52,401 bases of DNA, taken from sequence record NC_049466.2. One strand, given 5' to 3'. This document shows positions 1-52,401 of this stretch, piece after piece. The first letter of the stretch is position 1. Every line of letters starts with the position of its first letter. Source of the DNA: Escherichia phage vB_EcoM_4HA13. The translations under genes were made by a program, and so were the position numbers. Under the pieces are notes generated by a model. The model was not told the DNA's origin. It was given only the letters and a program-made list of their open reading frames with translations, and did no database searches.

Positions 1-117
1 TTAAATACGGTCCCTACTCCAACTTTTTCTAGCCTATCGGCTTAGAACTAACACCAAGTTAGGCGCTTCGCTTATGAGTCAACGTCAACACCACTCGCTG
101 TGAGATTAGCACTGTTC

Positions 118-143
118 TGCTACATTAGTTGGAAATGATTGTG
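118..143 (+). promoter_or_regulatory. Conserved motif copy P0 (ACATTAGTTGGAAATGATTG); candidate phage promoter
   Basis: Matches the motif repeated at 2705, 6090, 10502 and 12635; lies upstream of first genes in window. Confidence 0.45.
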
Positions 144-193
144 AGAAGGCTACGCCAACTTAATCCGTTTCATAAACTACTGGAGATACAATC

Positions 194-361
194 ATGACTT
201 ACTACGATGCAGACTTAGGCTTGGTAATGTGCGAAAGCGAACTGTCCTTAGAGATAGACGCACTTGATTGGGAACACGAGCTACCTAAAGGTGAGCCACA
301 GTGGGGCGACGACGATTACGTTTATGTAGCGCCTACTGACGAATTTGATATCCCATTCTGA
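194..361 (+). CDS. Hypothetical small acidic protein (55 aa)
   Basis: ATG at 194 preceded by GGAGA; open to TGA at 359-361; below the 60-aa cutoff of the supplied ORF track. Confidence 0.35.
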   Translation: MTYYDADLGLVMCESELSLEIDALDWEHELPKGEPQWGDDDYVYVAPTDEFDIPF

Positions 362-398
362 TACTTGTCCTACTACCTGATACACAATCTGTCCTAAC

Positions 399-2363
399 TT
401 GATAAAACTGGAGCTTACAATGACTACTATCACCACTCAAACTATGAAATCTGTTGTCCCATCAATCGCTGCATTGGTATATCGTGCCAAAGAGAAACAG
501 CAATACATGGAGCCGCATACTTGTGCACTGGCTGCACTGGCTATCTTCCACATGATGACAATGTTCACTCGTGACGATGTTATCCCTGCTGTGTCAATGG
601 TTGAACTGGCAAACGCTTCAATTAAGAAGGCGAACTCCAGCAACAACGATATGAAACAATACCACTACGTTGACCCATCAATCAATCTGATTGGTCTGGC
701 TAAGCACTTTGGCTTCCTCAACATGAATGAGGATAAGTCGTTCCAACAAACTGAAGCATGGGTTGAACTGGTTACTACCAAAGATACCAGCATCCCATTC
801 ACGACTCCAGTCACTGCTGAGAATCGTCGTAAGCCTTACGTCAAAGGTGGCAAAGTTAAGCCGTCCAAGTTGTTGCGTAATACCATCAACTTCCTGCAAT
901 CAACCGAGTACCACGTAGATGGGCAAATGGTTGCAGTCATCAAGAAGATGCTCAAAATGAAACAGTTTGCTGGTGAGGTTATGCCAGTTGCTGTGAAACA
1001 AGAGGAACATGTTTGGAATGCGGCATTGAACATGGTGATTCAAGATACTCTGTTCTCTGACTACTTTGCTGACAATCGTGGTCGTTTGTATCACGTAGCT
1101 TGTGCTGGTCCTAATCCACAATCTTCTGACTTTGCTCGTTGCTTGTATTCTCACAACATTGAGAACTTCGTAAACAAGCTGAATGAAGATGGCTCAACCA
1201 CCGAAGCATACAACATGTTCATGGCTGAGCTGGATGATATCTCTGGTGGTGAGTGGAATACTCCACGCTACTTAACTCGTGTTGCTCAGAATCCTGCTGG
1301 TGCATTGGCTCAGATTCTCAACATGAGCAAAGAACAGAATCCACCTAAGAAGCCATTCACTTATGTACGTCTGGCATTAGATTGGTTCCAGTTTGAAACA
1401 ACTGGCAAGTGTGATTCTCGTGTAGGCTTTGGCTTAGATGCTAAATGTTCAGGTACTCAATACTTGGCATTCATTGCTGGCAATATGGAAATGGCTCAAG
1501 CAACTGGCTTAGTTGACAATGAGTCCAAAGCTCGTGACCCGTACCAATTATCTTTGGTGCAACTGATGAAACTGTTGGAGAAATCTAGCATGAATCCAAC
1601 TCAGGAAATCAAGGACGCATTCTTGAATCCGAAAGCTGGACGTAATTTCATCAAGACTCCATACATGGCAGTACAGTATGGTGGTGGTAAAGCAGCACTC
1701 ACTGGTAACAAGGACTTCTGCGATTATGTAGTCAACAATCTTCAAATTGACATTACTAAACTGGAAAACTTCGCTGACCTTTGTGTTGATGCAGTTCATG
1801 CAGCATTAGGTGAAAAGATTAACCTGTTTATTAATAAAGTGCAGGAAGCTGTTCAAGCTAAATGTGCTGCATTAAACAAACCATATTTCACCTACAAGCA
1901 CACTGATGGTCAGGTTGTGCACAAACCTTGCTTCCCATCTCGTGACATTTGTGAGGCATTCAGCATTCGTGTTGACTCTCAAACTCGTGTCATCTTTGGT
2001 CAGCAAATGGAGAACAAGCCTTGGACTATCCGTGAATCAAATCCAACTTGGGAAGAATTTAAACGTACTTTCGTTGTAAACTACATTCAGGGTATTGATG
2101 CACTTGTTGCACGTACTGTTGCAAAGTATGCAGAACTTGAAGGACTTCGTGGGTTCACTTCCATTCACGACTGTTTCCGTTGCTGCTTAGCTGATGCACC
2201 ACGTATGATGGATGTGATTCGTAAGGCGTATATTGAAGTATTTGTTACCAACAATCAGTTTGAGTCTTTGAGCAAACAACTTGGTGGCATTGAGATGTAT
2301 CATGAGAATATCGTAACAGAAGAACTGCTCAACTCTGAGCATGCATATTACTTCTGTCAGTAA
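399..2363 (+). CDS. Single-subunit T7-type RNA polymerase, short form (654 aa)
   Basis: DAKCSGTQY (compare T7 motif A DGSCSGIQH), YMAVQYGG (motif B), VNYIQGIDAL (compare PNFVHSQDGSHL) and IHDCF near C-terminus (compare IHDSFGT). About 230 aa shorter than T7 RNAP, so the N-terminal domain appears absent. Confidence 0.8.
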   Translation: MIKLELTMTTITTQTMKSVVPSIAALVYRAKEKQQYMEPHTCALAALAIFHMMTMFTRDDVIPAVSMVELANASIKKANSSNNDMKQYHYVDPSINLIGLAKHFGFLNMNEDKSFQQTEAWVELVTTKDTSIPFTTPVTAENRRKPYVKGGKVKPSKLLRNTINFLQSTEYHVDGQMVAVIKKMLKMKQFAGEVMPVAVKQEEHVWNAALNMVIQDTLFSDYFADNRGRLYHVACAGPNPQSSDFARCLYSHNIENFVNKLNEDGSTTEAYNMFMAELDDISGGEWNTPRYLTRVAQNPAGALAQILNMSKEQNPPKKPFTYVRLALDWFQFETTGKCDSRVGFGLDAKCSGTQYLAFIAGNMEMAQATGLVDNESKARDPYQLSLVQLMKLLEKSSMNPTQEIKDAFLNPKAGRNFIKTPYMAVQYGGGKAALTGNKDFCDYVVNNLQIDITKLENFADLCVDAVHAALGEKINLFINKVQEAVQAKCAALNKPYFTYKHTDGQVVHKPCFPSRDICEAFSIRVDSQTRVIFGQQMENKPWTIRESNPTWEEFKRTFVVNYIQGIDALVARTVAKYAELEGLRGFTSIHDCFRCCLADAPRMMDVIRKAYIEVFVTNNQFESLSKQLGGIEMYHENIVTEELLNSEHAYYFCQ

Positions 2364-2417
2364 CAACTAGTGCCAAGGATGGCGCATCAGTTGGAATAAA
2401 CTTAATAACAAAATCAA

Positions 2418-2630
2418 TTGGAGCATATAATGAACATTCAGCAAATCAAACAAATCGAAAACTGTTTCAACCCTCACCACGTTTGTAGCATGGACGACTT
2501 GTCCCGACCTACAGTTGATGAGACAAAAGACTTCTTAGAGTTGTTGGCAGAATACAAACAAGATTCGCATGTACTATTGCACGCATTCTTACACAACTCA
2601 GGATATTTTGATACAGAAATACCATTCTAA
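2418..2630 (+). CDS. Hypothetical protein
   Basis: ATG with GGAG RBS; followed directly by a terminator hairpin. Confidence 0.5.
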   Translation: MEHIMNIQQIKQIENCFNPHHVCSMDDLSRPTVDETKDFLELLAEYKQDSHVLLHAFLHNSGYFDTEIPF

Positions 2631-2634
2631 TATT

Positions 2635-2660
2635 GGGAGCTTCGGCTCCCTATTCTTGTT
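2635..2660 (+). terminator. Intrinsic terminator candidate (GGGAGC-UUCG-GCUCCC hairpin then U-rich tract)
   Basis: Perfect 6-bp stem with UUCG tetraloop followed by tattcttgtt. Confidence 0.55.
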
Positions 2661-2700
2661 CCAATTAATCTCAGAGCTGTGTTCAATATTGGAACTCAAC

Positions 2701-2723
2701 TGTGACATTAGTTGAAATTGAAG
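2701..2723 (+). promoter_or_regulatory. Conserved motif copy P1 (GACATTAGTTGAAATTGAAG)
   Basis: Same core ACATTAGTTG as the other copies; about 45 nt after the terminator. Confidence 0.45.
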
Positions 2724-2740
2724 TAACAGAATACGGAGAA

Positions 2741-3624
2741 ATATTCTGCATGTCATTTTTTATTGGTGTACAACAATATTAGCATGACAACTTGAAGCAC
2801 AGTGTGATTATGTTTGGCAACATAGAACTCCCTGAGTTTGGCCGCTCAAAGTTCCCGTCACCATGTAGAGAGTAAGAATAAGATTCGAAACTGTTGTTTC
2901 AACTAAGCATGACTCATCCCTAAAGAAGCTGGGACAGCTCATGTAGTACCCTGCTGTTTCCGAGAGTTGCAACAGGTTAAGCATGTCCAATTGTTCCAAT
3001 ATTGTCACAGTCCTATTATAAAGGCCCACCCACAAGCCGGGACTATTTAGACATGATTGGAACTTTTGGTTCATGCGATTGTAGAGAAAGTAAATTCGGT
3101 AAGAGAGCGAATACCGGACATTGTTCCGATTACAGGTATCGCCTACGCCCCGAAATTGAGCAACAAATATTGTGACAGTATTGCCTCAACAATGGCATGT
3201 GTTGCGTAGCGACAATCGTACAATATCCGCATGTAAGAATGTGCCAAACTGTTAGGGGACTAATCACCTCGAAGATACGGTGAACGTGGCAATCTAGCAT
3301 GTGGATTCGTTACGAAGATTGTGACAATAATCAGCATGTAATATTGTAACAGTATTGTGCTAACCCGCATGAATACTGGCTCTCAGCCAAGCGAAGGCTT
3401 TATCATTGCATGTAATATTGTGACAATATTGGGATTTTTAAAAGATTTATTCTTTTTATTTATTCTTTATTGTCGGTTTACAGCACTTGCTCAGCGAACT
3501 TTGAATGTGCCAAATACGTTCGAAATTGCTGTGAGTGTGGAAACCAATTAGTTATAAATGTGCATGTGATATTGTGACAATATTCTCCATTTGGCGGGGA
3601 GTGAAGTTGCAATATTGCATGTCA
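2741..3624. repeat. Array of related about 25-bp repeats built around the palindrome AATATTGT-G-ACAATATT, often preceded by GCATGT
   Basis: Copies near 2998, 3166, 3318, 3334, 3406-3433, 3560-3587 and 3609; the 3414-3430 copy is a perfect 8-1-8 inverted repeat. No credible ORF in 2631-3837. Confidence 0.6.
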
Positions 3625-3837
3625 TTCTTAGTCTAATTGCATGAAAGATAGGGCTAATTCTGTATGAATATTGGATTCAACAGGTGTCAATGTTGATACA
3701 GAATAAGCTCCAATTTATTCAACTTGATAGTTTGGCACGTATTGTGTCACATACTCCCTGATGCTTTAAGGTGGATTAAGGAACGAAAAAGCCTCCACAA
3801 CCGTCTGACGGAGTTTAATTTAAATTAGGAGTTTAAA

Positions 3838-4092
3838 ATGGCTATTGTAAAACAATGCATGTTCCAAGACCTTCTCGATGGTCAAGTATTTAAGCACAAA
3901 GACAAACGCTGGATTAAAGTTGCAGAATCCGGCGATTACAATGCTGTAAGTTTCCACAATTCAAATCTAACTTGTGATTTTGGATTATCCTGTATTGTTG
4001 AACTTGAAGTTTCGCTTGAGCCATCTGAATGGGATTTAGTTGACGATGAAGAAGTGCAACGTTCAATCGAAGGTTACAAGGAGAATTTCTAA
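3838..4092 (+). CDS. Hypothetical protein
   Basis: ATG with AGGAG RBS; first gene after the repeat region. Confidence 0.55.
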   Translation: MAIVKQCMFQDLLDGQVFKHKDKRWIKVAESGDYNAVSFHNSNLTCDFGLSCIVELEVSLEPSEWDLVDDEEVQRSIEGYKENF

Positions 4093-4331
4093 TGCGCTAT
4101 CAACTTGTTCAACTACCTGTAACTGAGTCCTTATCATCATTTGTTCTTCTGGACAATGTAACAAAGGTTTGCAAACTACGTGACCAATCAATTTACCCAG
4201 AAGATGGTGGCAAATTGGTGTGGAAGAATGCTGCTCATAACGATGCAGTATTAAACCGTGTTATGACCTATGGTGTTGTAGTTGCAGAAGCACAAGACCC
4301 GAAATTCCTTGCTGCTCATGGATTTTCATAA
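4092..4331 (+). CDS. Hypothetical protein
   Basis: Start overlaps upstream stop (translational coupling pattern). Confidence 0.5.
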   Translation: MRYQLVQLPVTESLSSFVLLDNVTKVCKLRDQSIYPEDGGKLVWKNAAHNDAVLNRVMTYGVVVAEAQDPKFLAAHGFS

Positions 4332-4528
4332 TGAAGTGGATTGTGTATTACCGAATCATTGGCGGTATTGATGCAGTTATTCGATACCGCAATCTTGCCA
4401 TTATGCAACATGACATTGAAATGGAAAAGGATAAACAATTCGACTACATTAACGCATGTACAATCTGTGATGATGGTAGTGAAGAGATTGTGTACTCTAG
4501 TGTTGAAGAAATATTAAATGCGAAGTAA
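4331..4528 (+). CDS. Hypothetical protein
   Basis: ATGA overlap with upstream gene. Confidence 0.45.
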   Translation: MKWIVYYRIIGGIDAVIRYRNLAIMQHDIEMEKDKQFDYINACTICDDGSEEIVYSSVEEILNAK

Positions 4529-4574
4529 AGACAAAACTTTCGTGGCTGGGCGTAGTGCTCATTAAGGTAAAATC

Positions 4575-4730
4575 ATGAATGATGACAATCGTTTCACCAA
4601 TCTGTTATTAGGTCAATTAGTTAATCAAGGTGTGAAGCCGAACAAGTTCGACCGTTTCTTCAATAGTTTGGTGAAATGGTTGGTCCTTGGTTTCGTTGCA
4701 TTTATGGCATTTGGAGAATTTCTGAAATGA
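4575..4730 (+). CDS. Hypothetical small membrane protein (51 aa)
   Basis: ATG at 4575; hydrophobic C-terminal segment WLVLGFVAFMAF; below ORF-track cutoff. Confidence 0.3.
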   Translation: MNDDNRFTNLLLGQLVNQGVKPNKFDRFFNSLVKWLVLGFVAFMAFGEFLK

Positions 4731-4948
4731 GTAATCTAGCAGCATTTAAGAATCTGGTTCGTCGTGCTCAAGTTAAAGCTGATAACCAGATTTGCCTGAT
4801 TGAGAATATGCCAATTACAACAAATGTTGGAATAATTCTGTATGCAGATAAGCGCATTAAAGAATTGGAAGCTACAATTCAAGCAATGCTGGAAACAGCA
4901 GAAGGTGCTGGCATTCCACGTTGTCAATTTGACGAGGATTTAAAATGA
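4727..4948 (+). CDS. Hypothetical protein
   Basis: Internal ATG at 4727 preceded by GGAGAA; the track ORF from 4676 overlaps the upstream small gene. Confidence 0.45.
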   Translation: MSNLAAFKNLVRRAQVKADNQICLIENMPITTNVGIILYADKRIKELEATIQAMLETAEGAGIPRCQFDEDLK

Positions 4949-5115
4949 TACTCCTTCGTCATATATCTGGAACCCTTTATGTGTGCACCGATGATTATTA
5001 TTTCGCGCAATATTGGAATTCTACGCAGAAGAAATGGCGAATATCTCAAATATTGCGTTCATCTTTGCAGAATAATTGTGTAAGAATTGGAAACAATTTC
5101 CTACGCAGCAAATAA
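4945..5115 (+). CDS. Hypothetical small protein (56 aa)
   Basis: ATG at 4945 with GAGGA RBS; below ORF-track cutoff. Confidence 0.3.
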   Translation: MILLRHISGTLYVCTDDYYFAQYWNSTQKKWRISQILRSSLQNNCVRIGNNFLRSK

Positions 5116-5131
5116 CAACCGGAGAATTATC

Positions 5132-5389
5132 ATGACTCGTACAGGAATGATGCTTGTTCCGCGTAGTGGTAATTCTCTTGGGGATTTCACTCCGTATAAA
5201 GTGTATACAGTATTATCAGGAACTGGTGAAGCCAATTTGTCACCAGTTGCTTTGCGTTTAGGCCACGTTGTTCACTCAGAACGTTCATGCAATGTTCGTG
5301 ATGACAAAGGAAATATCCGTTTTGTAACTTTGGACTTCTTTCGTGAATTTAGAATGAAATCAGAGTTGGGAGATTTGTTCCATGAGTGA
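5132..5389 (+). CDS. Hypothetical protein, member of a three-gene paralog set
   Basis: Start at internal ATG with GGAGAA RBS; shares a YK-[IV]-[VY]-[AT] segment with the next two genes. Confidence 0.5.
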   Translation: MTRTGMMLVPRSGNSLGDFTPYKVYTVLSGTGEANLSPVALRLGHVVHSERSCNVRDDKGNIRFVTLDFFREFRMKSELGDLFHE

Positions 5390-5451
5390 TTTAAAGACGC
5401 CAAAGTATGTAAAGAAAGTTTGGTACGATTGTCAGACAACAGGAGAGTATT

Positions 5452-5751
5452 ATGTTATTGCGTGACAAGAAGACTGGTCGTTTAAAGAAACAGCCAGCTA
5501 AAATTGGTGACAAAGTTATTGTGTTTGGTAAATATATCCGTACAGGATTGACGGCATATAAACCATACAAAATAGTTGCAACTCAGAACTCAAAGACTGA
5601 GAACCGTAAATCGTTTGGTACGGTTTACCCACTAGAGAAGTCAAATCTTAATCGTGGATTTGGTGTATTCATCATTGATAATGATGGAGACAAAGCATTC
5701 CTGTATCTTGGCGAAGATGTATTCGGCATGACAGTGGAGAAGTTAAAATGA
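5452..5751 (+). CDS. Hypothetical protein, paralog set
   Basis: AGGAG RBS; KPYKIVATQ motif resembles KTYKIVAGR in the next gene. Confidence 0.5.
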   Translation: MLLRDKKTGRLKKQPAKIGDKVIVFGKYIRTGLTAYKPYKIVATQNSKTENRKSFGTVYPLEKSNLNRGFGVFIIDNDGDKAFLYLGEDVFGMTVEKLK

Positions 5752-6050
5752 ACAAAAATTCGGTATTGAAATATGTCGGACACGATTACGTTGCTGGGCG
5801 TCGTCAAGCATTCACCAACAACAAAACGTACAAAATTGTTGCTGGCCGTGGCGATGGTGTTCCTCGTAACAATGGAACACTTGGCGCTTATATTCAATCA
5901 GCCACCAGCTGTGTTGTTATCGATGATGATAAAAAATATCGTCAGATTGAATGCAACCACAATTGGGAACTGGTCTTCGAAAGTGACGATGTAAGTTGGT
6001 ACAAGGATGAAGGTAAATCACCAATCCCAGCGTCCCGCGAGATTTGCTAA
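5748..6050 (+). CDS. Hypothetical protein, paralog set
   Basis: ATGA overlap with upstream paralog. Confidence 0.5.
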   Translation: MNKNSVLKYVGHDYVAGRRQAFTNNKTYKIVAGRGDGVPRNNGTLGAYIQSATSCVVIDDDKKYRQIECNHNWELVFESDDVSWYKDEGKSPIPASREIC

Positions 6051-6085
6051 CATTGCAAGCTGGCAAGCGAGGCCATTAACCCAAC

Positions 6086-6110
6086 TTCAACATTAGTTGG
6101 AATTGATAGG
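6086..6110 (+). promoter_or_regulatory. Conserved motif copy P2 (CAACATTAGTTGGAATTGATAGG)
   Basis: Intergenic, upstream of the gene at 6175. Confidence 0.5.
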
Positions 6111-6174
6111 AACGAATAGTTTAGCAATGACGCTGAAACTTAAACCGTAAATTACTTAAATAAGAGAGCAAACT

Positions 6175-6525
6175 ATGTCAAACGTAAAACAGTACGACGA
6201 TACTAACACTGGTATCATTGGTAAGAATGACTACAAACAGAAAGATACACATCCTGACCAACGTGGTCGTGTGAATATTAAAGGTTTGTGGTTTTGGGTA
6301 AGTGGTTGGGACAAAATGGCAAATGGCCGTCAGTTCACTTCTCTGGCATTCACTGAAATGACTCAGGCAGAAGTTGACACTATGATGGAGAAACGTGCCG
6401 CTAAATCTGCTCCACAGCAGCCTCAACAGCAGCAACAAGCTCAGGCTCCAGCTCAGCAAACTCCACCAGCAGGTCATCCGTCTCAGGAACCGCCGATGGA
6501 CTTTGATGACGATATTCCGTTCTAA
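6175..6525 (+). CDS. Small protein with Q/P-rich linker and a C-terminus identical to the E. coli SSB tail (EPPMDFDDDIPF)
   Basis: C-terminal 12 residues match the SSB tail as I recall it; N-terminal about 75 aa is W/F-rich but not recognisably a full SSB OB domain. Confidence 0.6.
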   Translation: MSNVKQYDDTNTGIIGKNDYKQKDTHPDQRGRVNIKGLWFWVSGWDKMANGRQFTSLAFTEMTQAEVDTMMEKRAAKSAPQQPQQQQQAQAPAQQTPPAGHPSQEPPMDFDDDIPF

Positions 6526-6583
6526 TTGATTTATCGATGCCATTCCACTTCGAGTGGCATCTATTAAACAAACTGGAGGAAAT

Positions 6584-7117
6584 ATGAAAAATGCTATCGT
6601 TTGGCCAGCACTTTGGGCTGAAAACAATGTGGAAATTGGTGACAAAATATACTCTCCGGTGCATGGAAGATGTACTGTAGTCCAACTTGAAGGTGAGCAA
6701 AAGCCAGCCAAGGAGGAAGAAGTTCCAGCTTGGCAACTGAAAGTTGGTGATGAAATTTGGTATGACAATGAGTGGCGCACGGTTTTAAGTGTGTATTGCC
6801 ACATTAAGTCTTGCTACCAGGAACCAAACTTATCTCAATCAAACTCAACGATTCCACTGTCTGTAAGAATGGACAAGAATCTCAAAATCCGTCGAAAAAC
6901 TGAGAACTATATTATGTCAGTTAACCTGTTAACGTCTCACGATTTGGTCAAAGAGTTGCAAGTTAAGCTCATTGACTATTCAGCATTAAATGATGCGCCA
7001 GACCGTATCGAAGCTGTACAGTCAGTTTTCATTGACAAAGTGCCAGTAATGCACGCATTGAAGAAAGAAATTCAAGCGGTGTATGCCAAACTTGGCGAAA
7101 ATATTAAGAAGATTTAA
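6584..7117 (+). CDS. Hypothetical protein
   Basis: First ATG with GGAGG RBS inside the track ORF 6554-7117. Confidence 0.55.
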   Translation: MKNAIVWPALWAENNVEIGDKIYSPVHGRCTVVQLEGEQKPAKEEEVPAWQLKVGDEIWYDNEWRTVLSVYCHIKSCYQEPNLSQSNSTIPLSVRMDKNLKIRRKTENYIMSVNLLTSHDLVKELQVKLIDYSALNDAPDRIEAVQSVFIDKVPVMHALKKEIQAVYAKLGENIKKI

Positions 7118-7172
7118 TTAACAAAGCATCTTCCCACTTCGGAGGGTGCTTGATTAATTAACTGGAGGAGTT

Positions 7173-7385
7173 ATGGAAGTAAGTGTTCATTTACCCGGAG
7201 GCTGCTCCGGCTTAAAGATGCAAGGTGTTGTTTGTCCTGAATGTGGTCATGGTGGTGGTTCAAGCTACCCGTGTTGGTGTAGCCATTGCTACGACAAGGG
7301 TGAGAAAGTATTAATGCTTTCATCTGTGAACAAGTTCACATATATCTCCAACTGGTGTGAATCAGTTAAGAAGCAGCGAGGATAG
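7173..7385 (+). CDS. Cys-rich small protein, putative zinc binding
   Basis: GGAGG RBS; CPECGH...CWCSHC pattern. Confidence 0.5.
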   Translation: MEVSVHLPGGCSGLKMQGVVCPECGHGGGSSYPCWCSHCYDKGEKVLMLSSVNKFTYISNWCESVKKQRG

Positions 7386-7386
7386 C

Positions 7387-7719
7387 ATGTATGTTTACTA
7401 CGAAACTTACAAGTATCCAGGAGCATTCTACACTCACAGAATTACCGTGTATGAAAATGCTAATGGACGTCTACGTGCGGTACTCGAAGCTAAGTATGGA
7501 CATAAAGCTGTGTCTTGGAATAAAAGGACAGGGCGATTCTATGTTCGTGAAACTTTGCGAATTGCCAGAGTACATAAAAACAAGCCACGAAACAGTCGCA
7601 CGAGACACTTCGGTGAGTGGCACTTTGCGACGTCGAGAAACTTTGCCTTATCAATATTTGCATCAATCGACGGAGAATATGGCGAACAAACAATTTCTAG
7701 AACACCAGAGTCCTATTGA
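7387..7719 (+). CDS. Hypothetical basic protein
   Basis: ATG at 7387 after GAGGA; chosen over the overlapping alternative frame 7391-7909 because it fits the downstream gene start. Confidence 0.4.
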   Translation: MYVYYETYKYPGAFYTHRITVYENANGRLRAVLEAKYGHKAVSWNKRTGRFYVRETLRIARVHKNKPRNSRTRHFGEWHFATSRNFALSIFASIDGEYGEQTISRTPESY

Positions 7720-7784
7720 ACGGCACATGAATCAGTTTGGTTGCACACGCCAAGAGGCCAAAGATGCAACATTTGGAGAAAGAT

Positions 7785-8183
7785 ATGGCAGCATTAAAAT
7801 ACTCGAAGGGCGCGAAGCTCCTAATAGTGAGCATATTTATCAGTATTGTGGTCTTGATTTCGGCCATCTGGAACGTCGCCTCAGCGTCTTCTGGATTGAT
7901 GACGTATAAATGTGGCGGATGGACTGCTGTAATTGAGCAGCGAGAAGAAGGCCCACTTGTGGCCTCTTTCCTGCCAGAAGTTGGAACGTGGGTTGAAATT
8001 CCAGTGAACGACCGTAGTGGTGATGACATGAATTTGTACTTCATGAGTATCGAAACTCAGAAACTCGCTGTGATGGGAGTAAACGCAAAGAATCAGATAT
8101 TCTTGCAAACATTCCGCAATCATCAGGCATACAAACTCAACAAACTTGAGCACTCATTGCTCTGTAAGAGAACGCATGGCTAA
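7785..8183 (+). CDS. Hypothetical membrane protein
   Basis: ATG with GGAGAAAG RBS; hydrophobic helix LLIVSIFISIVVLISAIW. Confidence 0.45.
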   Translation: MAALKYSKGAKLLIVSIFISIVVLISAIWNVASASSGLMTYKCGGWTAVIEQREEGPLVASFLPEVGTWVEIPVNDRSGDDMNLYFMSIETQKLAVMGVNAKNQIFLQTFRNHQAYKLNKLEHSLLCKRTHG

Positions 8184-8418
8184 GCAAGCATCAAAAGAAT
8201 TCGCCATTAATGGTGTAAACTACCTGCTTTCGTCAGACTGTGAAAAACAAATCTGGCCAAAGCTGTGTGACCGTGTTGAAAAACACTTAATTTTAATTGG
8301 AAGCGAAGCAGCCAAGTACATGTATGGTCCAGCCTCTGCTACTGGAAAGACCAAAATGTGTAATTCGCTTGTTTCTTTTCAATTAACCATTAATCCAGAA
8401 GGAAATCCGTTCCGATGA
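8176..8418 (+). CDS. Hypothetical protein
   Basis: Internal ATG with AAGAG RBS. Confidence 0.4.
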   Translation: MAKQASKEFAINGVNYLLSSDCEKQIWPKLCDRVEKHLILIGSEAAKYMYGPASATGKTKMCNSLVSFQLTINPEGNPFR

Positions 8419-8705
8419 AATTGGAAGAATTACCGATTGAGCTTAAAGCTGCAACAAAAGCAGCAGAAGCGCAGCAAACTTATGTCAATCAATTGGTGGA
8501 CTTGTTTAACAAAGGCCAAACCACCATTGAGGTGTTCGATAAAAACCTCAATACTTGGACAGAAGTTCCGCTAAGCGAGTTTAATGCAATGCAGAATAAT
8601 CGTTTGACTGAACTGCTGAAACATAAAGACACTCTGCAAGGTTTATATGACCAGTTGCAAAGTCCGCTTGATGAAGCATTCAAAAATGTTCCGAAGACAG
8701 CATAA
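8415..8705 (+). CDS. Hypothetical protein
   Basis: ATGA overlap with upstream gene. Confidence 0.5.
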   Translation: MKLEELPIELKAATKAAEAQQTYVNQLVDLFNKGQTTIEVFDKNLNTWTEVPLSEFNAMQNNRLTELLKHKDTLQGLYDQLQSPLDEAFKNVPKTA

Positions 8706-9103
8706 TGTCTAACGTGAAACTTGGACAACGTTCCTTAGACAGACTCAGTGGAGTGAATAGTAGTCTAGTAGCAGTATTAAAGAAAGCGTGCGAATCCATG
8801 CCTTTTGATATTACTGTACTAGAGGGCGTTCGTTCTTATGAGCGTCAACAGGAACTATTAAAGCAGGGTGCAACAAAAGTAAGTGTTAGTCGGCACATGT
8901 CCGGCAATGCTATTGACATTGCACCATACCCAATCGACTGGAACGACACAGAACGGTTCAAAATTGTAGCGCATCATATGTTTGCTGCTGCAAAAGAGCT
9001 GGGCATTGTTATTCGTTGGGGAGGTAACTGGAGTCGTCAAGACGAAACAGTTAAGCCAACCTCCTCATTCGTTGATATGCCGCACTTCGAACTTCCGGCA
9101 TAA
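8705..9103 (+). CDS. Endolysin, peptidase M15 family (L-alanyl-D-glutamate peptidase type)
   Basis: Size and motifs (SRHMSGNAIDIAPYP, IDWND, GGNW, HFEL) resemble the T5 endolysin family. Confidence 0.6.
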   Translation: MSNVKLGQRSLDRLSGVNSSLVAVLKKACESMPFDITVLEGVRSYERQQELLKQGATKVSVSRHMSGNAIDIAPYPIDWNDTERFKIVAHHMFAAAKELGIVIRWGGNWSRQDETVKPTSSFVDMPHFELPA

Positions 9104-9121
9104 ATTCCAATAGGAGCATCT

Positions 9122-9403
9122 ATGGAATATCACAAACTACCCGAACATATTGAGCATCTAAAGGCAAAACTTGTCAAAGCTCGTGAACTTTATTCAGAAG
9201 TTGCGCACAAAGAAAATCTGCATACGGCTGGGAAGGTTGAAATCACACTCAACGCAGCTGGTTATTATGGTAAATGTTATATTTCTGGTGAAGCATTGCG
9301 TAAGCTTGTTCATGCTGAAATCGCAGAGCTGGAACAGAAACTGGGCAGCGCTGAAGAACAGCACAAAGTTTTGGAAAAGGTTGCTGTCGGGCTTATTAAA
9401 TAA
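9122..9403 (+). CDS. Hypothetical protein
   Basis: AGGAG RBS. Confidence 0.5.
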   Translation: MEYHKLPEHIEHLKAKLVKARELYSEVAHKENLHTAGKVEITLNAAGYYGKCYISGEALRKLVHAEIAELEQKLGSAEEQHKVLEKVAVGLIK

Positions 9404-9469
9404 GTATTAGTATGCCCCATACCTCAGCAAGTAACTCGATTCATGAATGTTTTAAATCTGGAGTAAATC

Positions 9470-10003
9470 ATGGATTCACAAGTAATAATTGACCAGCTTA
9501 ACCGCGAAGTCAAAGATAAAACTCTGCTTATCCGTTTACATAATTTGCAGAATGGGACTGATATTTGGATTGATGGACTGTGTTGGCGTCTGTATGACTT
9601 CGATTTAGTTGATTACTTCAAAGAAGAGTTCGGCATTGAGATTGATTTACCGTTATCTTTCGATGTTTTGAAATCAGACAATGATTTCATTAACGAAGTG
9701 TGTTTCGGCAAGGTGTTTAAGCAACAAGTTTACGATGATGTAAATGGTCTGCTGGTTAACTATTCTGAAGATGCAATCCGTGAAGGTTTAGACTTAGGAG
9801 TTTCGGCAGAAAACTTTGCAGAAGCGTACAAAGGCCATTACGCAAACTTTATTTCGTTTGCAACTGGCATCTTTGACGAACTCGAACGTCCTGAATTGCC
9901 TGAGCGCTATCGAGACTGGATTGATTACGAGAAATATGCTGAGTGTTTGGAACAACAATACTACTTCGCAAATGGACATGTATTCGATGCAACGTATCTT
10001 TAG
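9470..10003 (+). CDS. ArdA-like acidic anti-restriction protein (tentative)
   Basis: Acidic 177-aa protein; C-terminal WIDYEKYA...YYFANGHVF resembles the ArdA C-terminus as recalled from memory. Confidence 0.5.
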   Translation: MDSQVIIDQLNREVKDKTLLIRLHNLQNGTDIWIDGLCWRLYDFDLVDYFKEEFGIEIDLPLSFDVLKSDNDFINEVCFGKVFKQQVYDDVNGLLVNYSEDAIREGLDLGVSAENFAEAYKGHYANFISFATGIFDELERPELPERYRDWIDYEKYAECLEQQYYFANGHVFDATYL

Positions 10004-10253
10004 TGCGGACTGGTTACAGCCCGGTGAAGTAATTTTCCACGAACCCCGTGGGCATTATTATGAATTACTTCATCGAACTTTAATTAAGTCTGACGTAAAA
10101 GGTGGAAGCTGGTCGAAAGGCTGGTGCTACCAAGAAGTGAAATCGGTGGAAGTGTTGAAGAATTGTATTCGACATGAACCACCAGCGGGAGAAGTTTATT
10201 CCCGACCGAACGAATTGTTCGACGAAGATTGGCGACTTGTTACTCCAGTGTAG
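9972..10253 (+). CDS. Hypothetical protein
   Basis: In-frame ATGs overlapping the end of the upstream gene; start uncertain. Confidence 0.35.
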   Translation: MDMYSMQRIFSADWLQPGEVIFHEPRGHYYELLHRTLIKSDVKGGSWSKGWCYQEVKSVEVLKNCIRHEPPAGEVYSRPNELFDEDWRLVTPV

Positions 10254-10383
10254 TTCCAAGCTGGAACCTTGATGTTCCAAGCGGGTTTGTAACTCGTTTG
10301 GGACTTCTTCTGACCCTTCGGCATTAGTAGGAAGTGCATCGGAGAAGTTTCCAAATCAATTAAAGCCACAACTGCATTATACA

Positions 10384-10500
10384 GAATGTGTCAAAATTCT
10401 GTCAAGAAATATTCCAAATATTCCACGCCAAAGGAATAGCGGAATAATAAATAATTTATTCTAATTATTATTAAATTTTGGAATATTGGAATAATATTGA
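10384..10500. repeat. AT-rich iteron-like cluster (AATATTCCA / TGGAATA units)
   Basis: Tandem and inverted copies of AATATTCCA directly upstream of motif copy P3. Confidence 0.5.
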
Positions 10501-10520
10501 AACATTAGTTGGAAGAAAGA
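10498..10520 (+). promoter_or_regulatory. Conserved motif copy P3 (GAAACATTAGTTGGAAGAAAG)
   Basis: Intergenic; followed by a long hairpin. Confidence 0.5.
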
Positions 10521-10526
10521 AACAAC

Positions 10527-10614
10527 ATCTTGAAGCATTCTTGTAACTTGGTAGTCCGTCCGGCGCCGTGACGTGTGAGAATGTTCGAATCATTCTACAA
10601 GAGTGCTTCAAGAT
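10527..10614 (+). ncRNA. Long imperfect hairpin with tRNA T-arm-like apex (GAATG-TTCGAAT-CATTC); candidate RNase III site or tRNA-like element
   Basis: 19-bp inverted repeat 10527-10545 / 10596-10614 with one mismatch; apical 5-bp stem with 7-nt loop TTCGAAT. Confidence 0.4.
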
Positions 10615-11327
10615 GGAATGTTTCCATCAATGTCCCGAGTATCTTGGTATCCGTTAGCAAGAACTCACAACCTAAACTTACAGTATAATCTGGCAGGTTA
10701 TCCACATAGGTTTTACGACATGTAGGGTTATTGATTTAGTTTAGACGCTATATCAATCGAACTTAGTACGAATAAGCAAGCTGATAGGGCTGAATAATTA
10801 GAGGTAATGACCTCATGCTTATGATTGTCGGTTCACAAAATTTGTATGGCTCATGTTAATTGGTTTTGAAGGAAGTTCAACTCACAATTATAGACCTTGA
10901 GCCAACATCAAATTGCTCTTATAGAGATACAGGAGATACGTATCACCGCTATTTGTTTCGCCTGACTAACGAAACAGAGAATGTGACAAAGGCTAGTCAC
11001 TGGAGTGTCGGCCTGTATCACTATAAGGGTAATTCCTGCAAGCCAGCCAGCGCCAGCCAAGCGCTACGGCATAAAGAGTGTGATTATATGGGTGGTGGTT
11101 TGCGTGTCTCAGACGTTACGGTGTTGCGCACAATGGCGCATCCTCAGAGTTCCTGTATCGCTTGAGTTGGGGCGCAAGTCTTCACCCACATAATCATACA
11201 GAATTGGAACAAACGCTTGGCAGTGGCTTGAATTTCGGGCTATTTGTGCAAGTCTGTGGTCTACTTTCAGTGGGCTAAAAGATAGAGAAACGTCACATTA
11301 ATTGAATCGAAAATTGGAGACATTCCT

Positions 11328-11627
11328 ATGATTCGTAAACATTCAGCAAGGGTTATAAAAGCAAAGAATGTACACACCGGAGAGATTGAAGCTTACGCTT
11401 TAATTGGTGGTGTATATTTTCTTGCTGGCTGGGAGAAATCCTATAAAAATCCTGGATTCAGTTTTATCGGACTAAATGACGAAACTGCATCATTGTTCGA
11501 AGAACGTGTTAAGTATTCTGCAAGCTTCTTGGAGTATTCGTTTGGTAAATCCATCAAACAACTGCTTTCCAAATCTTTCATTCACGAGTGGACTACCAAA
11601 CAGGAAGTCTACGGAGTTCCATTTTGA
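11328..11627 (+). CDS. Hypothetical protein
   Basis: ATG with GGAG RBS after about 1 kb of non-coding DNA. Confidence 0.5.
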   Translation: MIRKHSARVIKAKNVHTGEIEAYALIGGVYFLAGWEKSYKNPGFSFIGLNDETASLFEERVKYSASFLEYSFGKSIKQLLSKSFIHEWTTKQEVYGVPF

Positions 11628-11932
11628 AACGCAAAACTTTGAAACAAAAGCTCCGTGCACAGGTTCGTAAAACAAACGAACTTCGTAAGCAGGAGCATGA
11701 ACAAGCCGGAATTACAATCAACTTTGAACTTGCAGCAATGCAGTCAGTTGGTATGGCTCACGGCATCATGGCTACAATGATTCATGCCAAGAATCTGTTG
11801 GGCGAAAATGATTCTAAATATCACGAAATTCGTGACACGGCGCAGGAACGTATTGCACAGTGCGTTGTAGCATTAGTTGGAATGGGTATTCCTGCTGATG
11901 TAGTTAATCAGCGTATTGTGCAAGGTCATTAA
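11588..11932 (+). CDS. Hypothetical protein (start uncertain, GTG)
   Basis: Open frame overlapping upstream gene end; contains an internal promoter-motif-like copy at 11871-11883. Confidence 0.35.
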   Translation: MDYQTGSLRSSILKRKTLKQKLRAQVRKTNELRKQEHEQAGITINFELAAMQSVGMAHGIMATMIHAKNLLGENDSKYHEIRDTAQERIAQCVVALVGMGIPADVVNQRIVQGH

Positions 11933-11934
11933 CT

Positions 11935-12606
11935 ATGGCATTCGAGCAAGATAAAGAAATTGCGCTCGAAACTTGTAAACAGTGGCTTGAAGATAACGAT
12001 GCAGCGTATCTTGCAAAGGAAGATGTTATCATTTTCTGGACGCATTTTAATCCTGAGTCTAAACGTGGCGAGTGGTCACGATATAAGATGAAGGAAGCCT
12101 GTCGAGTTATTAAAGCCACTCGTGCAGGTTTCGCTGCAATGCGATTCATTAAGCCAGAACTGATTATGATGGCGGCTCAGGAAACCGAACGCGCCTACAA
12201 ACAGTCAGTTAAGTCTCGTTCCACAGTTCCATCTGAGTTCTTTAACTTGGAGCGCAGCGGTCACTTCAACAATTTAGAAATGTTGACAATGTGCATGTTG
12301 CAGGAATTAGTTGGAAGGGGATGGAACGTAGAAGCAATTTGCCTTGGAAAGCTTATGAAAAAGCTATTCGAAACAAAAGGCTTTACGTCCCCAAGCCGAA
12401 TGCTACGCTGGAAGCTGCTAAGGGCAGTCGCTGAAGAAGCGGGTGTAGTTATTCGGGATAGAACGAATCGAATCACTGTAACAGGTGTTGGACGGTTTGT
12501 GGCTATTCAAATCGAAGGAGTAAATGACTCCATTAAGGTTGAGTTCACCGTTGAAGAAACGCAGGACTTAATCACCGAATCAGTCAAACGATTTAATTTG
12601 ATTTAA
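11935..12606 (+). CDS. Hypothetical protein (223 aa)
   Basis: ATG 2 nt after upstream stop. Confidence 0.55.
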   Translation: MAFEQDKEIALETCKQWLEDNDAAYLAKEDVIIFWTHFNPESKRGEWSRYKMKEACRVIKATRAGFAAMRFIKPELIMMAAQETERAYKQSVKSRSTVPSEFFNLERSGHFNNLEMLTMCMLQELVGRGWNVEAICLGKLMKKLFETKGFTSPSRMLRWKLLRAVAEEAGVVIRDRTNRITVTGVGRFVAIQIEGVNDSIKVEFTVEETQDLITESVKRFNLI

Positions 12607-12631
12607 TTCGTTTGTAAATAAGAGCAGTTCT

Positions 12632-12654
12632 GAAACATTAGTTGGAATTGATTC
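12632..12654 (+). promoter_or_regulatory. Conserved motif copy P4 (GAAACATTAGTTGGAATTGATTC)
   Basis: Best match to the consensus; intergenic, upstream of the acidic gene. Confidence 0.5.
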
Positions 12655-12729
12655 TTAGAGAAATTCTTCTCAAACTTTTATCGTAAATCGGCAAAAATCG
12701 CCGCCCAATTTATATAAGGTATTAAAGCA

Positions 12730-13089
12730 ATGGCTAAAGTAGTCACAGTAACTCAGTACGAAGCACAAGACGGTTCCCTGTTTCTGACCGAACACGAGTG
12801 TGATGCACACGATTTCAAACTGGAAAACGGTGCGAAAATCGATGTTATGGCTGAAGCGTTCCTGAACACCGTCGGTGCAATCGACCGTTCTCGTAACATG
12901 CAGAAAAATGTAATCGAAGCGTTCCTGGCCTTCACCCTGCCGCGTCTGGCTGCTGGTACTGAGCTGGAACCGGTTGAACGTACCAAGTTCGACACCCCGA
13001 AAGCAGAGAAAGAAGTGGTTGAAGGCGCAGCCGAAGTTGCAGCCGAAGCGGTTGACGGCGCAGTTGGCGACGAACCTTCAGTATTCTAA
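12730..13089 (+). CDS. Highly acidic small protein; candidate host-takeover or DNA-mimic protein
   Basis: Acidic C-terminal tail EVVEGAAEVAAEAVDGAVGDEPSVF; codon choice typical of highly expressed E. coli genes; sits between motif P4 and a hairpin. Confidence 0.6.
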   Translation: MAKVVTVTQYEAQDGSLFLTEHECDAHDFKLENGAKIDVMAEAFLNTVGAIDRSRNMQKNVIEAFLAFTLPRLAAGTELEPVERTKFDTPKAEKEVVEGAAEVAAEAVDGAVGDEPSVF

Positions 13090-13110
13090 ATCGATCTGGT
13101 CGGCGGCGCA

Positions 13111-13134
13111 AGTAGGGTAGATGCCCTACTTTAG
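13111..13134 (+). terminator. Weak terminator-like hairpin (AGTAGGG-loop-CCCTACT)
   Basis: 7-bp stem then a short TTT; U-tract is short. Confidence 0.3.
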
Positions 13135-13471
13135 CAAAGTCACTTTGAATCCCATTCCTAATTGGAGTGGGCTTCAATTTGTGCATAATCCAAACACCAT
13201 TACATGAGCTTTCGACGGTAAGCAATGTTGGGAAATTTGTTGTGTACAAATTGAAGTAGTTTTCTGAGTCTTACGACGGGCCTAAACTGCCTGAAGTTAT
13301 TGTGACTGTTTTATTCATTTAAAATAAATGCAAACGATTCTGAAATGCGTGTAGCAGCTTAATTAAATTTAAGAAGCTCTCCGTGGTCTTTCGATTCCAT
13401 GTAAACAAATTCGACGCATTGTGTCTCCGTGATGTGATTAATAAAACGGAGTTCAAATTAAAGAGGTATCC

Positions 13472-13903
13472 ATGAACAAGTTAACAGCCTATAACATTGC
13501 AAAGTTGAGGTCTGAAATAAATTGGACTGTAGACAAAGATGGCTACAGGTGTGCTACTGTAAATGGGTACACAGTCAGGAGGCATATATTAAACTTTTAC
13601 ATAAAGTTTGGTTGGCTGCCTGAATATGTAGACCATATTGACAATACTCCAGGAAATGATTGGCCTGAAAACTTAAGAGCAGCAACCGCATCACAAAATG
13701 CCTGCAACTCTAAAATAAGGTCAGATAACACTAGCGGTGTTAAAGGAGTATCTTGGGATTCCTCAAGAAACAGATGGAGAGCAAGAGTAAAGGTCAATGG
13801 CCAAACTCAATCAGTGGGAAGATTTGAGACAATCGAAGAAGCCACAGAAGCTATCCATTCTGCAAGAAAGGTTCTACACAAACATTTTGCCCGCTGTGAT
13901 TAA
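13472..13903 (+). CDS. Free-standing HNH homing endonuclease with AP2-like DNA-binding domain
   Basis: HNH core VDHIDNTPGNDWPENL...SQNACN; AP2-like GVKGVSWDSSRNRWRARVKVNG; codon usage is AT-rich compared with neighbours. Confidence 0.65.
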   Translation: MNKLTAYNIAKLRSEINWTVDKDGYRCATVNGYTVRRHILNFYIKFGWLPEYVDHIDNTPGNDWPENLRAATASQNACNSKIRSDNTSGVKGVSWDSSRNRWRARVKVNGQTQSVGRFETIEEATEAIHSARKVLHKHFARCD

Positions 13904-14015
13904 TAATGGGGCATACTTCAATGAGTGTCTTATTATTAGAGTTGGGAGGTAGGTCGATGCCCAAGCTCGTGGCCCAGATAGGGCACTCTTTGAAGTATTC
14001 TAATTTGGAGAAGTT

Positions 14016-14312
14016 ATGAAAGTTGTAGACGATAACAAAGTTGACAAGGTTGACGTTTTAAGCATTGCTTTGGGTGATTGTTTCGAAGCCAACGATATGG
14101 TATTTCTGCGTATTGTGGAAGTTGAAATGATGCATCTGACAGACGGTGTAACATTGCGCAATGTTGTTGGAACTCGAGTGGAAGATGGAACATATTTCTG
14201 CATTCCTGACTACACTCCAGAATCAGTAAATTCAAGAATGGTTAAACCAGTGTGCGCCAACGTGGTAATTACTGGTAATCCTAAACTTGTGGATTTGACA
14301 AAGGTCGAGTAA
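14016..14312 (+). CDS. Hypothetical protein
   Basis: GGAGAAG RBS. Confidence 0.5.
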   Translation: MKVVDDNKVDKVDVLSIALGDCFEANDMVFLRIVEVEMMHLTDGVTLRNVVGTRVEDGTYFCIPDYTPESVNSRMVKPVCANVVITGNPKLVDLTKVE

Positions 14313-14444
14313 GCAAGTTGCCTGAGAAATAGGATATTCTGGACCATCAATCCGCTGGCAATACAGGCACTTAATAAGTGTGTCTATCCTAATTCTACAA
14401 GCCTCGCAGTTTTCAGTCTGCGATATCAAAACTGTCCAAACAAC

Positions 14445-14545
14445 GTCTGCTGGACTCCGAATTGTAGCGGAGGTATTGGGTACGTCCATCTGCCTCGCAG
14501 ACAATACCAATATGTCACCGGGTTCAAGTCCCGGAGCAGGCACCA
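14445..14545 (+). ncRNA. tRNA-like element (acceptor stem, T-arm, encoded ACCA); not a canonical cloverleaf by eye
   Basis: GTCTGCT pairs with AGCAGGC; T-arm CCGGG-TTCAAGT-CCCGG; ends ...AGCAGGC-A-CCA. The region between D-arm and T-arm is about 45 nt, too long for a standard tRNA. Confidence 0.3.
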
Positions 14546-14748
14546 AACAATAGGGATTTCCATGTATGCTGTCAAATGTTGCAACGTTTCTGACAGTGGT
14601 AAGATGGCCTCAGAAAGAAAGTATAAGTATGCAGAACGGTTCGATTCCGTGAATCCCTCCAAATTAGGTGCAGTACCTGTTACGACGACAAGCTCAGATA
14701 ACGCAAAAGGTTCGTATCACACTGCACCATTCTATTACAGGAATTACA

Positions 14749-15003
14749 ATGAGCATTAAATCAATTTTAGTTGGTATTGGTGCATTCATTGCACTTCTGT
14801 TTGCAGCATTCTTCAAGGGACGTTCCAGCGGAAAGCAGGAAGTTCAACGAGAAGTTGTCAAAGAGCAAACGAAAGCTGTTGAGGAGGTTGCTCAAGAGCG
14901 AGTAGAAAATGTTAGGGTGGCTAACCGTGTTCTACAAGAAGTTGTTATATCTAGCGATACAAAAGTTGATAAGGAACTCAACGACGAGTGGACGAGAGGA
15001 TGA
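14749..15003 (+). CDS. i-spanin (Rz-like)
   Basis: N-terminal TM helix then a charged coiled-coil-like region; directly followed by a lipoprotein gene. Confidence 0.5.
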   Translation: MSIKSILVGIGAFIALLFAAFFKGRSSGKQEVQREVVKEQTKAVEEVAQERVENVRVANRVLQEVVISSDTKVDKELNDEWTRG

Positions 15004-15233
15004 AGAAATCTTACGCGCCTATTGTTGGTATTCTTGGTATCCTTTTGATTTCGTGTTCGACACCGAGCGTGCCTCCAAACAAGTTAGTAAATGGATATTG
15101 CGATATTGCAAGTCCAATCCTACTGCTGAAATCCGAAATTCCTTTGCTCTCATTGGGGAGCAAACAACAAGTTCTTGCCCACAATAAAATGTGGAAAGAA
15201 AAGTGTTCGACGGAACTTACCCGACAAAAGTAG
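15000..15233 (+). CDS. o-spanin (Rz1-like outer-membrane lipoprotein)
   Basis: Signal peptide with lipobox LISC, Pro-rich mature part; ATGA overlap with i-spanin. Start could alternatively be the GTG at 14988. Confidence 0.5.
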   Translation: MKKSYAPIVGILGILLISCSTPSVPPNKLVNGYCDIASPILLLKSEIPLLSLGSKQQVLAHNKMWKEKCSTELTRQK

Positions 15234-16117
15234 TGACGTCAACAAATGGTATCAGCTAGACGGTGGTGTAAAAGACTGACCGTGGCGACGACGCCATATT
15301 GCTCTGGGCATAACAGTTGAAATTGCTGCCTCCTAGGATTGGAACGTCCCGCTACACATCGTTAGGGTGAGAAGGTTAGTCCACCGATACAAAGGCTTGC
15401 GGCTTACACCGGCCAAAGAAGAAAACGGTGTGCTTGAGAACGAAGCTCCGATGACCCCGTAAAGTCAACGTAATGAACACGAGACGTTCAGGTGTCCTCT
15501 TCCTAAAACAGAACGACGAGAACAAACTCGTAATCAGTTGCGGCAACGTGGTCCGGTCAAAGAACAATGAGCCACAGGTTTCCAAGCATCCGTAAAAGCA
15601 TGGCGTAGTTGACGCGTTAAGCACGAATAGCCCACGTTACGGGCCACAGAATTTGGAACTTGGTATCTGTAATGCGTCGTATTACGAATCATGAAAGCCG
15701 CACATAAGAGTGTGTAGACACATGGACTTAATAGAGGCAGATAAAATAACCAAGTTCCATACCGAAAACCTCCTGCTGGTTATTCTTCCAGATTAATAAA
15801 AGAAATAAGAAGCGTCTGGCATAGTGTAGCGATACACCTTAGTTGCGCTGATTGTGAAGTGTCGAAAAGGTTTCGGCCTGTTTGGGTTTCTCCTCATCCC
15901 GAAGTTTGAGTAATCGACTACTCAATGTTCCTAATCACATGAAATATGCAAGGCAGGGTTCTTGATAAAGTTTACTAATTCTTTATCAGGCGGGTTTAGC
16001 GATTTTCCCGGAAGGTCTCCCATAATGCGGAATTGTATATTGACTAAGCCGAAATAAATATACTCAGTTTCCAGTCTGAACAAAACTGGAATCAAATTAA
16101 CTTTAACTGGAGTTGTT

Positions 16118-16387
16118 ATGAACAGAAATTACGAACTTGTTATCCCACCTGCACCACAGCCAGAAATGGTATTGCGTGATAAAATTGCTACAATTGTTTA
16201 CGAACAAATACTTGTAGACAATAAAATGCGGGATATTGTGTGTATTGATGAAGCATCTTTGAAACATATCTCAAAGGGTATCGCCAAGATTGCACATGAT
16301 TTTGCCGATGACTTTATGCGCGAACGTTATGAACGTATGTGTGTTAAAGCAACTGGTATTAACCTCGAAGATTTAGTAAAGAAATAA
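16118..16387 (+). CDS. Hypothetical protein
   Basis: GGAG RBS; first gene after the 884-bp non-coding island. Confidence 0.5.
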   Translation: MNRNYELVIPPAPQPEMVLRDKIATIVYEQILVDNKMRDIVCIDEASLKHISKGIAKIAHDFADDFMRERYERMCVKATGINLEDLVKK

Positions 16388-16422
16388 TGTAAAAACAAAT
16401 TTCAGTAGAACTCGTAGACCAT

Positions 16423-17040
16423 ATGGGTTCGGACTTAACAGCAGTTAATGCTGCACGAGTCTCTTATGGTGCGGAGTCTAAAACGCTAACAAAACGCGAC
16501 TCCCACCTTCTGTCGTTTCTGGCAGAACATGAGCACGTAACACCTTTCCGCCACGCAGCAGTAACATTACGCTGCAAAGCGCCAATCTTCTTGGCGCGAC
16601 AATTGGGCAAGCATCAGGTTGGCTTTAGTTGGAACGAGATTTCTCGCCGCTATAAAGATGGTGATGCAATCGAAGTTGAATGCTACGTTCCTGAGTATGT
16701 TATGGCACGTCCTGATAAACTTATGACTCAGTGTGCAAGACATATGCCAGCAGATATTGCCGACGAAATGCGCATGTATATAAACAATGCTGCTAAGTCA
16801 GCAGTTCGCGAATATCAGGCATTAATTGGATTTGGAGTTGCACCAGAGCAAGCTAGAATGGTGTTACCTCAATCAATGATGACTGAATGGATTTGGACTG
16901 GCTCTCTCTATGGTTGGGCATCCATGTACAATCAGCGTTCCACTGAACACGCTCAATATGAAGCTCGCCTGTTTGCAGAAGAAGTTTCAAAAGTCATGTC
17001 AGAACTTTTCCCAATTTGCTGGGCGGAGTTGATTAAATAA
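16423..17040 (+). CDS. thyX: ThyX-like flavin-dependent thymidylate synthase (tentative)
   Basis: N-terminal AARVSYG and an ...S-x-NE-x-S-RRY segment resemble ThyX motifs; the canonical RHR is not intact. Confidence 0.5.
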   Translation: MGSDLTAVNAARVSYGAESKTLTKRDSHLLSFLAEHEHVTPFRHAAVTLRCKAPIFLARQLGKHQVGFSWNEISRRYKDGDAIEVECYVPEYVMARPDKLMTQCARHMPADIADEMRMYINNAAKSAVREYQALIGFGVAPEQARMVLPQSMMTEWIWTGSLYGWASMYNQRSTEHAQYEARLFAEEVSKVMSELFPICWAELIK

Positions 17041-17054
17041 TTTAAGGAATAGAA

Positions 17055-18815
17055 ATGCTAATTAAACAGTGCGTTCTTAAAATGAAGCACGACCATCCCG
17101 ATTGCAAATCCACCAGCGGGAAGTCATTGCAGGTGTGGATTAACGAATCAGAAGATGGAAAGCGTTTCTATTCCGGCTTTTGTTTCGCATGTGGTGTTGC
17201 TGTTCCAAACCCTCTGGGAACTGACGAAACAAAGTTTCCTGAAATTAAAATTAAGACTCCAGAAGAAATTCAGGAAGAACTTAATGAAATTACTGGCTGT
17301 CCAGTATTTGATTTAGAACATCGTTCAATTGAACCGGAATATTGGGGCGCTGCTCGTGTTCGACTGTTATACTCTGAATATGACGGCAAGACTCCATACG
17401 CCCTTGCTCATGGTTTTACAAAAGCTGGCAAACTTGTTCGCTGGAAGATTAAGCTTCTGAACAAGAAAGTTATTTGGTCTGTTGGGGATACTCAGGATAA
17501 CGACCCATATAACTGGGAAGCTGCCAAAGCAATTGGCGGTAGAACATTGTATATCACAGAGGGTGAGGAAGATGCAATTGCACTTCGTCAAATTCTGAAA
17601 ACTGCAAGTGCAGGTGGAGCATATGCTGAGTTAGACTTCCCTATTATCTCATTAACAGATGGGAGTGATTCAGTTCATAAATCTTTGTCTGGCAAAATAG
17701 AGGAAATAAAGCAGCGTTGGGAACAAGTTGTCATTGTATTTGATGACGACGAACCTGGACGTAAGGCAGCAAAAGAAGCTTGCCGTTTAATTCCCGGAGC
17801 AATGATTGCAGCACTGCCAGCAAACGATGCTAACGACTGTCTTCGTCGTGGCATGATTAAGGCAGCACAAGCAGCAGTTGTGTTTCGTGCAGCTCGTCCA
17901 CTTCCTACAGCATTAGTTGATAAAGAACTACTGATGGATGAATTGGATGATGAAGTTGAAGAAGGTGTTGATTATCCGTGGAAGCGATTAACCGAACTCA
18001 TGTATGGCCAACGTCGTGGTGAAGTTATTACACTTGGTGGTTCTGAGGGTGGTGGTAAAACCACAATGGCTCGTCAGAATGCTGAGCATAATATTATTCA
18101 GCATGATTGGAGTGTATTCTCTGCATTTATGGAAGAAACGCCACAAGAAACTTTACGTCGAATGGCTGGATTGCACGACAACCTTCCGTATTGGGAACCA
18201 AACTTTAAATTTGACCCAAGATACGATGAAGAAAAGTTCAAACAAACTTCCCGTCGCATGTTGCAGAACATGGAAATTTGGGACCGTAAACTTGCTGGTG
18301 AAGACCCATATGAAACATGGGAAGGATTGAAGACAATTATTCGTCAGATTGGTCCAGATATTGATATGTTTATTTTGGATAACCTGACTTACTTGTCAGA
18401 AGGTATTTCATCAACTGAGAAGAACGATTTCTTAGGTAAGTTGTATGCGGATATCACCAAACTATCAGACCAATATCAATTCCATTGTCTAGTGTTGTCT
18501 CACTTAAACCCTGTTGCAAAAGGTCAGCGTCCACATGAGGATGGTGGTCGAATCAAGAAGGGTGACTTTACTGGTTCTCGTGCTGCTGCAAAATACTCTC
18601 ATGGTATGTTTGGCTTTGAACGAAACAGTCAGGCAGTTGACCCTAATTGCTCAATCATTCGTTCAATCAAAGCTCGTAAGAGTGGTAAGACCGAAGGTTT
18701 CAAAACGTACTACGATAGTGATTCAGGACGTATTATTCAGCGTAGCTGGGATGATAGCCTGTTCGAAACAAGAGAAATTGTCCAGTTAACCAAGAAGACT
18801 GGACCACATCAATAA
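17055..18815 (+). CDS. DNA primase-helicase (T7 gp4-like)
   Basis: N-terminal Cys cluster, TOPRIM-like TEGEEDAIAL, Walker A GGSEGGGKTT, Walker B-like DMFILDNL. Confidence 0.8.
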   Translation: MLIKQCVLKMKHDHPDCKSTSGKSLQVWINESEDGKRFYSGFCFACGVAVPNPLGTDETKFPEIKIKTPEEIQEELNEITGCPVFDLEHRSIEPEYWGAARVRLLYSEYDGKTPYALAHGFTKAGKLVRWKIKLLNKKVIWSVGDTQDNDPYNWEAAKAIGGRTLYITEGEEDAIALRQILKTASAGGAYAELDFPIISLTDGSDSVHKSLSGKIEEIKQRWEQVVIVFDDDEPGRKAAKEACRLIPGAMIAALPANDANDCLRRGMIKAAQAAVVFRAARPLPTALVDKELLMDELDDEVEEGVDYPWKRLTELMYGQRRGEVITLGGSEGGGKTTMARQNAEHNIIQHDWSVFSAFMEETPQETLRRMAGLHDNLPYWEPNFKFDPRYDEEKFKQTSRRMLQNMEIWDRKLAGEDPYETWEGLKTIIRQIGPDIDMFILDNLTYLSEGISSTEKNDFLGKLYADITKLSDQYQFHCLVLSHLNPVAKGQRPHEDGGRIKKGDFTGSRAAAKYSHGMFGFERNSQAVDPNCSIIRSIKARKSGKTEGFKTYYDSDSGRIIQRSWDDSLFETREIVQLTKKTGPHQ

Positions 18816-18924
18816 CAAAGAACTCCCACTGCATAGAGCTGGCTAACTTAGTAGTCGTCGGTAACTACCAGTGGGATTCTTCCTATTTAACCTGGAGCCT
18901 AAAGTGTTGTATCCGTGGGAAAAT

Positions 18925-20361
18925 ATGCAAGCCAGTGATATTGAAACTACTGGATTGCTGAAACAAATGAAAAAGCAAGCGAGTCCTCGTTTGCACAACT
19001 TTGGTTTCATCGATATGATGACCAAAGAAGAAACCGTTATGGAATGGACGGAACGGAAACGTATTCAAGATTATTTGAATACAGGACCAACACTTATCAT
19101 GCATAACGGCGCAACCTTTGACTTTGAAGCATTAAAGTTCTTAGGTTATGACGTATCTAAATGTACTCTGATTGATACTTTGTATCTAAGTTGGTACTTA
19201 GAACCTCGCAGACCTAAACACGGTTTGGAAAGTTACGGTGAAGAATTTGGTGTGCCTAAACCAGTCATTGAAGATTGGGAAAACCAAACTCAGGAAGAAT
19301 ACAACAATCGTGTACTGGAAGACTGTAAAATTCAGTCTCGCCTGTGGGAACAGCAGTACAGCCAACTGTTGCAAATTTATCGTTCACCACAAGAGGTAAG
19401 ACGTTTCGTAGAATACTTAATGACAAAAGCACGTCAACAAGTTATACAGCAACGCACCAAGTGGAAGTTGAATAAAGAAAAGGCTTACGCATTTAAGGCA
19501 ATGTTGGAACCAATGTTGCTTGAGAAAACTTCTGAACTTGAGAAGTCAATGCCGCGTATTGTTGAATATGCGCTCAAAAGCCAGCCAGCAAAAATGTACA
19601 AAATGGACAGAACTTTGTCTGCCGCTGGTATTAAATGGAAAGCTATTTGTGATGCAAATGGTTTAGATTTCCGTGACCCTGATGTTCAAATTAAGTACAT
19701 CAAAGGTTATAAAGAGCCGAATGCAAACTCTCACGTACAGCTTAAAGAGTGGCTGTTCAGTTTGGGTTGGGTTCCTCAAACATTTAAGTTTGACCGTAAT
19801 AAGGAAACTGGCGAAACTCGTCAGATTCCACAAATAACAATTAAGGATGAAGATGGTAATCCTGAGATTTGTCAAAGTCTTCATGACTTGGCTGAATCGA
19901 ATCCCGGAAAAGGTATTGAACATCTTATTGGCTTGGGCGTTTATAAACATCGTCTTAGTGTTGTCAACGGGTTTCTGCGCGATGTTGATGATGAAGGTTT
20001 CCTTACTGCACGTTGTGGTGGCCTTACTAACACTTTACGTCTCAAGCATCGTGAACTCGTTAACCTGCCTTCTATTCGTGTGTTTGGTGGTGCGGAACTC
20101 CGAGGAATGCTTGAAGCGCATTCAGAAGAATACGAACAACTAGGTTCGGATTTGTGTTCTCTGGAAGACCGTTGTAAGCACCATTATCAGTGGGCGTATG
20201 ACCCTGAATATGTTAAGAAGCAGTTAGCTGATGACTATGATGCACACTTAGCAATCGGTGTTATCGGTGGATTCATTACTGAGAAAGAATCTCAGGACCA
20301 CAAAGACGGGATTGCAAAATGTAAGCAACGTCCAATGTTCAAAACAACAAACTATGCGTAA
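18925..20361 (+). CDS. DNA polymerase, family A (T7 gp5-like), N-terminal part ending inside motif B
   Basis: Starts MQASDIETTGLL (compare T7 MIVSDIEANALL, Exo I); Exo II HNGATFDFEAL; ends ...KTTNYA at a stop inside motif B. Confidence 0.8.
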   Translation: MQASDIETTGLLKQMKKQASPRLHNFGFIDMMTKEETVMEWTERKRIQDYLNTGPTLIMHNGATFDFEALKFLGYDVSKCTLIDTLYLSWYLEPRRPKHGLESYGEEFGVPKPVIEDWENQTQEEYNNRVLEDCKIQSRLWEQQYSQLLQIYRSPQEVRRFVEYLMTKARQQVIQQRTKWKLNKEKAYAFKAMLEPMLLEKTSELEKSMPRIVEYALKSQPAKMYKMDRTLSAAGIKWKAICDANGLDFRDPDVQIKYIKGYKEPNANSHVQLKEWLFSLGWVPQTFKFDRNKETGETRQIPQITIKDEDGNPEICQSLHDLAESNPGKGIEHLIGLGVYKHRLSVVNGFLRDVDDEGFLTARCGGLTNTLRLKHRELVNLPSIRVFGGAELRGMLEAHSEEYEQLGSDLCSLEDRCKHHYQWAYDPEYVKKQLADDYDAHLAIGVIGGFITEKESQDHKDGIAKCKQRPMFKTTNYA

Positions 20362-21014
20362 ATTGATGCGCATATAAAATCCCTTTAATTCGGTGGAACT
20401 CTCTACCGCAGAGACAATACCGAGCGAAGCATGAAAAGAAATTACTCACCAAAGAAATGTCCTTGTGGAAATGTATTTATTCCGACAGGGCCAAGAAGTT
20501 CCAAGTGCAAACCGTGCTCTAAGATTGTTGAACAGGAATCGAGAGATAGGTCGTACATAAAACATTGCCTCAATACAGGTATTAACTGTGGTGCTGGCAC
20601 AGGAAACTTCGAACACGCAAAAGGTTCAGAAAGCAAGTGCTACTCTTCTGGCAAAGGAAATTATGTCCGTGCTAGAAAGGAAATGCTTGAAGACCTCAAG
20701 TGTTGTGAAAGGTGTGGAAAGAATCTAATAAACGTTCACTATACAAAGCGTGTGATTCATCATCGGGACCATGACAGAAGCAATAACGTAAGAAGTAACT
20801 TTGAGTTACTTTGCAAACGTTGTCACCAACTTCATCACGATTGTCACGATGCTTTCATGAACGTGTAACGACTAGCCGTAAGGCGTACATCCAAGTGGAT
20901 GGAAACGGGGGACCCGACGTTTGTCGGTGATGATATAGTCTGCTCTGCATGGTGACATGCAGCTGGATGAAATTCCGGCATAAGATTAACGAACTTATGT
21001 GAACAATGTAAATG
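20360..21014 (+). mobile_element. Probable group I intron carrying an HNH endonuclease ORF, inserted in DNA polymerase motif B
   Basis: Flanking ORFs split motif B (KTTNYA / QYGAG); GACTA at 20870-20874 can pair with TAGTC at 20936-20940 (P7-like); hairpins with GNRA loops (GCC-GTAA-GGC, TGCATG-GTGA-CATGCA). Exact splice sites are inferred. Confidence 0.55.
20431..20868 (+). CDS. HNH homing endonuclease (intron-encoded)
   Basis: Cys-rich zinc-finger segments plus HHRDHDRSNN...LLCKRCHQLHH. Confidence 0.7.
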   Translation: MKRNYSPKKCPCGNVFIPTGPRSSKCKPCSKIVEQESRDRSYIKHCLNTGINCGAGTGNFEHAKGSESKCYSSGKGNYVRARKEMLEDLKCCERCGKNLINVHYTKRVIHHRDHDRSNNVRSNFELLCKRCHQLHHDCHDAFMNV

Positions 21015-21493
21015 GTCAATATGGTGCTGGTGTTGCAACTGTAACTCGTTCTGCTAAATGCGATTTGGCAACTGGTGCACGACTGCATAAAGCATATTGG
21101 GACTTGAACTGGTCCATCAAAGAGATTGCAGCTAATACAGTTGTTAAGACAGTTGATGGTCAGATGTGGCAGCAGAATCCAGTAAATAAATTCTGGTATT
21201 CACTCCGCACTGAGAAAGACCGATTCTCTACTCTGTGTCAGGGCACTGGCGCATATGTGTTTGATATCTGGTGTAACAATATTATCGCAATCTGCAACGA
21301 ACGTTATGGATGCGACCCACTCCTTTCTGGTCAGTTCCACGATGAATTGATTTTGCAAGTGAAGAAAGGGTATCGTGAATTGTGGACGGCACTGTTGCAT
21401 GAAGCGATGGAACGTACCAACAAACAACTTAAACTCAACCGTGATTGTGCATGTGATGTTCAATTCGGTGATAATTATTCAGAGATTCACTAA
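20999..21493 (+). CDS. DNA polymerase, family A, C-terminal part (motif B second half and motif C)
   Basis: Begins ...NGQYGAGV and contains FHDELILQV. GTG start with no obvious RBS, consistent with being an exon that in a spliced model would begin near 21015. Confidence 0.75.
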   Translation: MNNVNGQYGAGVATVTRSAKCDLATGARLHKAYWDLNWSIKEIAANTVVKTVDGQMWQQNPVNKFWYSLRTEKDRFSTLCQGTGAYVFDIWCNNIIAICNERYGCDPLLSGQFHDELILQVKKGYRELWTALLHEAMERTNKQLKLNRDCACDVQFGDNYSEIH

Positions 21494-21747
21494 TGGCACA
21501 GAAAGTTTTTGCGTTTTATGACGTGCAAGAAAACCGCCTACATATGTTTGTAGCAAATGCTGAACAAGCTGAAAATGATGCTGTAAACCAATTTATCGCA
21601 GCAAATGTAGATGAATTCTTTACTACTTCAAATCTGGAACAGGCTGAGAAATTGCAGTCTGTTATTTCTGAAACAACCTCCACCGACGAGCTGAAATCAG
21701 CATTAGTTGGATGGGACTTCCAACTTGAAATGATTCAAGTGGATTAA
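21493..21747 (+). CDS. Hypothetical acidic protein
   Basis: ATGA overlap with polymerase end; contains a promoter-motif-like copy at 21701-21711. Confidence 0.45.
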   Translation: MAQKVFAFYDVQENRLHMFVANAEQAENDAVNQFIAANVDEFFTTSNLEQAEKLQSVISETTSTDELKSALVGWDFQLEMIQVD

Positions 21748-21773
21748 TTAACTGTAACTCAAAGGTAACTAAA

Positions 21774-22637
21774 ATGGCATTTGATGCTCCTACTCTGGCC
21801 TCCAACAAAGCCCCTTCTGCTGCGCCATTACTGGAAGCGGGTGGCTATCCTGCTCGCGTTTGTCGTATCATCGACTTAGGCTGGCAACCGGGTTCTGCAA
21901 AGTATCCACAACCTCAGCTTAAATTGCTGGTGACTTTCGAACTTCTGAATGAGTACATGAAAGAAGTTGATGGTGAAGGCAAAATCATCATGGTCCAAGA
22001 CCCGGACGAAGATGACGGTGTTCTGATGGGCAAGAACTTGGAAGACAAGCCACGTTGGTTTGACTTTGAGTTCAGTTACAACTCCGATGGCTACATGGGT
22101 GACAACTCTCACATCTACAAATTTGCGAAAGCAATTGATGCAATGGAAGTTGCGCCAAATCTGGAACAAGGTGTTCAAGGTCATCCGGCTAAGAAACTTA
22201 TTGAATGGCTTGGCGAACCACTGACCGTTGGTCTTGACCAGTACCAGAGAAAGTCTGGTAAGAATGCCGGACAAATGGCAAACAAAATTATTACGTTTGC
22301 ACCAATGAAGTCCAAAGAGAAGCGCGAAGCGAAAGAACTGGTTAACCCAACTGTGTTCTTCGACATGAGCAACCCTGACCTTGAAGTGTTCAACAAACTT
22401 CCAGGCGGTGAGTCTCCATTTGCAATCAAGAACCGTATCACCACTGGTCCGAAGTTTGCCGAATCAAAACTGTCTGCATTGATTGGCGGTAAGCCAGTTG
22501 ATACTGCAACGCCGAATCAGGCGTCAGAAGAACAGGTTGACGAAGCGATGCAAGCAGAGTTGGAAGCACAGAAGCAAGCTCGTGAAGCAAATGCTGCTGC
22601 AAATGCAGAAGGTGCCACAAGCAACATTCCGTTCTAA
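21774..22637 (+). CDS. Putative ssDNA-binding or replication accessory protein with acidic C-terminus ending IPF
   Basis: Sits in the replication module; acidic tail ending ...SNIPF like SSB-family tails. Confidence 0.4.
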   Translation: MAFDAPTLASNKAPSAAPLLEAGGYPARVCRIIDLGWQPGSAKYPQPQLKLLVTFELLNEYMKEVDGEGKIIMVQDPDEDDGVLMGKNLEDKPRWFDFEFSYNSDGYMGDNSHIYKFAKAIDAMEVAPNLEQGVQGHPAKKLIEWLGEPLTVGLDQYQRKSGKNAGQMANKIITFAPMKSKEKREAKELVNPTVFFDMSNPDLEVFNKLPGGESPFAIKNRITTGPKFAESKLSALIGGKPVDTATPNQASEEQVDEAMQAELEAQKQAREANAAANAEGATSNIPF

Positions 22638-22644
22638 TTAAGTT

Positions 22645-22670
22645 GGCTCCTTCGGGAGCCCATTTTGTAT
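22645..22670 (+). terminator. Intrinsic terminator candidate (GGCUCC-UUCG-GGAGCC then U-rich tract)
   Basis: Perfect 6-bp stem, UUCG tetraloop, followed by cattttgtat. Confidence 0.55.
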
Positions 22671-22757
22671 AAATAGGAACGAATATGAACAAATACACCC
22701 ATCATACAAACCAACACTTTTCACCGTTTCCAAAACTAGCTCATCCTTGAGGTAAAC

Positions 22758-23306
22758 ATGTCAGAACTTAAACAGTACCAAAGCCATAAACTGGTGTGGG
22801 CAGCACCGATGACTCTAGGTGAGTTCAAAGAACACGCCAATAAACCAGATCTAATTGGTGACCAAGGCAGTGAAGGCTATCTGGTGGTGTACTCCAAAGA
22901 CACCCCGGAAGAGTATCACTCCTGGTCACCGAAAGGTGTGTTCGATGCCGGTAATACCGAAGTCGAACCATATCTGGTAGAGCTTATCAGCCGTGCTGCA
23001 CACTCTGCTAATCGTGGTTACTGCCAGTCGCTGGGTGACTTCTCTCAAGTTTCCTGGGACGAAGCACCGGAATGGCAGAAAGAGTCTGCCCGTGCTGGCG
23101 TCCGTTTCCATCTGGCAAACGACGTTACCCCGGAGCAATCCCACGAAAGCTGGCTGGCTGCTAAAGAAGCCGATGGCTGGAAGTATGGCCCGGTCAAAGA
23201 CGCAGAGAAGAAAGAGCATCCTTGCTTCCTGCCTTATGCCGACCTACCAGCCTATCAGAAAGCGAAAGATTTTATCTTTAAGTCTGTCGTAGACGGCTTT
23301 AAGTAA
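22758..23306 (+). CDS. RyR-domain-like protein (tentative)
   Basis: C-terminal GWKYGPVKDAEKKEHPCFLPYADLPAYQKAKD resembles the RyR repeat consensus. Confidence 0.45.
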   Translation: MSELKQYQSHKLVWAAPMTLGEFKEHANKPDLIGDQGSEGYLVVYSKDTPEEYHSWSPKGVFDAGNTEVEPYLVELISRAAHSANRGYCQSLGDFSQVSWDEAPEWQKESARAGVRFHLANDVTPEQSHESWLAAKEADGWKYGPVKDAEKKEHPCFLPYADLPAYQKAKDFIFKSVVDGFK

Positions 23307-23346
23307 TAACGAGCGGAAGCTCGTTGGATAAATGGAGAAGCATTAA

Positions 23347-24375
23347 ATGGCAAGTAAGAAAAGAAAACTTCTGCTTATTGATGGTGACATGATTGCTTTT
23401 AGTCACTGCGCTGCAGAAGAATATGGAAAGGAGTCTGAGGATATCAGTTTCTCCAAAATACAAATGTCAATGGACTCCAAAATGAAGTTCTTGACAGAAC
23501 GACTTGGCGCAACTGATATAATCACATTTATTTCCGGTGATGAAAACATGCGCCACGTAATCTTCCCTGAATACAAGTCAAACCGTGATGGTGTTTGGCG
23601 TCCAGAGAACTTGAGAAATGCGAAAGCTCACCTTCTTGTTGCATGGAATGGTATGAAGGTTGAAGGTTTGGAAGCAGATGACTTACTTGCATGTTTCGCC
23701 CGTCATAAATACGAAATCGAAATGGGCAAACGTAATGTTGTCAAATCTTTAATTGATATTGGACCATGTGATTACGATGAAGTCATCATTGCCTCTCTGG
23801 ATAAAGACCTTCGTCAACTCAGCCAATTCGGGACAAACGGTCCGGTCATTAAGCACTACCAATGGGAACGTGAGTCTCAGGGTATTGGTGAGAAAATTGT
23901 AATTCCAAAAGATTACGGTGAACTCAAATGCATTATCAAAGATACTGGCAAAACGAAGAAGAAAGAAGTTAAGGGCGATGGTCCTAAATTCTTCCTGCAT
24001 CAACTCTTAATTGGTGACAGCACTGATGGAGTTTTGGGGTGCGGTATTCGTGAACTTAAGGTTTATAAATCTGGTGCCAAATGTGGTCAAGAGTATTATA
24101 AACGTGATGGTGTCGGTGCTGTTGAATCATTCGAACTTCTTGACAAAACAACTTCATATCCCGAAGGTTTGAAGAAAGTTATCGGCGCATACATTATACG
24201 ATTCGGTGACGCTTGGGAAGAAGAACTTCTCAAGAATGGACGACTTGTTTACATGCACCATCAAATTGATGAAGGTCGTTACGTTCGACTGTGGCATTAC
24301 AAAGGTGGAATCATTGACCGATTCGACCTGAAAGAGAAACGTGTTATTCCTCATGCAGAGTATCTCCAAAAGTAA
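23347..24375 (+). CDS. 5'-3' exonuclease, FEN family (T7 gp6-like)
   Basis: LLLIDGDMIAF, YKSNRDG, IASLDKDLRQL and IGDSTDGVLGCG align with T7 gp6 segments as recalled. Confidence 0.75.
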   Translation: MASKKRKLLLIDGDMIAFSHCAAEEYGKESEDISFSKIQMSMDSKMKFLTERLGATDIITFISGDENMRHVIFPEYKSNRDGVWRPENLRNAKAHLLVAWNGMKVEGLEADDLLACFARHKYEIEMGKRNVVKSLIDIGPCDYDEVIIASLDKDLRQLSQFGTNGPVIKHYQWERESQGIGEKIVIPKDYGELKCIIKDTGKTKKKEVKGDGPKFFLHQLLIGDSTDGVLGCGIRELKVYKSGAKCGQEYYKRDGVGAVESFELLDKTTSYPEGLKKVIGAYIIRFGDAWEEELLKNGRLVYMHHQIDEGRYVRLWHYKGGIIDRFDLKEKRVIPHAEYLQK

Positions 24376-24386
24376 TTGGAGCATCA

Positions 24387-24905
24387 ATGTACGGATATTG
24401 CGGAACGGAAGCCAAGTTTACAGCATGGCTTCAATCGGCATTGAGGGCTGTTTGGACTAAACATCCAAGCAAGCTCTCGTTAGTACAGAGCAGACGTGTT
24501 GCATTGAAAGTGGGACCAAAGGCCAAGCCAATCTTCCATATTCAATGCTTCCATTGCAAGAAATTGTATAAGTTGAAAGAGATTGAAGTTAACCACAAGA
24601 CGCAAGTTGGTGGTCTACTCAAGCTCGAAGACCGTTACAGATTTCTTGACAACCTGCTACTGGTTCAGCCGGAAGATTTGGAATTACTTTGTCATGAATG
24701 TCATGGTATTGTCACGTACATGGAACGTTATGGCGTATCCAGACGTGAAGCAATTATCGAGAAGAAGTGCATTGCCTTCTCGAAATTAACAGATGCTCAG
24801 CAGATTGCCAAGTGCAAAGAAGCAAAGTTTGCTGAGATTCCCAAAACCAAAATCGGACGCAAGAATATGGTTCGAGAATATTTAAGAAAGGTTCTACCAC
24901 AGTGA
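24387..24905 (+). CDS. HNH-family endonuclease-like protein
   Basis: CFHCKK...EVNHK...LLCHECH pattern. Confidence 0.45.
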   Translation: MYGYCGTEAKFTAWLQSALRAVWTKHPSKLSLVQSRRVALKVGPKAKPIFHIQCFHCKKLYKLKEIEVNHKTQVGGLLKLEDRYRFLDNLLLVQPEDLELLCHECHGIVTYMERYGVSRREAIIEKKCIAFSKLTDAQQIAKCKEAKFAEIPKTKIGRKNMVREYLRKVLPQ

Positions 24906-25663
24906 CAATTAAAACTTTGGCTGACGGAACTTCTTACACGAAGGCGCATGCCCATGATTGGGAAGACCCGGACTGTACAATTAAAGGCCGTGTCAAAATC
25001 TACCGAAAGATTGACGGCATTCGAGCTATTCGTAATAAAATTGGTGATGTATGGAGTCGCAATTCTAAACCTCTCCCGCACTGTGACCATCTCAACTTCC
25101 AAGATGCCGAAATCTTTCGCAATTCTTGGAACGAGACTTCATCTATCCTTGGACGTATTGACGCACCGACAGTTGCGTTAACCCAAGAAAACGTTTACGA
25201 ACTTCGTGACGGTTTTATAGACCCACGTCTGTACATCGGTTGGGCAGATAATCCAAGCAATGAAAACTTGGAGGCTCTTATGCACAAGTACATTGCGCAA
25301 GGTGATGAAGGTCTGATAGTAAGGGTGGAGCATAAAGGCAAAGTCCTCTGGTGGAAAATAGTTCCGTATAAATATGCCGATGTTATTATAACAGGTTTCA
25401 AAGAAGGGACCAATAAGAACAAAGGTAAATGCGGTTCAATTGCTTCCAATTGGGGCAGTGCTGGCTCTATGGTAGAAGATTGTTTGCAAGACCATAATAT
25501 TAAAGGTGATGCAAACATTCGTACATGGCTATGGCAAAACCGTAACTCATTGATTGGTAAAGTAATGCAGGTTCGCTACCGTGAAAAGACGGAAGCTGGC
25601 AAGTTACGTTTCCCGTCTTTAGTTCGATTGAGAACCGATAAGAATGAAGAGTCATTCGATTAA
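24902..25663 (+). CDS. ATP-dependent DNA ligase
   Basis: Motif I KIDGIR at a T7-ligase-like position; GTG start. Confidence 0.65.
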   Translation: MTIKTLADGTSYTKAHAHDWEDPDCTIKGRVKIYRKIDGIRAIRNKIGDVWSRNSKPLPHCDHLNFQDAEIFRNSWNETSSILGRIDAPTVALTQENVYELRDGFIDPRLYIGWADNPSNENLEALMHKYIAQGDEGLIVRVEHKGKVLWWKIVPYKYADVIITGFKEGTNKNKGKCGSIASNWGSAGSMVEDCLQDHNIKGDANIRTWLWQNRNSLIGKVMQVRYREKTEAGKLRFPSLVRLRTDKNEESFD

Positions 25664-26255
25664 CAATGTGGCCGTTATCCTTAACGGTCCTCCCGGTTGT
25701 GGCAAAGATACCATCGCAAACAAAATAGTTGAAGGTGGTGCTTTCGTTAAACATCAATTTAAGGATGCGCTCTATGAGCACACTGCTAAACATTTTGAAG
25801 TTGATTTGGATAAGTTTATCCATTTCGCCTCTGACCGCGAACTTAAAGATTCCAAATCTTTGGCGGGCCTCGGTAATCGCACTCCTCGCGAAGCACTCAT
25901 TCATGTCAGCGAAGAAGTTTACAAACCTCGCTACGGTACTGATTACTTTGGCAAAGCTGAGGCTGCTCGTGTCAGTGAACATAAGGGGCGTTTGGGTGGC
26001 ACTCTTAATGTCATTTACCCCGATGGTGGTTTCGAATCCGAAATTCCTCCAATTGAATCTGAGTTCGACCTTGTTATTATTGTCCGTCTGCATCGTGATG
26101 GTTTTGATTTCAAAGGCGATTCTCGAAATTACATCAACCTGCCAAACACTGAAACTCGCGTCACAGTTGACGAGTACCTTGTAGAAGGCAAAATCGAAGA
26201 TGCAGTCTGGAAAGTCCAGAACTGGATTGAACGTATTATCTGGAATTTAATCTAA
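25644..26255 (+). CDS. P-loop nucleotide kinase (dNMP kinase-like)
   Basis: Walker A GPPGCGKDT near the N-terminus; about 200 aa. Confidence 0.5.
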   Translation: MKSHSINNVAVILNGPPGCGKDTIANKIVEGGAFVKHQFKDALYEHTAKHFEVDLDKFIHFASDRELKDSKSLAGLGNRTPREALIHVSEEVYKPRYGTDYFGKAEAARVSEHKGRLGGTLNVIYPDGGFESEIPPIESEFDLVIIVRLHRDGFDFKGDSRNYINLPNTETRVTVDEYLVEGKIEDAVWKVQNWIERIIWNLI

Positions 26256-26770
26256 TGTCATGCAAAGATGAAAAACAAACTGTTAAAGTTTTACGAATCC
26301 GCCCCGATGCAAAACTTCCTGCGTATGCTTCTGTTGGTGCCGCTGCTGCTGACGTTTGCACAATTTCCGATTGTAGCGTTGCTATCAATCCTGGCTGCTC
26401 TCAGCTTTTCCGCACTGGACTCAAGTTCGAAATACCAGTGGGTTGGGAAATCAAAGTGCATAGCCGTAGCGGTCACGGTTTTAAGCATGGCATTCGCCTT
26501 AGTAATTGTACCGGAATACTGGACAGCGACTACACTGGTGAGCTTATGGTCAAACTCACTAATGATTCAGAAACCGTTTACAAGGTGCAGCCATTTGAGC
26601 GAATCTGCCAAATCCAAGTTTGTCGGGCTGTACAACATGATTTCGTTGAAACTTTGGGCGAACTCAAAGTAACTGAACGTGGTGAAGCTGGCTTCGGTTC
26701 AACTGGAACTACTGAACTTGGTTCGCACAATCACCCGTTGGGTGTGGACGCATTTATCAAAAACATGTAA
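26255..26770 (+). CDS. dut: dUTPase (trimeric dUTP pyrophosphatase)
   Basis: ILDSDYTGEL and ERGEAGFGSTG motifs. Confidence 0.8.
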   Translation: MSCKDEKQTVKVLRIRPDAKLPAYASVGAAAADVCTISDCSVAINPGCSQLFRTGLKFEIPVGWEIKVHSRSGHGFKHGIRLSNCTGILDSDYTGELMVKLTNDSETVYKVQPFERICQIQVCRAVQHDFVETLGELKVTERGEAGFGSTGTTELGSHNHPLGVDAFIKNM

Positions 26771-26778
26771 CAACATCA

Positions 26779-27009
26779 ATGGAGCAACCGATGTTAGAAT
26801 TATATAGTCAACTTCTCTCGCACCTTAATGCGGAAGAAAATGATATGGCCTTGGAGTTTGAGGCCAAGTTGATTGAGTTGTTAAGCCAACAAGACCAACT
26901 GAATGAAGATAGTCAATTCCTGCAATGTTTGAAGAATGCTGGTGTTGATGATTGGGATGGGTACAGTTTTGCCCAAGAAGAAATGTGGCCGGAGGATGAT
27001 GATGAATAA
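26779..27009 (+). CDS. Hypothetical acidic protein
   Basis: Ends in WPEDDDE. Confidence 0.45.
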   Translation: MEQPMLELYSQLLSHLNAEENDMALEFEAKLIELLSQQDQLNEDSQFLQCLKNAGVDDWDGYSFAQEEMWPEDDDE

Positions 27010-27406
27010 GATTTCAAAATACGGCAATGTCGTAACCCCCGTTCAGTTCGGTTCCCTTATCCGCAGTATCTTCGAAGACCCTTTTGAAATCTCAGAAGAC
27101 TTCATGAAGCATTCCGAATGTCGTTGTGAGTTTGGTCAAGAAATTGATTTGGAATTAGCCAAAGAGATTCTTGATTCTTACAAAGGAGTGAACATTGAGC
27201 CGAAAGACTTGGTGGGCACTTGGATGATGGAATGTTCTCGCGACTACAGTAATGGTATTTACTGGGATGAAGTTTCTGAGATTGTCAAAGTTGAAAAAGT
27301 AACTGAAACAATAACTGTCACCAAATGGAAACCAATTATCGATGAAAATGTCCCAGCCTGTCGTCCTCAACAACCGCAAAGTAAAGTTTGCTTACCTCAA
27401 CAGTAA
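27002..27406 (+). CDS. Hypothetical protein
   Basis: Third of three consecutive ATGs, 6 nt after GGAGG. Confidence 0.45.
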   Translation: MNKISKYGNVVTPVQFGSLIRSIFEDPFEISEDFMKHSECRCEFGQEIDLELAKEILDSYKGVNIEPKDLVGTWMMECSRDYSNGIYWDEVSEIVKVEKVTETITVTKWKPIIDENVPACRPQQPQSKVCLPQQ

Positions 27407-27671
27407 AGTAACTTCCACTGGCGGTGGTACATATCTCACTCGTGCTCTTGCTTGTCGCAATGAAACGAATGCGGATGTGATTGTGTTCATGCTTCCTCAT
27501 GGAGAGAACACTTTAAAGAACGTCGAACGTATTAAGCGTGGGCGCGAAGATTTAATGTCGGCTGTGAAGCCGTTAATTCTGCCATTTAAGATTGTGGTAG
27601 TGGTTGGCACTTGCCAAGCATATCTGGAAGATTTCTACAAAGATATGAATTGGAGTGATATTAAGTATTAA
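27342..27671 (+). CDS. Hypothetical protein
   Basis: Overlaps upstream gene by 65 nt; start uncertain. Confidence 0.35.
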   Translation: MKMSQPVVLNNRKVKFAYLNSKVTSTGGGTYLTRALACRNETNADVIVFMLPHGENTLKNVERIKRGREDLMSAVKPLILPFKIVVVVGTCQAYLEDFYKDMNWSDIKY

Positions 27672-27688
27672 GCGACACGCAATTGTTG

Positions 27689-27715
27689 GGAGGTCTTCTG
27701 GCCTCCTATCTTAAT
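27689..27715 (+). terminator. Terminator-like hairpin (GGAGGUC-UUCU-GGCCUCC)
   Basis: 7-bp stem including one G-U pair; weak U-tract. Confidence 0.4.
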
Positions 27716-27728
27716 TGGAGTTTCGCCT

Positions 27729-27908
27729 ATGCGTACTATCACTTGTAATCACTGTGGGCATGAAATTGCAGAAGATGATTTCATTGTTCAGCAATGCCCA
27801 ATCTGTGACTCTTACATGGAAGTCAATCGTTTAAATCTTAAAGTAGATTCCGAACTTGGCACCATCATTCGTGTCAATCCTGTGCACACCTCTACATTAG
27901 TAGAATAA
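27729..27908 (+). CDS. Small zinc-ribbon protein (59 aa)
   Basis: GGAG RBS; CNHC...CPIC; below ORF-track cutoff; its 3' end holds a degenerate promoter-motif copy. Confidence 0.4.
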   Translation: MRTITCNHCGHEIAEDDFIVQQCPICDSYMEVNRLNLKVDSELGTIIRVNPVHTSTLVE

Positions 27909-27933
27909 GATTTAAAACAAAGAGAACGAATCA

Positions 27934-29958
27934 ATGTCAAAGACAGACGATTTAGGTCCAGAGTTTAACAGTAGCGTAGCCGCCTATCTTGTTAAAAACT
28001 ATGGCGACGTATTGAAAGTCTCCAGAGAAAGATTCTGCATCATATCTTTGCCATTGCTCCGTAAATACATTGCCGATAACCAAGACATTGTAGACTCATA
28101 CGAAGAACAAATTAAGGCAGAGATTGAAGGCCAGGGACTTGAAGGTAACGCTGTATTGCGTTCCGTATTCAAAGCTCAACTGGAACGTCTCCGCTCTGGT
28201 GATAAGAAAGATTCAACTGCGTATGCCGACGAGCTGAAGAAGTCGATTCAAGCAGGTGTTACAGACCGTGTTGCGGGTTCAACTTTGGAAGAGCCAACTT
28301 CCGAGCACGACAATACGGCAGAGCTTATCGACAAGATTTTGCACGACCCTCATAATGTTGACCCAACGGTTATTCCGAAGAAGGTTGCAGACGGGGTTCG
28401 TAAAATACTGATGAAAAGTTTCAAGAAGTTTGGTAAGTGGGCATTCCATATTCAAATGGGATTTCCATTCCAGTCTCAGGATTTTCACGATGTTATATTC
28501 GATGTTGGGCAAAAGATTGTGGACGGTGAAATCGACCGTGTAATTATAACAATCCCTCCACGACATTCGAAAACTCAGTTAATGAGTATTGCACTCCCAC
28601 TGTATTCATTCTGCCACAATGAAAACAGCCACAACATTATTACCTCGTATGCTGAGGACGTTGTGTTGGAATCCTCTGGTTATATTCGAGCAGTAATGCT
28701 TGACCCATTATTCCAGCGCATATTCCCTAAAGTTCGAATCGACCCAAACAAACGTTCTCTTGAGCGTTGGGGTACGACGAAAGCAGGTGTAATGCACGCT
28801 GTTCCTACTGGTGGTAAACTTACTGGTAAGGGTGCAGGACTTCTTGTCGTAAACTATGCTGGATGTTTTGTTGTCGATGACGTTATCAAACCAAAAGATG
28901 CGTACTCAGACACAGTTCGAGCAGAAATTAACGACCGCTTTGATAACACATTCATGTCGCGTTTAGCCAACGATGGATGTGTAACAGATGCCAAAGGTAA
29001 TCAGGTTAAATGCCCTCGTACACCAATGGTTATCATCATGCAGCGAGTACACGACCAAGATTTGGTTGGGTATATTCTGCGTGGTGGTTCTTCTGATAAA
29101 TACCACTACCTAAACATTCCAGCAATTATTGAGCCGGGAGTTGGTGGCAAAGAATGGTATCAGAAGTTAATTAATAAACAAGGTTACTCTCATGCAATAC
29201 CAATCTACTACGATTTGAAACGTGGTGAAGGTAAATCTGCATTGTGGCCTTCTCGTAAGAGTTTGGAATCCTTAGAAGCAATGCAGGATGCAAACCCTTA
29301 TACATACAACTCTCAGTATGCTGGCGACCCGTCTGCACAAGGTCATGGCCTTATCCAAGAAGATTGGTGGCAGGAATATGACACTGAATCATTCGACCGT
29401 AGACGTATTGTTCGTTCGTTTATTACGGCAGATACGGCATCAACTGAGAAGACATACTCAGACTACTCTGTGTTGAAGCATTGGGGCGTCACGAAAGAAC
29501 GTGATGTTTACTGCCTTGATATCATGCTGGGTAAATTTGAAATCCCAAAACTCAAGGAAGAAGTAGTTGCGTTTTGGAAGAAGTGCACCAAACTAGATAT
29601 GCGTTGGCCCGCTTGTATTCCAATGGCTGTATTCATGGAAGATAAATCAGCAGGGCAATTCCTGAACCAACAATTCATTAAAGATGGAACCGTTCGTGTT
29701 CGTCCTGTCCCTCGTGATGGTACAAATGCGAATAACAAAGTAACACGATTCATGAACGCAGTGCCGTACTTTGCTCAAAGGAGAATATATTTCCCAGCAG
29801 ACCACGAGCATTTGCCTCATGTTAAGCGTGAGATACTTGGATTTACTTCAATGGGTAGTGGGACTGGTCACGACGATTGCGTCGATAACGTATCTGATAT
29901 GGTTGCAATTGAGTTCTCTGGCCCAAGTGCCAACTACGAAGCATGGGTAAATGAATAA
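27934..29958 (+). CDS. terL: Terminase large subunit
   Basis: Walker A-like TIPPRHSKTQ, Walker B-like FVVDDV, C-terminal nuclease-like acidic motifs. Confidence 0.8.
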   Translation: MSKTDDLGPEFNSSVAAYLVKNYGDVLKVSRERFCIISLPLLRKYIADNQDIVDSYEEQIKAEIEGQGLEGNAVLRSVFKAQLERLRSGDKKDSTAYADELKKSIQAGVTDRVAGSTLEEPTSEHDNTAELIDKILHDPHNVDPTVIPKKVADGVRKILMKSFKKFGKWAFHIQMGFPFQSQDFHDVIFDVGQKIVDGEIDRVIITIPPRHSKTQLMSIALPLYSFCHNENSHNIITSYAEDVVLESSGYIRAVMLDPLFQRIFPKVRIDPNKRSLERWGTTKAGVMHAVPTGGKLTGKGAGLLVVNYAGCFVVDDVIKPKDAYSDTVRAEINDRFDNTFMSRLANDGCVTDAKGNQVKCPRTPMVIIMQRVHDQDLVGYILRGGSSDKYHYLNIPAIIEPGVGGKEWYQKLINKQGYSHAIPIYYDLKRGEGKSALWPSRKSLESLEAMQDANPYTYNSQYAGDPSAQGHGLIQEDWWQEYDTESFDRRRIVRSFITADTASTEKTYSDYSVLKHWGVTKERDVYCLDIMLGKFEIPKLKEEVVAFWKKCTKLDMRWPACIPMAVFMEDKSAGQFLNQQFIKDGTVRVRPVPRDGTNANNKVTRFMNAVPYFAQRRIYFPADHEHLPHVKREILGFTSMGSGTGHDDCVDNVSDMVAIEFSGPSANYEAWVNE

Positions 29959-30170
29959 TGGCAGTAATAACCCGTATTGATGCCCGCTCGCGTAAGAACA
30001 ATTCCCTACAGATTCAAGATTTGGAGGGGAACATTCTGTGCACGATTGAGGCAGTTTCAAACACAGAAGTTGACAAGGGCAAGTTAGGCCACGAAGCAAC
30101 TTTGCGCCTACACACCTCAAGCAATGTTCAAATTGTTAAAGGTAATGGTGTTGTATTAAGGAAGAAATAA
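29958..30170 (+). CDS. Hypothetical small protein between terminase and portal
   Basis: ATGA overlaps at both ends. Confidence 0.4.
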   Translation: MAVITRIDARSRKNNSLQIQDLEGNILCTIEAVSNTEVDKGKLGHEATLRLHTSSNVQIVKGNGVVLRKK

Positions 30171-31510
30171 TGGCTTCCCATGATGCACATGTTTTAAAAC
30201 AAGCTGGCTTCCAAAAGAAGAAGCTGGCTGATGGTCTTGAGAATTTCGTATCGGGGTTAGGCGGTGCAAAGGATAAGTCCTCGCACAACATTTGGACATT
30301 TTCCAATAAGAATGCCAACTACCATGAACTCATGAATCGCTTTCGCGAAGATTGGGTATCACAAAAGATATGTTCTATTATCCCTCAAGACATGACACGT
30401 AAATGGCGACACATTGATACAGAAGAAGGACGCAAAGCTGATAAGAAGTTACGACTTCGTAAGCTGTTCCGTGAAGCGTATCAATGGGCTAGACTATATG
30501 GAACATCTTTTGTCCTCCTTGATATTAAAGGCACTGGCAAATTAGATACACCATTGCGTCTGGATAACTTGAAGAAGGGATGTATCAGGTCCATGAGAGT
30601 TATTGACCGTTCACGTATGTGGGCCGCTGGTGCAATAGTGCTGGATGCTTTGAGTCCCCATTATGGTATGCCGGAGTTTTATACTCTGTCAGGCTATTCT
30701 GGAATGATTCACCATTCCCGTTTTGTGCGTTTCGAAGGAACAGAACTTCCGTTGTTCGAATTCCAACGAAACATGTGGTATTCTGATTCAGTGTTGATAC
30801 CGCTGTTGAAAACCATAGACCAGTTCTACACGACTGCTGCCGCTGCCGCAAACTTGGCGCAGGAAGCAACCATCGATGTAGTTTCTGTTGCAGGATTCCA
30901 ATCACTTCTGACAAGTCCAGAAGGGGAAGCTGCTGTCCTCAAACGTTTCAAACTCATGAAACAAGCTAAGAGCATTTATAACGTTCTTATCCTTGATGAC
31001 ACTGAAAAGTATGACACCAAGTCCATCGCCTTGTCAGGCGTTAAAGATTTAATTTGGGAATACCTGAAAATTGTAGCTGCGGCTGTTGGTATTCCGGCAA
31101 CACGTTTCTTATCTGCATCACCTGATGGTATGAATGCTACGGGCGAATCTGACCTCGTAAACTATATCGACTTGCTGACAGGCTTGCAAACTAACATCTT
31201 CGAACCTCGTTTAGATGTGTTCGATGCTTTAGTTCAAGCGCACTTTGGTATTGAGGAATATACATACGAATGGTGTGATATATTCCCTGAATCAAATGTT
31301 GAGAGAGCGAAACGTGCAGTGGATGTTGCTACTGCATTGGACCTATTAATTGCTAATGGGACAATCACTACCAAAACTGCGAACTGCATTATTGCACACT
31401 CGAAAGTATTTGGTGAATGTGATGTAGGCGAAGCAAATCCCAATCCTCCAAACATGCAGAAAGGTAATGCAGACAATGCGAAACCATCCAGCACCAGTAA
31501 GTCTAAATGA
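30170..31510 (+). CDS. Portal protein (putative)
   Basis: Size and position directly after terminase. Confidence 0.6.
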   Translation: MASHDAHVLKQAGFQKKKLADGLENFVSGLGGAKDKSSHNIWTFSNKNANYHELMNRFREDWVSQKICSIIPQDMTRKWRHIDTEEGRKADKKLRLRKLFREAYQWARLYGTSFVLLDIKGTGKLDTPLRLDNLKKGCIRSMRVIDRSRMWAAGAIVLDALSPHYGMPEFYTLSGYSGMIHHSRFVRFEGTELPLFEFQRNMWYSDSVLIPLLKTIDQFYTTAAAAANLAQEATIDVVSVAGFQSLLTSPEGEAAVLKRFKLMKQAKSIYNVLILDDTEKYDTKSIALSGVKDLIWEYLKIVAAAVGIPATRFLSASPDGMNATGESDLVNYIDLLTGLQTNIFEPRLDVFDALVQAHFGIEEYTYEWCDIFPESNVERAKRAVDVATALDLLIANGTITTKTANCIIAHSKVFGECDVGEANPNPPNMQKGNADNAKPSSTSKSK

Positions 31511-32543
31511 CGAGGAAACTGTATCTGTCGTAATGTTCGCTGACCGACAAACGATTCAGTCTGCTCGTGTATTACGAGACTCTGGCGAAATGATTGCGCC
31601 TGTTACGATTGCTCGTACTGGCGACATGCTATACAAAGCCAAGGAGCTTGGTCCAGATTTTGCTGACCTTCCTCCTGACCAAGTTGTTCGAGTTAATACT
31701 CCAGCAGAAGTTTTATTTGATGAAGCAACCATTAACCTTTGCCGTTCAATGGCAGTTACTGTTGGTCATCCTGCAAAAGATATTGACCTGTCGAACAACA
31801 AAGAGTTGCAGAAAGGTTTCCTTGAAGGTGCTCCCTCTGCTGACGGCTCTCACCTCAGCGGCTACGTCGTCTTGAATGATGCAGCAACTATTAAATTAGT
31901 TGATTCTGGTGTTGACCAGACTTCATGGGGACATGATGCAGTTCTGAAACGTGTTGAAGAAAACGGTATTGTGTCTGCTGTTAAGACCAAAATCACTGCT
32001 GTCAACCATTTGGCTATCGTTCGTCGTGGCCGTGCTCAGACAACTCGTATCGGCGATTCCGGCGAAGAAATTGAAATTGTTGATAAAGCAACTTTCGATT
32101 CTGTTGAAGCTGAACGTGATGATGCTCTGGCAAAGATTGGCGTACTCACTCAGAAACTTTCTGATGCAGCATCTGCCAAACTTTCCGACGAAGAGATTCA
32201 GAATATTGTTGACGAGCGTGTAGTTGCTCGCACCGAACTTCTGATTGAAGTTGCCAAGCTTGGTGACGAATATGTCAAAATGGATTTCAAGGGCAAGTCT
32301 GAATCTGAAATTAAACGTGAAGTTGTTTCCAAACTGCATGACAAAGATTTCAGCGACAAGAGCGATGACTATATCGCTGCCCGATTCGATACCGCGCTGG
32401 AAGATTGTGAATCTGTTTCACTCAGTGATGCTTTGAATCAGTCTGTTGTTGATGCTGCTAATAAGGCTGCACAATCCCAGGAACGTAAACCAAATGCGCG
32501 TGATGAAGCATTAGCTCGTCGTGCTGCCCGTTATAATAAATAA
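31467..32543 (+). CDS. Head scaffold / prohead protease-like protein (putative)
   Basis: Position between portal and capsid; acidic coiled-coil-like C-terminal half. Confidence 0.45.
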   Translation: MQTMRNHPAPVSLNDEETVSVVMFADRQTIQSARVLRDSGEMIAPVTIARTGDMLYKAKELGPDFADLPPDQVVRVNTPAEVLFDEATINLCRSMAVTVGHPAKDIDLSNNKELQKGFLEGAPSADGSHLSGYVVLNDAATIKLVDSGVDQTSWGHDAVLKRVEENGIVSAVKTKITAVNHLAIVRRGRAQTTRIGDSGEEIEIVDKATFDSVEAERDDALAKIGVLTQKLSDAASAKLSDEEIQNIVDERVVARTELLIEVAKLGDEYVKMDFKGKSESEIKREVVSKLHDKDFSDKSDDYIAARFDTALEDCESVSLSDALNQSVVDAANKAAQSQERKPNARDEALARRAARYNK

Positions 32544-32552
32544 GGTCTGATA

Positions 32553-33026
32553 ATGCCAAAGCAAGATTGGAACATTAACACTGGTGAAGCATACGCTGGC
32601 GAACAGTATGGCTTGGCCACCACAAACTCTCAGCGTCTTACTTACAGCACCGAAGTAGCAATGGCTCACTTTGGTCTGGCTGTTCAGCCGGGCGCTAAGT
32701 ATAATACCTGTAAGCCGGGCCACGACGCTGGCAAAATTCTCGGCGTTGTCATGCGCCAGAACATTCTGGAATCTAAAACTCGTCCGGGCGATGGCACCAT
32801 TAACATTCCGGTTGGTCAGCCGTTGGGCATCATGCTCGAAGGTCCAGTCATGGTTAAGCTGATTACTGCAATCACTGATTCTAAAGTTGGCGTATCTGCT
32901 ACTGGTGAATTTGGTGGCGTAGCTGCTGGTGCTTATACTGAATGTACCAATGCTGTTGCACTGAAATACCCAGCTGCTGCTGGCGACGTTATCCCAATTA
33001 TGATTAACGTCATCCCAAAGCCGTAA
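32553..33026 (+). CDS. Head structural protein (decoration or minor capsid), frame-0 product
   Basis: Between scaffold and major capsid; carries slippery heptamer CCCAAAG two codons before its stop. Confidence 0.55.
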   Translation: MPKQDWNINTGEAYAGEQYGLATTNSQRLTYSTEVAMAHFGLAVQPGAKYNTCKPGHDAGKILGVVMRQNILESKTRPGDGTINIPVGQPLGIMLEGPVMVKLITAITDSKVGVSATGEFGGVAAGAYTECTNAVALKYPAAAGDVIPIMINVIPKP

Positions 33027-33322
33027 CGCCGCCGCCTACAGCCCCGACTGTAACTCCGGTTGCAGGTACAGTAACTGCTAATGCTTCAACTGCTAATGCA
33101 ACTGTAACTGTAGACAAGCTGTTTACGTTCGGTAACTCTGCGGCAACGGATTACAACTTCTCTGTTGACCCTGCTGTAACTGGCGTGTCTGTGGCGGCAA
33201 ATGGTACTGTGACTGTTGCAACTGCAACGATTGGTACTGCAACGACTGCAACAATCAAAGCTGTTAACAAAACGACTGCAAGTGTAACTGCTTCCAAAGC
33301 GATTACAATCACGCATCCGTAA
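33008..33322 (+). CDS. -1 frameshift extension of the 32553 gene: Pro/Thr linker plus Ig-like domain, no start codon of its own
   Basis: -1 frame is open from 33008 to TAA at 33320-33322 with no ATG; CCCAAAG at 33014-33020 fits X XXY YYZ in the upstream frame. Confidence 0.55.
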   Translation, partial: RHPKAVTPPPTAPTVTPVAGTVTANASTANATVTVDKLFTFGNSAATDYNFSVDPAVTGVSVAANGTVTVATATIGTATTATIKAVNKTTASVTASKAITITHP

Positions 33323-33367
33323 TTAATTTCAGGCGTAGCAATGGTGTTGCGCCTAAAGGAATAAGAA

Positions 33368-34381
33368 ATGCCAAAGATTATCAAACTGGCTGACGGTACT
33401 GATTTCGAACTGGACGAAGCACTTGTCCGTATTCAGGATTCCGGTACTGTAACTCTGTCCGATGACGATGCTGTATATTTCCAGCGTCAACTTGAGTTCA
33501 TTGAAGCTCAAACTTACGATACCCTGTATCCTGACTTGGAGGCTCGTGACGCTTTCGGTGTTGATACAACTGGTGGTCCGGGTGCTCAAACTCTGACGTA
33601 TCGTTCGTACAACCATGTTGGTAAAGCACAAGTAATCAACGCTCGTGCAACTGACCTGCCAAAGCCAAACATTTCCGGTAAGGAATATTCTGTTACCGTT
33701 AAATCTGTTGGTACTGCATACGACTATGATGTTGACGAGATTGCTGCTGCCTCTATGGTAACTGGCATGTCTCTGGAAACTCGTAAAGCGAATGCTGCTA
33801 TTCGTGGTTACGAACAGTACGTTAACGCGACCGCATGGTACGGCGATGCTGCAAACGGTTTCGTTGGTTTCTTCGAAGACCCGGATATCACTCGTGCTGA
33901 CGTTGCCCCGACTCAGGGTGGCTCTGATACTGAGTGGGCGAAGAAGAAGCCGTCAGAAGTTATCGCTGACCTGACTTCTGCTACGTCTGCAATGTATGCA
34001 ACCACGTTAAAGATTATGCGTCCTGAAGAAATTTGGATGCCTGTTGAACACGAACAGTATATCTTCAACACCCCACGTTCTGACCAGTCTGATATGTCAA
34101 TCGGTAACTGGTTCTTGGCTAACAACCAGTTCATTAAGTCCCGCGAGAAAATCAAAGGTCTGAACGCAATCAAAGGTCACGGTAAAGCTGGCGCTGATTG
34201 TTTCGTTGTTGTTTGCCGCACTGCACAAGGCAACAAGACTTTCCGTCTGCGTGAACCACTGGCACTGACTTGGATGCCAGTTCAGTTACATGGTCTGGTG
34301 TATGAAATTCCTGGCCGTGGTCGTTTCGCTGGTTTCCAAACCATGTATCCGGCAGCACTGTCCATTAACTCTGGTATTTAA
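33368..34381 (+). CDS. Major capsid protein (putative)
   Basis: 337 aa, strong RBS, E. coli-like high-expression codons, follows scaffold gene. Confidence 0.6.
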   Translation: MPKIIKLADGTDFELDEALVRIQDSGTVTLSDDDAVYFQRQLEFIEAQTYDTLYPDLEARDAFGVDTTGGPGAQTLTYRSYNHVGKAQVINARATDLPKPNISGKEYSVTVKSVGTAYDYDVDEIAAASMVTGMSLETRKANAAIRGYEQYVNATAWYGDAANGFVGFFEDPDITRADVAPTQGGSDTEWAKKKPSEVIADLTSATSAMYATTLKIMRPEEIWMPVEHEQYIFNTPRSDQSDMSIGNWFLANNQFIKSREKIKGLNAIKGHGKAGADCFVVVCRTAQGNKTFRLREPLALTWMPVQLHGLVYEIPGRGRFAGFQTMYPAALSINSGI

Positions 34382-34432
34382 TGGAACTTGGGCTGGAGCA
34401 ATCTGGCCCTCTTACTTTTAAAGAGAATAAAG

Positions 34433-34876
34433 ATGCAGCTCAAGAACAACCAAACACGTAATGCTCAATTCTACTTCTGGAAAGAAGGTAAGAACAAGAA
34501 AGTCTCTCTGGAGTACGTGCATATTCCCGGTGGCGCTACTGTTGAAATTGATGATGATGTGTTCAAAGCACTGTGTGCATCCCGTACCGAAGTTCGTGTC
34601 ATGAAGGAGGTCGAAACTAAACTCGACGAATCCAACATTGGCGCAGATATCAAAACGGGCAAAGAAGCCCTCACCATCAAAGAGTTTTACGAAACTGGTG
34701 AATCCCGTAGTGTTAACCTGCTGAAAGAGGCAATCAAAGATGGTGACTTCACTATCATTGAACGTGCCAAAGTTGGTATGGAAGTTGTTAACGAAGTTCT
34801 GGCTAAACATGGTATTCCGGGTATTAAAGATATGCCGGAAGATGCAAAACTGGCCCTCTACGATAAGTTGGCATAA
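34433..34876 (+). CDS. Head or neck protein (hypothetical)
   Basis: Internal ATG after GAGAATAAAG; structural-module position. Confidence 0.45.
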   Translation: MQLKNNQTRNAQFYFWKEGKNKKVSLEYVHIPGGATVEIDDDVFKALCASRTEVRVMKEVETKLDESNIGADIKTGKEALTIKEFYETGESRSVNLLKEAIKDGDFTIIERAKVGMEVVNEVLAKHGIPGIKDMPEDAKLALYDKLA

Positions 34877-35250
34877 TGCTTACACTAGCTGATTTGGTGA
34901 AACGTTATCCAGCAATGGCACTCATGAGTCAAGACTTGTTCGACGTTCACCAAAGCGATGCCAAGTTAATCATGGGAACGGATGAATCACGTTGGCTAGG
35001 TTGGTATAATCCAGCAATGGCGGCATTAATCGCGCATATGTCTGTCTTAACTGATAGCCTTGCGCCCGATGATGCCCCTATGCCTGCTCTACCTGTATCA
35101 CGAACTGATGTTGATGATGTTCAGGTGGAGTTCAGTGACCGAATTATTTCGGAAATTCCGTACATTGAAGCCTCGTGGTATTCGTCTGTCTACGGACAGC
35201 AATATGTCATGTGGCGACGTATGGCCTTTGCAGGACCGAGGGTGGCGTAA
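34876..35250 (+). CDS. Head-tail joining protein (hypothetical)
   Basis: Overlapping start and stop with neighbours. Confidence 0.45.
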   Translation: MLTLADLVKRYPAMALMSQDLFDVHQSDAKLIMGTDESRWLGWYNPAMAALIAHMSVLTDSLAPDDAPMPALPVSRTDVDDVQVEFSDRIISEIPYIEASWYSSVYGQQYVMWRRMAFAGPRVA

Positions 35251-35612
35251 TGATTAATCAAAGACGTGCCTTCAATCAGTACACAACTGCCCGTCATTTT
35301 ATCCAACTGTATCAAGATGGACATTACGACGATAAAAATAATTGGGTTGGTGAAGGATACTCCAACCCCATTCCTTTCCGTTGCACTCCAATTGCCTATG
35401 GCGATAGAGACAGTGGCGTATCTGGACAAACTTTAAAGGCAACGGAAGTTGGTGAACGTCAACCTGCATTCATGCAAGTTCATTCCACCAGAGAAATGCC
35501 GATGAAATCATTGCTGACCATTTATGGATTTAGATACAAGGTTGTGTCAATTTCTGACTACACGGATGCTGGCTTTTATAAAGTAATTGTTGCAAAGGAG
35601 TTGGAGACTTAA
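35250..35612 (+). CDS. Head-tail joining or tail completion protein (hypothetical)
   Basis: TAATG overlap; start taken at MINQRRAF. Confidence 0.45.
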   Translation: MINQRRAFNQYTTARHFIQLYQDGHYDDKNNWVGEGYSNPIPFRCTPIAYGDRDSGVSGQTLKATEVGERQPAFMQVHSTREMPMKSLLTIYGFRYKVVSISDYTDAGFYKVIVAKELET

Positions 35613-36128
35613 ATGGATATTCGACAAGAAGAAATTCAAGCAATGAAGGAAATTGTCGACGTATGTGTTGGCATTCCTCAATTCACATATGCAATGCAGT
35701 TGAATGCTGAAAGACCTAAAGGGGATTATGCAGCAATCAAATGTGTTTCATCTTTGAATCCAGGATTTGATGAAAACAGAATAATTGAAATTAATGGTGT
35801 TGACCATTATCGTACTCGCGGTATTCGCGTGTTAACTTTTTATATTCTGTTCTCTCGCGAGGGCGATGAGTTTATCAAGTTTGATAACTCATTCTATCGT
35901 CCAGATGTACAAGCTAAGTTGAAGCAAACTGGATTTGCTGCTCTTGGCAAAACGACTTTGGATTTATCATCCGTTACACTTGAAACAAATTGGGAAATCC
36001 GTCAGGGTGTTAAGATGCAATTTAATATTCTGCGCGAAGATATCTCACCAATCGATGTAATGACTGGTGCAAGTGTAGGTGGTAAGTTTATCGATGGCGA
36101 CCAAGTCATCACTATTAAGGGAATCTAA
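35613..36128 (+). CDS. Neck or tail completion protein (hypothetical)
   Basis: Position before sheath gene. Confidence 0.45.
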   Translation: MDIRQEEIQAMKEIVDVCVGIPQFTYAMQLNAERPKGDYAAIKCVSSLNPGFDENRIIEINGVDHYRTRGIRVLTFYILFSREGDEFIKFDNSFYRPDVQAKLKQTGFAALGKTTLDLSSVTLETNWEIRQGVKMQFNILREDISPIDVMTGASVGGKFIDGDQVITIKGI

Positions 36129-37576
36129 TGTCTATTTCCATTTCCGATATCATTCAAGTTAGCATCGCCGTTGCTCCCAACGCTGTTGCAACTGATGGGT
36201 TCGGCCCACTGCTCTTTATGAGCAAAGAGTTTGTACCGACTGTTGATGTGTATCCTGTTCGTTCATACTCAAGTCTGAAAGAAGTGTCGGCAGATTTCCC
36301 TTCTGGTGAAATCAACAAAGCTGCAACCGCATGGTACAGCCAGAAGCCAACTCCGAAGACTTTTCTCGTTGGTGCATTGCAGCACGATACTCTGGTTCCT
36401 GCAACCTCTGGTACTTACACTGCAACTGTAGCTGGCGTACTTGCAACAATCAAAGCAGAAACTGCCGCTGACCTTACTCTGTCTGTAGATGGTGTGATGA
36501 AAACTGTCAATGGTTTAGACTTCTCTGCTGCTGCTGACTTGGCCGCTTGTGCTGCTGTAGTTGATGCTGCATTGTCTGCTGCAAACATCGGTGCACATTG
36601 TACTCAAACGGCTGGCAAGTTCAAACTGGAAACTATCTCTACTGGCTCCAAAGCAACTGTACAAAACATATCTGGTAAAGCTGCGGAAGTTATGAAGTGG
36701 CTTCCTGCCGATAATCCACAAGTCTTTGCTGGCGCTGATGAACAATCAATCGCTCTAGATTTGGCAAAGATTGCCGAAGCTCCATTCAACTTCTTCTATG
36801 TTGGCCTTGACCGTCAATATCGTGGTAAAGTTGCCCCTACCGATAACCAAATGACCGTTGCAGAATGGTGCGAAGGCATGAGCAAAGTGTTTGGTTGGGC
36901 TGACACCGACCCGAACATTCTGGTCAACGGTATGGACTCCAGCTTCAAACGTGCGAAGAATCAAAACCTTCGTAACACTCTTTGTGTATTTGATGCGTCC
37001 GCAAACGGCGATGAATATCCAGAAGTGTCTATCTTAGGTCGTGCAGCAACTGTAAACTTCAACGTTGCAAACTCTGCTTTGATTCTTGCATATAAGAAAG
37101 GTCCGGGCGTTGCAACTGCTGACCTGTCCTCCGGTCAAGTTACTGCTCTGCAATCTGTAAATGGTAACGCATTCATTTCAGTTGATGGAAACGTCATGTT
37201 CTGGAATGGTAAAATGGCTGACGGTACTTGGTTCGATACGGTTCAGGGTGTTGAATGGTTGACTCAGAAAGTACGTAACAACGTATTCAATCTATTCTAT
37301 CAATCCACCACCAAGATTCCGTGGACTGAAACTGGCGTTGCACTTGTAAACCAGCAAATTACTTTAGCTCTGGAACTGGCTGTTACAAACGGTCTGATTG
37401 CCCCTGGCTACGATAATGAAGGTGTGTTCTACCCTGATGGTTACAAAGTAATGTCTACCGATTTGTCGCTTCTGCAATCTCAGAAGGGTGAGCGTATTTG
37501 GGAAGGCTCTTCCTTCATCGCCATTGGTTCTGGTGCCCTGCAAGGTGCACAGATTTCCGGCAACTTCGTACAGTAA
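36128..37576 (+). CDS. Tail sheath protein (putative)
   Basis: 482 aa, directly upstream of tube and chaperone genes. Confidence 0.5.
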   Translation: MSISISDIIQVSIAVAPNAVATDGFGPLLFMSKEFVPTVDVYPVRSYSSLKEVSADFPSGEINKAATAWYSQKPTPKTFLVGALQHDTLVPATSGTYTATVAGVLATIKAETAADLTLSVDGVMKTVNGLDFSAAADLAACAAVVDAALSAANIGAHCTQTAGKFKLETISTGSKATVQNISGKAAEVMKWLPADNPQVFAGADEQSIALDLAKIAEAPFNFFYVGLDRQYRGKVAPTDNQMTVAEWCEGMSKVFGWADTDPNILVNGMDSSFKRAKNQNLRNTLCVFDASANGDEYPEVSILGRAATVNFNVANSALILAYKKGPGVATADLSSGQVTALQSVNGNAFISVDGNVMFWNGKMADGTWFDTVQGVEWLTQKVRNNVFNLFYQSTTKIPWTETGVALVNQQITLALELAVTNGLIAPGYDNEGVFYPDGYKVMSTDLSLLQSQKGERIWEGSSFIAIGSGALQGAQISGNFVQ

Positions 37577-37587
37577 GGATGCGCTAA

Positions 37588-38043
37588 GTGAAGCAATATT
37601 CGTTTTATAATACTGACCTGATTATCGACGGCGCTCGCGTCGAAGGTTTTACGGCAGGTCAGGCAATCATTACCGCGCGTCGTAACGTTCCTCAACATCT
37701 TCCTGTGGTTGATGCTTATGGTAAGTTGGCAGTTGCTACAACTGCTGACTTGTCAGGTACAATTACTTTCCCTCTGCTGCAAACAGCAGACTGGAACGAA
37801 ATTCTGTACTCCAAAGCTCAACTAACTCAAGCAACTGGTCTGTCTGGCAACAAGTCTCTTTGGCCGCCAATTCAGATTCAGATTGTTGACAAGATGGGTG
37901 ACGTTCTGGTCAACGGTGTCAATGGTTGTATTCTGCAGCAGCCTGCAATTCAGCGTGGTGTTTCTTTCACGTCGAACCTGTGGGCTATTTATGTAGAACG
38001 TCTGCAAATCAAGACGGGTTCATACCCTGAGATTGGCGTTTAA
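37588..38043 (+). CDS. Tail tube protein (putative)
   Basis: 151 aa between sheath and chaperone; GTG start with AAGGA RBS. Confidence 0.5.
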   Translation: MKQYSFYNTDLIIDGARVEGFTAGQAIITARRNVPQHLPVVDAYGKLAVATTADLSGTITFPLLQTADWNEILYSKAQLTQATGLSGNKSLWPPIQIQIVDKMGDVLVNGVNGCILQQPAIQRGVSFTSNLWAIYVERLQIKTGSYPEIGV

Positions 38044-38055
38044 TTGGAGTAAGCA

Positions 38056-38514
38056 ATGGCTTGTGAATTACTACAACGTGAATTCACAAACTCCAAAGGT
38101 GAGAAAGTGCTGGTGGTTGTTCGTCAAATGGCGGCAGCCTCAGCACTTGACTTACACGTGGAGTTAGTCGGAAAGCTAGGCACAAGGATTTTCCCTTTCA
38201 TCGAAGATAAGTATACCTTTGGTGATATCATCTTCCTAATGCAGCAACAAGAGCATCCGGTATTCACAGAATTATTCAAACGCGTAATCAGCATTAATGT
38301 GCAGCTAGAGGGTCAGGAAGTTAAACCGGCCCTATTTAACATGCAGTTCAATGGTGAACTGATGCTGGCCTGTAAAGTCTTTGGTTTGGTATTGGAAGCA
38401 AACTTCTTGAGTTTTTTCAAGCAAGGGCTCGAAATCAACGAACAGAGACGGTTGGAGGCGGTCGAAGCATCCAAGCTGGCAGAGCAGAAGAATTCGAGTC
38501 CGGAGACGATTTAA
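38056..38514 (+). CDS. Tail assembly chaperone G
   Basis: Directly upstream of the tape-measure gene; contains slippery TTTTTTC with a -1 frame open to the tape-measure start. Confidence 0.55.
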   Translation: MACELLQREFTNSKGEKVLVVVRQMAAASALDLHVELVGKLGTRIFPFIEDKYTFGDIIFLMQQQEHPVFTELFKRVISINVQLEGQEVKPALFNMQFNGELMLACKVFGLVLEANFLSFFKQGLEINEQRRLEAVEASKLAEQKNSSPETI

Positions 38515-38690
38515 GTTCCCTGTTCCCGGATATAAGATACTTCCTGCATCGTCCATTAATCGAGGACAGTTCTCTTTGTCGTTTATGTGAACTTCAAGAT
38601 GGAACTTACTCGGTTATGGACCTTTTAACATTCCATGATATCCTCGACCTTCGTGAGAAACTCAAACCAGTAGAAGAAGATAATGGCTAA
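38412..38690 (+). CDS. -1 frameshift extension of tail chaperone (GT product)
   Basis: -1 frame is open from 38376 to TAA at 38688-38690; slippery TTTTTTC at 38412-38418; stop overlaps the tape-measure ATG. Confidence 0.5.
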   Translation, partial: FFQARARNQRTETVGGGRSIQAGRAEEFESGDDLSSLFPDIRYFLHRPLIEDSSLCRLCELQDGTYSVMDLLTFHDILDLREKLKPVEEDNG

Positions 38691-41600
38691 TCAAAAAGAA
38701 TTAATGCGCCTTACAGCTCAAGAATTAATTGGGATGGGAGCGCAATACGGTCTCACCTTCCATGCTGGAATGAAGAAGTCGCACATGGTTCAGCAACTTA
38801 GTGCAAGCGCTGCTTCTGGATGGATGGATGTTAATGCAGGATTGACGTCTGGAGTTCCAGAGGATGATGGTATTACTTCATCCTTTGGTGGCTCTTCAAT
38901 GATTTCAGATGCTGCTCACGTAGCACAAATGTTGTCAGGTGCTGGATTCACCGAAACTTTCCATGCTGCAATGAATGGCCCTTCACATCATGTTGAAGCT
39001 ATTCACAACTATATGCAGCAACTTGGCGTAAGCTCTGACGATGTTTGGATGCATATGCCGCACGCTAATCCAAATGTACCTGCTGGTCATTTCGGTATGT
39101 TGAATAACTACATGCGAGATACTTTGCAAGGTCATCAAGATATTATGCCTGAGATTGCTGGTCATTATTCTGGCGATATCATGGGCGAGTACGCTACAGA
39201 CAAAGGTGGCATTTCTGCGTCGTATGAACATTTAGCTCATATGTATGTTGATAAGTCCCAATACAGTAGCGAACATTTATATGGTGCAGACGTATCTCGT
39301 GTTGCATCAAGACTTGCAATTGGTATGGGAAGCAAATTCTCTGAGGTGGCATTCTCTGCTGCACAGGGAGCACATGTTTCTTACATGTCAGCACTTCCTA
39401 ATCTCGGAGACCCATCAATAGTTGGTGGTGTATCTCACCCTCGCGCTGCTTTAAATGCCTCTGGTCTTCCAATGGGTGCGATTGGTTCTGGTATTAATCC
39501 AGAATATTCTTTAGCTGCTTCTCTCACTGGAACTCCTGGATGGAGTCCTTCAAGTAAAGAAGTATATTCCAACGTATCAGATACTGTAAAGTCTTTGGCT
39601 GGAGTATATCGTGGCGAAACTGGAATGGAAGGTCGTCGTCATATTACTTCTGAACGTGATATGATTATGGATTCTGCTTCTCGTTATGCAGATATCTCTG
39701 ATGTACGTTCTGGCTATGCAAACTTGACCAGAGAGTTGACAGATGACCCACACTATTCTGCAACAAACATTCGTGCAATAATTGATAATAATTATGACCG
39801 CATGGATGCAGAGTCAATGGCAGCCCCGAGTGGAGTTGCTAATCCAGATTTGCGACTACCAACGATAGCAGAAACTGGAACTGCTTTCACCACAGATATT
39901 AGCGAGCCAACAAGTTGGAACTCCGCTCGTGCTCGTCGTGAAAGTATCGCTATATCTAACATGGATTCTATTCCGTGGTCTGATATAGAAAATAATTCTG
40001 GCCCAGTTAAGTTCCATAATCTTGAACAAGGTAGTCAAGAGTGGCTGGACTTCCGAAAGAACTACGACATAACAGGTTCTACTGTTGGCGGGTTCCTCGG
40101 TAATAATGCCTACACTCGTCCGTGGGCGGAAATGGTTGACAAGATTGGCTTATCAAGAAGTAAAGAGCCGAGTGCATTTCAACAAAGAATGTTTGATGCT
40201 GGTCATAAAACAGAGGACGAAGCACGTATCAGAGTTGCTAAACAACTCGGTACTGATATCCAGCAAACTGGTGCAATAACCAATGACAATTATCCATCAT
40301 TCATGTATTCGCCGGATGGTCTCATTGGTGATGATGCGATTTGGGAACATAAGAATCCTGAACGTGCTGGCAAATTTGCTAACTTATCTGCTGGCGACCA
40401 TCCAGACTATATGGACCAAGTGCAATTTGGTATGCTTGTATCTGGTCGTTCTCGTGCACTGTTCTCACAAACCATCGGTAGTGAAACCAAATCTCAATGG
40501 ATTGAGAAAGATGAAGGTTGGTACGAAAGAAACAGAAACCGACTAGATTCTACTCTTGGTCGTCTTGATGCTGGTCGAGCATTTGTTCGCGAGAATAATG
40601 ATTTACCTCCAGATGAATTAATTAAAGGCGCTCGTGCAGCAATGATGGGAGAGGGCATCTGGAAAGATGTTTCTCAGAAATCAAATCGTGGATACTCCGC
40701 ATCTGCGGGTACTTCTGCTGACCCATTTATTGCAACCGACACTTCCGCAATAACTCCAGAGTCTATGGCAATGTCTGTCAAGACTGGTATCTTGGCTGCA
40801 CAAGAAGACAATCGTCAGAAAGCTGGAGCTGGACTGCCTTCTGGAAATACCGACCCGTTCGAAATGCAACGTGAAAGTGCTGATGAAGCATTTGATACAA
40901 TGATGCGTCGTGCTGGATATAATAATTTCGGTGGAGGTGGTGGCGGTGGTGGAAGACCACCCAGCAATGGTGGAAGTTTCTACGATGACTTTGGTCGTGC
41001 TGGTGGTGCTCTTGCTGCTGGTGTTGCTGGTGGAAGCATATCGTCTTTAAGTAGTGGTGCAATGCAAGCACTTATGGCTACACCAATGGGCCGTATGATT
41101 GGAATGGGAATTGGTGCAATTCAAATTGGTAACGAAGCTGCGGAAGGGTTGAACGACTTTGTCGGTAATGCTCTTGATGCTGGTTTAGTTAATCCAAATG
41201 AATACTCGTCAATGTCTCAGGGCATGGAAATGTTGGGACTCAATTCTCAACAAGCCGGAAGATTAAATCAAACGACACATAGTGCCTACAACACCCTGCT
41301 AAATGGCGACCCAAGCGGCGCTATCCGCATCGTTCAGGGAACCCGTGGTCTTATCAACATAGGCGACATTCGTGCAACTGAGGGCGACCCAGTGGCCCTA
41401 GCTCGCATTATGCGTGAACGTGGACAGGAGCGGGGATGGAGTCAGGCGCGGATAGCTGGCGCAACTCAAATGGCAGGACTCGACGGCATGGCAAGAGCCT
41501 TTGACCGTGGAGAATACAGCCAGAGCCAAGCGGAGCAGGTCGTTCAGGCTGGACGTGACTCAGACTATGCACAAGGAACAAGTGAGCTAGAAATGTTGCA

Positions 41601-42297
41601 GGGAGAGCGAGCGAGGGCATTGCCCGGCTACAACCTTCCGCAAGCTGCTGTCACATATGGTGGTCCGATTTTCGGTGCTGCTAGTGATGCTGTACTTCAA
41701 GCTCGTGTTGCTGGTGGTCAGGTTGCTTCTGGTGCTCGCTCAGTTTATGACTTTATCATGGGTGAAGAATCTGGTGGTCGTGATTACAATGCTGATGGTA
41801 GTGTTGTAACAAGCAGGACTGGTGCACAAGGAAGAATGCAAGTTCTAAACTCCACCAACCGTGACCCAGGGTTTGATGTGCGTCCTGCCCAAAATGACTC
41901 TCTTGATGAACGTGCTCGTGTAGGTCGCGATTACTTTGATGCGATGTTGAAGCGTTATGGTGATTACGATAAAGCAATGGCTGCGTACACTGATGGACCG
42001 GGAACTGTAGACAGAGCAGTCCAAGAGCATGGCACTGACTGGCTTAATGCCGTCCCAGCACAAGCACAAAACAGAGTTAAAGCGTTCCACGATTGGCAAC
42101 AAAATGGTGGACAGCTTACTGATGGTGCTGGTGGATTTACTCGTAATGGTGTTTCATATGGACAGACTACAGTCGTTCAAGTGAACATTAATGCTAAAGT
42201 AAATGGACAAAGTGCATCAGCAACTGTATCAACTCCAAATGGTGCTTCTGCCTCTCAGCAGATTAACGTTGGAAATGGTGCAATGCAGAAAAGATAA
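38683..42297 (+). CDS. Tail tape measure protein with embedded YqaJ-like PD-(D/E)XK nuclease domain and C-terminal lytic transglycosylase domain
   Basis: 1204 aa after the chaperone; Gly-rich hydrophobic segments; QGSQEWLDFRK...ITGSTV...SPDGL...WEHKNP is a YqaJ-like pattern; C-terminal GEESGGRDYN...AQGRMQV is SLT-like. Confidence 0.7.
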   Translation: MANQKELMRLTAQELIGMGAQYGLTFHAGMKKSHMVQQLSASAASGWMDVNAGLTSGVPEDDGITSSFGGSSMISDAAHVAQMLSGAGFTETFHAAMNGPSHHVEAIHNYMQQLGVSSDDVWMHMPHANPNVPAGHFGMLNNYMRDTLQGHQDIMPEIAGHYSGDIMGEYATDKGGISASYEHLAHMYVDKSQYSSEHLYGADVSRVASRLAIGMGSKFSEVAFSAAQGAHVSYMSALPNLGDPSIVGGVSHPRAALNASGLPMGAIGSGINPEYSLAASLTGTPGWSPSSKEVYSNVSDTVKSLAGVYRGETGMEGRRHITSERDMIMDSASRYADISDVRSGYANLTRELTDDPHYSATNIRAIIDNNYDRMDAESMAAPSGVANPDLRLPTIAETGTAFTTDISEPTSWNSARARRESIAISNMDSIPWSDIENNSGPVKFHNLEQGSQEWLDFRKNYDITGSTVGGFLGNNAYTRPWAEMVDKIGLSRSKEPSAFQQRMFDAGHKTEDEARIRVAKQLGTDIQQTGAITNDNYPSFMYSPDGLIGDDAIWEHKNPERAGKFANLSAGDHPDYMDQVQFGMLVSGRSRALFSQTIGSETKSQWIEKDEGWYERNRNRLDSTLGRLDAGRAFVRENNDLPPDELIKGARAAMMGEGIWKDVSQKSNRGYSASAGTSADPFIATDTSAITPESMAMSVKTGILAAQEDNRQKAGAGLPSGNTDPFEMQRESADEAFDTMMRRAGYNNFGGGGGGGGRPPSNGGSFYDDFGRAGGALAAGVAGGSISSLSSGAMQALMATPMGRMIGMGIGAIQIGNEAAEGLNDFVGNALDAGLVNPNEYSSMSQGMEMLGLNSQQAGRLNQTTHSAYNTLLNGDPSGAIRIVQGTRGLINIGDIRATEGDPVALARIMRERGQERGWSQARIAGATQMAGLDGMARAFDRGEYSQSQAEQVVQAGRDSDYAQGTSELEMLQGERARALPGYNLPQAAVTYGGPIFGAASDAVLQARVAGGQVASGARSVYDFIMGEESGGRDYNADGSVVTSRTGAQGRMQVLNSTNRDPGFDVRPAQNDSLDERARVGRDYFDAMLKRYGDYDKAMAAYTDGPGTVDRAVQEHGTDWLNAVPAQAQNRVKAFHDWQQNGGQLTDGAGGFTRNGVSYGQTTVVQVNINAKVNGQSASATVSTPNGASASQQINVGNGAMQKR

Positions 42298-42302
42298 TGG
42301 AG

Positions 42303-42328
42303 CCGGGATTCGTCCCGGTCTTCGTTTT
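42303..42328 (+). terminator. Intrinsic terminator candidate (CCGGGA-UUCG-UCCCGG then UCUUCGUUUU)
   Basis: Perfect 6-bp stem, UUCG loop, U-rich tail; followed by a degenerate promoter-motif copy at 42332-42342. Confidence 0.5.
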
Positions 42329-42370
42329 AATATTAGTTGAACGTGTATTAATTTCAATAGGTATATCGCA

Positions 42371-43510
42371 ATGCCGTGGATACGCAAGGTTGAGATAATT
42401 GCCTCCCGAAAGGATGACCCAAGCAGGCAAACTGTTTTCACAAAACATAGAATCGACTTTGAAGTTCGTTCGCTTGTTGGGTGGCCCGCCGATACAGCCA
42501 ACATATCGCTATTCAACCTTTCAATTGATGAAGTCAAGTTCTTGCAAAGCAAGGCTTATGGCGATATGTATATCGAAATTCGTGCAGGGTATGTAGAAGA
42601 TGAACGTGGAGTTTCGAGTGGTGGTGTTAATCAACATGCTGTAGACAAGCCAAGTCAGGCAAGGATAGAAGTAAATGGTACACTGCCGACAATCTTCTCT
42701 GGAATAATTACTAATGCCATTGGATTCAGAAGACCACCTGAGCACGTAACTCAGTTGTTTTGTATTTCTAGGGCATATGGTGCATCAACTGATTTCAAAC
42801 AAATGAAATCAATCCCAGCCAAAACTAAACTCATTGACGCAATTCGCTCAATGTGTTCTGACTATGGCTTCGGAACTATTGCAACTTACGGTGTCGAAGA
42901 TGCTGTAATGCAATCTGTATTATCTCGCCCAAGAACTTTCCAAGATACATTCTTGGTTGAATTTAAAAAACTTCTTGGTGAATATAATTTATTATTCACG
43001 ATGACGACTGCTGAAATACAAGTTTTCCCTGATACATTTGGGGATAAAGATGCAGTTAATAGAATGTCAAAGAGCAGGGAACCAATCAAACTTGATGTAA
43101 ACCAAGTGATAGGAAATCCGGTTGCAGGTATATGTACTTACCAACTTTCAACATTCTTAAATCCATCCTTCCAGCCCGGAATGATTCTTGATGTTTCACC
43201 ATTAATAAAAAGCAGCCACAGAAATCCAGATAACACTGTATCCTATGTTGATGATGGTTCTATAATGGTTAACGGTGCTACTTCTGTAACTGGTCAAGGT
43301 CTTGTTTTAAATACCGACCAATCTGTTTTCAGATGGTTAATGGAAGATAAATATTTCATTACAGAAATTGTGCATCATGGTTCCACACACGCACAAGACT
43401 TCCAAACCTCTGCAACAGCACTTCTCGGTGGTAACACCATGATGGGTGCACGTGAAGCAGTTTGGCAAGAAATGTATGCCAATAGTGGAATGGCAATGGA
43501 GTCTTTCTAA
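42371..43510 (+). CDS. Tail/baseplate protein (Mu-like module, putative)
   Basis: Position after tape measure. Confidence 0.45.
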   Translation: MPWIRKVEIIASRKDDPSRQTVFTKHRIDFEVRSLVGWPADTANISLFNLSIDEVKFLQSKAYGDMYIEIRAGYVEDERGVSSGGVNQHAVDKPSQARIEVNGTLPTIFSGIITNAIGFRRPPEHVTQLFCISRAYGASTDFKQMKSIPAKTKLIDAIRSMCSDYGFGTIATYGVEDAVMQSVLSRPRTFQDTFLVEFKKLLGEYNLLFTMTTAEIQVFPDTFGDKDAVNRMSKSREPIKLDVNQVIGNPVAGICTYQLSTFLNPSFQPGMILDVSPLIKSSHRNPDNTVSYVDDGSIMVNGATSVTGQGLVLNTDQSVFRWLMEDKYFITEIVHHGSTHAQDFQTSATALLGGNTMMGAREAVWQEMYANSGMAMESF

Positions 43511-44388
43511 TGTCAATGTTTGATACAGACTTGTTGGGTGAAGGACTTAATAAGTTAAACAAGTTCCATTACGGACACCATCCATCTGTTGTTATGTGGT
43601 CCAATGGTCCAGCACCAGAAAAGAAGGAACAAGGTTTCTTTGGTGGAACTGCACAAGCTCTTGAGTCTCTTGTAACGTCAGAAATTCCAGAAAGTTTTAG
43701 CTCTTTTAAATTTGATGCTATGGTTAGTGAGGAGCATGAAGCTCAATCTATCGTAACCAAATTTCCTGTAAGTTCTGGCTTCTTAGTCAGCGACCATGTA
43801 ATTAATCAAAACCGTGTATTGAAGTTAACTGCTGTGGCAACAAACATGCAGAACTCCTCAATCTGGTCTGCATCTGTTCAGGGCTTGTCTGTAGCAACTG
43901 GTGCAATTTTCAATAGCCCAATCATACCAATCATTGGTGGCATTGCTGGCGGTATTGCATCTGCGTTTGAAACAAGTGACCGAGTGCAATCTACCTACAA
44001 TCTGTTTAACAGTTTCAGGGTTACTGGAAAGAGACTTTATATTTCCACAATACTGGGACCATACTTAAACTGTGTTGTAACTTCTATTAAAACTAAGCAT
44101 GATAAAATGACTTCTGCCATTTTGTCTGTGGAAATCTTATTGGAAGAATTGCAAGTAATTGGGCAGAATGCTCTGGCCGATGAAGCACGTAAGGCAATGG
44201 AATCAATGTATGATTATTCTGAGTTTGCAAAAATGGCTCAGAGTATTGGAATTGGTGTTCTCGGTGGTGCTACACTTCCGGGACTTGGTGCTCTTGGAGA
44301 TTCTCCAACTAAGCAGCTCTCAACACTGAAAGGTAAGTTGGCTGACTTGGCTTCACCAATTTCTTCTGTCAAAGGACGTTTGGTATGA
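43510..44388 (+). CDS. Baseplate protein (putative)
   Basis: ATGA-coupled gene in the baseplate block. Confidence 0.45.
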   Translation: MSMFDTDLLGEGLNKLNKFHYGHHPSVVMWSNGPAPEKKEQGFFGGTAQALESLVTSEIPESFSSFKFDAMVSEEHEAQSIVTKFPVSSGFLVSDHVINQNRVLKLTAVATNMQNSSIWSASVQGLSVATGAIFNSPIIPIIGGIAGGIASAFETSDRVQSTYNLFNSFRVTGKRLYISTILGPYLNCVVTSIKTKHDKMTSAILSVEILLEELQVIGQNALADEARKAMESMYDYSEFAKMAQSIGIGVLGGATLPGLGALGDSPTKQLSTLKGKLADLASPISSVKGRLV

Positions 44389-44747
44389 TTCAAGAAGAAC
44401 AACAAGCGTTAAAAGAAATATGCAATCTGTTGCCTACAGGTTATGTAAAAAGCATCCCTTACGATATTTCAAGGGATGTTTCGTTTGAGTTCAATGGCGT
44501 GACTGTAAAAATGTCTGCATTGTATTTAAATGAATACTTAAACTGCTACATGTTTGATTTAGCTTGGGGTGCCACAGACAAGATTTATGGTATCCCGATT
44601 AAAGGTGGAATAGATATTCTTAAACAATATTCCACACCACTACCAAACATGTATGCAGCTAACACTGTATTCTCGGAACAAGATGTTTCGAGTTGGCGGC
44701 AACTTTATTTATTCACTATAGATGCGAGTGTACTAGAACGTGGCTAG
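44385..44747 (+). CDS. Baseplate assembly protein (hypothetical)
   Basis: ATGA overlap with upstream gene. Confidence 0.45.
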   Translation: MIQEEQQALKEICNLLPTGYVKSIPYDISRDVSFEFNGVTVKMSALYLNEYLNCYMFDLAWGATDKIYGIPIKGGIDILKQYSTPLPNMYAANTVFSEQDVSSWRQLYLFTIDASVLERG

Positions 44748-45534
44748 CCATAACAACAATCAAGAAGCTCCAGATATAAACACTAGTTATCCGGGGCATA
44801 TTTATAATTTTGATGCAGAGTCCCAAACTTGTGAAGTAAAGCTGGCTATTGAGCATTTGTTTGTTGGCTATAAAGAGGCTTACACACTTGAGCCTAATCA
44901 ACGTTTGGAAGGAGTTCCAGTTCAATTCATACAGGGTGGTGGTTGGAGTTTAACACATCCTGTACCAGACGGAACTCCTTGTTACGTCCACTTCTCACAA
45001 CGTGGTATCGACCATTGGATTGCTGAGAATAAAGAAGAAGCAGGGATGCTTAATGGTAGGCCCGCCCCAGCATTTAGCCAGCTGTTTTCACATAACGCTG
45101 CTGTATGCACAATTGGGACTCAACCAATACCTAAAGCGATTGGTGGATTTGCTGGTGATGTATTTGAACTTCGCAATGCAGACAGAAGTCAGAGGCATAC
45201 ATTCCATGGTGATGGTACTGTTGAGATAATTACAGGCGAAGCCAAAATTGTCATCCAAAAGGATTCGGAGATTTCAATTGAAGTTACATCGAAGGCAACA
45301 ATTAAAGCGCCGCAAATCCTTTTGGATGGTGACACGACTGTTACCAAATCCTTAACAGTGATGGGCGGTATGGCAGTGTCTGGTGGCTCTGGTGAATCAA
45401 TGTCTGTTACTGGTAATATTAAATATACTGGTGATATGGTTCAGAATGGTACATTCACATTGAATGGTATTGCTGTCAATACTCACAAACACTCTAACCC
45501 AGAAGGCGGCGATGTTGGGCCGATGAAAGCATAA
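44740..45534 (+). CDS. Baseplate central spike protein (gpV-like, putative)
   Basis: C-terminal NTHKHSNPEGG (HxH tip-like); GTG start. Confidence 0.5.
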   Translation: MASHNNNQEAPDINTSYPGHIYNFDAESQTCEVKLAIEHLFVGYKEAYTLEPNQRLEGVPVQFIQGGGWSLTHPVPDGTPCYVHFSQRGIDHWIAENKEEAGMLNGRPAPAFSQLFSHNAAVCTIGTQPIPKAIGGFAGDVFELRNADRSQRHTFHGDGTVEIITGEAKIVIQKDSEISIEVTSKATIKAPQILLDGDTTVTKSLTVMGGMAVSGGSGESMSVTGNIKYTGDMVQNGTFTLNGIAVNTHKHSNPEGGDVGPMKA

Positions 45535-45905
45535 TGGCTGGAAACTTAGCACTTGATTCCAACCACGACATTATAATTGGGCGTGGCGCTACTCGAATAG
45601 AGGGTGCAGCCCAAGTTGCGCAGTTGGTTAAATGCCGACTGCTAACATTGCTTGGGGAGTGGAAGTTAGATACTTCTCTTGGCTTGCCGTGGTTTGATGC
45701 AATCTTTACAAAGCAAGTTCGTCCTGCCGATATTGAGGCAGCGCTTGCAAATATTATTCGTGGGACTGCCGGAGTTCAGCAGTTGATATCAATTGATATT
45801 AGCCCAGACTTCCGTGAAAGAACCCTCAGTATTTCATTCATTGCCATATCTGATTATGGTGACATTTCGGAATATTTGACATGGCAACAATCCAGTACGG
45901 CGTAA
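45534..45905 (+). CDS. Baseplate wedge small protein (Mu gp46-like, putative)
   Basis: About 120 aa, follows the spike gene. Confidence 0.45.
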   Translation: MAGNLALDSNHDIIIGRGATRIEGAAQVAQLVKCRLLTLLGEWKLDTSLGLPWFDAIFTKQVRPADIEAALANIIRGTAGVQQLISIDISPDFRERTLSISFIAISDYGDISEYLTWQQSSTA

Positions 45906-47041
45906 CTACAAACGGTTTTGTCCGTAAACCTATCAATGCAATACTTACCAGTTTAAATAACAAGTTTATTGCAGCGTTTGGTACAAACTTTGATGTAAGT
46001 CCCGAATCCCCAGATGGTCAGGTTATCGGTATCATAACTGATGAAGTTGACCAATGCTGGAATCAATCTCAGCAAGTATTCAATGCGTATAGGCCAGGTG
46101 CAATGAGTGGTGTCGGTTTGGACAACATTTGTGAATTAACTGGTGTAGTGCGATACGTAAATACCAAAACCCGAGTTACAGTTTACTGCGATGGTACTAG
46201 TGGAAGTATTGTTCCTGCTGGTTCTGTAGTTGGCGATGGTACGATGACGTTCACTTTGGATACTGATGTTGTACTTCCGGGCGATGTGACTGCTGTTGCA
46301 GATGTTGCTGGTGCATACTATGTTGCTCCGGGAACAATAAACAAAATCATTACCGAAGGTATTTCTGGTTGGACTTCCGTAACAAATGCCGATAGTGGTA
46401 CTACTGGTGTAACCTACGAAACCGACCCAGAGTTCAGGGCACGTCGTGACAAAACAACGGCAATCTTGAGTTCAGCAACAGTCGAATCAATCTATGCTGC
46501 ATTGTCTGACCTCAATCTTACTTACATTCGTATTCGTGATAATGATTCCGGCGCTGCTATTGGTGCTCAGCCAGCAGGTACTGTCTTTGTTGTAGTTGAT
46601 GGTGGTTCTAAGAATGATATTGCCAGACGCATTTATAGTGTTAAAACTGGTGGTGTCCCGACTTTCGGAACGGAGTCAATAACAATAATGGATAGTAAAG
46701 GTTATCCGCATCCGATTAATTTTAGCCGCTCAAGCAATACTGAAATATTTGTAACTGGTACATTCAAACGTCGTGCTAGTGCAAACATAAGTTCGAACGA
46801 TGCTGCCAAAACTTTGCAAGAAGTAATGATTAATTATCTAAACTCCTTGCAGCCGGGCGAAGATGTTATTTGGTCTGAGTTGTTTAAACCACTCATGGAT
46901 GCCACATCTTATATCGAAATCGATTCTTTGTTTATCGGTACTACTGCCAACCCAACTGGTATTGCATCTATCGAACTTGATATCGATAAGCGTGCTCATG
47001 GCATTGAAGCCAATATCAAATTTACTGATGTAACAACGTGA
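45881..47041 (+). CDS. Baseplate J-like protein (putative)
   Basis: 386 aa in the conserved baseplate position. Confidence 0.5.
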   Translation: MATIQYGVTTNGFVRKPINAILTSLNNKFIAAFGTNFDVSPESPDGQVIGIITDEVDQCWNQSQQVFNAYRPGAMSGVGLDNICELTGVVRYVNTKTRVTVYCDGTSGSIVPAGSVVGDGTMTFTLDTDVVLPGDVTAVADVAGAYYVAPGTINKIITEGISGWTSVTNADSGTTGVTYETDPEFRARRDKTTAILSSATVESIYAALSDLNLTYIRIRDNDSGAAIGAQPAGTVFVVVDGGSKNDIARRIYSVKTGGVPTFGTESITIMDSKGYPHPINFSRSSNTEIFVTGTFKRRASANISSNDAAKTLQEVMINYLNSLQPGEDVIWSELFKPLMDATSYIEIDSLFIGTTANPTGIASIELDIDKRAHGIEANIKFTDVTT

Positions 47042-47049
47042 GATAAATA

Positions 47050-47691
47050 ATGGCTGGAAAGCATGGTGTTAACATGCTTCTTTCTCAGTATAAGAATTCT
47101 GAGAATTTAAAGAAGTATGTTTCTATTATTGTTTCTGAGTTTGAAGAAGTTCGTAAAGCTCAAGAAGATTCTATCAAGTATCGCTATCTGGCCGATTCCT
47201 TTGGTGTCATGGTTGACGATATAGCATACTTGGTTGGAGCAAGTCGAGTTATCTATGGTGCTGTTGCACTTGGATATTTTGGCTTCTACAGTAACCCAGG
47301 CGCACACCCTGCTGGTGATGACAACAACCCTAATATTGGTGGTATTCTTAAATCAGATTCTGACAAAGATTCTGGTGACTTTGTTCGTACAGATACTCAG
47401 CTTAAGCAAGCTATACGTGCTCGTATAATCAAAATTATGGGCAACTGTAATGTTGAGCAATTGATTACATACACTGAGTTAGTCCTTGGACGAACTATTG
47501 ACCTCGAAGTAAGAGAGGGACACCAAACAATCGATTACATTGTTCACGGAACTTTGTCAGTTGATGACAAAGTATTGTTGTCATACATGTTGCCAGACTT
47601 CAAGCCAGCTGGTATTGCAATAACTCTTGCAGATAATTCTGGTGACATTGCTTTGGTATATGTTTCCAAAATATATCCACCGGAGAAATAA
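47050..47691 (+). CDS. Baseplate/tail protein (Mu gp48-like, putative)
   Basis: 213 aa before the tail fibre genes. Confidence 0.45.
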   Translation: MAGKHGVNMLLSQYKNSENLKKYVSIIVSEFEEVRKAQEDSIKYRYLADSFGVMVDDIAYLVGASRVIYGAVALGYFGFYSNPGAHPAGDDNNPNIGGILKSDSDKDSGDFVRTDTQLKQAIRARIIKIMGNCNVEQLITYTELVLGRTIDLEVREGHQTIDYIVHGTLSVDDKVLLSYMLPDFKPAGIAITLADNSGDIALVYVSKIYPPEK

Positions 47692-48857
47692 TGACTAAGC
47701 GCTTACAATACCCAACTTATTGGGCATCTGGCGGCACAGCAACTGACCCTGACTTGGACACAACTGCACCAAGTTATGAAGCAAACCGCTACAAACAACA
47801 TGGCTGGCACGCTGAAAAGCCTCCAAATTTTTGGCAAAACTTCTTGTCTCAGATAACTGACGAGAAGATTATTGCTCGCATGGTTGATGGGTTTCAGTTG
47901 TTTGACTCAAGTGTTACTTATTCAGAAGGTGCAGTTTACCGAAAGGGTGACAAGTTTTACAAAATTGAGTCTGGTGTTGAGCAGGAAATTCTGGAAGTTA
48001 AGTTGGCTGTGTACCAGTCCCTTATTGATGGAATGGATAGACTCCTTAGTGACCACCTATCGGCAGACAACCCACACCAAATCACTGTTGATAAATTAGT
48101 TGGTGGTGGATACATCAAGACGGATGTGGATAAGTTCTTTGGCGACCCAAACGACCCACAAACCATTGTGTTCCACAAAGCACAGAAGGGTGCTGGTGTT
48201 CATGGTGAAACTGCTACATCAACTGGTACACTTCCTGCTGCAACTGGCGGGACTTTCACTGGTGATGTTATATTCTTGGATGGTGTGATTATCCAAGTAA
48301 CACCGTCGAAATCTATTCATATGAATAAGGCAACAGCTTTATTTGAAATTGTGAATGGGACATATTCCATTGGTGTTGATGCCAACGGGAATGGGTACAT
48401 TGTAGGTACGTCTGGCACTGCGTTAATTATCTCAGAGTTAAATCTGGATACATTGACGATGAAGTATAACAACTCATATGCCCTTCCTCCCCCATTTATT
48501 AGAGCAAATATGTGCTCAGGTTTGAGTGATGGCAGTGGCATTGGTGTGTGGACTTTGGACACTCCAGCAGACCCAGTATTTGCTGACGGATTGCAAGTTG
48601 ACAATAACGCCGCAGTTCTCACGTTTGAGAGTATCGCCGGAATTCCGGTAACAGTTCATTTGTTAGTAACATTGGCAGATGGAACAAAGCAGTCTATTGT
48701 AAAAGACTTTGCTGACTGGAACTCACACCCACAAACTGGGAGCTTACAGACAGTTGTCGGCAAAGCGTTTGGTGGAACTGACCCTAAATACTTCCGTGAA
48801 TATACGGTGTATCCAACTCTGACAGCTCGACAGAAAACAATGTTGGTGAATAAATAA
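47691..48857 (+). CDS. Tail fibre protein (paralog 1)
   Basis: Shares an HG-x-TAT-x-TG...TGGT-x-GDVIF block with the next gene. Confidence 0.55.
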   Translation: MTKRLQYPTYWASGGTATDPDLDTTAPSYEANRYKQHGWHAEKPPNFWQNFLSQITDEKIIARMVDGFQLFDSSVTYSEGAVYRKGDKFYKIESGVEQEILEVKLAVYQSLIDGMDRLLSDHLSADNPHQITVDKLVGGGYIKTDVDKFFGDPNDPQTIVFHKAQKGAGVHGETATSTGTLPAATGGTFTGDVIFLDGVIIQVTPSKSIHMNKATALFEIVNGTYSIGVDANGNGYIVGTSGTALIISELNLDTLTMKYNNSYALPPPFIRANMCSGLSDGSGIGVWTLDTPADPVFADGLQVDNNAAVLTFESIAGIPVTVHLLVTLADGTKQSIVKDFADWNSHPQTGSLQTVVGKAFGGTDPKYFREYTVYPTLTARQKTMLVNK

Positions 48858-50233
48858 TGCTAAGACCAAAGCTCAACCGTATTTGGACTTCTACAAATGC
48901 GAACTTGCGTCGTGACCCAGGCGATGCCAAATACATTCAAGGTTGGATTTCAGAGATTCCAACTTACCAAGTATTGAACTATCTGCAATACAAGGTGGAT
49001 ACCACACTGTTGGCTTTGGCTGAACGTGGTATCTTTGAATGGGGCAGCGATGTAACATATGGCCTTGCTTCTGTTGTTTGGGATGAAACCGATAAACGAA
49101 TTTACGTTTCGACTGTTGGTGCTCCAGATAAAACAAAAGCTCCGTCAGCAAACTCTGCACATTGGACTCCAAGTTCAATCCAAGTTTCTCGTGCTTCGTA
49201 TGACTCCATTGTAGCAGCAATTAATGCGCACATTGCAGACGTGACAGGCAACCCACATAAGCTAACTGCTGGTCGGTTGAATGCATACAACAAGAACGAG
49301 ACAGATGCAATTGTTGCACAATATCGTGCACTTGTTCTTGCCCACAGTTCTGATAAGAATAATCCGCATGGTGTTACTGCAACTCAAACTGGTGCTGTCC
49401 CTTCCACTGGTGGTACATATTCTGGTGACGTAATCTTCAATGCTGGAGTCTTCTTTGATTCTGGCAAGGTCAACAAGATTAATAAGTCTGGTGGACTGTT
49501 CTTGCAGAATGGTGCAGGACAAATTGGTATCAACGATTCTGGCGTAGGGATGGTTGGTCCAACTAACTCTATGTCCAAGATTGTTACTGAGGCTTCATAT
49601 CCGGGGCTTAAGTCTGCACAAGAACCAGATTATGCAGTGCCGATGCCAAACTTCCAGATGAACTGTGTTCGTGATATTAGTATCCAAACAGGTAGTGGGT
49701 ATGTGGATTCTAACTTCAATCCAATATTCTCTGCTGCCAATGGTTCTTTGGAAATTACCAATACCACGCAGGCAGTTAAATACTCAATTACAGGTTCTGA
49801 GACACTTGGCTCTAGCCAAGAGTGGACTATCAGTTTTGATATTCTTGAAGTAACTCCAAGGATTCCGACAGATGATAATGTAACGATATTAATTGGGATG
49901 GTTAACACCTTCATATATCTTACTGGTTCGAGCTTAATTAGAGCTTGGCGTAGTAATGGTTCTATAAGTGACCTAGTTCAATACCGGTTAACTGGACCAA
50001 TCAATACTTGGTATAAGGTTTCTGCAACATTCAAAGGTAATAACATTACCTTGTTCGTTAATGGTGTTCAAGTGGCACAAGTTACCAATGCGTCTGAAAC
50101 TTCTACTGTGGGTGGTGGACCATTTAGGTTCGACAGCTACACTAAGAGTGCCGATAGTATTCGTACTCTTGATGTTCGCAACATCCGTTTGTGGTCCCAG
50201 ACCCTCACCAACAAACAAGTATCAAATCTGTAA
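48857..50233 (+). CDS. Tail fibre protein with C-terminal LamG/ConA-like lectin domain (paralog 2)
   Basis: N-terminal similarity to upstream fibre; C-terminal ...ITLFVNGVQVA... pattern. Confidence 0.55.
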   Translation: MLRPKLNRIWTSTNANLRRDPGDAKYIQGWISEIPTYQVLNYLQYKVDTTLLALAERGIFEWGSDVTYGLASVVWDETDKRIYVSTVGAPDKTKAPSANSAHWTPSSIQVSRASYDSIVAAINAHIADVTGNPHKLTAGRLNAYNKNETDAIVAQYRALVLAHSSDKNNPHGVTATQTGAVPSTGGTYSGDVIFNAGVFFDSGKVNKINKSGGLFLQNGAGQIGINDSGVGMVGPTNSMSKIVTEASYPGLKSAQEPDYAVPMPNFQMNCVRDISIQTGSGYVDSNFNPIFSAANGSLEITNTTQAVKYSITGSETLGSSQEWTISFDILEVTPRIPTDDNVTILIGMVNTFIYLTGSSLIRAWRSNGSISDLVQYRLTGPINTWYKVSATFKGNNITLFVNGVQVAQVTNASETSTVGGGPFRFDSYTKSADSIRTLDVRNIRLWSQTLTNKQVSNL

Positions 50234-50242
50234 GGAATAACA

Positions 50243-50881
50243 ATGGCTCGTGGATATTCACTTGGTGGACTAATTAATGATTTGTATAAGTTAGTCTACC
50301 CTGTTGGAATTTGCATCGATTTCGATAATGCAACAAATCCAAACACAACTTTCCCAGGAACTACTTGGGTACAGATAACTGATAACAGGGTTGTGCGAAC
50401 TTCAACAAGCGCTACAGTTGGAACCAGTCCGGGGCAGATTGGTGCTATAGCTGGTAATGACACCATAACCTTAGTTGAAGCCAACCTACCTAAGCACGTC
50501 CATTGGATTGACCATTCACACGGAATATATTTTAACTCCGGTGGTGGTGGTGTTCACCAACATACAGTATCAGGAACTACCTCCGATAATGGGTGGCATG
50601 CACACGGCATTGCAATGAAGGGGCAGAACTATGGTGGCTCCAACGGTATTACCGCTTCCAACTCTGCCGCAGCGAAAGGATACATGGATACAAATGGTGC
50701 AGGTACACACAACCACTGGTGGAGTGGTGATAGTTCGTGGAGTGGTGACCACGTACATCTAATTTCAGGCAATACTGGTGGTGCATCTATGGCAAACTCT
50801 GGTGACGGCAATGGTTCAAGTGCTTCAATCAATGCTGCCAACTCCTGTCACTACTATGCAAGATGGAAACGCACTGCATAA
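50243..50881 (+). CDS. Gly/His-rich tail fibre or collar-domain protein
   Basis: Gly-rich repeats with repeated His pairs. Confidence 0.45.
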   Translation: MARGYSLGGLINDLYKLVYPVGICIDFDNATNPNTTFPGTTWVQITDNRVVRTSTSATVGTSPGQIGAIAGNDTITLVEANLPKHVHWIDHSHGIYFNSGGGGVHQHTVSGTTSDNGWHAHGIAMKGQNYGGSNGITASNSAAAKGYMDTNGAGTHNHWWSGDSSWSGDHVHLISGNTGGASMANSGDGNGSSASINAANSCHYYARWKRTA

Positions 50882-50893
50882 CATGGAAACAAA

Positions 50894-51235
50894 ATGGAAA
50901 GAATTTCGTTCCAAATGCTGTGGGATTTAATGCACCAATATGGAGTTCTTCATGGACTCCTTGCTGGAGTTACTGCACTAATTCGTGGTGCATATGAAAG
51001 TGAAGGGCTTGCGAAAGCTCTTCTTGATGCCATGCTTTGTTGCGTTATTGGTGTATTTGCTTTTCAAGTTGCTGGAACGTTTGATACTTTCCAAAGCAAT
51101 ATTACTATGCAGTTGATTCTTGCAATGGTGATTGGGGTTGTCGGAGCTAATCTGATTATAACTTCTGTTCGCGATTGCTTTACATCTGCATTGAAACAGC
51201 TTAATCCGCTTACATGGTTTAAGAAGGCCAAATGA
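50894..51235 (+). CDS. Holin-like membrane protein
   Basis: Three hydrophobic segments and a basic C-terminus; directly upstream of a cell-wall hydrolase gene. Confidence 0.45.
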   Translation: MERISFQMLWDLMHQYGVLHGLLAGVTALIRGAYESEGLAKALLDAMLCCVIGVFAFQVAGTFDTFQSNITMQLILAMVIGVVGANLIITSVRDCFTSALKQLNPLTWFKKAK

Positions 51236-51247
51236 ATAAAGGTGCCC

Positions 51248-51802
51248 ATGATTTCAATCAAAGCACTTGTAATCCTGTTGGCATCTTTCAGTACTCAAGT
51301 CCCAGCTTCGGTTGGGACTCTGAACGATTCGCTTACAGATTTTGCAAGTCATTCCTATTTAAATGGAAGTCTCAAACTATCTTCTTCACAACGGAAAGAG
51401 CTAGATTGTTTAACTAAAGTTATCTGGTTTGAAGCTCGTGGTGAGAGCAAACACGGAAAGATTCTTGTAGCTAATGTCGTTCAAAATCGAATGAACTTCG
51501 GAAAGCCATTCGCTACAACCGTTTGTGGTGTTGTCTATCAACGCAGCCAATTCTCTTGGACACTTGAGTCTAAGAAGAAGCATGCTCGCTTCAAAGATGT
51601 TGCTAAGAAGCATTGGAAAACCGAGCAGAAGCAAATAGAAGATACGATTAGTGTTGCAATGAATGTAATATTGTTCGACGCAAAACCAATCACAGAGGCT
51701 ACTCACTTCTGTACCGCTACGGAACGTTGCAGTTTCAAAAATGTAACTAAACTTGGTCGGTATGGAAATCATAAACTGTACAAGTATAAGGGCAATTCAT
51801 GA
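51248..51802 (+). CDS. SleB-type cell wall hydrolase with N-terminal signal sequence
   Basis: WFEARGE...ANVVQNR...VCGVVYQRSQFS pattern; hydrophobic N-terminus; ATG at 51248 with AAAGG RBS. Confidence 0.55.
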   Translation: MISIKALVILLASFSTQVPASVGTLNDSLTDFASHSYLNGSLKLSSSQRKELDCLTKVIWFEARGESKHGKILVANVVQNRMNFGKPFATTVCGVVYQRSQFSWTLESKKKHARFKDVAKKHWKTEQKQIEDTISVAMNVILFDAKPITEATHFCTATERCSFKNVTKLGRYGNHKLYKYKGNS

Positions 51803-52210
51803 ACGGGTTGACAAAGAATATGTGGAAGGAAGTTGGCTTCTTTACCACTGTAATAGGCCTACTGATTGCCCTAACTTATCTGTAATTTTCGCCAATAAGT
51901 TGCGAGAAATGAGTGGATTTCGTTAGAAATACATCCATTTTGAAGCAGAAATTTATAGAATTCCCTATAAAATAAGTCAAAATATTCTCAATATTGTAGC
52001 AATATTAGGAGTATAAATGGCTTATTCTAGAGGAAATTTAAGCCGAAAAGCTTACTCACTACGTTCGTTTAATCGCTTCTCGCCGTCTTTAAGGTCAAGG
52101 GCATGCTGTAAACTTCTTAATATTTAGCTAATATCGGTTGACTGTTGCTACAATATTTATCTACATAGTCGGTCAACTGTACCAAATTTATTTCAATTTG
52201 AGGGTGGAAT

Positions 52211-52315
52211 ATGAAACCAAATTATGTGGCCATTCGAAAAAGCAAGGAAGCAATGTTTCACAGATTTATAGAAGCAAAGAGGAAGGCGGAATTGGAAGGC
52301 AAGGTTGTAATTTAA
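52211..52315 (+). CDS. Hypothetical small basic protein (34 aa)
   Basis: ATG with GAGGGTGG RBS in the terminal non-coding region; too short to be confident. Confidence 0.25.
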   Translation: MKPNYVAIRKSKEAMFHRFIEAKRKAELEGKVVI

Positions 52316-52401
52316 GTCGGTAAGCGATTCGATTGTTGTGCCAATATTTAAATTTATTTTTTCGGGCAAGCGAGGAGGGAGTGTCCAACGTCCTATCGGA
52401 C

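What the first reader, a model, noticed from the sequence alone, without database searches (positions are those of the whole stretch)
9470..13140. Two acidic early proteins as candidate anti-restriction factors
The 177-aa protein at 9470-10003 has an ArdA-like C-terminus (WIDYEKYA...YYFANGHVF), though this is from memory of ArdA. The 119-aa protein at 12730-13089 is strongly acidic, uses high-expression codons and forms an apparently monocistronic unit between motif P4 and a hairpin. Acidic DNA-mimic proteins expressed first after injection are a known anti-restriction strategy (T7 Ocr, ArdA).
Basis: inference. Interest (0 to 1): 0.55.

Follow-up and report, generated by a model that had tools for sequence, protein, structure and literature searches.

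The report
Known ArdA gene plus abundant acidic-tailed protein
One of the two acidic phage proteins is a divergent ArdA-type anti-restriction protein already annotated as such in this published phage, while the other is not related to any anti-restriction family and looks like a very abundant, conserved protein that docks onto a partner through an acidic tail ending in phenylalanine.

Summary
The window is the genome of Escherichia phage vB_EcoM_4HA13 (Chaseviridae). Both ORFs exist as described.

**ORF 9470-10003 (177 aa, net charge -21).**
- Its C-terminal half is homologous to ArdA: Pfam PF07275 scores 33.8 bits against a cut-off of 27, and hhalign to plasmid ArdA gives 94.5% probability.
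- It is already annotated "antirestriction protein" in GenBank (QEM42994.1) and in relatives since 2008. This part is correct but not new.

**ORF 12730-13089 (119 aa).**
- It has no ArdA or Ocr similarity.
- Most of its net negative charge sits in a disordered A/E/V-rich tail. All 79 close homologues end in Phe.
- It has the highest codon adaptation of 69 ORFs, its own phage-type promoter and two terminal hairpins.
- It was detected by mass spectrometry in purified virion preparations.
- Its folded domain is as conserved as the replication and structural core (95% identity to phage Faunus, against 37% for the ArdA-like protein).
- It stays next to a 223-aa partner gene, upstream of the primase/helicase gene.

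I read the 119-aa protein as a tail-docking protein of DNA metabolism, resembling the tails of SSB and T7 gp2.5, not as an anti-restriction factor. Neither gene is shown to be expressed first.

The parts
6087..6102 (+). Phage-RNAP-type promoter motif heading the transcription unit that runs from the SSB-like gene (6175) to the ArdA-like gene
   Evidence: Motif match TCAACATTAGTTGGAA and alignment of six copies. The equivalent 'putative phage promoter 3' is annotated upstream of the SSB gene in phiEcoM-GJ1.
9470..10003 (+). Divergent ArdA-family protein, 177 aa, pI 4.23, net -21 (GenBank QEM42994.1 'antirestriction protein')
9987..10253 (+). 88-aa ORF (phrog_2652, function unknown) that overlaps the 3' end of the ArdA-like gene. 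The same overlapping arrangement occurs in GJ1, Faunus and Myduc.
10253..10307 (+). Two hairpins (10253-10267 and 10271-10307) that end the ArdA transcription unit
   Evidence: Terminator-like scan; fold with z = -3.7.
11935..12606 (+). 223-aa protein (phrog_13087, function unknown), the conserved syntenic partner of the 119-aa gene
12632..12651 (+).
   Evidence: The equivalent in GJ1 is 'putative phage promoter 7'. The motif is conserved upstream of the orthologue in Faunus, Myduc and phiA050.
12730..13089 (+). 119-aa abundant core protein (QEM43000.1, AC4HA13_0029; phrog_17419). It has a folded domain 1-92, an acidic disordered tail 93-118 and an invariant C-terminal Phe119.
13110..13131 (+). 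First hairpin after the 119-aa gene (9-bp stem)
13145..13177 (+). Second hairpin (TTGAA-CCCATTCC...GGAGTGGG-TTCAA, followed by TTTGTG). It is conserved in GJ1, Faunus and phiA050, with sequence differences between the copies; whether these keep the stem paired was not tested. Probable terminator or processing site.

Best explanation
The region holds two unrelated genes of Escherichia phage vB_EcoM_4HA13.

(1) ORF 9470-10003 encodes a divergent member of the ArdA family.
- Shown: the C-terminal half (residues about 97-175) is homologous to the central and C-terminal part of plasmid ArdA, and its length and acidic content match.
- Inferred: like ArdA, it forms an elongated acidic dimer that mimics DNA and occupies the DNA-binding groove of Type I restriction-modification enzymes, protecting the phage's unmodified Type I sites.
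- Inferred: it is transcribed with the SSB-like gene from a phage-RNA-polymerase promoter, so it is probably a middle gene rather than the very first product.

(2) ORF 12730-13089 is not an anti-restriction homologue.
- Shown: it is the most codon-optimised gene of the genome. It has its own promoter and a double terminal hairpin.
- Shown: it is a core gene of the phage family, kept next to a 223-aa partner gene upstream of the T7-like primase/helicase and DNA polymerase genes.
- Shown: it consists of a small folded domain, a 23-38 residue acidic disordered tail of variable sequence, and an invariant C-terminal Phe.
- Inferred: the tail works as a tethered docking peptide, as in E. coli SSB and in T7 gp2.5 and gp4. 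It would plug the terminal Phe into a pocket of a conserved partner, either the phage replisome or a host DNA-metabolism protein.
- Inferred: the protein is therefore an abundant accessory or decoy of DNA replication or host takeover, not a Type I restriction inhibitor.
For: Identity of the window and existing annotation:
- Exact-sequence look-up gives QEM42994.1 'antirestriction protein' and QEM43000.1 'hypothetical protein AC4HA13_0029', on a 52401-bp contig.

ArdA-like protein:
- PF07275 scores 33.8 bits against a cut-off of 27, covering residues 97-168.
- phrog_14321 'anti-restriction protein' matches at 2.9e-33 over the full length.
- 19 of the 21 homologues carry PF07275.
- hhalign against R64 ArdA gives E 8.4e-06. 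Against two plasmid ArdA sequences it gives 94.5% probability and E 7.4e-08 over 79 columns.
- R64 ArdA itself links to structure 2W82 at 1.4e-06.
- It has 36 acidic residues, as R64 ArdA does; net charge is -21 against -25.
- Type I sites occur at roughly expected frequency, so the phage is a potential target.

119-aa protein:
- CAI rank 1 of 69.
- Promoter and hairpins are present and conserved in relatives.
- LC-MS/MS of purified 4HA13 virions detected it at 53% coverage, alongside the non-structural SSB (PMC9699118 Table S2).
- tblastn matches in 79 annotated phage records.
- Identity to Faunus is 95%, the highest of all ORFs. The partner is 88% identical and the ArdA-like protein 37%.
- A homologue of the 223-aa partner is found beside the distant homologues, strongly in one locus and weakly in two, and two of these loci carry the primase/helicase gene downstream.
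- The model shows a beta-hairpin plus two helices, with pLDDT below 50 for residues 95-114.
- The tail is 29% A, 23% E and 14% V, and 79 of 79 homologues end in F.
- 14 of the 29 distant homologues inspected, including most of the higher-scoring ones, keep an acidic tail with a terminal or near-terminal Phe.
- T7 gp2.5 (..EDGDF) and gp4 (..NDTDF) tails were read from the T7 record.
Against: ArdA-like protein:
- Only the C-terminal half matches. The N-terminal 96 residues give no significant profile match.
- A profile of the phage family does not hit 2W82 by sequence.
- I found no experimental test of any Chaseviridae ArdA-like protein in the papers searched.

119-aa protein:
- The docking mechanism rests on architecture and analogy only.
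- The tip (E-A-P-V-F) differs from the SSB tip (D-D-D-I-P-F).
- No partner is identified.
- The folded domain has no informative fold match.
- Detection in virion preparations could instead mean that it is packaged.
Confidence: 0.6

Rival explanations
1. The 119-aa protein is a DNA-mimic anti-restriction or anti-defence protein. Its acidic surface or tail would occupy the DNA-binding site of a restriction or BREX-type enzyme.
For: - It is acidic overall: pI 4.44, net -12.
- It is very highly expressed.
- It is small.
- It lies 2.7 kb downstream of the ArdA-like gene.
Against: - There is no ArdA or Ocr profile match and no DNA-mimic fold match.
- The folded domain carries only -5 net charge.
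- It is a slowly evolving core gene, 95% identical to Faunus where the ArdA-like protein is 37%.
- It has an invariant C-terminal Phe and fixed synteny with the replication module. Neither feature is explained by DNA mimicry.
Confidence: 0.1
2. The 119-aa protein neutralises an abundant, conserved host protein during takeover. Candidates are a nucleoid-associated protein (H-NS, HU) or host RNA polymerase. This would be analogous to T7 gp5.5 or gp2, which a phage carrying its own RNA polymerase needs.
For: - Very high expression fits a stoichiometric inhibitor of an abundant target.
- Slow evolution fits a conserved host target.
- The phage has its own single-subunit RNA polymerase.
- T7 gp5.5 is of similar size and also ends in F.
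Against: - There is no sequence similarity to gp5.5 or gp2.
- No evidence bears on any target.
- Conserved synteny with the primase/helicase module points to replication instead.
Confidence: 0.2
3. The 119-aa protein is a virion-associated protein, either internal or ejected, or a scaffold-like assembly factor.
For: It was detected at 53% coverage in twice-CsCl-purified 4HA13 particles (PMC9699118 Table S2).
Against: - The same list contains the non-structural SSB, and the authors say it includes non-structural components.
- The gene lies about 15 kb from the structural module, among replication and early genes.
- The data are not quantitative.
Confidence: 0.1
4. The ArdA-like protein has kept the ArdA C-terminal domain but acts on a different target, for example BREX, another DNA-binding defence, or a decoy sensor, rather than on classical Type I enzymes.
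For: - The N-terminal half is not recognisably ArdA.
- Other DNA mimics such as Ocr act on several systems (PMC7261183, listed).
- It always comes with an overlapping 80-90-aa partner ORF, which is absent beside R64 ardA, where the next listed gene starts about 730 bp downstream.
Against: - A forced global profile alignment is colinear with ArdA over 150 columns.
- Length and charge match ArdA.
Confidence: 0.15

Closest known systems
ArdA of conjugative elements (R64/ColIb-P9 plasmid ArdA; Tn916 Orf18, PDB 2W82; EcoR124I-ArdA complexes 7BTO/7BTR)
   Same: For the 177-aa protein:
- The C-terminal 79 columns are homologous, including ..PE....(I/F)DYE.YA......F..GHVF.
- Length is similar (177 against 166 aa).
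- Both have 36 acidic residues and pI about 4.1-4.2.
- The best structural neighbour is 2W82.
- It sits in one transcription unit with an SSB-like gene, just as ardA and ssb share the plasmid leading region.
   Different: - The N-terminal half lacks the VYVGTxHKYNCGSIAGxW signature and gives no significant match.
- It is phage-borne and sits behind a phage-RNAP-type promoter.
- It is followed by an overlapping 88-aa ORF.
- No assay exists for this subfamily.
T7 Ocr (gene 0.3)
   Same: It is a small acidic phage protein, and the concept of DNA mimicry against Type I enzymes is shared.
   Different: - Neither ORF has sequence or profile similarity to Ocr.
- Ocr carries net -28 in 117 aa, is the first gene and is transcribed by host RNAP.
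- The two genes here lie 9.5 and 12.7 kb in, behind phage-type promoters.
Acidic C-terminal tails of E. coli SSB (..DFDDDIPF) and of T7 gp2.5 (..EDGDF) and gp4 (..NDTDF)
   Same: For the 119-aa protein:
- It has a disordered acidic tail ending in an invariant C-terminal Phe.
- Expression is very high.
- It has its own promoter directly upstream, as T7 phi2.5 precedes gene 2.5.
- It lies upstream of a T7-like primase/helicase and DNA polymerase.
   Different: - The folded domain is a beta-hairpin plus a helical hairpin, not an OB fold.
- There is no SSB profile hit.
- The tip motif is P-[VLM]-F rather than I-P-F.
- ssDNA binding is untested.
- The phage has a separate SSB-like protein carrying the exact E. 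coli tip.
E. coli YebG (SOS-inducible, PF07130)
   Same: - The N-terminal motif is similar (..F.[ST]..EADA[HY]D..L).
- The overall layout is similar: a small domain followed by an acidic C-terminus.
- Distant homologues give sub-threshold Pfam hints.
   Different: hhalign gives 1.5% probability over only 27 columns. All Pfam scores are below the cut-off. The protein is not a member.

Membership tests
ArdA (Pfam PF07275) | Match to the family profile above the curated cut-off | tested here: met
   33.8 bits against a gathering score of 27, E 6.3e-08. Only residues 97-168 match, against profile positions 76-151 of 155. 19 of the 21 homologues carry PF07275.
ArdA (Pfam PF07275) | Homology to experimentally studied plasmid ArdA (R64/ColIb type) in the C-terminal domain | tested here: met
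   hhalign gives 83.5% probability and E 8.4e-06. With two plasmid ArdA sequences it gives 94.5% and E 7.4e-08 over 79 columns. R64 ArdA links to 2W82 at 1.4e-06.
ArdA (Pfam PF07275) | ArdA N-terminal domain (conserved VYVGTxHKYNCGSIAGxW region) | tested here: inconclusive
   There is no local profile match for residues 1-96. A forced global alignment is colinear and pairs LQNG..IWID with YNCGSIAGRWFD, but at low per-column confidence.
ArdA (Pfam PF07275) | Elongated multi-domain fold of 2W82 | tested here: inconclusive
ArdA (Pfam PF07275) | About 165-180 aa, strongly acidic (pI about 4) | tested here: met
   177 aa, 36 D+E, net -21, pI 4.23. R64 ArdA has 166 aa, 36 D+E, net -25, pI 4.08.
ArdA (Pfam PF07275) | Dimeric DNA mimic that inhibits Type I restriction-modification enzymes | not testable with these tools
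   This needs restriction-alleviation assays or binding to the EcoKI or EcoR124I methyltransferase core.
Ocr (T7 gene 0.3 family) | Sequence or profile similarity to Ocr | tested here: not met
   Neither protein gives an Ocr Pfam hit at E up to 1. Family profiles of both proteins score about 0 bits against T7 Ocr.
SSB / T7 gp2.5-type proteins | Disordered acidic C-terminal tail ending in a conserved Phe | tested here: met
   For the 119-aa protein, pLDDT is below 50 at residues 95-114. The tail carries net -7. 79 of 79 homologues end in F, and the preceding residues are mostly P-[VLM].
SSB / T7 gp2.5-type proteins | OB-fold ssDNA-binding domain | tested here: not met
YebG (PF07130) | Profile match | tested here: not met
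   Only sub-threshold hits, 14-16 bits against a cut-off of 27.5, and only in distant homologues. hhalign gives 1.5% probability.
phrog_17419 (uncharacterised phage protein family) | Full-length profile match | tested here: met
   2.4e-50 over residues 1-113. There are 82 homologues in the word-indexed search and 36 representative clusters in the exhaustive search.

The most novel reading that the evidence does not exclude
The 119-aa protein would be the most abundant member of a set of Chaseviridae proteins that end in a Phe tip. The others are the SSB-like protein (..DDDIPF), a 287-aa replication-module protein (..xPF in four genera), a 99-aa protein (..GVPF) and two small ORFs (..IPF). Together they would plug into one hub pocket, either the host SSB interactome or the phage's T7-like replisome. 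That would make the 119-aa protein a new kind of non-OB 'tail-only' organiser or decoy of replication.
Probability: 0.25. Interest if true: 0.6.

Novelty: already known. Interest (0 to 1): 0.3.

Why it matters
The ArdA-like gene is routine annotation. Its only open point is that no member of this divergent phage subfamily has been tested, and its N-terminal half is unlike canonical ArdA.

The 119-aa protein is the more useful lead. It is the most highly expressed gene in the genome and one of the most conserved, and it is detectable in proteomes. It belongs to a phage family used for biocontrol of E. coli, Erwinia, Pectobacterium and Yersinia, yet it has no assigned function. Its Phe-tipped acidic tail gives a directly testable handle through tail or Phe mutants and pull-downs. 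This could show how a myovirus with a T7-like transcription and replication set organises replication or host takeover.

Tried and rejected
- **Foldseek of the ArdA-like model against the PDB:** nothing below E = 1.
- **Profile of the phage ArdA-like family against PDB sequences:** nothing.
- **tblastn of the 177-aa protein against plasmids:** no match.
- **Word-indexed profile search:** it did not reach canonical ArdA. The bridge was instead made with R64 ArdA, fetched by accession.
- **YebG lead:** rejected, with hhalign at 1.5% probability.
- **T7 gp2, gp5.5, gp5.9, gp1.2, gp2.5 and Ocr:** no similarity.
- **A wrong turn:** I matched the published mass of AC4HA13_0029 (12,922 Da) to homologue P0072. 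This was a coincidence. The exact-sequence look-up showed that the window's own protein is AC4HA13_0029.
- **Partner protein:** the 223-aa protein has no PDB or Pfam match.
- **Literature:** searches found no transcriptome or functional study of either protein in Chaseviridae. The ArdA tested in the accessory-gene screen is a canonical plasmid-type protein, not this subfamily.
- **phiEcoM-GJ1 paper:** it is not held in the library.

Full report
**What the window is.** An exact-sequence look-up shows that both proteins are deposited proteins of Escherichia phage vB_EcoM_4HA13, on a contig of 52,401 bp, which is the window length. The 177-aa protein is QEM42994.1/YP_009884080.1, 'antirestriction protein'. 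The 119-aa protein is QEM43000.1, 'hypothetical protein AC4HA13_0029'. 4HA13 is the type member of the genus Sabourvirus in the family Chaseviridae (PMC12842549; PMC9699118). DNA and protein searches agree. The nearest annotated relatives are Faunus, phiA050, the PYps phages, MLP1 and phiEcoM-GJ1. Genes run on the + strand. A single-subunit RNA polymerase gene lies at 399-2363, replication genes at about 17-26 kb and structural genes beyond 27 kb.

**Checking the observation.** Both ORFs exist as stated.
- The 177-aa protein has the largest net negative charge among the small proteins (under 300 aa) of the ORF set: pI 4.23, net -21.
- The 119-aa protein has pI 4.44 and net -12. Of this, -7 sits in the last 27 residues. 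The first 92 residues carry only -5.
- The codon claim holds. With E. coli CAI weights the 119-aa gene scores 0.665, rank 1 of 69 ORFs. The major capsid gene scores 0.589 and the median is 0.29. The ArdA-like gene is ordinary at 0.32, rank 21.
- The motif before the 119-aa gene (GAAACATTAGTTGGAA at 12632) is one of six good copies. All lie on the + strand and nearly all are intergenic: 119, 2702, 6087, 10499, 11867 and 12632. There are 7 matches with up to 3 mismatches against 1.0 expected.
- The motif is the same sequence that the phiEcoM-GJ1 GenBank record annotates as 'putative phage promoters' (AAACATTAGTTGGAATTGAA). GJ1's 'promoter 7' sits upstream of the orthologue of the 119-aa gene. 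Faunus, Myduc and phiA050 have it there too.
- After the stop codon there are two strong hairpins, at 13110-13131 and 13145-13177 (z = -4.2). The second is conserved in GJ1, Faunus and phiA050.
- The unit is therefore real. However, nothing terminator-like separates it from the upstream gene, so read-through is likely in addition to its own promoter.

**The 177-aa protein is a divergent ArdA.**
- Pfam ArdA (PF07275) matches above its curated cut-off (33.8 against 27 bits), but only for residues 97-168.
- A PHROG family annotated as anti-restriction protein matches the full length at 2.9e-33.
- 19 of the 21 close homologues carry the Pfam domain.
- To test against an experimentally studied ArdA, I fetched ardA of plasmid R64. 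R64 ArdA links to the Tn916 ArdA structure 2W82 at 1.4e-06.
- The phage family profile aligns to R64 ArdA at E 8.4e-06. With a second plasmid ArdA added, it reaches 94.5% probability and E 7.4e-08 over 79 columns.
- The N-terminal 96 residues give no significant match. A forced global alignment is colinear and pairs the LQNG..IWID segment with the canonical YNCGSIAGRWFD segment, but at low confidence.
- Length and charge match. Both proteins have 36 acidic residues, with net -21 against -25.
- I conclude that it belongs to the ArdA family, with a divergent N-terminal half. The mechanism, an acidic dimer that mimics DNA and blocks Type I enzymes, is inferred from the family and not shown.
- The genome keeps Type I target sites at about the expected frequency: EcoKI 4, EcoBI 7, EcoAI 5, EcoR124I 16. 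Some lie in the first 9.5 kb. A Type I inhibitor would therefore be useful.
- None of this is new. The gene is annotated as anti-restriction in this phage and in GJ1, PM1, Y2, ST32 and others. I found no experimental test of this subfamily. The ArdA used in a large accessory-gene screen is a canonical plasmid-type protein.

**Timing.** The nearest upstream promoter motif for the ArdA-like gene is at 6087, ahead of the SSB-like gene. The unit ends at two hairpins, 10253-10307. In GJ1 the only annotated host sigma-70 promoter precedes the RNA polymerase gene, and all later units have phage-type promoters. If that reading is right, both genes are middle genes transcribed by the phage polymerase. 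This differs from T7 gene 0.3, which is the first gene and is read by the host polymerase. 'Expressed first after injection' is therefore not supported.

**The 119-aa protein is something else.**
- It has no Pfam, NCBIfam or PDB sequence match and no similarity to Ocr or other small T7 proteins. It belongs to an uncharacterised PHROG family.
- Homologues are numerous: 82 in the word-indexed search, and tblastn matches in 79 annotated phage records.
- The alignment shows a strongly conserved domain (residues 1-92), then a tail of variable sequence but constant composition, then an invariant final Phe.
- Over 79 close homologues the tail is 23-38 residues long, with 29% Ala, 23% Glu and 14% Val. 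All 79 end in F, mostly as P-[V/L/M]-F.
- An exhaustive profile search found only 36 representative clusters. Of the 29 distant homologues inspected, 14, including most of the higher-scoring ones, keep an acidic tail with a terminal or near-terminal Phe, such as ..EEDMF..EDELF and ..EDDLF.
- A weak resemblance of the N-terminal motif to E. coli YebG did not survive testing.

**Conservation and context of the 119-aa gene.**
- Against Faunus, the 119-aa domain is the most conserved protein of the genome (95%). Its upstream 223-aa neighbour follows at 88%. Both exceed terminase, helicase and capsid.
- Against GJ1, both are 78% identical, which is core level.
- The ArdA-like protein is 37% and 33% identical to its Faunus and GJ1 counterparts, and tblastn did not detect it in Myduc.
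- A homologue of the 223-aa partner lies upstream of the 119-aa homologue in distant metagenomic relatives. The match is strong in L007 (25% identity, E 4e-22) and weak in L010 and L009 (E 1e-6 and 1e-3). In L007 and L009 a T7-like primase/helicase gene lies one to three genes downstream.
- The published proteome of twice-CsCl-purified 4HA13 lists AC4HA13_0029 at 53% coverage, alongside the non-structural SSB. That fits high abundance.
- A very abundant, slowly evolving protein tied to the replication module is not the profile of a counter-defence gene.

**Most likely mechanism for the 119-aa protein.** The closest functional analogy is the acidic, Phe-terminated tail of E. coli SSB (..DFDDDIPF) and of T7 gp2.5 (..EDGDF) and gp4 (..NDTDF). 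I read the T7 sequences from the T7 record. According to established knowledge of those systems, the tail docks onto partner proteins through the terminal Phe. Like gene 2.5, the 119-aa gene has its own phage promoter and lies upstream of the primase/helicase and polymerase genes. The folded domain is not an OB fold, so the protein is not an SSB family member. Only the tail logic is shared. I estimate about 35-40% for a tail-docking role in replication or DNA metabolism. I give about 20% to an inhibitor of an abundant host protein, about 10% to anti-restriction or DNA mimicry and about 10% to a virion-associated protein. The remainder is unknown.

**A related side observation.** Several other proteins of this phage end in a 'PF' tip.
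- The SSB-like protein carries the exact E. coli SSB tip.
- A 287-aa protein in the replication module ends ..NIPF. Its orthologues end ..NQPF, ..GMPF and ..GQPF.
- A 99-aa protein ends ..YGVPF, as does its GJ1 orthologue.
- Two small ORFs end ..IPF.
This suggests a shared docking pocket somewhere in the system, and it makes the tail hypothesis testable.

**Verdict.** It is unsupported for the 119-aa gene, whose properties point elsewhere. Overall interest is modest. The 119-aa protein is the part worth an experiment.

Noticed in passing
window 1-52401: The window is the complete deposited genome of Escherichia phage vB_EcoM_4HA13 (Chaseviridae, Sabourvirus). Both proteins match its GenBank entries exactly, on a 52401-bp contig.
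   Followed up: yes
window 119, 2702, 6087, 10499, 11867, 12632 (+ strand): A 17-20 nt motif, (A)ACATTAGTTGGAATTGA, is repeated six times on the coding strand, mostly intergenic. It is identical to the 'putative phage promoters' annotated in the phiEcoM-GJ1 record and conserved in position in Faunus, Myduc and phiA050. The 2022 ICTV profile states that Chaseviridae promoters have not been identified.
   Followed up: partly
window 194-361, 2418-2630, 6175-6525, 11328-11627, 21774-22637: Five ORFs end in [I/V]PF, against about 0.06 expected by my rough estimate. The SSB-like protein ends in the exact E. coli SSB tip DFDDDIPF. The 287-aa protein keeps xPF in Faunus, GJ1 and Myduc, and the 99-aa protein keeps GVPF in GJ1. 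This suggests a shared docking site for Phe-tipped tails.
   Followed up: partly
window 6175-6525: The protein annotated as SSB is only 116 aa. NCBIfam SSB models match only its linker and tail (residues 63-116), and Pfam finds no SSB or OB domain. The folded part of about 65 aa may not be a canonical SSB.
   Followed up: partly
window 18871-21493: The family-A DNA polymerase gene appears split into a 496-aa part (18871-20361) and a 164-aa C-terminal part (20999-21493). A 145-aa Cys/His-rich ORF (20431-20868), not itself scanned against any family library, lies between them. The gene is contiguous in Faunus and GJ1 (in GJ1 an HNH gene lies just upstream of it), so this is possibly a homing endonuclease or intron insertion.
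   Followed up: no
window 10300-11330: This is a roughly 1-kb gene-poor stretch after the ArdA unit. It holds a perfect sigma-70 consensus on the minus strand (10405..10376, TTGACA-18-TATAAT), a very AT-rich block (10440-10500) and a phage promoter motif at 10499. Faunus also has an unannotated gap of about 1.1 kb at the same place. It may be a replication origin or a regulatory region.
   Followed up: no
window 9987-10253: An 88-aa ORF (phrog_2652, function unknown) overlaps the last 17 nt of the ArdA-like gene. The same overlapping pair occurs in GJ1, Faunus and Myduc, which suggests translational coupling or a functional partner.
   Followed up: partly
window 8705-9103 and 51242-51802: An M15 peptidase ('endolysin', L-alanyl-D-glutamate peptidase) sits in the same transcription unit as the SSB-like and ArdA-like genes, far from the late lysis genes at the right end. 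This recalls T7 gp3.5 lysozyme among the class II genes.
   Followed up: no
window 11935-12606; loci L007 5217-5900, L009 3-440, L010 1-561: The 223-aa protein (phrog_13087, no Pfam or PDB match) is 88% identical to its Faunus orthologue. A homologue lies upstream of the 119-aa gene in distant relatives (strong match in L007, weak in L010 and L009), and L007 and L009 carry the primase/helicase gene downstream. Its function is unknown.
   Followed up: partly
window 12652-12729 and orthologous leaders in L001-L004: The 5' leader of the 119-aa gene contains a small hairpin (CGGC..GCCG in the window). Different sequences that also look able to pair lie at the same place in GJ1, phiA050 and Myduc, but I judged this by eye only; the window leader's fold is not better than shuffled sequence (z = -1.2). 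A conserved ATAAGGT ribosome-binding region follows. It may be an mRNA-stabilising element.
   Followed up: no
protein P0122 (704 aa, from the representative search): The N-terminal motif of the 119-aa family (Y..DG..F....EADAH) occurs at least five times in a 704-aa protein that also carries S-layer-homology (SLH) domains. The hairpin-helix unit is therefore a reusable module outside phages.
   Followed up: no

What the first reader, a model, noticed from the sequence alone, without database searches (positions are those of the whole stretch)
10254..11327. About 1 kb non-coding region with iterons, promoter motif, long hairpin and a DnaA-box-like site
No ORF with a credible start and RBS lies between 10254 and 11327; the track ORF 10860-11165 starts at TTG with no RBS. 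The region holds AT-rich AATATTCCA iterons (10384-10500), motif copy P3, an 88-nt hairpin with 19-bp stem and T-arm-like apex (10527-10614), a TATAAT hexamer at 10684 and a perfect TTATCCACA at 10698-10706. Candidate roles are a replication origin coupled to transcription, an RNase III processing site, or a non-coding RNA.
Basis: partly seen in the sequence, partly recalled or inferred. Interest (0 to 1): 0.6.

Follow-up and report, generated by a model that had tools for sequence, protein, structure and literature searches.

The report
Structured leader RNA at phage gene-junction
The "empty" 1 kb of this E. coli phage (vB_EcoM_4HA13) is the switch point between early and middle genes: a terminator, then phage-type and host-type promoters around an AT-rich repeat tract, then an untranslated RNA of about 0.8 kb whose chain of hairpins is preserved by compensatory mutations across the phage family and matches no described RNA family.

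Summary
The window is phage vB_EcoM_4HA13 (Chaseviridae). The gap 10254-11327 is non-coding and is conserved in position in every Cleopatravirinae genome examined.

- The phage-polymerase promoter at 10498-10517.
- The 20-bp hairpin with a canonical T-arm at its tip (10526-10615).
- A significant cluster of GGAATA repeats in an AT-rich tract.

Two items are not meaningful. The TATAAT (10684) and the perfect DnaA box (10698) lie in the only non-conserved stretch and are lost in close relatives.

- A terminator closes the early operon.
- A perfect sigma-70 consensus promoter faces left (10405..10376).
- The ~815 nt from the promoter to the next start codon is a chain of RNA domains with strong covariation. 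In the 3' domain 93% of cells are paired against 79% in shuffles and about 40% in slid controls, and 16 of 27 pairs show compensatory changes. G.U pairs occur only in the + sense.

No Rfam family matches.

My best reading is an early-to-middle junction with a long structured 5' leader, probably cut at RNase III-type stems. A T7-like, transcription-activated origin in the promoter/AT-rich part remains plausible and untested.

The parts
10253..10267 (+). Small hairpin GTTCCAAGCTGGAAC overlapping the stop codon of the last early gene.
   Evidence: The sequence block 10246-10311 is conserved in relatives.
10274..10314 (+). Intrinsic-terminator-like hairpin (14 pairs) followed by TTCTTCTGAC. It closes the early operon.
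   Evidence: The homologous site is annotated as a rho-independent terminator in SA91KD. Conserved.
10319..10337 (+). Weak variant of the phage-polymerase promoter (CGGCATTAGTAGGAAGTGC). It equals 'promoter 4' of phiEcoM-GJ1.
   Evidence: TTCGGCATTAG is kept in all genera.
10376..10405 (-). Perfect sigma-70 consensus pointing left: TTGACA (10405-10400), 18 nt, TATAAT (10381-10376). Its spacer is a covarying dyad (10381-10402).
   Evidence: It scores 12/12. The hexamers are perfect with 17-18 nt spacing in 12 relatives from 6 lineages although the spacers differ. In Loessnervirus and L025 the spacing is only 8 nt, which is unexplained.
10408..10495 (.). AT-rich tract with six GGAATA repeats. 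Two are in minus sense (10408-10425) and four in plus sense (10433, 10441, 10480, 10488). It lies between the divergent promoters.
   Evidence: The right-hand TGGAATATTGGAATAAT is conserved. Repeats recur in relatives.
10498..10517 (+). Strong phage-polymerase promoter (TGAAACATTAGTTGGAAGAA). The transcription start is inferred near 10511-10513.
   Evidence: It is annotated as promoter 5 in GJ1 and SA91KD. The start site is an inference by analogy with T7-type promoters.
10519..10628 (+). Promoter-proximal hairpin HP1. The 20-bp stem is 10526-10545 with 10596-10615. The tRNA-like tip has a D-like loop (10546-10555), a hairpin (10557-10573) and a T-arm (10579-10595). An invariant small hairpin GAUGGAAUGUUUCCAUC follows at 10612-10628.
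   Evidence: In relatives the tip is replaced by at least 6 unrelated versions, while 38 phage records keep the tRNA-like one.
10629..10771 (+). Variable linker.
   Evidence: Not conserved across genera. TATAAT is lost in L132, and the DnaA box is degraded in L128-L130.
10772..10823 (+). Block D. The stem AUAAGCA/UGCUUAU encloses the near-invariant loop AGCUGAUAGGGCUGAAUAAUUA and a covarying hairpin (10801-10814).
   Evidence: About 90% identical across genera and the most conserved piece of the gap. Folds.
10846..10904 (+). Rod domain of nested helices a, b and c, with a purine-rich 5-nt apical loop (GA[GRRAG]UC) and a 3-nt 3' bulge.
   Evidence: Independent single-sequence folds give the same topology in 8 of 9 lineages with different helix sequences.
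10911..11034 (+). Domain X. A 23-bp helix (10911-10933 with 11012-11034) encloses hairpins at 10954-10976 and 10983-11000. This is the lineage-variable position that tolerates insertions.
   Evidence: Compensatory changes against L132. Pieces are shared with Suwonvirus PM1. GJ1 carries an HNH gene here, and PM1 and L025 carry a promoter plus a small ORF.
11078..11199 (+). Long closing helix H1 of the 3' domain (11078-11104 with 11173-11199, 27 positions) around a variable multi-branch interior.
11209..11297 (+). Single-stranded CAAACG (11211-11216), hairpin II with an invariant bulged G (11215-11253), hairpin III (11257-11277) and single-stranded GUCACA (11292-11297).
11316..11330 (+). Shine-Dalgarno GGAG (11316-11319) and the ATG (11328) of the first middle gene (99 aa, function unknown).

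Best explanation
The gap is the early-to-middle junction of a phage that, like T7, carries its own single-subunit RNA polymerase.

SHOWN
- An intrinsic terminator closes the early operon, whose last genes include an anti-restriction protein.
- A weak and a strong phage-polymerase promoter follow. Between them lie a leftward host-type (sigma-70 consensus) promoter and an AT-rich tract with six GGAATA repeats.
- The ~815 nt from the strong promoter to the next start codon do not encode protein. They are a + strand RNA built of conserved folding domains: HP1 with a tRNA-like tip, a small hairpin, the block D junction, a rod, domain X and the 3' domain.
- These helices are maintained by compensatory substitutions across at least 6 lineages. 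The invariant single-stranded motifs are GGGCUGAAUAAUU, GA[GRRAG]UC, CAAACG and GUCACA.

INFERRED
- The RNA is the 5' leader of the middle operon, because no terminator lies between the promoter and the gene.
- It acts in cis. Its long near-perfect helices (20, 23 and 27 bp) are host RNase III processing stems, as at T7 R sites and rRNA processing stems. Cleavage there would define a stable 5' end for the downstream mRNA and release the enclosed, lineage-variable inserts as small RNAs.
- The invariant loops next to the ribosome-binding site are protein or ribosome contacts that set translation of the first middle gene.
For: - Family-wide conservation of the gap and its order of parts.
- Promoter motif enrichment and terminator.
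- Non-coding status.
- HP1 fold z = -5.3. HP1 alignment: 37 pairs, 9 with double-sided changes, none broken in the lower stem.
- 3' domain: 93.4% of cells paired, against 78.9% in shuffles (0 of 500 reach it) and 37-45% when partners are slid. 16 of 27 pairs have double-sided changes (0 of 500). Many G.U pairs are valid only in the + sense.
- Unrelated sequences give the same topology when folded independently.
- The whole leader has z = -6.3 and is 30 kcal/mol more stable than its antisense.
- The two best long inverted repeats of the whole 52-kb genome lie in this 1 kb.
- No + strand terminator lies between 10320 and 11327.
- In Loessnervirus a phage promoter sits directly in front of the 3' domain, which therefore behaves as a leader of that gene.
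Against: - There are no expression or cleavage data. RNase III processing, the transcription start and the cis role are inferences.
- In Loessnervirus a hairpin plus U-rich stretch and a new promoter separate block D from the 3' domain. The 5' half may therefore be a separate, possibly trans-acting RNA.
- The insert-tolerant middle and the swapped tips are not needed for a simple leader.
- The leftward sigma-70 promoter and the GGAATA repeats are not explained by a leader model.
- The covariation alignments were made with MAFFT. The related sequences inflate the shuffle control, though not the slid control.
Confidence: 0.55

Rival explanations
1. A T7-type primary replication origin. Transcription from the tandem phage promoters, helped by the divergent host promoter, opens the AT-rich GGAATA-repeat tract. 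The transcript primes the phage DNA polymerase. The long structured RNA could act as a pre-primer, as RNA II does in ColE1. This is not exclusive of the leader model.
For: - Two phage promoters flank an AT-rich tract at about 20% of the genome, just after the early region.
- The repeat cluster is significant.
- The divergent promoters would put negative supercoiling into the tract (inference).
- T7 starts replication at the promoters phi1.1A and phi1.1B, and every T7 origin needs a T7-polymerase promoter (PMC8373140).
- The family encodes a T7-like polymerase, a DNA polymerase and a primase/helicase.
Against: - The AT-rich tract and the adjacent strong promoter are missing in Loessnervirus and L025.
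- No initiator protein is known.
- Cumulative GC skew rises monotonically with no inflection at 10.4 kb. This is uninformative, because all genes are on one strand.
- The DnaA box is not conserved.
- Nothing here measures replication.
Confidence: 0.3
2. One or more trans-acting non-coding RNAs. The promoter-proximal hairpin is a carrier whose tip (tRNA-like in 4HA13) is released and acts on the host, for example as a decoy for tRNA-targeting defences or enzymes. Block D and the rod would form a separate RNA that binds a host or phage factor.
For: - The tip is exchanged between otherwise near-identical genomes while the flanks stay invariant.
- Two unrelated tips both have canonical T-arms.
- In Loessnervirus the 5' half is separated from the gene leader by a hairpin plus U-tract and a new promoter.
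- The locus sits next to the anti-restriction gene.
Against: - The tRNA-like tip is the same in 38 records, so it is not hypervariable overall.
- No 3' CCA or consistent anticodon is present.
- Tips B, D and F and the minimal tips are not tRNA-like.
- No target is known.
Confidence: 0.2
3. A DnaA-dependent, host-type origin marked by the perfect TTATCCACA, with a nearby TATAAT promoter.
For: A perfect 9-mer at 10698-10706 and TATAAT at 10684.
Against: - It is a single box, with another exact copy at 48125. Near-matches are at the chance level.
- TATAAT has no -35 partner and is lost in the ~95% relative. The box is degraded in the next lineage and absent in other genera.
- It lies in the only non-conserved segment of the gap.
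Confidence: 0.03
4. Unannotated or decaying protein-coding genes, or a remnant of a mobile intron or homing-endonuclease element.
For: - Several records annotate small 'hypothetical proteins' here, and GJ1 annotates an 'SbcC' ORF.
- The GJ1 ORF is an HNH endonuclease.
- Small Zn-ribbon ORFs with their own promoter are inserted in some relatives.
Against: - No ORF is shared between lineages. The 101-aa ORF shows a non-protein substitution pattern and stops.
- No PHROG or Pfam hit.
- Substitutions preserve base pairs instead.
- No group I or group II intron hit even at E<=10.
- The flanking genes are intact and separate, so nothing is there to be spliced.
Confidence: 0.05

Closest known systems
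Bacteriophage T7 gene 1 / gene 1.1 junction: promoters phi1.1A and phi1.1B, RNase III site R1.1, and the AT-rich primary origin
   Same: - A phage with a single-subunit RNA polymerase.
- Tandem phage promoters just after the early region.
- An adjacent AT-rich tract.
- A long RNA hairpin right after a promoter.
T7 replication starts at phi1.1A/phi1.1B and needs a T7-polymerase promoter (PMC8373140). The presence of R1.1 and of the AT-rich stretch is from my own knowledge of Dunn & Studier 1983 and Fuller & Richardson 1985.
   Different: - Here the AT-rich tract lies between the promoters and carries GGAATA repeats.
- A perfect leftward sigma-70 promoter is embedded in it.
- The transcript continues for ~700 nt of conserved multi-domain structure, which has no T7 counterpart.
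- There is no sequence similarity to T7.
- Neither origin function nor RNase III cleavage has been tested.
RNase III processing stems (T7 R sites; the stems flanking 16S/23S rRNA)
   Same: Long, nearly perfect helices of 20-27 bp are formed by sequences that flank a variable insert. The stems covary while the insert is free to change.
   Different: - The bases of the helices have conserved sequence (GUGAUUAUAU / AUAUAAUCA; CAUC / GAUG).
- No cleavage evidence exists.
- T7 R sites are ~50-60-nt hairpins with an internal loop, not 120-nt multi-branch domains (own knowledge).
tRNA-like modules embedded in larger RNAs (the tmRNA tRNA-like domain, bacterial Y-RNA YrlA, plant-virus TLS, mascRNA)
   Same: A canonical T-arm (G53-C61 pair, loop UUCGAAU), a GG-containing D-like loop without a D stem, and coaxial continuation into an acceptor-like stem.
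   Different: - The acceptor-like stem continues as a 20-bp duplex with no free 3' end and no CCA.
- There is no consistent anticodon.
- ARAGORN and the Rfam tRNA, tmRNA and Y-RNA models do not match.
The resemblance to YrlA and tmRNA is recalled, not tested beyond the Rfam scans.
ColE1 RNA II pre-primer with a divergent or antisense promoter
   Same: A several-hundred-nt, highly structured, untranslated transcript next to an opposing promoter. It would suit the idea of a transcript-primed origin.
   Different: - The opposing promoter here lies upstream of the long RNA and does not overlap it.
- There is no homology.
- No evidence exists for an RNA-DNA hybrid or for priming.
This is an analogy only, from my own knowledge.

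Membership tests
tRNA gene | Cloverleaf with a 7-bp acceptor stem, D arm, anticodon arm with a 7-nt loop and T arm, detectable by ARAGORN or Rfam RF00005. | tested here: not met
   ARAGORN finds none in the window or in six hairpin tips in standard mode. Its mitochondrial mode gives mutually inconsistent anticodons and registers. No RF00005 hit at E<=10. Only the T-arm is canonical.
Any described RNA family (Rfam 15, including RNase P, tmRNA, group I/II introns, Y RNA, GOLLD/ROOL) | A covariance-model match at or near the gathering score. | tested here: not met
   No match at gathering threshold in the window. Only noise (E about 1-9, far below gathering) at E<=10 in the window gap and in the SA91KD gap. 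Nothing in the gaps of four more relatives.
Conserved structured RNA (general criterion) | Helices maintained by compensatory changes beyond what shuffled and slid controls give, with strand-specific G.U pairs. | tested here: met
   93.4% paired against 78.9% shuffled and 37-45% slid; 16 of 27 pairs double-sided; 0 of 500 shuffles reach any measure. Also. The + strand is 30 kcal/mol more stable than the - strand.
Phage single-subunit-polymerase promoter (phiEcoM-GJ1 type) | Match to the family consensus CTGAAACATTAGTTGGA, + strand, intergenic, over-represented. | tested here: met
   Exact core at 10499-10514. 7 copies against 1.0 expected. Orthologous to annotated promoter 5 of GJ1 and SA91KD. 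Activity has not been tested anywhere (ICTV: promoters 'not yet identified').
Sigma-70 promoter (minus strand, 10405..10376) | TTGACA and TATAAT hexamers 16-18 nt apart. | tested here: met
   12/12 with an 18-nt spacer. The hexamers are conserved with divergent spacers in 6 lineages. Caveat: 8-nt spacing in Loessnervirus and L025. Activity is not testable here.
Intrinsic terminator | G+C-rich hairpin followed by a T run. | tested here: met
   10274-10304, 14 pairs, then TTCTTCT. The tail is interrupted by C. The ortholog is annotated as a terminator in SA91KD.
DnaA-dependent origin | A cluster of several DnaA boxes next to an unwinding element, conserved among relatives. | tested here: not met
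   A single box, no enrichment, not conserved.
T7-type primary origin | Phage-polymerase promoter(s) adjacent to an AT-rich region. | tested here: met
   Promoters at 10319 and 10498 flank the AT-rich tract 10408-10495. This holds at sequence level only.
T7-type primary origin | Replication actually initiates there, primed by the phage polymerase transcript. | not testable with these tools
   No replication data. GC skew is uninformative.
Iteron-type origin | Three or more direct repeats that bind a cognate initiator encoded nearby. | tested here: inconclusive
   Six GGAATA copies in mixed orientation are significant. Copy number and arrangement differ between lineages. No initiator was identified among the neighbours.
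RNase III processing site | About 20 bp or more of nearly uninterrupted double-stranded RNA. | tested here: met
   HP1 has 20 bp at 95%. Helix 10911-10933/11012-11034 has 23 positions at 87%. H1 has 27 positions (78% Watson-Crick, more with G.U).
RNase III processing site | Cleavage by RNase III in vivo or in vitro. | not testable with these tools
   No data.
Protein-coding gene | An ORF conserved in frame, with a protein-like substitution pattern or a family match. | tested here: not met

The most novel reading that the evidence does not exclude
The ~0.8-kb transcript is not just a leader. It would be a family-specific, multi-domain functional RNA with two possible roles. One is a ColE1-RNA-II-like pre-primer that couples phage-polymerase transcription to origin firing. 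The other is a carrier that delivers exchangeable small RNA 'cargo' tips (tRNA-like and others) released by RNase III to counter host tRNA-directed or RNA-directed defences. With the tmRNA-tag-like RNA in the next gap, Chaseviridae would then carry an unrecognised set of translation-mimicking RNAs.
Probability: 0.2. Interest if true: 0.8.

Novelty: new variant of a known kind. Interest (0 to 1): 0.55.

Why it matters
Chaseviridae are used as biocontrol and therapy candidates, and 4HA13 is the ICTV exemplar of the family. Even so, their transcription signals are officially 'not yet identified', and this region is either left blank or filled with spurious small ORFs in GenBank records.

This analysis shows four things that matter:
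- The region is the early/middle switch.
- It contains a large, covariation-supported RNA with no described relatives. That gives a defined target for transcript mapping and for RNase III and origin experiments.
- It corrects several annotations: the 'SbcC' of GJ1, and small hypothetical proteins in PYps3T, Mangalitsa and Y2.
- It adds a new candidate RNA family, with a tRNA-like module whose tip is exchanged between strains.

If the origin or cargo-RNA readings hold, the region would also be a new example of RNA-based control in T7-polymerase-type phages.

Tried and rejected
- **Known RNA families.** Rfam was run at gathering threshold and at E<=10 on the window and on five relatives. It gave only noise. 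A resemblance of the rod loop to RNase P CR-I (GAGGAAGUCGGAC...CAGGGC) was dropped. The motif forms a local hairpin, is not kept in 4HA13, and no RNase P model matches.
- **tRNA gene.** Rejected.
- **DnaA box and TATAAT as functional sites.** Rejected on conservation.
- **Protein-coding.** Rejected.
- **Homologs outside the family.** The block D pattern in 241 M metagenome records gave 94 hits, of which only 2 are real and both are Chaseviridae-like. In GTDB genomes it gave 71 hits, all chance by profile filtering.
- **Tips as widely mobile modules.** BLAST finds the tRNA-like tip only at this locus in 38 Chaseviridae records, and the type D tip only in phiA050.
- **Function from neighbouring proteins.** No Pfam, PHROG-function or PDB match.
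- **MAFFT + RNAalifold on the middle domain.** This failed to keep divergent helices in register, so I used independent single-sequence folds instead.
- **Literature.** The GJ1 paper is not held. The 4HA13, PYps and Tiny papers and the ICTV profile say nothing on this region.
Full report
**Identity and context**

The window is the 52,401-bp genome of Escherichia phage vB_EcoM_4HA13 (Sabourvirus, Chaseviridae). The protein encoded at 11328-11627 is 100% identical to AC4HA13_0026 on a 52,401-nt contig, and the window equals IMG/VR UViG_2974699376. All long ORFs are on the + strand. Upstream of the gap lie early-type genes: an L-Ala-D-Glu peptidase-like protein, an ArdA-type anti-restriction protein, and a small ORF ending at 10253. 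Downstream lie conserved proteins of unknown function. [quoted passage not shown] The 4HA13 genome paper does not mention promoters, terminators, intergenic regions or RNAs.

**Checking the observation**

- The promoter motif is real. GAAACATTAGTTGGAA is exact at 10499-10514. Seven copies at up to 3 mismatches are all on the + strand, against 1.0 expected. Exact CATTAGTTGGA cores lie at 123, 6091, 10503, 11871, 12636 and 21701. The site is orthologous to 'putative phage promoter 5' of phiEcoM-GJ1 and SA91KD.
- The hairpin is real. Its 20-nt arms are 10526-10545 and 10596-10615 at 95% complementarity, with z = -5.3. Its tip holds a canonical T-arm, GAAUG-UUCGAAU-CAUUC.
- The repeats are real. 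Three of the four exact AATATTCCA copies of the genome lie in 10408-10487. As GGAATA there are six copies in 100 nt, against at most three in 500 block-preserving shuffles.
- The region is non-coding. The 101-aa ORF has no family. Its translation in a ~93-95% identical relative is only 75% identical and has an in-frame stop. It is frame-shifted in Faunus.
- The TATAAT at 10684 has no -35 partner and is lost in the closest relative, L132.
- The perfect DnaA box is solitary. A second exact copy lies at 48125, and one-mismatch copies are at chance level. It is degraded to TTATCTACT in the next lineage and absent at this position in other genera.
- Both the TATAAT and the DnaA box lie in 10629-10771, the only part of the gap that is not conserved.

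**The gap is a family feature with a fixed order of parts**

A non-coding gap of 0.6-1.3 kb follows the anti-restriction gene and one small ORF in every Cleopatravirinae genome examined. These are Carltongylesvirus, the Yersinia PYps phages, Pel53, Faunus, phiA050, Suwonvirus PM1 and PP101, Loessnervirus Y2, SSEM1 and Nougat, and several metagenomic contigs. Annotators either leave it blank or fill it with short 'hypothetical proteins'. In GJ1 an ORF called 'SbcC' is in fact an HNH endonuclease.

The order of parts is constant. In 4HA13 coordinates it reads:
1. Hairpin at the stop codon (10253-10267).
2. Terminator-like hairpin plus T-rich tail (10274-10314). The ortholog is annotated as a terminator in SA91KD.
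3. Weak promoter variant CGGCATTAGTAGGAAG (10319-10337).
4. A perfect sigma-70 consensus on the minus strand (10405..10376).
5. The AT-rich GGAATA tract (10408-10495).
6. The strong promoter (10498-10517).
7. The structured RNA, described below.
8. SD GGAG (11316) and ATG (11328).

**The leftward host-type promoter**

TTGACA-N18-TATAAT scores 12/12 on the minus strand. Both hexamers are perfect, 17-18 nt apart, in 4HA13, L132, L128, all Carltongylesvirus-like phages, Faunus, phiA050 and Suwonvirus, although the spacers differ. That pattern is what selection on a promoter produces. It fires towards the end of the early operon. No gene and no intrinsic terminator lie downstream of it.

Two facts complicate this reading. 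First, the spacer is a covarying dyad with a conserved loop, and its G.U pairs are valid only in the + sense. Second, in Loessnervirus and L025 the two hexamers are only 8 nt apart. I record this as unexplained.

**The ~815 nt after the strong promoter are a structured + strand RNA**

(i) HP1. The flanks GAAACAACAUC and GAUGGAAUGUUUCCAUC are invariant, and the long stem is kept by compensatory changes. In six type-A sequences there are 37 pairs, 9 with double-sided changes, and none broken in the lower stem. The T-arm shows a UA-to-CG exchange.
- The interior differs between relatives. It is tRNA-like in 4HA13 and in 38 phage records.
- Another tip with a T-arm occurs in PYps23T and flopper.
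- Unrelated tips occur in Faunus/Pel53, phiA050 and L129.
- Loessnervirus, L025 and PM1 have only a minimal loop, and SSEM1 has a ~110-nt insertion in that loop.
- L128 and L129 are identical downstream yet carry different tips.
- The small hairpin after HP1 also covaries: GAUGGAA/UUCCAUC, GAUAGC/GCUAUC, GAUGGC/GCCAUC, GGCAGCAA/UUGCUGUC.

(ii) Block D (10772-10823) is ~90% identical across genera. It folds as a stem around the near-invariant loop GGGCUGAAUAAUU plus a covarying hairpin.

(iii) The rod (10846-10904) was folded independently in each lineage. It gives the same nested helices, 5-nt purine-rich apical loop and 3-nt bulge in 8 of 9 lineages. The outer pairs of hairpin c take at least five compensatory versions.

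(iv) Domain X (10911-11034) is lineage-variable. It is the place where GJ1 has the HNH gene and where PM1 and L025 have a promoter plus a Zn-ribbon ORF. Within the 4HA13 lineage it shows compensatory changes: UGUUUCG/CGAAACA against UGCUGAGAG/CUCUCGAAGCA.

(v) The 3' domain (11078-11297) was tested in a 17-sequence MAFFT alignment from at least 6 lineages, with the RNAalifold structure.
- 93.4% of cells are paired, against 78.9% in column shuffles (0 of 500 reach it) and 37-45% when partners are slid by 1-3 columns.
- 16 of 27 pairs have double-sided changes (0 of 500).
- The covariation score is 0.515 against 0.248.
- Single-sequence folds give one architecture everywhere: a long closing helix, single-stranded CAAACG, hairpin II with an invariant bulged G, hairpin III, single-stranded GUCACA, then the SD.
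- Frequent G.U pairs fix the strand.

The whole leader folds at -271 kcal/mol (z = -6.3). That is 30 kcal/mol better than its antisense. The two best long inverted repeats of the entire genome lie in this 1 kb.

**Not a known family**

Rfam 15 gives nothing at gathering threshold. At E<=10 it gives only noise in the gaps of the window and of five relatives. ARAGORN finds no tRNA or tmRNA, and its relaxed mitochondrial mode gives inconsistent calls on the tips. Profile filtering of pattern hits shows real homologs only in Chaseviridae-like contigs: 2 of 94 metagenome hits and 0 of 71 bacterial-genome hits.

**How it most likely works**

Shown: the anatomy above, its conservation, its strand and its non-coding nature.

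Inferred:
- The terminator ends host-polymerase early transcription.
- The phage polymerase starts at 10498-10517. No + strand terminator follows, so it transcribes the structured RNA as the 5' leader of the middle operon.
- The 3' domain behaves as a leader of the downstream gene. In Loessnervirus a phage promoter is placed directly before it.
- The 20-27-bp near-perfect helices that enclose lineage-variable inserts look like RNase III processing stems, as at T7 R sites and rRNA stems. They would produce a defined, hairpin-protected mRNA 5' end and release the inserts.
- The invariant loops are candidate protein or ribosome contacts.

I put 0.55 on this composite. I put about 0.85-0.9 on 'conserved + strand structured RNA transcribed from the phage promoter', and about 0.35-0.4 on RNase III processing specifically.

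**Rivals**

A T7-type origin is plausible for 10319-10520 and can coexist with the leader. It has tandem phage promoters, an AT-rich repeat tract and divergent transcription. In T7, phi1.1A and phi1.1B are the primary origins, and every T7 origin needs a T7 promoter (PMC8373140). However, the AT-rich tract and the adjacent strong promoter are absent in Loessnervirus and L025. No initiator is evident. GC skew is uninformative. A trans-acting or cargo-RNA role for the 5' half is suggested by the tip exchange and by the Loessnervirus split. A DnaA-type origin, protein-coding genes and an intron remnant are disfavoured.

**Novelty**

The terminator, promoters and AT-rich tract are ordinary for a T7-polymerase-type phage. 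The large covariation-supported multi-domain RNA with a tRNA-like, exchangeable tip is undescribed in Rfam and in the searchable literature. I rate it a new variant of a known kind (structured phage leader or processing RNA), with interest 0.55.

Noticed in passing
window 13090-13471 (tag-like ORF at 13330-13362); L022 ~5014-5159; L020 ~6399-6530; L023 ~5280: The next large non-coding gap holds GCAAACGAUUCUGAAAUGCGUGUAGCAGCUUAA, which reads ANDSEMRVAA-stop. It has no in-frame start codon, and an in-frame TGA lies at 13303. It weakly matches Rfam's permuted-tmRNA coding piece (22.7 bits against a gathering score of 47, E = 0.013). All four differences among three phages are synonymous in that frame, and the hairpins after it covary. 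ARAGORN finds no tmRNA and no tRNA-like domain was located. It may be a divergent tmRNA-like or tag-encoding RNA.
   Followed up: partly
window 10376-10405 (minus strand); L124/L125/L127 ~3555-3580; L025: A perfect leftward sigma-70 consensus is conserved across the family, with no gene downstream. In Loessnervirus and L025 the same two hexamers are only 8 nt apart. The spacer elsewhere is a covarying dyad with G.U pairs in the + sense only. It is unclear what reads these hexamers.
   Followed up: partly
L021 1569-1745; L019 1571-1786; L023 1629-1805; L002 ~2770-2960; L123 ~1970-2160; L129 ~115-300: In many relatives a cassette is inserted between two copies of the strong promoter, or in PM1 and L025 inside the RNA. 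It consists of a phage promoter plus a small Zn-ribbon ORF ending ...CPxCxxDIRH*, whose stop codon lies inside the next promoter (CAT TAG). 4HA13, GJ1 and PYps23T lack it.
   Followed up: partly
L001 2941-3342 (phiEcoM-GJ1 record 11029-11430): The ORF annotated 'putative exonuclease SbcC' in GJ1 matches HNH-endonuclease PHROGs and has a CxxC...HH motif. It is an insertion into the variable part of the structured RNA, absent from 4HA13 and most relatives.
   Followed up: yes
L019 2083-2391; L021 2256-2351; L022 2784-3080; L125 3746-3853; L124 4047-: Short 'hypothetical protein' CDSs annotated in PYps3T, Mangalitsa, PYps23T and SSEM1, and the start of Y2 gp30, overlap the covariation-supported RNA domains. 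They are probably spurious or mis-started.
   Followed up: partly
L020 3545-3640 and L125 ~3700-3800: The hairpin tip of phiA050 and a ~110-nt insertion in the minimal hairpin loop of SSEM1 share a motif (CGGAGUCCAC..GC..GCCGAUAA..GUCUGGACAGCU). This suggests an insertable structured RNA module. BLAST finds it nowhere else and Rfam has no match.
   Followed up: partly
window 3340-3430, 3653-3708, 4586-4682, 5006-5057, 13172-13256, 13913-13998: Further long inverted repeats (17-21 nt arms, 76-88% complementary) lie in the early region and around the second gap. They were not examined for conservation.
   Followed up: no
L022 5745-5800; L023 5765-5835: Some relatives carry a tRNA or a sub-threshold tRNA hit in the second gap: tRNA-Arg is annotated in Pel53, and PYps23T scores 25.6 bits against a gathering score of 29. 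4HA13 has none. The PYps paper notes gain and loss of this tRNA between near-identical phages.
   Followed up: no

What the first reader, a model, noticed from the sequence alone, without database searches (positions are those of the whole stretch)
13472..24905. Several HNH endonuclease genes, one with atypical codon usage
Besides the intron ORF there is a free-standing HNH-AP2 gene at 13472-13903 with visibly AT-rich codon choice and an HNH-like gene at 24387-24905 between the exonuclease and ligase. These look like selfish insertions and mark likely recombination hot spots.
Basis: partly seen in the sequence, partly recalled or inferred. Interest (0 to 1): 0.35.

Follow-up and report, generated by a model that had tools for sequence, protein, structure and literature searches.

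The report
Three HNH genes, only two selfish

Summary
The window is a Chaseviridae-type myophage genome. All three ORFs exist at the stated coordinates and all three are HNH nucleases, but they belong to unrelated subfamilies with different status.

- **ORF1 (13472-13903):** a free-standing HNH_3+AP2 homing endonuclease gene. It lies in a ~444-bp cassette that is absent from the same intergenic site in most relatives. Its codon choice is atypical (AGA/AGG/ATA), but its GC3 is not unusually AT-rich.
- **ORF2 (20431-20868):** sits in a 655-nt group I intron (20360-21014) related to the T4 td intron. The intron splits motif B of the DNA polymerase. Close relatives are intronless, or carry the same intron with the ORF deleted.
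- **ORF3 (24387-24905):** not a selfish insertion. It is present in 79 of 79 relatives at the same position and is 81-86% identical in four relatives, as conserved as the polymerase. It also follows the 5'-3' exonuclease in distant phages (PAK_P3, Boevelstad) and lies close downstream of it in ICP1. Real homing-gene sites beside it are empty in this window.

The finding is ordinary: new members of known kinds. The more interesting item is a side observation. ORF1 sits at the 3' edge of a conserved RNA-like element carrying an SsrA-like tag frame (ANDSEMRVAA) that varies almost only at synonymous third positions.

The parts
13472..13903 (+). ORF1: free-standing HNH_3 + AP2 homing endonuclease gene (143 aa), with a strong Shine-Dalgarno sequence (AAAGAGG) upstream
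   Evidence: Pfam HNH_3 and AP2 above cut-off; phrog_99 at 3e-45. Best phage-database homologues are only 49-53% identical. The identical protein occurs on 7 metagenome contigs. Codon choice is atypical.
13445..13888 (+). Inserted cassette carrying ORF1, defined against empty-site alleles; the last five codons and the stop of ORF1 lie in the resident hairpin to its right
   Evidence: Faunus, phiA050 and L024 align up to 13444 and resume at 13887-13889, with the same ~18-22 bp matching both sides.
13420..13446 (+). Left copy of a conserved hairpin with loop GTGATTAATAA (similar to the L035 allele)
   Evidence: The stem sequences differ between relatives while pairing is kept.
13889..13912 (+). 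Right copy of the same hairpin (Faunus/L024-type allele), identical over 22 nt to the single copy in phiA050
   Evidence: EaPF9's HNH gene ends in the same 32 nt (96.9% identical).
18925..20359 (+). DNA polymerase (family A) exon 1, ending ...AAC TAT GCG T
   Evidence: tblastn with the uninterrupted Faunus polymerase, 82% identity; junction read.
20360..21014 (+). Group I intron (655 nt), related to the T4 td intron, with the ORF in the P6 loop. U precedes the 5' splice site and the intron ends in G.
   Evidence: Intronless relatives read AACTATGCTTGTCAATATGGT across the site. Rfam Intron_gpI scores 26.3 bits here and 55.6 bits (above gathering) for the ORF-less allele in L026. Bases 20932-21005 are 92-93% identical to the 3' core of the T4 td intron.
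20431..20868 (+). ORF2: intron-encoded HNH endonuclease (145 aa)
   Evidence: phrog_25862 at 3.7e-24. 85.5% identical to the ORF in the same intron of E. coli phage BSBP01; all others <=43%. Deleted in L026.
21015..21493 (+). DNA polymerase exon 2, starting GT CAA TAT GGT. Splicing restores TGT (Cys) in N-Y-A-C-Q-Y-G (motif B).
24387..24905 (+). ORF3: conserved core HNH (His-Me finger) nuclease of the replication module (172 aa); not a mobile gene
24905..24934 (+). Empty homing-gene site: ORF3/ligase junction, where relatives L026-L029 carry a 156-aa HNH_3 gene or its remnants
27940..27946 (+). Empty homing-gene site just upstream of the terminase large-subunit gene, where L026 carries a 166-aa HNH-AP2 gene

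Best explanation
The region holds three unrelated HNH nucleases with three different roles.

(1) ORF1 is a free-standing homing endonuclease gene of the HNH_3+AP2 type. The inferred mechanism is as follows. In a mixed infection the enzyme nicks or cuts the allele that lacks it, near the conserved GTGATTAATAA hairpin. Recombinational repair from the ORF1-bearing genome then copies the ~444-bp cassette together with some flanking sequence. This would explain the duplicated hairpin and the mosaic flanks.

(2) ORF2 is the homing endonuclease of a td-like group I intron inserted in the codon that corresponds to E. coli Pol I residue 764 (motif B). The intron must splice out of the mRNA to give a functional polymerase. 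The enzyme would target intronless polymerase alleles. The ORF-less copy in a close relative shows the expected decay stage of the homing cycle.

(3) ORF3 is a vertically inherited core gene. It is a zinc-binding HNH nuclease that is genetically coupled to the T7 gp6-like 5'-3' exonuclease. The inferred role is endonucleolytic cutting of branched or host DNA that the exonuclease then processes. That would be a role analogous to T7 endonuclease I or T4 endonuclease VII, filled here by a different protein family.

Shown: domain content, insertion boundaries, presence/absence, intron identity, and conservation and synteny of ORF3. Inferred: every enzymatic activity and target.
For: ORF1: domains. 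Exact empty sites in Faunus, phiA050 and L024. HNH genes absent after the hairpin in L017, L019, L021 and L034-L040. Paralogues at other sites in Pel53, L018, L019, L022 and L026. Atypical AGA/AGG/ATA codon choice.

Intron: exon junction restores NYACQYGAG. Homology to the T4 td intron. Rfam 55.6 bits for the ORF-less allele, which is near-identical in the ribozyme parts. Intronless close relatives. Intron-bearing alleles share GCG|TGT CAA, whereas the ~98% identical intronless L010 reads GCT TGC CAG. The G at -2 is what lets AUGCGU pair with GCGCAU in P1.

ORF3: 79 records at >=60% identity, the same number as for the primase/helicase. 81-86% identity, at least as high as its neighbours. Invariant CxxC...NH...N...CxxCH motif. 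Confident model, pLDDT 91.5. It follows the exonuclease directly in Boevelstad, after two small ORFs in PAK_P3 and after three ORFs in ICP1, at 27-37% identity. No other resolvase-type nuclease is annotated in relative PYps23T.
Against: No activity was measured for any of the three proteins. ORF1's closest homologues at the neighbouring site are only ~50% identical, so its history could be old insertion followed by many losses rather than recent homing. The 7 contigs with an identical ORF1 protein were selected for identity, so their purely synonymous differences are not an independent test. The window's intron scores below Rfam's gathering threshold (26.3 vs 50 bits) because of the ORF insertion. 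For ORF3, the endonuclease VII-like role rests on synteny and a weak fold hit (Foldseek E 0.09, TM 0.27-0.29). The profile comparison with T4 endonuclease VII is negative (probability 1.5%). ORF3's codon fit is somewhat low (z = -2.8).
Confidence: 0.8

Rival explanations
1. One reading: all three HNH ORFs, ORF3 included, are selfish insertions that mark recombination hot spots.
For: All three have below-average codon fit (z = -3.9, -3.05, -2.8). In relatives, genuine HNH homing genes do sit right next to ORF3.
Against: ORF3 is present in 79 of 79 relatives, at the same position in the annotated ones inspected. It is 81-86% identical in four relatives, and no degraded copies were seen. It is also linked to the exonuclease in distant phage families. 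Against the closest relatives, the major identity breaks do not coincide with ORF1 or ORF3.
Confidence: 0.07
2. ORF3 is an anciently domesticated homing endonuclease kept as a weapon. It would cut the DNA of competing phages or of the host at specific sites, rather than act on replication or recombination intermediates.
For: It is a classical HNH with a zinc finger, like many homing enzymes. Intron endonucleases can mediate competition between phages (abstract of PMC11620839, listed). The PDB fold search gives no significant resolvase match.
Against: The conserved exonuclease-HNH gene neighbourhood across families points to a shared housekeeping function. There is no sign of presence/absence polymorphism.
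Confidence: 0.15
3. ORF1 is no longer mobile. It would be a domesticated DNA-binding or nicking protein that acts on the neighbouring conserved RNA or regulatory region, and its patchy distribution reflects repeated loss.
For: Copies at the neighbouring site in EaPF9, Pel53, Papaline and L022 are only 48-53% identical, which suggests an old lineage tied to this locus. ORF1 reads into a conserved hairpin at its 3' end. It has an intact motif and a strong ribosome-binding site.
Against: Precise empty sites exist in several lineages. Paralogues are scattered at many other sites. The codon usage looks foreign. Some copies in relatives are degraded (92-aa AP2 remnant in L020; split HNH in L026).
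Confidence: 0.1
4. The polymerase is a genuinely split gene. The two polypeptides would assemble, and the intervening HNH gene would be a free-standing insertion rather than part of a splicing intron.
For: Exon 1 ends in an in-frame TAA and exon 2 has a possible GTG start. Rfam is below gathering in the window.
Against: The break lies inside a codon of motif B. The flanking RNA carries the td-like ribozyme core. The ORF-less allele passes Rfam's gathering score. P1 pairing and the terminal G are in place.
Confidence: 0.04

Closest known systems
Group I (IA2) introns with HNH endonucleases in phage family A DNA polymerase genes: SPO1/SP82 (I-HmuI, I-HmuII), Bastille (I-BasI), T7-like PhiI and W31 (I-TslI), Pf-WMP3 (I-PfoP3I)
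   Same: A self-splicing-type intron in a highly conserved part of a pol A gene, with an HNH ORF in the P6 loop and a sporadic distribution (PMC3428280).
   Different: The sites listed in PMC3428280 are Pol I positions 674, 676 and 881. This intron sits at the equivalent of residue 764 in motif B; that numbering is from my own knowledge of Pol I. The host is a Chaseviridae myophage. Aeromonas phage HJ05 seems to carry a related intron at a ...YG site. Splicing and cleavage were not tested.
T4 td intron with I-TevI
   Same: The 3' ribozyme core is 92-93% identical over 74 nt. The 5' and 3' ends are similar (AAUUGA......GAACA(U)AAUG). The ORF is in the P6 loop.
   Different: The host gene is the polymerase, not thymidylate synthase. 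The endonuclease is an HNH, not the GIY-YIG enzyme I-TevI. The ribozyme and the endonuclease gene have therefore been reshuffled.
Free-standing HNH-AP2 homing endonuclease genes of phages (PHROG 99; T4 mob-type behaviour)
   Same: HNH_3 plus AP2 architecture, intergenic insertion, presence/absence polymorphism, many paralogues per genome in relatives, foreign codon usage.
   Different: The insertion lies at the 3' edge of a conserved structured, non-protein-coding element rather than between two protein genes. It is flanked by two allelic copies of a hairpin.
T4 endonuclease VII (gp49) and T7 endonuclease I (gp3)
   Same: ORF3 is a small phage nuclease with a zinc-binding beta-beta-alpha-metal core and C-terminal helices. 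It is encoded in the replication/recombination module beside a gp6-like exonuclease. Some records name it 'endonuclease VII'. T4 endonuclease VII is the top PDB fold hit.
   Different: There is no sequence or profile similarity to endonuclease VII. The fold hit is not significant. ORF3 has the classical CxxCH rather than endonuclease VII's CxxCN. It is unrelated to the T7 gp3 fold. Membership is therefore not established; only an analogous role is proposed.
Nuclease genes at boundaries of genetic exchange between phages (PMC10448857)
   Same: The general idea that homing genes sit at mosaic junctions. Here ORF1's flanks combine different allele types, and silent changes cluster next to the intron site.
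   Different: Against the nearest relatives, the large identity breaks are not at ORF1 or the intron.

Membership tests
HNH_3 + AP2 free-standing homing endonuclease (ORF1) | HNH_3 nuclease domain above the curated cut-off | tested here: met
   PF13392, 28.1 bits against a cut-off of 24.8. The motif VDHIDN...NLR...SQN is intact.
HNH_3 + AP2 free-standing homing endonuclease (ORF1) | AP2 DNA-binding domain | tested here: met
   PF00847, 37.5 bits against a cut-off of 33.3.
HNH_3 + AP2 free-standing homing endonuclease (ORF1) | Presence/absence polymorphism at a defined site among related genomes | tested here: met
   Empty sites in Faunus, phiA050 and L024. No homologue near the site in L017, L019, L021 and L034-L040.
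HNH_3 + AP2 free-standing homing endonuclease (ORF1) | Site-specific cleavage of the empty allele and biased inheritance | not testable with these tools
   Needs enzyme assays and mixed infections.
Group I intron (Rfam RF00028), td-like IA2 | Covariance-model score at or above gathering | tested here: inconclusive
   The window scores 26.3 bits (E 1.6e-4), below the gathering score of 50, because the ORF is an insertion. The ORF-less allele in L026, whose ribozyme parts are near-identical, scores 55.6 bits.
Group I intron (Rfam RF00028), td-like IA2 | Removal restores the conserved reading frame exactly | tested here: met
   GCG T|GT CAA gives NYACQYGAG, as in the intronless Faunus and phiA050.
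Group I intron (Rfam RF00028), td-like IA2 | U before the 5' splice site in a U-G pair of P1; terminal G | tested here: met
   T at 20359. P1 pairs AUGCGU with GCGCAU in the Rfam alignment. G at 21014.
Group I intron (Rfam RF00028), td-like IA2 | Self-splicing | not testable with these tools
   Needs RT-PCR or in vitro transcription.
HNH / His-Me finger superfamily (ORF3) | CxxC...H...N...CxxCH metal and zinc motif | tested here: met
   C54, C57, N69, H70, N89, C102, C105 and H106 are invariant in 28 sequences. phrog_1985 at 1.6e-54. No Pfam model matches.
Mobile homing endonuclease gene (ORF3) | Sporadic distribution and degenerate copies | tested here: not met
   79 records at >=60% identity, the same count as for the primase/helicase. 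One place per record, same synteny in the annotated relatives inspected, 81-86% identity in four relatives.
T4 endonuclease VII family (PF02945) (ORF3) | Sequence or profile similarity to endonuclease VII | tested here: not met
   No Pfam hit. phmmer and profile searches of the PDB found nothing relevant. hhalign probability 1.5%.
T4 endonuclease VII family (PF02945) (ORF3) | Fold similarity | tested here: inconclusive
   1e7l and 1en7 are the top PDB hits, but with E 0.09-0.5, TM 0.27-0.30 and rmsd 11-12.5 A. Endonuclease VII is a domain-swapped dimer, which hampers monomer superposition.
T4 endonuclease VII family (PF02945) (ORF3) | Cleavage of Holliday junctions or branched DNA | not testable with these tools
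   Needs biochemistry.
tmRNA (SsrA), for the element 13249-13455 next to ORF1 | Tag reading frame without a start codon, ending in a hydrophobic ...AA plus stop | tested here: met
   GCA AAC GAT TCT GAA ATG CGT GTA GCA GCT TAA encodes ANDSEMRVAA*. Five third positions vary synonymously among relatives. In-frame stops lie 2-8 codons upstream.
tmRNA (SsrA), for the element 13249-13455 next to ORF1 | tRNA-like domain (acceptor stem with G3-U70, T arm, CCA) and detection by Rfam or ARAGORN | tested here: not met
   ARAGORN at its default threshold finds nothing. Rfam tmRNA_permuted scores 22.7 bits against a gathering score of 47, and matches only the tag region. No canonical T loop or G3-U70 was found.

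The most novel reading that the evidence does not exclude
ORF1's insertion site is the 3' hairpin of a conserved ~200-nt RNA gene (about 13249-13455) for which I found no report and which I saw only in Chaseviridae-type genomes and contigs. The element carries an SsrA-like tag frame, ANDSEMRVAA-stop, with no start codon. Among relatives the frame varies almost only at synonymous third positions. If this is real, these phages encode their own trans-translation-type tagging RNA in a form that lacks a recognisable tRNA-like domain. Two odd ~100-nt tRNA-like genes with encoded CCA ends lie about 1 kb downstream. The HNH-AP2 gene would then be a homing element that targets a structured RNA gene and has duplicated its 3' hairpin.
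Probability: 0.3. Interest if true: 0.75.

Novelty: new member of a known kind. Interest (0 to 1): 0.33.

Why it matters
As stated, the finding is routine phage biology. Homing endonuclease genes and polymerase introns are common, and here they are new examples.

Three practical points follow:
- The polymerase must be annotated as one spliced gene.
- ORF3 should not be labelled a homing endonuclease. The 'endonuclease VII' label that some records give it is also unsupported by sequence.
- The exonuclease-HNH gene pair, conserved from Chaseviridae to Pseudomonas and Vibrio myophages, points to an uncharacterised core nuclease that is worth a biochemical test.

The set of close relatives also gives a neat natural series of the homing cycle: an empty site, an intron with ORF, and an intron with the ORF deleted.

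The side observation of an SsrA-tag-like RNA at ORF1's insertion site could matter more, if confirmed. It would be a phage-encoded tagging RNA of unusual form.

Tried and rejected
- **Whole-window RNA scans.** Rfam at gathering threshold and ARAGORN found nothing in the window. The intron only appeared with the E-value threshold and through its T4 td similarity.
- **PDB searches.** Direct PDB sequence searches for the three proteins gave nothing useful. A profile search with the ORF3 family gave only a chance hit.
- **ORF3 as endonuclease VII.** Tested by hhalign and Foldseek; not supported by sequence and inconclusive by fold.
- **Recombination break at the intron.** I expected a sharp break because BLAST showed 93.9% identity before and 86% after the site. 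A gene-level alignment shows the polymerase is 94-100% identical to L010 throughout. The drop lies downstream of the polymerase gene.
- **Synonymous-only differences in ORF1.** They are seen among 7 contigs, but these were selected for protein identity, so I rejected this as evidence of selection.
- **Other HNH genes.** A search of the window with 21 HNH proteins from relatives found none besides ORF1, and no cross-hits among the three ORFs. ORF 7391-7909, which has the worst codon fit, has no Pfam domain.
- **tmRNA idea.**
  - ARAGORN at a relaxed threshold calls 'permuted tmRNA' with the ANDSEMRVAA tag in five relatives, but its tRNA-domain assignments are inconsistent.
  - Synthetic joins of the tag element to the downstream tRNA-like element were not recognised.
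  - Duplex prediction between them is no better than for shuffled sequence.
  - blastn against E. coli genomes shows no ssrA homology.
  - A proposed terminal helix (AUUGAAGU with ACUUCAAU) holds in Faunus/L024-type alleles but not in DE15-type alleles.
  - The motif at the 5' end of the tag element is not a repeated promoter.

Full report
**What the window is.** The 52.4-kb window has almost all its long ORFs on the + strand. It encodes a T7-like RNA polymerase, ThyX, a primase/helicase, a family A DNA polymerase, a 5'-3' exonuclease, a ligase, a dUTPase and myovirus structural genes. Its nearest database relatives are Chaseviridae (Cleopatravirinae): Aeromonas phage phiA050, Erwinia phage Faunus, and E. 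coli phages ST32 and Mangalitsa, at about 77-79% nucleotide identity over part of the region. Much closer relatives exist as metagenome contigs, at 94-98% identity over long stretches.

**Check of the observation.**
- ORF1 (13472-13903, 143 aa) passes Pfam's cut-offs for HNH_3 and AP2.
- The intron ORF (20431-20868) is a canonical CxxC...HH-D-H...N...CxxCH protein. It is below the Pfam cut-off but matches PHROG 25862 at 3.7e-24.
- ORF3 (24387-24905, 172 aa) has no Pfam hit. It matches PHROG 1985 'HNH endonuclease' at 1.6e-54. Its motif C54xxC57...N69-H70...N89...C102xxC105-H106 is invariant in 28 homologues.

The three proteins do not hit each other. All 21 HNH proteins taken from relatives hit only ORF1 in the window. 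The window therefore has one free-standing homing-type gene, one intron-borne one, and ORF3.

**Codon usage.** I compared each of 62 genes with the pooled usage of the others. ORF1 has GC 0.400 (genome 0.428). Its GC3 is 0.345 (mean 0.376, sd 0.055; rank 19 of 62), so 'visibly AT-rich' is not borne out as a compositional outlier. Its choice among synonymous codons is strongly atypical (z = -3.9, among the four worst). All 12 arginines use AGA or AGG (2.2 expected) and none uses CGT (7.0 expected). ATA is used 4 times against 1.0 expected. The intron ORF shares the AGA excess (z = -3.05). ORF3 deviates less (z = -2.8) and towards G/C-ending codons.

**ORF1 is a mobile cassette.**
- Faunus, phiA050 and contig L024 align with the window up to 13444 and resume at 13887-13889. 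The same ~20 bp of these relatives matches both edges.
- That sequence is a conserved hairpin with the loop GTGATTAATAA. The window has two copies, at 13420-13446 and 13889-13912, of different allelic types. ORF1's last five codons and its stop lie in the right copy.
- The inserted unit is therefore about 13445-13888, and it has its own strong ribosome-binding site.
- No HNH gene follows the hairpin in DE15, PYps23T, L017, L019, L021 or L034-L040.
- Pel53 and L022 carry a 48-53% identical HNH-AP2 about 200 bp upstream, on the other side of a conserved element. Papaline carries a 49% identical one in the same interval after the 119-aa gene.
- EaPF9's copy (52% identical) ends in the same 32 nt as ORF1.
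- Relatives hold up to five or six HNH(-AP2) genes at other sites, some of them degraded.
- The exact ORF1 protein occurs on seven independent metagenome contigs.

All this fits a free-standing homing endonuclease gene. Cleavage and homing themselves are inferred.

**The polymerase intron.**
- The uninterrupted Faunus polymerase aligns to 18925-20358 and to 21017-21493.
- Intronless relatives read AAC TAT GCT TGT CAA TAT GGT. The window reads AAC TAT GCG T / 655 nt / GT CAA TAT GGT, so removing 20360-21014 restores N-Y-A-C-Q-Y-G-A-G.
- This is motif B (K-x-x-N-F/Y-x-x-x-Y-G), and the split codon corresponds to Pol I residue 764. That numbering is from my own knowledge.
- Bases 20932-21005 are 92-93% identical to the 3' core of the T4 td intron, and the intron ends are td-like.
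- Rfam's group I model spans 20350-20962 at 26.3 bits, with the ORF as an insertion.
- Contig L026 has the same intron with the ribozyme parts near-identical but ORF codons ~3-110 deleted between short ATGA.AGAAG repeats. It scores 55.6 bits, above gathering.
- BSBP01 has the intron with an 85.5% identical ORF.
- L010 and L011 carry the identical ORF1 protein and a polymerase 94-100% identical in nucleotides, yet they are intronless.
- Intron-bearing alleles share GCG|TGT CAA, where L010 has GCT TGC CAG. The G at -2 completes P1 (AUGCGU with GCGCAU, with the U-G pair at the splice site). Six silent differences cluster in the 90 nt downstream, against one in the 60 nt upstream. This is compatible with co-conversion, but it is a small effect.

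Known polymerase intron sites listed in PMC3428280 are 674, 676 and 881. This one differs, but polymerase genes are the commonest phage intron targets (PMC11878797), so this is a new example of a known kind.

**ORF3 is a core gene.**
- tblastn finds it once per record in 549 phage records. Seventy-nine of these are at >=60% identity, exactly the number that hold the primase/helicase at >=60%.
- In the annotated relatives it is always between the exonuclease and the ligase.
- Its identity to phiA050, Faunus and PYps23T is 86, 81 and 83%. The corresponding figures are 71, 70 and 77% for the exonuclease and 82, 72 and 76% for the ligase.
- At 27-37% identity it recurs in Pseudomonas phages PAK_P3 and Boevelstad and in Vibrio phage ICP1, again downstream of the 5'-3' exonuclease in the replication module. 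It directly follows the exonuclease in Boevelstad, and two and three small ORFs intervene in PAK_P3 and ICP1.
- The AlphaFold model is confident (pLDDT 91.5). It matches predicted structures of viral HNH proteins well (TM up to 0.83).
- In the PDB the best hit is T4 endonuclease VII, but weakly (E 0.09, TM 0.27-0.29). Profile comparison with endonuclease VII is negative.
- No other resolvase-type nuclease is annotated in relative PYps23T.

I therefore read ORF3 as a housekeeping HNH nuclease coupled to the gp6-like exonuclease. It probably cuts branched or host DNA. The role is an inference, with roughly 0.45 confidence. That it is not a mobile insertion is well supported.

Genuine homing genes do occur right next to it in relatives. 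A 156-aa HNH_3 gene lies between ORF3 and the ligase in L026-L029, and an HNH-AP2 gene lies before the terminase gene in L026. Both sites are empty in the window, at 24905/24934 and 27940/27946.

**Recombination.** The region is mosaic everywhere. Against L010 the identity blocks run 96.7%, none, 93%, 85%, 94%, 86% and 96%. ORF1 lies inside a 96.7% block, and the polymerase is uniformly similar. The flanks of ORF1 do combine allele types found in different relatives. The 'hot spot' idea, which is a published generalisation (PMC10448857), is compatible with the data but not specifically demonstrated here.

**Side observations.**

1. *SsrA-tag-like element.* The conserved 'non-coding' element left of ORF1 (about 13249-13455, 88-90% identical to DE15 and Pel53) contains GCA AAC GAT TCT GAA ATG CGT GTA GCA GCT TAA, which encodes ANDSEMRVAA-stop. 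This resembles the E. coli SsrA tag ANDENYALAA.
   - Across 17 distinct sequences of the element, the variable positions in this frame are third positions and synonymous: AAC/AAT, TCT/TCC, CGT/CGA/CGC, GTA/GTT/GTG, and GCA/GCG/GCT/GCC. The exceptions are Faunus (ANDSEMRMVA) and one contig with a nonsense change.
   - There is no start codon, and in-frame stops lie 2-8 codons upstream.
   - The stop codon sits in a hairpin, and two further hairpins show compensatory changes.
   - ARAGORN at a relaxed threshold calls a permuted tmRNA with this tag in five relatives, but inconsistently. Rfam is sub-threshold, and I could not find a tRNA-like domain.
   - An exact-pattern scan of viral contigs found the tag only on seven contigs, six of them 52-54 kb as in this family. 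No paper in the library links tmRNA and Chaseviridae.
   - This remains unexplained.
2. *tRNA-like elements.* Two tandem ~100-nt tRNA-like elements with encoded CCA ends lie at 14446-14544 and 14553-14661. The first sits in a 152-nt stretch that is 96.7% identical to Faunus. Both fold into cloverleaf-like shapes with an over-long anticodon arm.
3. *RyR cassette.* Bases 22721-23326 (RyR-domain ORF, GC 0.506) are 91-94% identical to the unrelated Pectobacterium phages phiA41, CB3 and CB4 and to Yersinia phage TG1. The segment is absent from Faunus and L026.

**Verdict.** These are new members of known kinds, and interest is low to moderate. The tag-like RNA beside ORF1 is the item that deserves follow-up.

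Noticed in passing
window 13249-13455 (tag frame 13330-13362): A conserved element, immediately left of the ORF1 cassette, with no long ORF. It has an SsrA-like tag frame, ANDSEMRVAA-stop, with no start codon. Among 17 distinct sequences of the element the frame varies almost only at synonymous third positions. The stop codon lies in a hairpin. Relaxed ARAGORN calls a 'permuted tmRNA' in five relatives, but no tRNA-like domain could be found and Rfam is sub-threshold.
   Followed up: partly
window 14446-14544 and 14553-14661: Two tandem ~100-nt tRNA-like elements with acceptor stem, T arm (GGUUCAAGUCC / GGUUCGAUUCC) and encoded CCA, but an over-long anticodon arm. The first lies in a 152-nt block (14393-14544) that is 96.7% identical to Faunus, in an otherwise ~75% identical background. 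ARAGORN and Rfam do not call them in the window. Relatives have odd tRNA calls in the same region.
   Followed up: partly
window 22721-23326 (ORF 22758-23306): A RyR-domain gene with the highest GC in the region (0.506; GC3 0.508). It is 91-94% identical in nucleotides to unrelated phages: Pectobacterium phiA41, CB3 and CB4, and Yersinia vB_YenM_TG1. It is absent at this site in Faunus and replaced by another gene in L026. L010 has a shorter version. It looks like a recently exchanged cassette.
   Followed up: partly
window 13925-14005, against DE15 (L009 1374-1437) and PYps23T: A ~65-80-nt conserved block (GGGAGGTAGGTCGATGCCCAAGCTCGTGGCCCAGA...) lies downstream of the tag element and hairpin in the window, Faunus and L024. 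In DE15, PYps23T, ST32 and L039 it lies directly upstream of the tag element. The order of the two blocks is thus permuted between relatives.
   Followed up: partly
window 14575-14547 (- strand): A good sigma-70-like promoter match (TTGACA, 17 nt, TATTGT) on the minus strand. It points into the highly conserved 14393-14544 block and a 104-aa minus-strand ORF (14546-14232), in a genome otherwise transcribed rightward. Faunus annotates a minus-strand ORF there.
   Followed up: no
L005 (Aeromonas phage HJ05, OQ594355.1) about 2400-3100: A 79-kb Aeromonas phage has a related td-like intron 3' core and a 37% identical HNH ORF between two unannotated halves of a gene. The downstream half starts ...GGTATGGGCTGG, probably the same polymerase motif B site.
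   Followed up: no
window 14016-14312: A 98-aa ORF just right of the ORF1 cassette has no homologue in the seven database relatives compared. It is present (1 aa different) in the contigs that share ORF1. It may travel with this variable region.
   Followed up: no
PP952070.1 'Staphylococcus phage Pel53': This record is a typical Chaseviridae genome, 77-78% identical in nucleotides to the window. Its host label, Staphylococcus hyicus, looks doubtful.
   Followed up: no

What the first reader, a model, noticed from the sequence alone, without database searches (positions are those of the whole stretch)
14445..14545. tRNA-like element with canonical T-arm and encoded CCA
The segment ends ...CCGGG-TTCAAGT-CCCGG-AGCAGGC-A-CCA, which is a textbook T-arm, 3' acceptor strand, discriminator and CCA. 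GTCTGCT about 90 nt upstream can pair with the acceptor strand. The interior is about 20 nt too long for a standard tRNA and I could not fold a clean anticodon arm by eye, so it may be an atypical tRNA, a tRNA with an insertion, or a tRNA-like decoy.
Basis: seen in the sequence. Interest (0 to 1): 0.5.

Follow-up and report, generated by a model that had tools for sequence, protein, structure and literature searches.

The report
Anticodon-less tRNA-like RNA gene in phage
A phage of the Chaseviridae family carries a conserved 101-base gene that folds like a tRNA but has a variable hairpin where the anticodon should be, so it almost certainly cannot decode; it appears to be a small tRNA-mimic RNA of unknown role, the first of three such units in a row.

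Summary
Window 14445-14545 (+) has a 7-bp acceptor stem, a canonical T arm (14518-14534), discriminator A and an encoded CCA.

It is not a standard tRNA:
- ARAGORN finds nothing, even at 60-80% thresholds or with introns allowed.
- Rfam finds no tRNA or tmRNA match; only the T arm scores, weakly.

Four homologues share the same cloverleaf: this window, Erwinia phage Faunus, Pectobacterium phage PP101 and one metagenome contig. All 22 shared base pairs pair in all four.
- The body is 97% identical between window and Faunus, while neighbouring genes are 57-81% identical.
- The anticodon-like stem is capped by a 27-38 nt insert that is unrelated between lineages. There is no 7-nt anticodon loop.
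- The D arm is atypical.

The element is the first of three modules (E2 at 14553-14661, E3 at 14667-14728). They lie between a family-wide conserved leader hairpin and the spanin gene. Relatives carry other tRNA-like modules, an oversized "tRNA-Arg", or nothing in this slot.

Best reading: a selected, non-decoding, tRNA-derived small RNA cut out by host tRNA-processing enzymes. Its trans function is inferred only. The closest known analogue is T4 RNAC, whose role is also unknown. I rate it a new variant of a known kind, of moderate interest.

The parts
14393..14444 (+). Conserved leader. It contains the hairpin UCGCAG(14404-14409)-loop-CUGCGA(14418-14423) and ends in U-CCA-AACAAC directly before E1.
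   Evidence: Unique in the window. It is 94% identical to Faunus and 88% to PP101, while the intergenic DNA just upstream is 57% identical. The motif CCTCGCAG-loop-CTGCG..A.CAAAAC is present in all 16 Cleopatravirinae loci examined, with loop lengths of 8 to 14 nt. It folds as a 6-bp hairpin, z = -2.5.
14445..14451 (+). E1 acceptor stem, 5' strand (GUCUGCU).
   Evidence: Pairs with 14535-14541. PP101 has GUCUGCG/CGCAGAC, a compensatory U-A to G-C change at pair 7-66. Pair 2-71 is U.G in the window and U-A elsewhere.
14455..14472 (+). E1 D-like arm: 5-bp stem CUCCG/CGGAG with the 8-nt loop AAUUGUAG, preceded by the 3-nt linker GGA.
   Evidence: Invariant in all four homologues, loop included. 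There is no GG in the loop. Even with a grafted anticodon loop, ARAGORN accepts the body only at its 80% threshold.
14473..14513 (+). E1 anticodon-like arm. The conserved stem is GUAUU (14473-14477) with AAUAU (14509-14513). It encloses a 31-nt lineage-specific insert (14478-14508), which includes the GG/CC extension of the stem and an apical hairpin UCUGC-CUC-GCAGA (14489-14501).
   Evidence: The stem pairs in all four homologues; the pair 14477-14509 is U-A in window and Faunus and U.G in PP101 and L020. The insert is unrelated in sequence in PP101 and in L020. In L020 it forms a long hairpin capped by a UUCG tetraloop, and the centroid equals the MFE. No 7-nt anticodon loop is present.
14514..14517 (+). 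E1 variable-loop equivalent (GUCA).
   Evidence: Invariant in the four homologues.
14518..14534 (+). E1 T arm: CCGGG UUCAAGU CCCGG.
   Evidence: This is the only part that matches any Rfam model: the T-arm portion of the mascRNA model, 15.3 bits against a gathering score of 42.5. It is conserved in the homologues. PP101 has a C-G to U.G change in the stem. PP101 and L020 have a C-to-A change at T-loop position 56.
14535..14545 (+). E1 acceptor 3' strand AGCAGGC, discriminator A (14542) and encoded CCA (14543-14545). It is followed by the A-rich spacer AACAAUA.
   Evidence: A-C-C is conserved in all four homologues. The last base is A in the window and PP101, T in Faunus and C in L020.
14553..14661 (+). 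E2, the second tRNA-like module (109 nt). Acceptor GGGAUUU/GAAUCCC. D stem CCAU/AUGG, whose loop carries an inserted hairpin. No anticodon arm. T arm ACGG UUCGAUU CCGU (14636-14650). Then U and CCA (14659-14661).
   Evidence: Its homologue is Faunus L001:1836-1944, 73% identical. 27 consensus pairs, 5 of them with changes on both sides. No other homologue in IMG/VR: the other 9 pattern hits are chance matches.
14667..14728 (+). E3, the third module: a hairpin closed by the 8-bp stem GGUGCAGU/ACUGCACC. It has no T loop and no clean CCA. The spanin ribosome-binding site and start codon (14749) follow.
   Evidence: MFE equals centroid at -20.1 kcal/mol, z = -3.0. The downstream ORF 14749-15003 matches Rz-like spanin phrog_1026 at E = 8.5e-19.

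Best explanation
E1 (14445-14545, + strand) is a tRNA-derived small RNA gene that does not decode.

Shown:
- It has a full tRNA 'top half': a 7-bp acceptor stem plus a 5-bp T stem, a canonical T loop, A73 and CCA.
- It has an atypical but invariant D-like hairpin.
- It has a 5-bp anticodon-like stem capped by a lineage-specific 27-38 nt hairpin insert instead of a 7-nt anticodon loop.
- Its body is held nearly constant in phages whose genes have diverged to 57-81% identity.
- It is the first of three tandem tRNA-like modules. They lie between a family-wide conserved leader hairpin and the spanin gene, on the strand of every flanking gene examined.

Inferred:
- The array is transcribed as part of the rightward polycistronic RNA.
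- Each module is cut out like a pre-tRNA. RNase P would cut 5' of G14445, using the G1-C72 pair, the 12-bp acceptor/T stack and ACCA. RNase E and 3' exonucleases would trim in the A-rich spacer after CCA. The host CCA-adding enzyme would repair ends such as the ACCT of Faunus.
- This would release a stable RNA of about 100 nt.

Most likely role (inferred, not shown): a trans-acting tRNA mimic. It would engage a host or phage factor that recognises the tRNA body or 3' end, acting as a decoy or sponge, or it would serve as a scaffold that displays the variable hairpin.

A side effect, or second role, would be to punctuate the mRNA just upstream of the lysis genes.
For: Structure:
- Cloverleaf MFE in the window, in Faunus and PP101 and in metagenome L020, where centroid equals MFE and z = -3.0.
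- All 22 shared pairs form in 4 of 4 sequences. All 5 varying stem positions keep pairing: 1 double change and 3 wobble changes.
- The U.G pairs exist only on the + strand RNA.

Selection:
- Window versus Faunus: E1 97%, leader 94%, neighbouring CDS 81%, spanin 64%, upstream intergenic DNA 57%.
- Window versus PP101: E1 5' block 33/34 identical, against 69% and 57% for the CDSs.
- The D-like loop and the GUCA loop are invariant.

Not a decoder:
-.
- The inserts are unrelated and carry no shared anticodon.

Not coding:
- Overlapping ORFs have different extents in the window, PP101 and L020 and match no family.
- Insert lengths differ by amounts that are not multiples of three.

Array context:
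- The T-loop motif occurs only twice in the window, both times here.
- E2 has 5 compensatory pairs against Faunus.
- Relatives carry different NCCA-terminated modules in the same slot.

Precedent:
- T4 RNAC (139 nt) ends in the T arm CCGGGUUCGAAUCCCGG followed by a closing stem, and lies just 3' of tRNA-Arg and RNAD at the end of the T4 tRNA cluster.
- It is a stable late RNA of unknown role (PMC3014915, PMC9697503).

Processing:
- RNase E cutting 1-3 nt after an encoded CCA, followed by RNase P, is the E. coli model for polycistronic tRNA precursors (abstract of PMC2190699).
Against: - There is no expression or processing data for any member. No promoter or terminator was identified on the + strand near the element.
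- The homologue set is very small: 4 distinct sequences and only 1 double compensatory change. The shuffle control is not significant (127 of 500).
- The encoded CCA is not conserved.
- T-loop C56 becomes A in two homologues while the D loop stays invariant, so a canonical tRNA elbow is doubtful.
- The slot is empty in Yersinia phage PYps3T and holds an unrelated hairpin in BSBP01. The RNAs are therefore dispensable for the phage family.
- No partner, target or complementary site was found. Only chance-level 10-11-mers occur in the phage genome.
Confidence: 0.5

Rival explanations
1. Purely cis-acting processing signal. The modules would be mRNA punctuation, like the tRNA-like t-elements of plant mitochondria. 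RNase P and RNase E cleavage at the modules would define the 5' end and stability of the downstream spanin/lysis mRNA. The excised RNA itself would have no function.
For: - The array sits immediately upstream of the spanin start and downstream of a conserved leader.
- In E2 only the acceptor, T arm and D stem are conserved, while the anticodon region is degenerate.
- Every module ends near an NCCA followed by an A-rich spacer.
- t-elements are a documented precedent for end formation (PMC1920247).
Against: - RNase P recognition does not need the D arm (established knowledge). Yet E1's D-like loop AAUUGUAG and its GUCA loop are invariant across four lineages.
- One module would suffice, but two to five occur in tandem.
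- The phages PYps3T and BSBP01 do without any module upstream of the same downstream genes.
Confidence: 0.2
2. Decaying tRNA pseudogene. E1 would be a relic of a once-functional phage tRNA in a hot spot of tRNA gain and loss, with no present function.
For: - The slot shows rapid turnover. It holds a 95-nt 'tRNA-Arg' in ST32/GJ1, other modules in PM1, phiA050 and Aioli, and nothing in PYps3T.
- The anticodon region is destroyed, the D arm is atypical and the CCA is not conserved.
Against: - The body is far more conserved than the neighbouring protein-coding genes: 97% against 57-81%.
- Every stem substitution preserves pairing.
- A neutral relic would not keep 33 of 34 bases between phages that are 57-69% identical in the flanking genes.
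Confidence: 0.12
3. A genuine decoding tRNA with an unusual anticodon arm, or a tRNA whose insert is removed as an intron to restore an anticodon loop.
For: - The overall cloverleaf geometry, A73 and CCA are present.
- With a 7-nt loop grafted in silico onto the conserved 5-bp stem, ARAGORN calls a tRNA at its 80% threshold.
- GJ1's oversized tRNA at the same locus is annotated 'may contain an intron'.
Against: - No tRNA call at any threshold or with introns allowed. No Rfam tRNA or group I intron match.
- The three insert types share no anticodon triplet, no U33/R37 context and no common splice-like boundary.
- At 27-38 nt the insert is far too short for a group I intron. Bacteria lack the bulge-helix-bulge splicing endonuclease (established knowledge).
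- The grafted body fails at the default and 90% thresholds.
Confidence: 0.04
4. A DNA-level element rather than an RNA. Examples are a protein-binding site, a recombination or homing-endonuclease target, or part of a promoter or origin region. The fold would then be incidental.
For: - An HNH endonuclease gene lies about 540 nt upstream of E1 (13472-13903).
- Sequence, not only structure, is highly conserved.
- The promoters of the phage RNA polymerase are still unidentified in this family (PMC12842549).
Against: - The helices contain U.G pairs that would be C.A mismatches on the other strand or in DNA cruciforms. The substitutions between lineages are pair-preserving.
- The canonical T loop, A73 and CCA are RNA-level features.
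- The conserved blocks are not repeated elsewhere in the genome, as a promoter would be.
Confidence: 0.05

Closest known systems
Bacteriophage T4 RNAC (species 1 RNA, 139 nt) and RNAD (species 2 RNA, 119 nt)
   Same: - Phage-encoded and oversized relative to tRNA.
- RNAC ends in a canonical T arm (CCGGGUUCGAAUCCCGG, against CCGGGUUCAAGUCCCGG here) followed by a closing stem strand.
- The interior is not a tRNA, and there is no anticodon arm.
- They are arranged head to tail in a tRNA-type cluster.
- Their role is unknown, although they are stable late RNAs (PMC3014915, PMC9697503).
   Different: - No detectable homology beyond the T arm: the E1 model scores 11.5 bits, E = 0.88, on rnaC.
- The closing stem of T4 RNAC is weak, and no CCA is encoded at its annotated end.
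- E1 keeps a clean 7-bp acceptor stem, a D-like arm and an anticodon-like stem.
- The window has no bona fide tRNA next to the array.
Canonical bacterial/phage tRNA (Rfam RF00005; ARAGORN model)
   Same: A 7-bp acceptor stem, a 5-bp T stem with a UUCAAGU loop, discriminator A, CCA, and four-helix cloverleaf topology with a 4-nt variable loop.
   Different: - No 7-nt anticodon loop.
- The D arm has no G18G19, has a 5-bp stem and follows a 3-nt linker.
- Position 8 is G.
- It is not detected by ARAGORN or Rfam.
The oversized (95-nt) 'tRNA-Arg' of phiEcoM-GJ1, ST32 and related Carltongylesvirus phages
   Same: - Same genomic slot, directly after the same conserved leader.
- Oversized tRNA-like gene that prediction programs disagree on or miss: tRNAscan calls Arg (PMC6266442), ARAGORN calls Leu(cag), and ARAGORN makes no call in 5 of 7 variants.
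   Different: - The extra 20-21 nt lies in the D loop, and a 7-nt anticodon-type loop is retained.
- The acceptor and T-arm sequences are unrelated to those of E1.
- Homology to E1 is not demonstrable (no R1 hit).
tRNA-like processing signals and tRNA mimics: plant mitochondrial t-elements, mascRNA, the tmRNA tRNA-like domain
   Same: An acceptor/T-arm 'top half' is retained as the handle for RNase P, RNase Z or CCA-adding enzymes, while the anticodon domain is lost or replaced (PMC1920247; established knowledge for mascRNA and tmRNA).
   Different: - Different organisms and lineages.
- Rfam's mascRNA model matches only the 17-nt T arm: 15.3 bits against a gathering score of 42.5.
- ARAGORN's tmRNA mode finds nothing. 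E1 has no tag reading frame or pseudoknots.

Membership tests
tRNA (decoding) | 7-bp acceptor stem with discriminator base and a 3' CCA, encoded or added | tested here: met
   GUCUGCU/AGCAGGC, then A, then CCA. The stem pairs in all 4 homologues. The CCA is encoded in only 2 of the 4.
tRNA (decoding) | T arm: 5-bp stem and 7-nt loop U54-U55-C56-R57-A58, closed by G53-C61 | tested here: met
   CCGGG UUCAAGU CCCGG at 14518-14534. PP101 and L020 have A at position 56.
tRNA (decoding) | Anticodon arm: 5-bp stem with a 7-nt loop carrying U33, the anticodon and a purine at 37 | tested here: not met
   The stem GUAUU/AAUAU is capped by a 27-38 nt insert that differs completely between lineages. No shared triplet.
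tRNA (decoding) | D arm with U8, A14 and G18G19 to build the elbow | tested here: not met
   G is at position 8, the linker is 3 nt, and the loop AAUUGUAG has no GG. The body with a grafted anticodon loop is called only at ARAGORN's 80% threshold.
tRNA (decoding) | Recognition by tRNA gene finders or a covariance model | tested here: not met
   ARAGORN at default, -i, -ps90, -ps80 and -ps60 makes no call on the + strand at 14445-14545. Rfam shows no tRNA hit at the gathering score or at E <= 10. tRNAscan-SE was not available.
tRNA (decoding) | Aminoacylation and use on the ribosome | not testable with these tools
   Needs acid-gel or periodate assays and ribosome association experiments.
tmRNA | tRNA-like domain plus a tag reading frame and pseudoknots | tested here: not met
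   ARAGORN -m at the 70% threshold finds nothing. No Rfam tmRNA hit. The element is only 101 nt.
tRNA with a group I intron | Insertion of about 200 nt or more with a group I core in the anticodon loop | tested here: not met
   The insert is 27-38 nt. No Rfam intron match.
T4 RNAC-type phage stable tRNA-like RNA (a loose class, not a curated family) | Oversized RNA that ends in a T arm followed by a closing stem, has no anticodon arm, and is encoded in a tandem tRNA-type cluster | tested here: met
   Architecture compared directly: T4 rnaC, E1. Both lie head to tail with neighbouring units.
T4 RNAC-type phage stable tRNA-like RNA (a loose class, not a curated family) | Sequence or structure homology to T4 RNAC | tested here: not met
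   The E1 covariance model scores 11.5 bits, E = 0.88, on rnaC. The signal comes from the T arm only.
T4 RNAC-type phage stable tRNA-like RNA (a loose class, not a curated family) | Accumulates as a stable processed RNA during infection | not testable with these tools
   No transcript data were found for any Chaseviridae member. The literature searches turned up none.
RNase P substrate (pre-tRNA-like) | 12-bp coaxial acceptor/T stack, a G1-C72 pair and a 3' RCCA | tested here: met
   7 + 5 bp, G1-C72 and ACCA are read from the sequence and fold. Actual cleavage was not tested.

The most novel reading that the evidence does not exclude
E1 is a natural 'tRNA scaffold'. The ultra-conserved tRNA-like body would guarantee excision, stability and 3'-end maturation by host enzymes. 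It would display a rapidly diversifying hairpin at the position of the anticodon loop. That tip would be the business end: a decoy or aptamer for a host tRNA-targeting defence, for a toxin, or for a competitor phage's endonuclease. It would evolve in an arms race. This would explain why near-identical bodies carry unrelated tips in different phages. It would also explain why the related 95-nt tRNA of the ST32 group changes only its anticodon triplet (UCG, AAG, CGA) between near-identical genes.
Probability: 0.12. Interest if true: 0.75.

Novelty: new variant of a known kind. Interest (0 to 1): 0.45.

Why it matters
- Phage tRNA genes are now known to counter host defences that cleave tRNAs. 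tRNA-shaped RNAs that cannot decode have been unexplained since T4 RNAC and RNAD were described decades ago.
- This locus gives a compact, comparative handle on that class. It has a strongly conserved tRNA-like body with a swappable tip. It also shows natural presence/absence and tip variants in closely related, easily grown phages of Erwinia, Pectobacterium, E. coli and Yersinia.
- On the practical side, none of these elements is annotated in the public genomes. In Faunus a doubtful reverse-strand CDS is annotated over the element, so current annotations of this family are misleading here.

Tried and rejected
- **tRNA finders.** ARAGORN was run on the whole window, then locally with relaxed thresholds, intron mode and tmRNA mode. 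It gave only implausible calls: one spanning E1 to E2 with a 138-nt 'intron', and others on the reverse strand.
- **Rfam.** Searched at gathering score and at E <= 10. Only the T arm matched.
- **Descent from the ST32/GJ1 'tRNA-Arg'.** I looked for a shared origin because of local similarity (AUCUG..CAGA, AUGUC). The acceptor, T arm and D region are unrelated and the covariance model finds no link, so the question is left open.
- **Intron reading.** I tried several excision points. None gives a consistent 7-nt loop or anticodon in the three insert types.
- **Antisense targets or primer-binding sites.** I searched the phage genome for matches to E1, its D-like hairpin, its insert and its 3' end. 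Only chance-level 9-11-mers turned up.
- **Host homologue.** No blastn match in 5,426 E. coli genomes. The one GTDB hit to the 20-mer lies inside an unrelated Acidobacteria sequence without the rest of the element.
- **A sigma-70 promoter in the leader.** The scan found none on the + strand, and the hairpin loop length varies between genera.
- **The leader as a repeated phage promoter.** It is unique in the window.
- **Myduc 'CCA-adding nucleotidyltransferase'.** It is a weak, below-cutoff PolyA_pol/DUF6932 match. It sits where this window has ThyX, so it is not relevant here.
- **D loop and T loop resemblance to enterobacterial tRNA-Leu.** I recalled this from memory and did not test it. I do not rely on it.
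Full report
**1. The observation**

| Part | Sequence | Coordinates |
|---|---|---|
| Acceptor 5' strand | GTCTGCT | 14445-14451 |
| T arm | CCGGG-TTCAAGT-CCCGG | 14518-14534 |
| Acceptor 3' strand | AGCAGGC | 14535-14541 |
| Discriminator | A | 14542 |
| 3' end | CCA | 14543-14545 |

- The two acceptor strands form seven pairs, one of them U.G.
- The element is 101 nt long.
- Its minimum-free-energy RNA fold is a four-helix cloverleaf (-37 kcal/mol, z = -2.3).
- The T-loop pattern GGTTCRANTCC occurs only twice in the 52.4 kb. Both copies are on the + strand in this one intergenic region, against 0.19 expected.

**2. It is not a standard tRNA**

- ARAGORN finds no tRNA or tmRNA anywhere in the window.
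- Run locally with introns allowed and thresholds lowered to 90, 80 and 60%, ARAGORN never calls the + strand at 14445-14545. It produces only implausible calls, such as one with a 138-nt 'intron' spanning two elements, and others on the reverse strand.
- Rfam has no hit at gathering scores.
- At E <= 10 on the 461-nt region, the only Rfam match is the 17-nt T arm against the mascRNA model: 15.3 bits against a gathering score of 42.5.

The other half, whether a stable small RNA is made, cannot be tested here.

**3. Genomic context**

- The window is a Chaseviridae (Cleopatravirinae) myophage. The nearest record is Erwinia phage Faunus, at about 79% identity over the alignable parts.
- The element lies in a 437-nt gene-free stretch (14313-14748). 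Upstream are an unassigned 98-aa ORF (14016-14312) and, further up, an HNH endonuclease gene (13472-13903). Downstream is the Rz-like spanin gene, starting at 14749.
- ORFs that overlap the element match no protein family. Their extents differ between homologous loci.
- All flanking genes are on the + strand.

**4. The surroundings form an array**

| Unit | Coordinates | Description |
|---|---|---|
| Leader | 14393-14444 | Hairpin UCGCAG-loop-CUGCGA; ends in U-CCA-AACAAC |
| E1 | 14445-14545 | The finding |
| Spacer | 14546-14552 | AACAAUA |
| E2 | 14553-14661 | Acceptor GGGAUUU/GAAUCCC, T arm ACGG-UUCGAUU-CCGU, then U-CCA |
| E3 | 14667-14728 | Hairpin closed by an 8-bp stem, z = -3.0 |

- E2 has a homologue in Faunus (73% identity).
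- The E2 consensus structure has 27 pairs, 5 of them with changes on both sides. The D stem CCAU/AUGG has a loop that carries an inserted hairpin. There is no anticodon arm.

**5. The leader**

- The leader is unique in the window.
- It is present in every Cleopatravirinae locus I fetched, with hairpin loops of 8 to 14 nt.

What follows the leader differs between phages.

| Phage | What follows the leader |
|---|---|
| Faunus, PP101 | E1, then other NCCA-ended modules |
| PM1, phiA050, Aioli | Other tRNA-like modules, including ~50-nt acceptor + hairpin + T-arm 'minihelices' |
| ST32/GJ1 group | One 95-nt gene annotated 'tRNA-Arg; may contain an intron' |
| PYps3T | Nothing |
| BSBP01 | A terminator-like hairpin |

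- For the 95-nt gene, tRNAscan-SE calls Arg (PMC6266442). ARAGORN calls Leu(cag) or nothing.
- The slot is a hot spot for turnover of tRNA-derived genes. Apart from GJ1-type tRNA-Arg features, no module in this slot is annotated in the records I examined.

**6. Homologues of E1**

I found four distinct sequences.

| Source | Coordinates | 3' end |
|---|---|---|
| Window | 14445-14545 | ACCA |
| Faunus | L001:1553-1653 | ACCT |
| PP101 (also Dickeya phage Okapia) | L002:1548-1649 | ACCA |
| Metagenome contig Ga0308160_10098972 | L020:722-829, minus strand | ACCC |

- The first 34 nt are identical in all four apart from one acceptor base. This block is the acceptor 5' strand, the GGA linker, the hairpin CUCCG-AAUUGUAG-CGGAG and GUAUUG.
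- The last ~40 nt are nearly identical. This block is (A/G)AUAUGUCA, the T arm, the acceptor 3' strand and ACC.
- Between the two blocks lies an insert of 27-38 nt that is unrelated in sequence between window/Faunus, PP101 and L020.
  - In window and Faunus it contains the hairpin UCUGC-CUC-GCAGA.
  - In L020 it is a long helix capped by a UUCG tetraloop. The whole L020 molecule folds as a clean cloverleaf whose centroid equals the MFE (z = -3.0).
- A common structure of 22 pairs (acceptor 7, D-like 5, anticodon-like 5, T 5) is fully paired in all four sequences: 88 of 88 cells, against 36-53% when the partners are slid.
- All five variable stem positions keep pairing: one double change, U-A to G-C, and three wobble changes.
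- With four sequences the shuffle control is not significant (127 of 500).
- The U.G pairs exist only on the + strand RNA.

**7. Selection**

| Comparison | Region | Identity |
|---|---|---|
| Window vs Faunus | E1 | 97% |
| Window vs Faunus | Leader | 94% |
| Window vs Faunus | Neighbouring conserved CDS | 81% |
| Window vs Faunus | Spanin gene | 64% |
| Window vs Faunus | Intergenic DNA just upstream | 57% |
| Window vs PP101 | E1 5' block | 33/34 |
| Window vs PP101 | E1 3' block | 32/36 |
| Window vs PP101 | The two CDSs | 69% and 57% |

- The body, including the D-like loop and the GUCA loop, is therefore under much stronger constraint than the surrounding genes. The tip of the anticodon-like arm is free or diversifying.
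- Recent transfer alone cannot explain this, because the tips differ.

**8. How tRNA-like is the body?**

- I replaced the insert in silico with canonical 7-nt anticodon loops on the conserved 5-bp stem. ARAGORN still rejects the construct at the default and 90% thresholds. It accepts it only at 80%, with a poor D arm.
- The D-like arm has a 3-nt linker, G at position 8, a 5-bp stem and no GG in its loop.
- T-loop C56 is A in PP101 and L020 while the D loop stays invariant. A canonical elbow is therefore doubtful.
- The 'top half' does satisfy the known minimal features of a bacterial RNase P substrate: a 12-bp acceptor/T stack, G1-C72 and ACCA. This is read from the sequence against established knowledge; cleavage was not tested.
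- The A-rich spacer after CCA matches the E. coli model of RNase E cleavage 1-3 nt after an encoded CCA (abstract of PMC2190699).

**9. Other tests**

- A covariance model of E1 finds no further copy in the window or in 19 other loci.
- Outside the training set it gives only weak hits: the phiA050 minihelix and a tRNA in L020 (19 bits each), Faunus module 2 (14.6 bits), and T4 rnaC (11.5 bits, E = 0.88). None of T4's eight true tRNAs is hit.
- E1 has no significant sense or antisense match elsewhere in the phage genome.
- It has no match in E. coli genomes.
- IMG/VR holds only the Faunus copy.

**10. Interpretation**

*Shown:*
- A conserved, structured, strand-specific, non-coding element.
- It has a tRNA top half, an atypical D-like hairpin, and a variable hairpin in place of the anticodon loop.
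- It is unit 1 of a tandem array downstream of a family-wide leader.

*Inferred:*
- It is transcribed with the rightward genes, excised by RNase P and by 3' trimming or CCA repair, and accumulates as an RNA of about 100 nt that cannot decode.
- I commit to a trans-acting tRNA mimic (decoy, sponge or display scaffold) as the most likely role. My reason is that the invariant loops imply a specific partner.
- mRNA punctuation upstream of the lysis genes is a likely by-product, and the main rival.

*Less likely:*
- A neutral pseudogene is hard to reconcile with the conservation.
- A decoding or spliced tRNA is hard to reconcile with the unrelated inserts.

**11. Comparison with what is known**

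- The closest analogue is T4 RNAC. It is a 139-nt stable late RNA that lies 3' of RNAD and tRNA-Arg in the T4 tRNA cluster. It ends in an almost identical T arm followed by a closing stem. Its role, like that of RNAD, is still unknown (PMC3014915, PMC9697503).
- There is no homology to RNAC beyond the T arm.
- Plant mitochondrial t-elements (PMC1920247), mascRNA and the tmRNA tRNA-like domain are functional analogies only.
- E1 fails the defining tests for tRNA, tmRNA and intron-containing tRNA.
- I rate it a new variant of a known kind: a phage tRNA-like RNA. It is unannotated and has no Rfam family.
- Its notable feature is a conserved scaffold carrying a hypervariable tip.
- Interest is moderate. 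The element is real and selected, but its function is unproven and the family is so far small.

Noticed in passing
window 14393-14444; also L001:1501-1552, L002:1496-1547, L003, L004, L005:2170-2212, L009, L010-L018: A leader of about 50 nt is the most conserved non-coding element of this phage subfamily. Its motif is CCTCGCAG-loop-CTGCG..A.CAAAAC, and the hairpin loop is 8-14 nt long. It occurs once per genome and is always followed by the tRNA-like slot and the small-protein/spanin genes. It persists even where the tRNA-like genes are absent (PYps3T). Its function is unknown. It is not a recognisable sigma-70 promoter and is not repeated like a phage promoter.
   Followed up: partly
window 14553-14661 (E2); Faunus L001:1836-1944: A second tRNA-like module. 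It has an acceptor stem, a 4-bp T arm with the loop UUCGAUU, then U-CCA. Its D stem CCAU/AUGG has a loop carrying an inserted hairpin, and there is no anticodon arm. Five pairs show compensatory changes against Faunus.
   Followed up: yes
window 14667-14728 (E3): A third module: a hairpin of about 62 nt closed by the 8-bp stem GGUGCAGU/ACUGCACC. It lies directly before the spanin ribosome-binding site. It has no T loop, and no clear homologue was found.
   Followed up: partly
L005:2227-2321 (ST32), L011:662-756 (GJ1), and L012-L016: The 95-nt 'tRNA-Arg' of the ST32/GJ1 group carries a 20-21 nt insertion in its D loop. Among otherwise near-identical genes the anticodon-position triplet changes: UCG in most, AAG in PYps16N and CGA in TH29. 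U33 and A37 are kept. ARAGORN calls only 2 of the 7 variants, and calls them Leu(cag). tRNAscan calls Arg. Most records leave the gene unannotated.
   Followed up: partly
window 15234-16117: A stretch of about 880 nt after the spanin genes has no plausible + strand ORF. It contains blocks conserved with distant relatives: 15295-15332 is 95% identical to ST32, 15807-15963 is 79% identical to ST32, and 15937-15967 is 91% identical to Aioli. The stretch begins near a shared AACTTACCCGACAA motif. In PM1, Myduc, Aioli and L020 the equivalent region holds a tRNA or a tRNA-like element. There is no Rfam match. It could be an origin or further non-coding RNAs.
   Followed up: partly
L004:1673-1720 (phiA050); L010:1553-1604 approx. 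(Aioli): tRNA-like 'minihelices' of about 50 nt. Each has a 7-bp acceptor stem, a 5-bp hairpin with a UGGU loop, and a short T arm (GGG-UUCGAUU-CCC). In Aioli the unit sits directly after the leader. In phiA050 it follows a first module of about 130 nt.
   Followed up: no
L001:1397-1651, minus strand (Faunus gp30, YP_009802123.1): An annotated hypothetical CDS on the reverse strand covers the leader and E1 in Faunus. It is probably a spurious call. The corresponding ORFs in the window, PP101 and L020 have different ends and match no family.
   Followed up: partly
L002:1774-1862 and L003:~1785-1875 (last module of PP101 and PM1): This module contains an internal direct repeat, GTGCAAATGTCA(A/G)TCAC, present twice. 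It is closed by GGGC.../...GCCC-A-CCA. Aioli has a related GTGCATTGTCAATGTCAGTCAC. It may be a protein-binding site.
   Followed up: no
L022:17373-17942 (Proteus phage Myduc gp77): This gene is annotated as a CCA-adding nucleotidyltransferase and sits where this window has ThyX (16423-17040). Pfam gives only DUF6932 (30 bits) and a below-cutoff PolyA_pol head domain (20 bits against a cutoff of 23), so the CCA-adding annotation is weakly founded.
   Followed up: partly
window 14489-14501 compared with 14416-14423 and with 14445-14450/14536-14541: The apical hairpin of the window/Faunus insert (AUCUGC-CUC-GCAGAC) repeats the two acceptor strands (GUCUGC/GCAGAC). It is also complementary over 8 bp to the 3' strand of the leader hairpin (GUCUGCGA). 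This could allow alternative pairings, or it could be a trace of how the insert arose. It is not seen in PP101 or L020.
   Followed up: no
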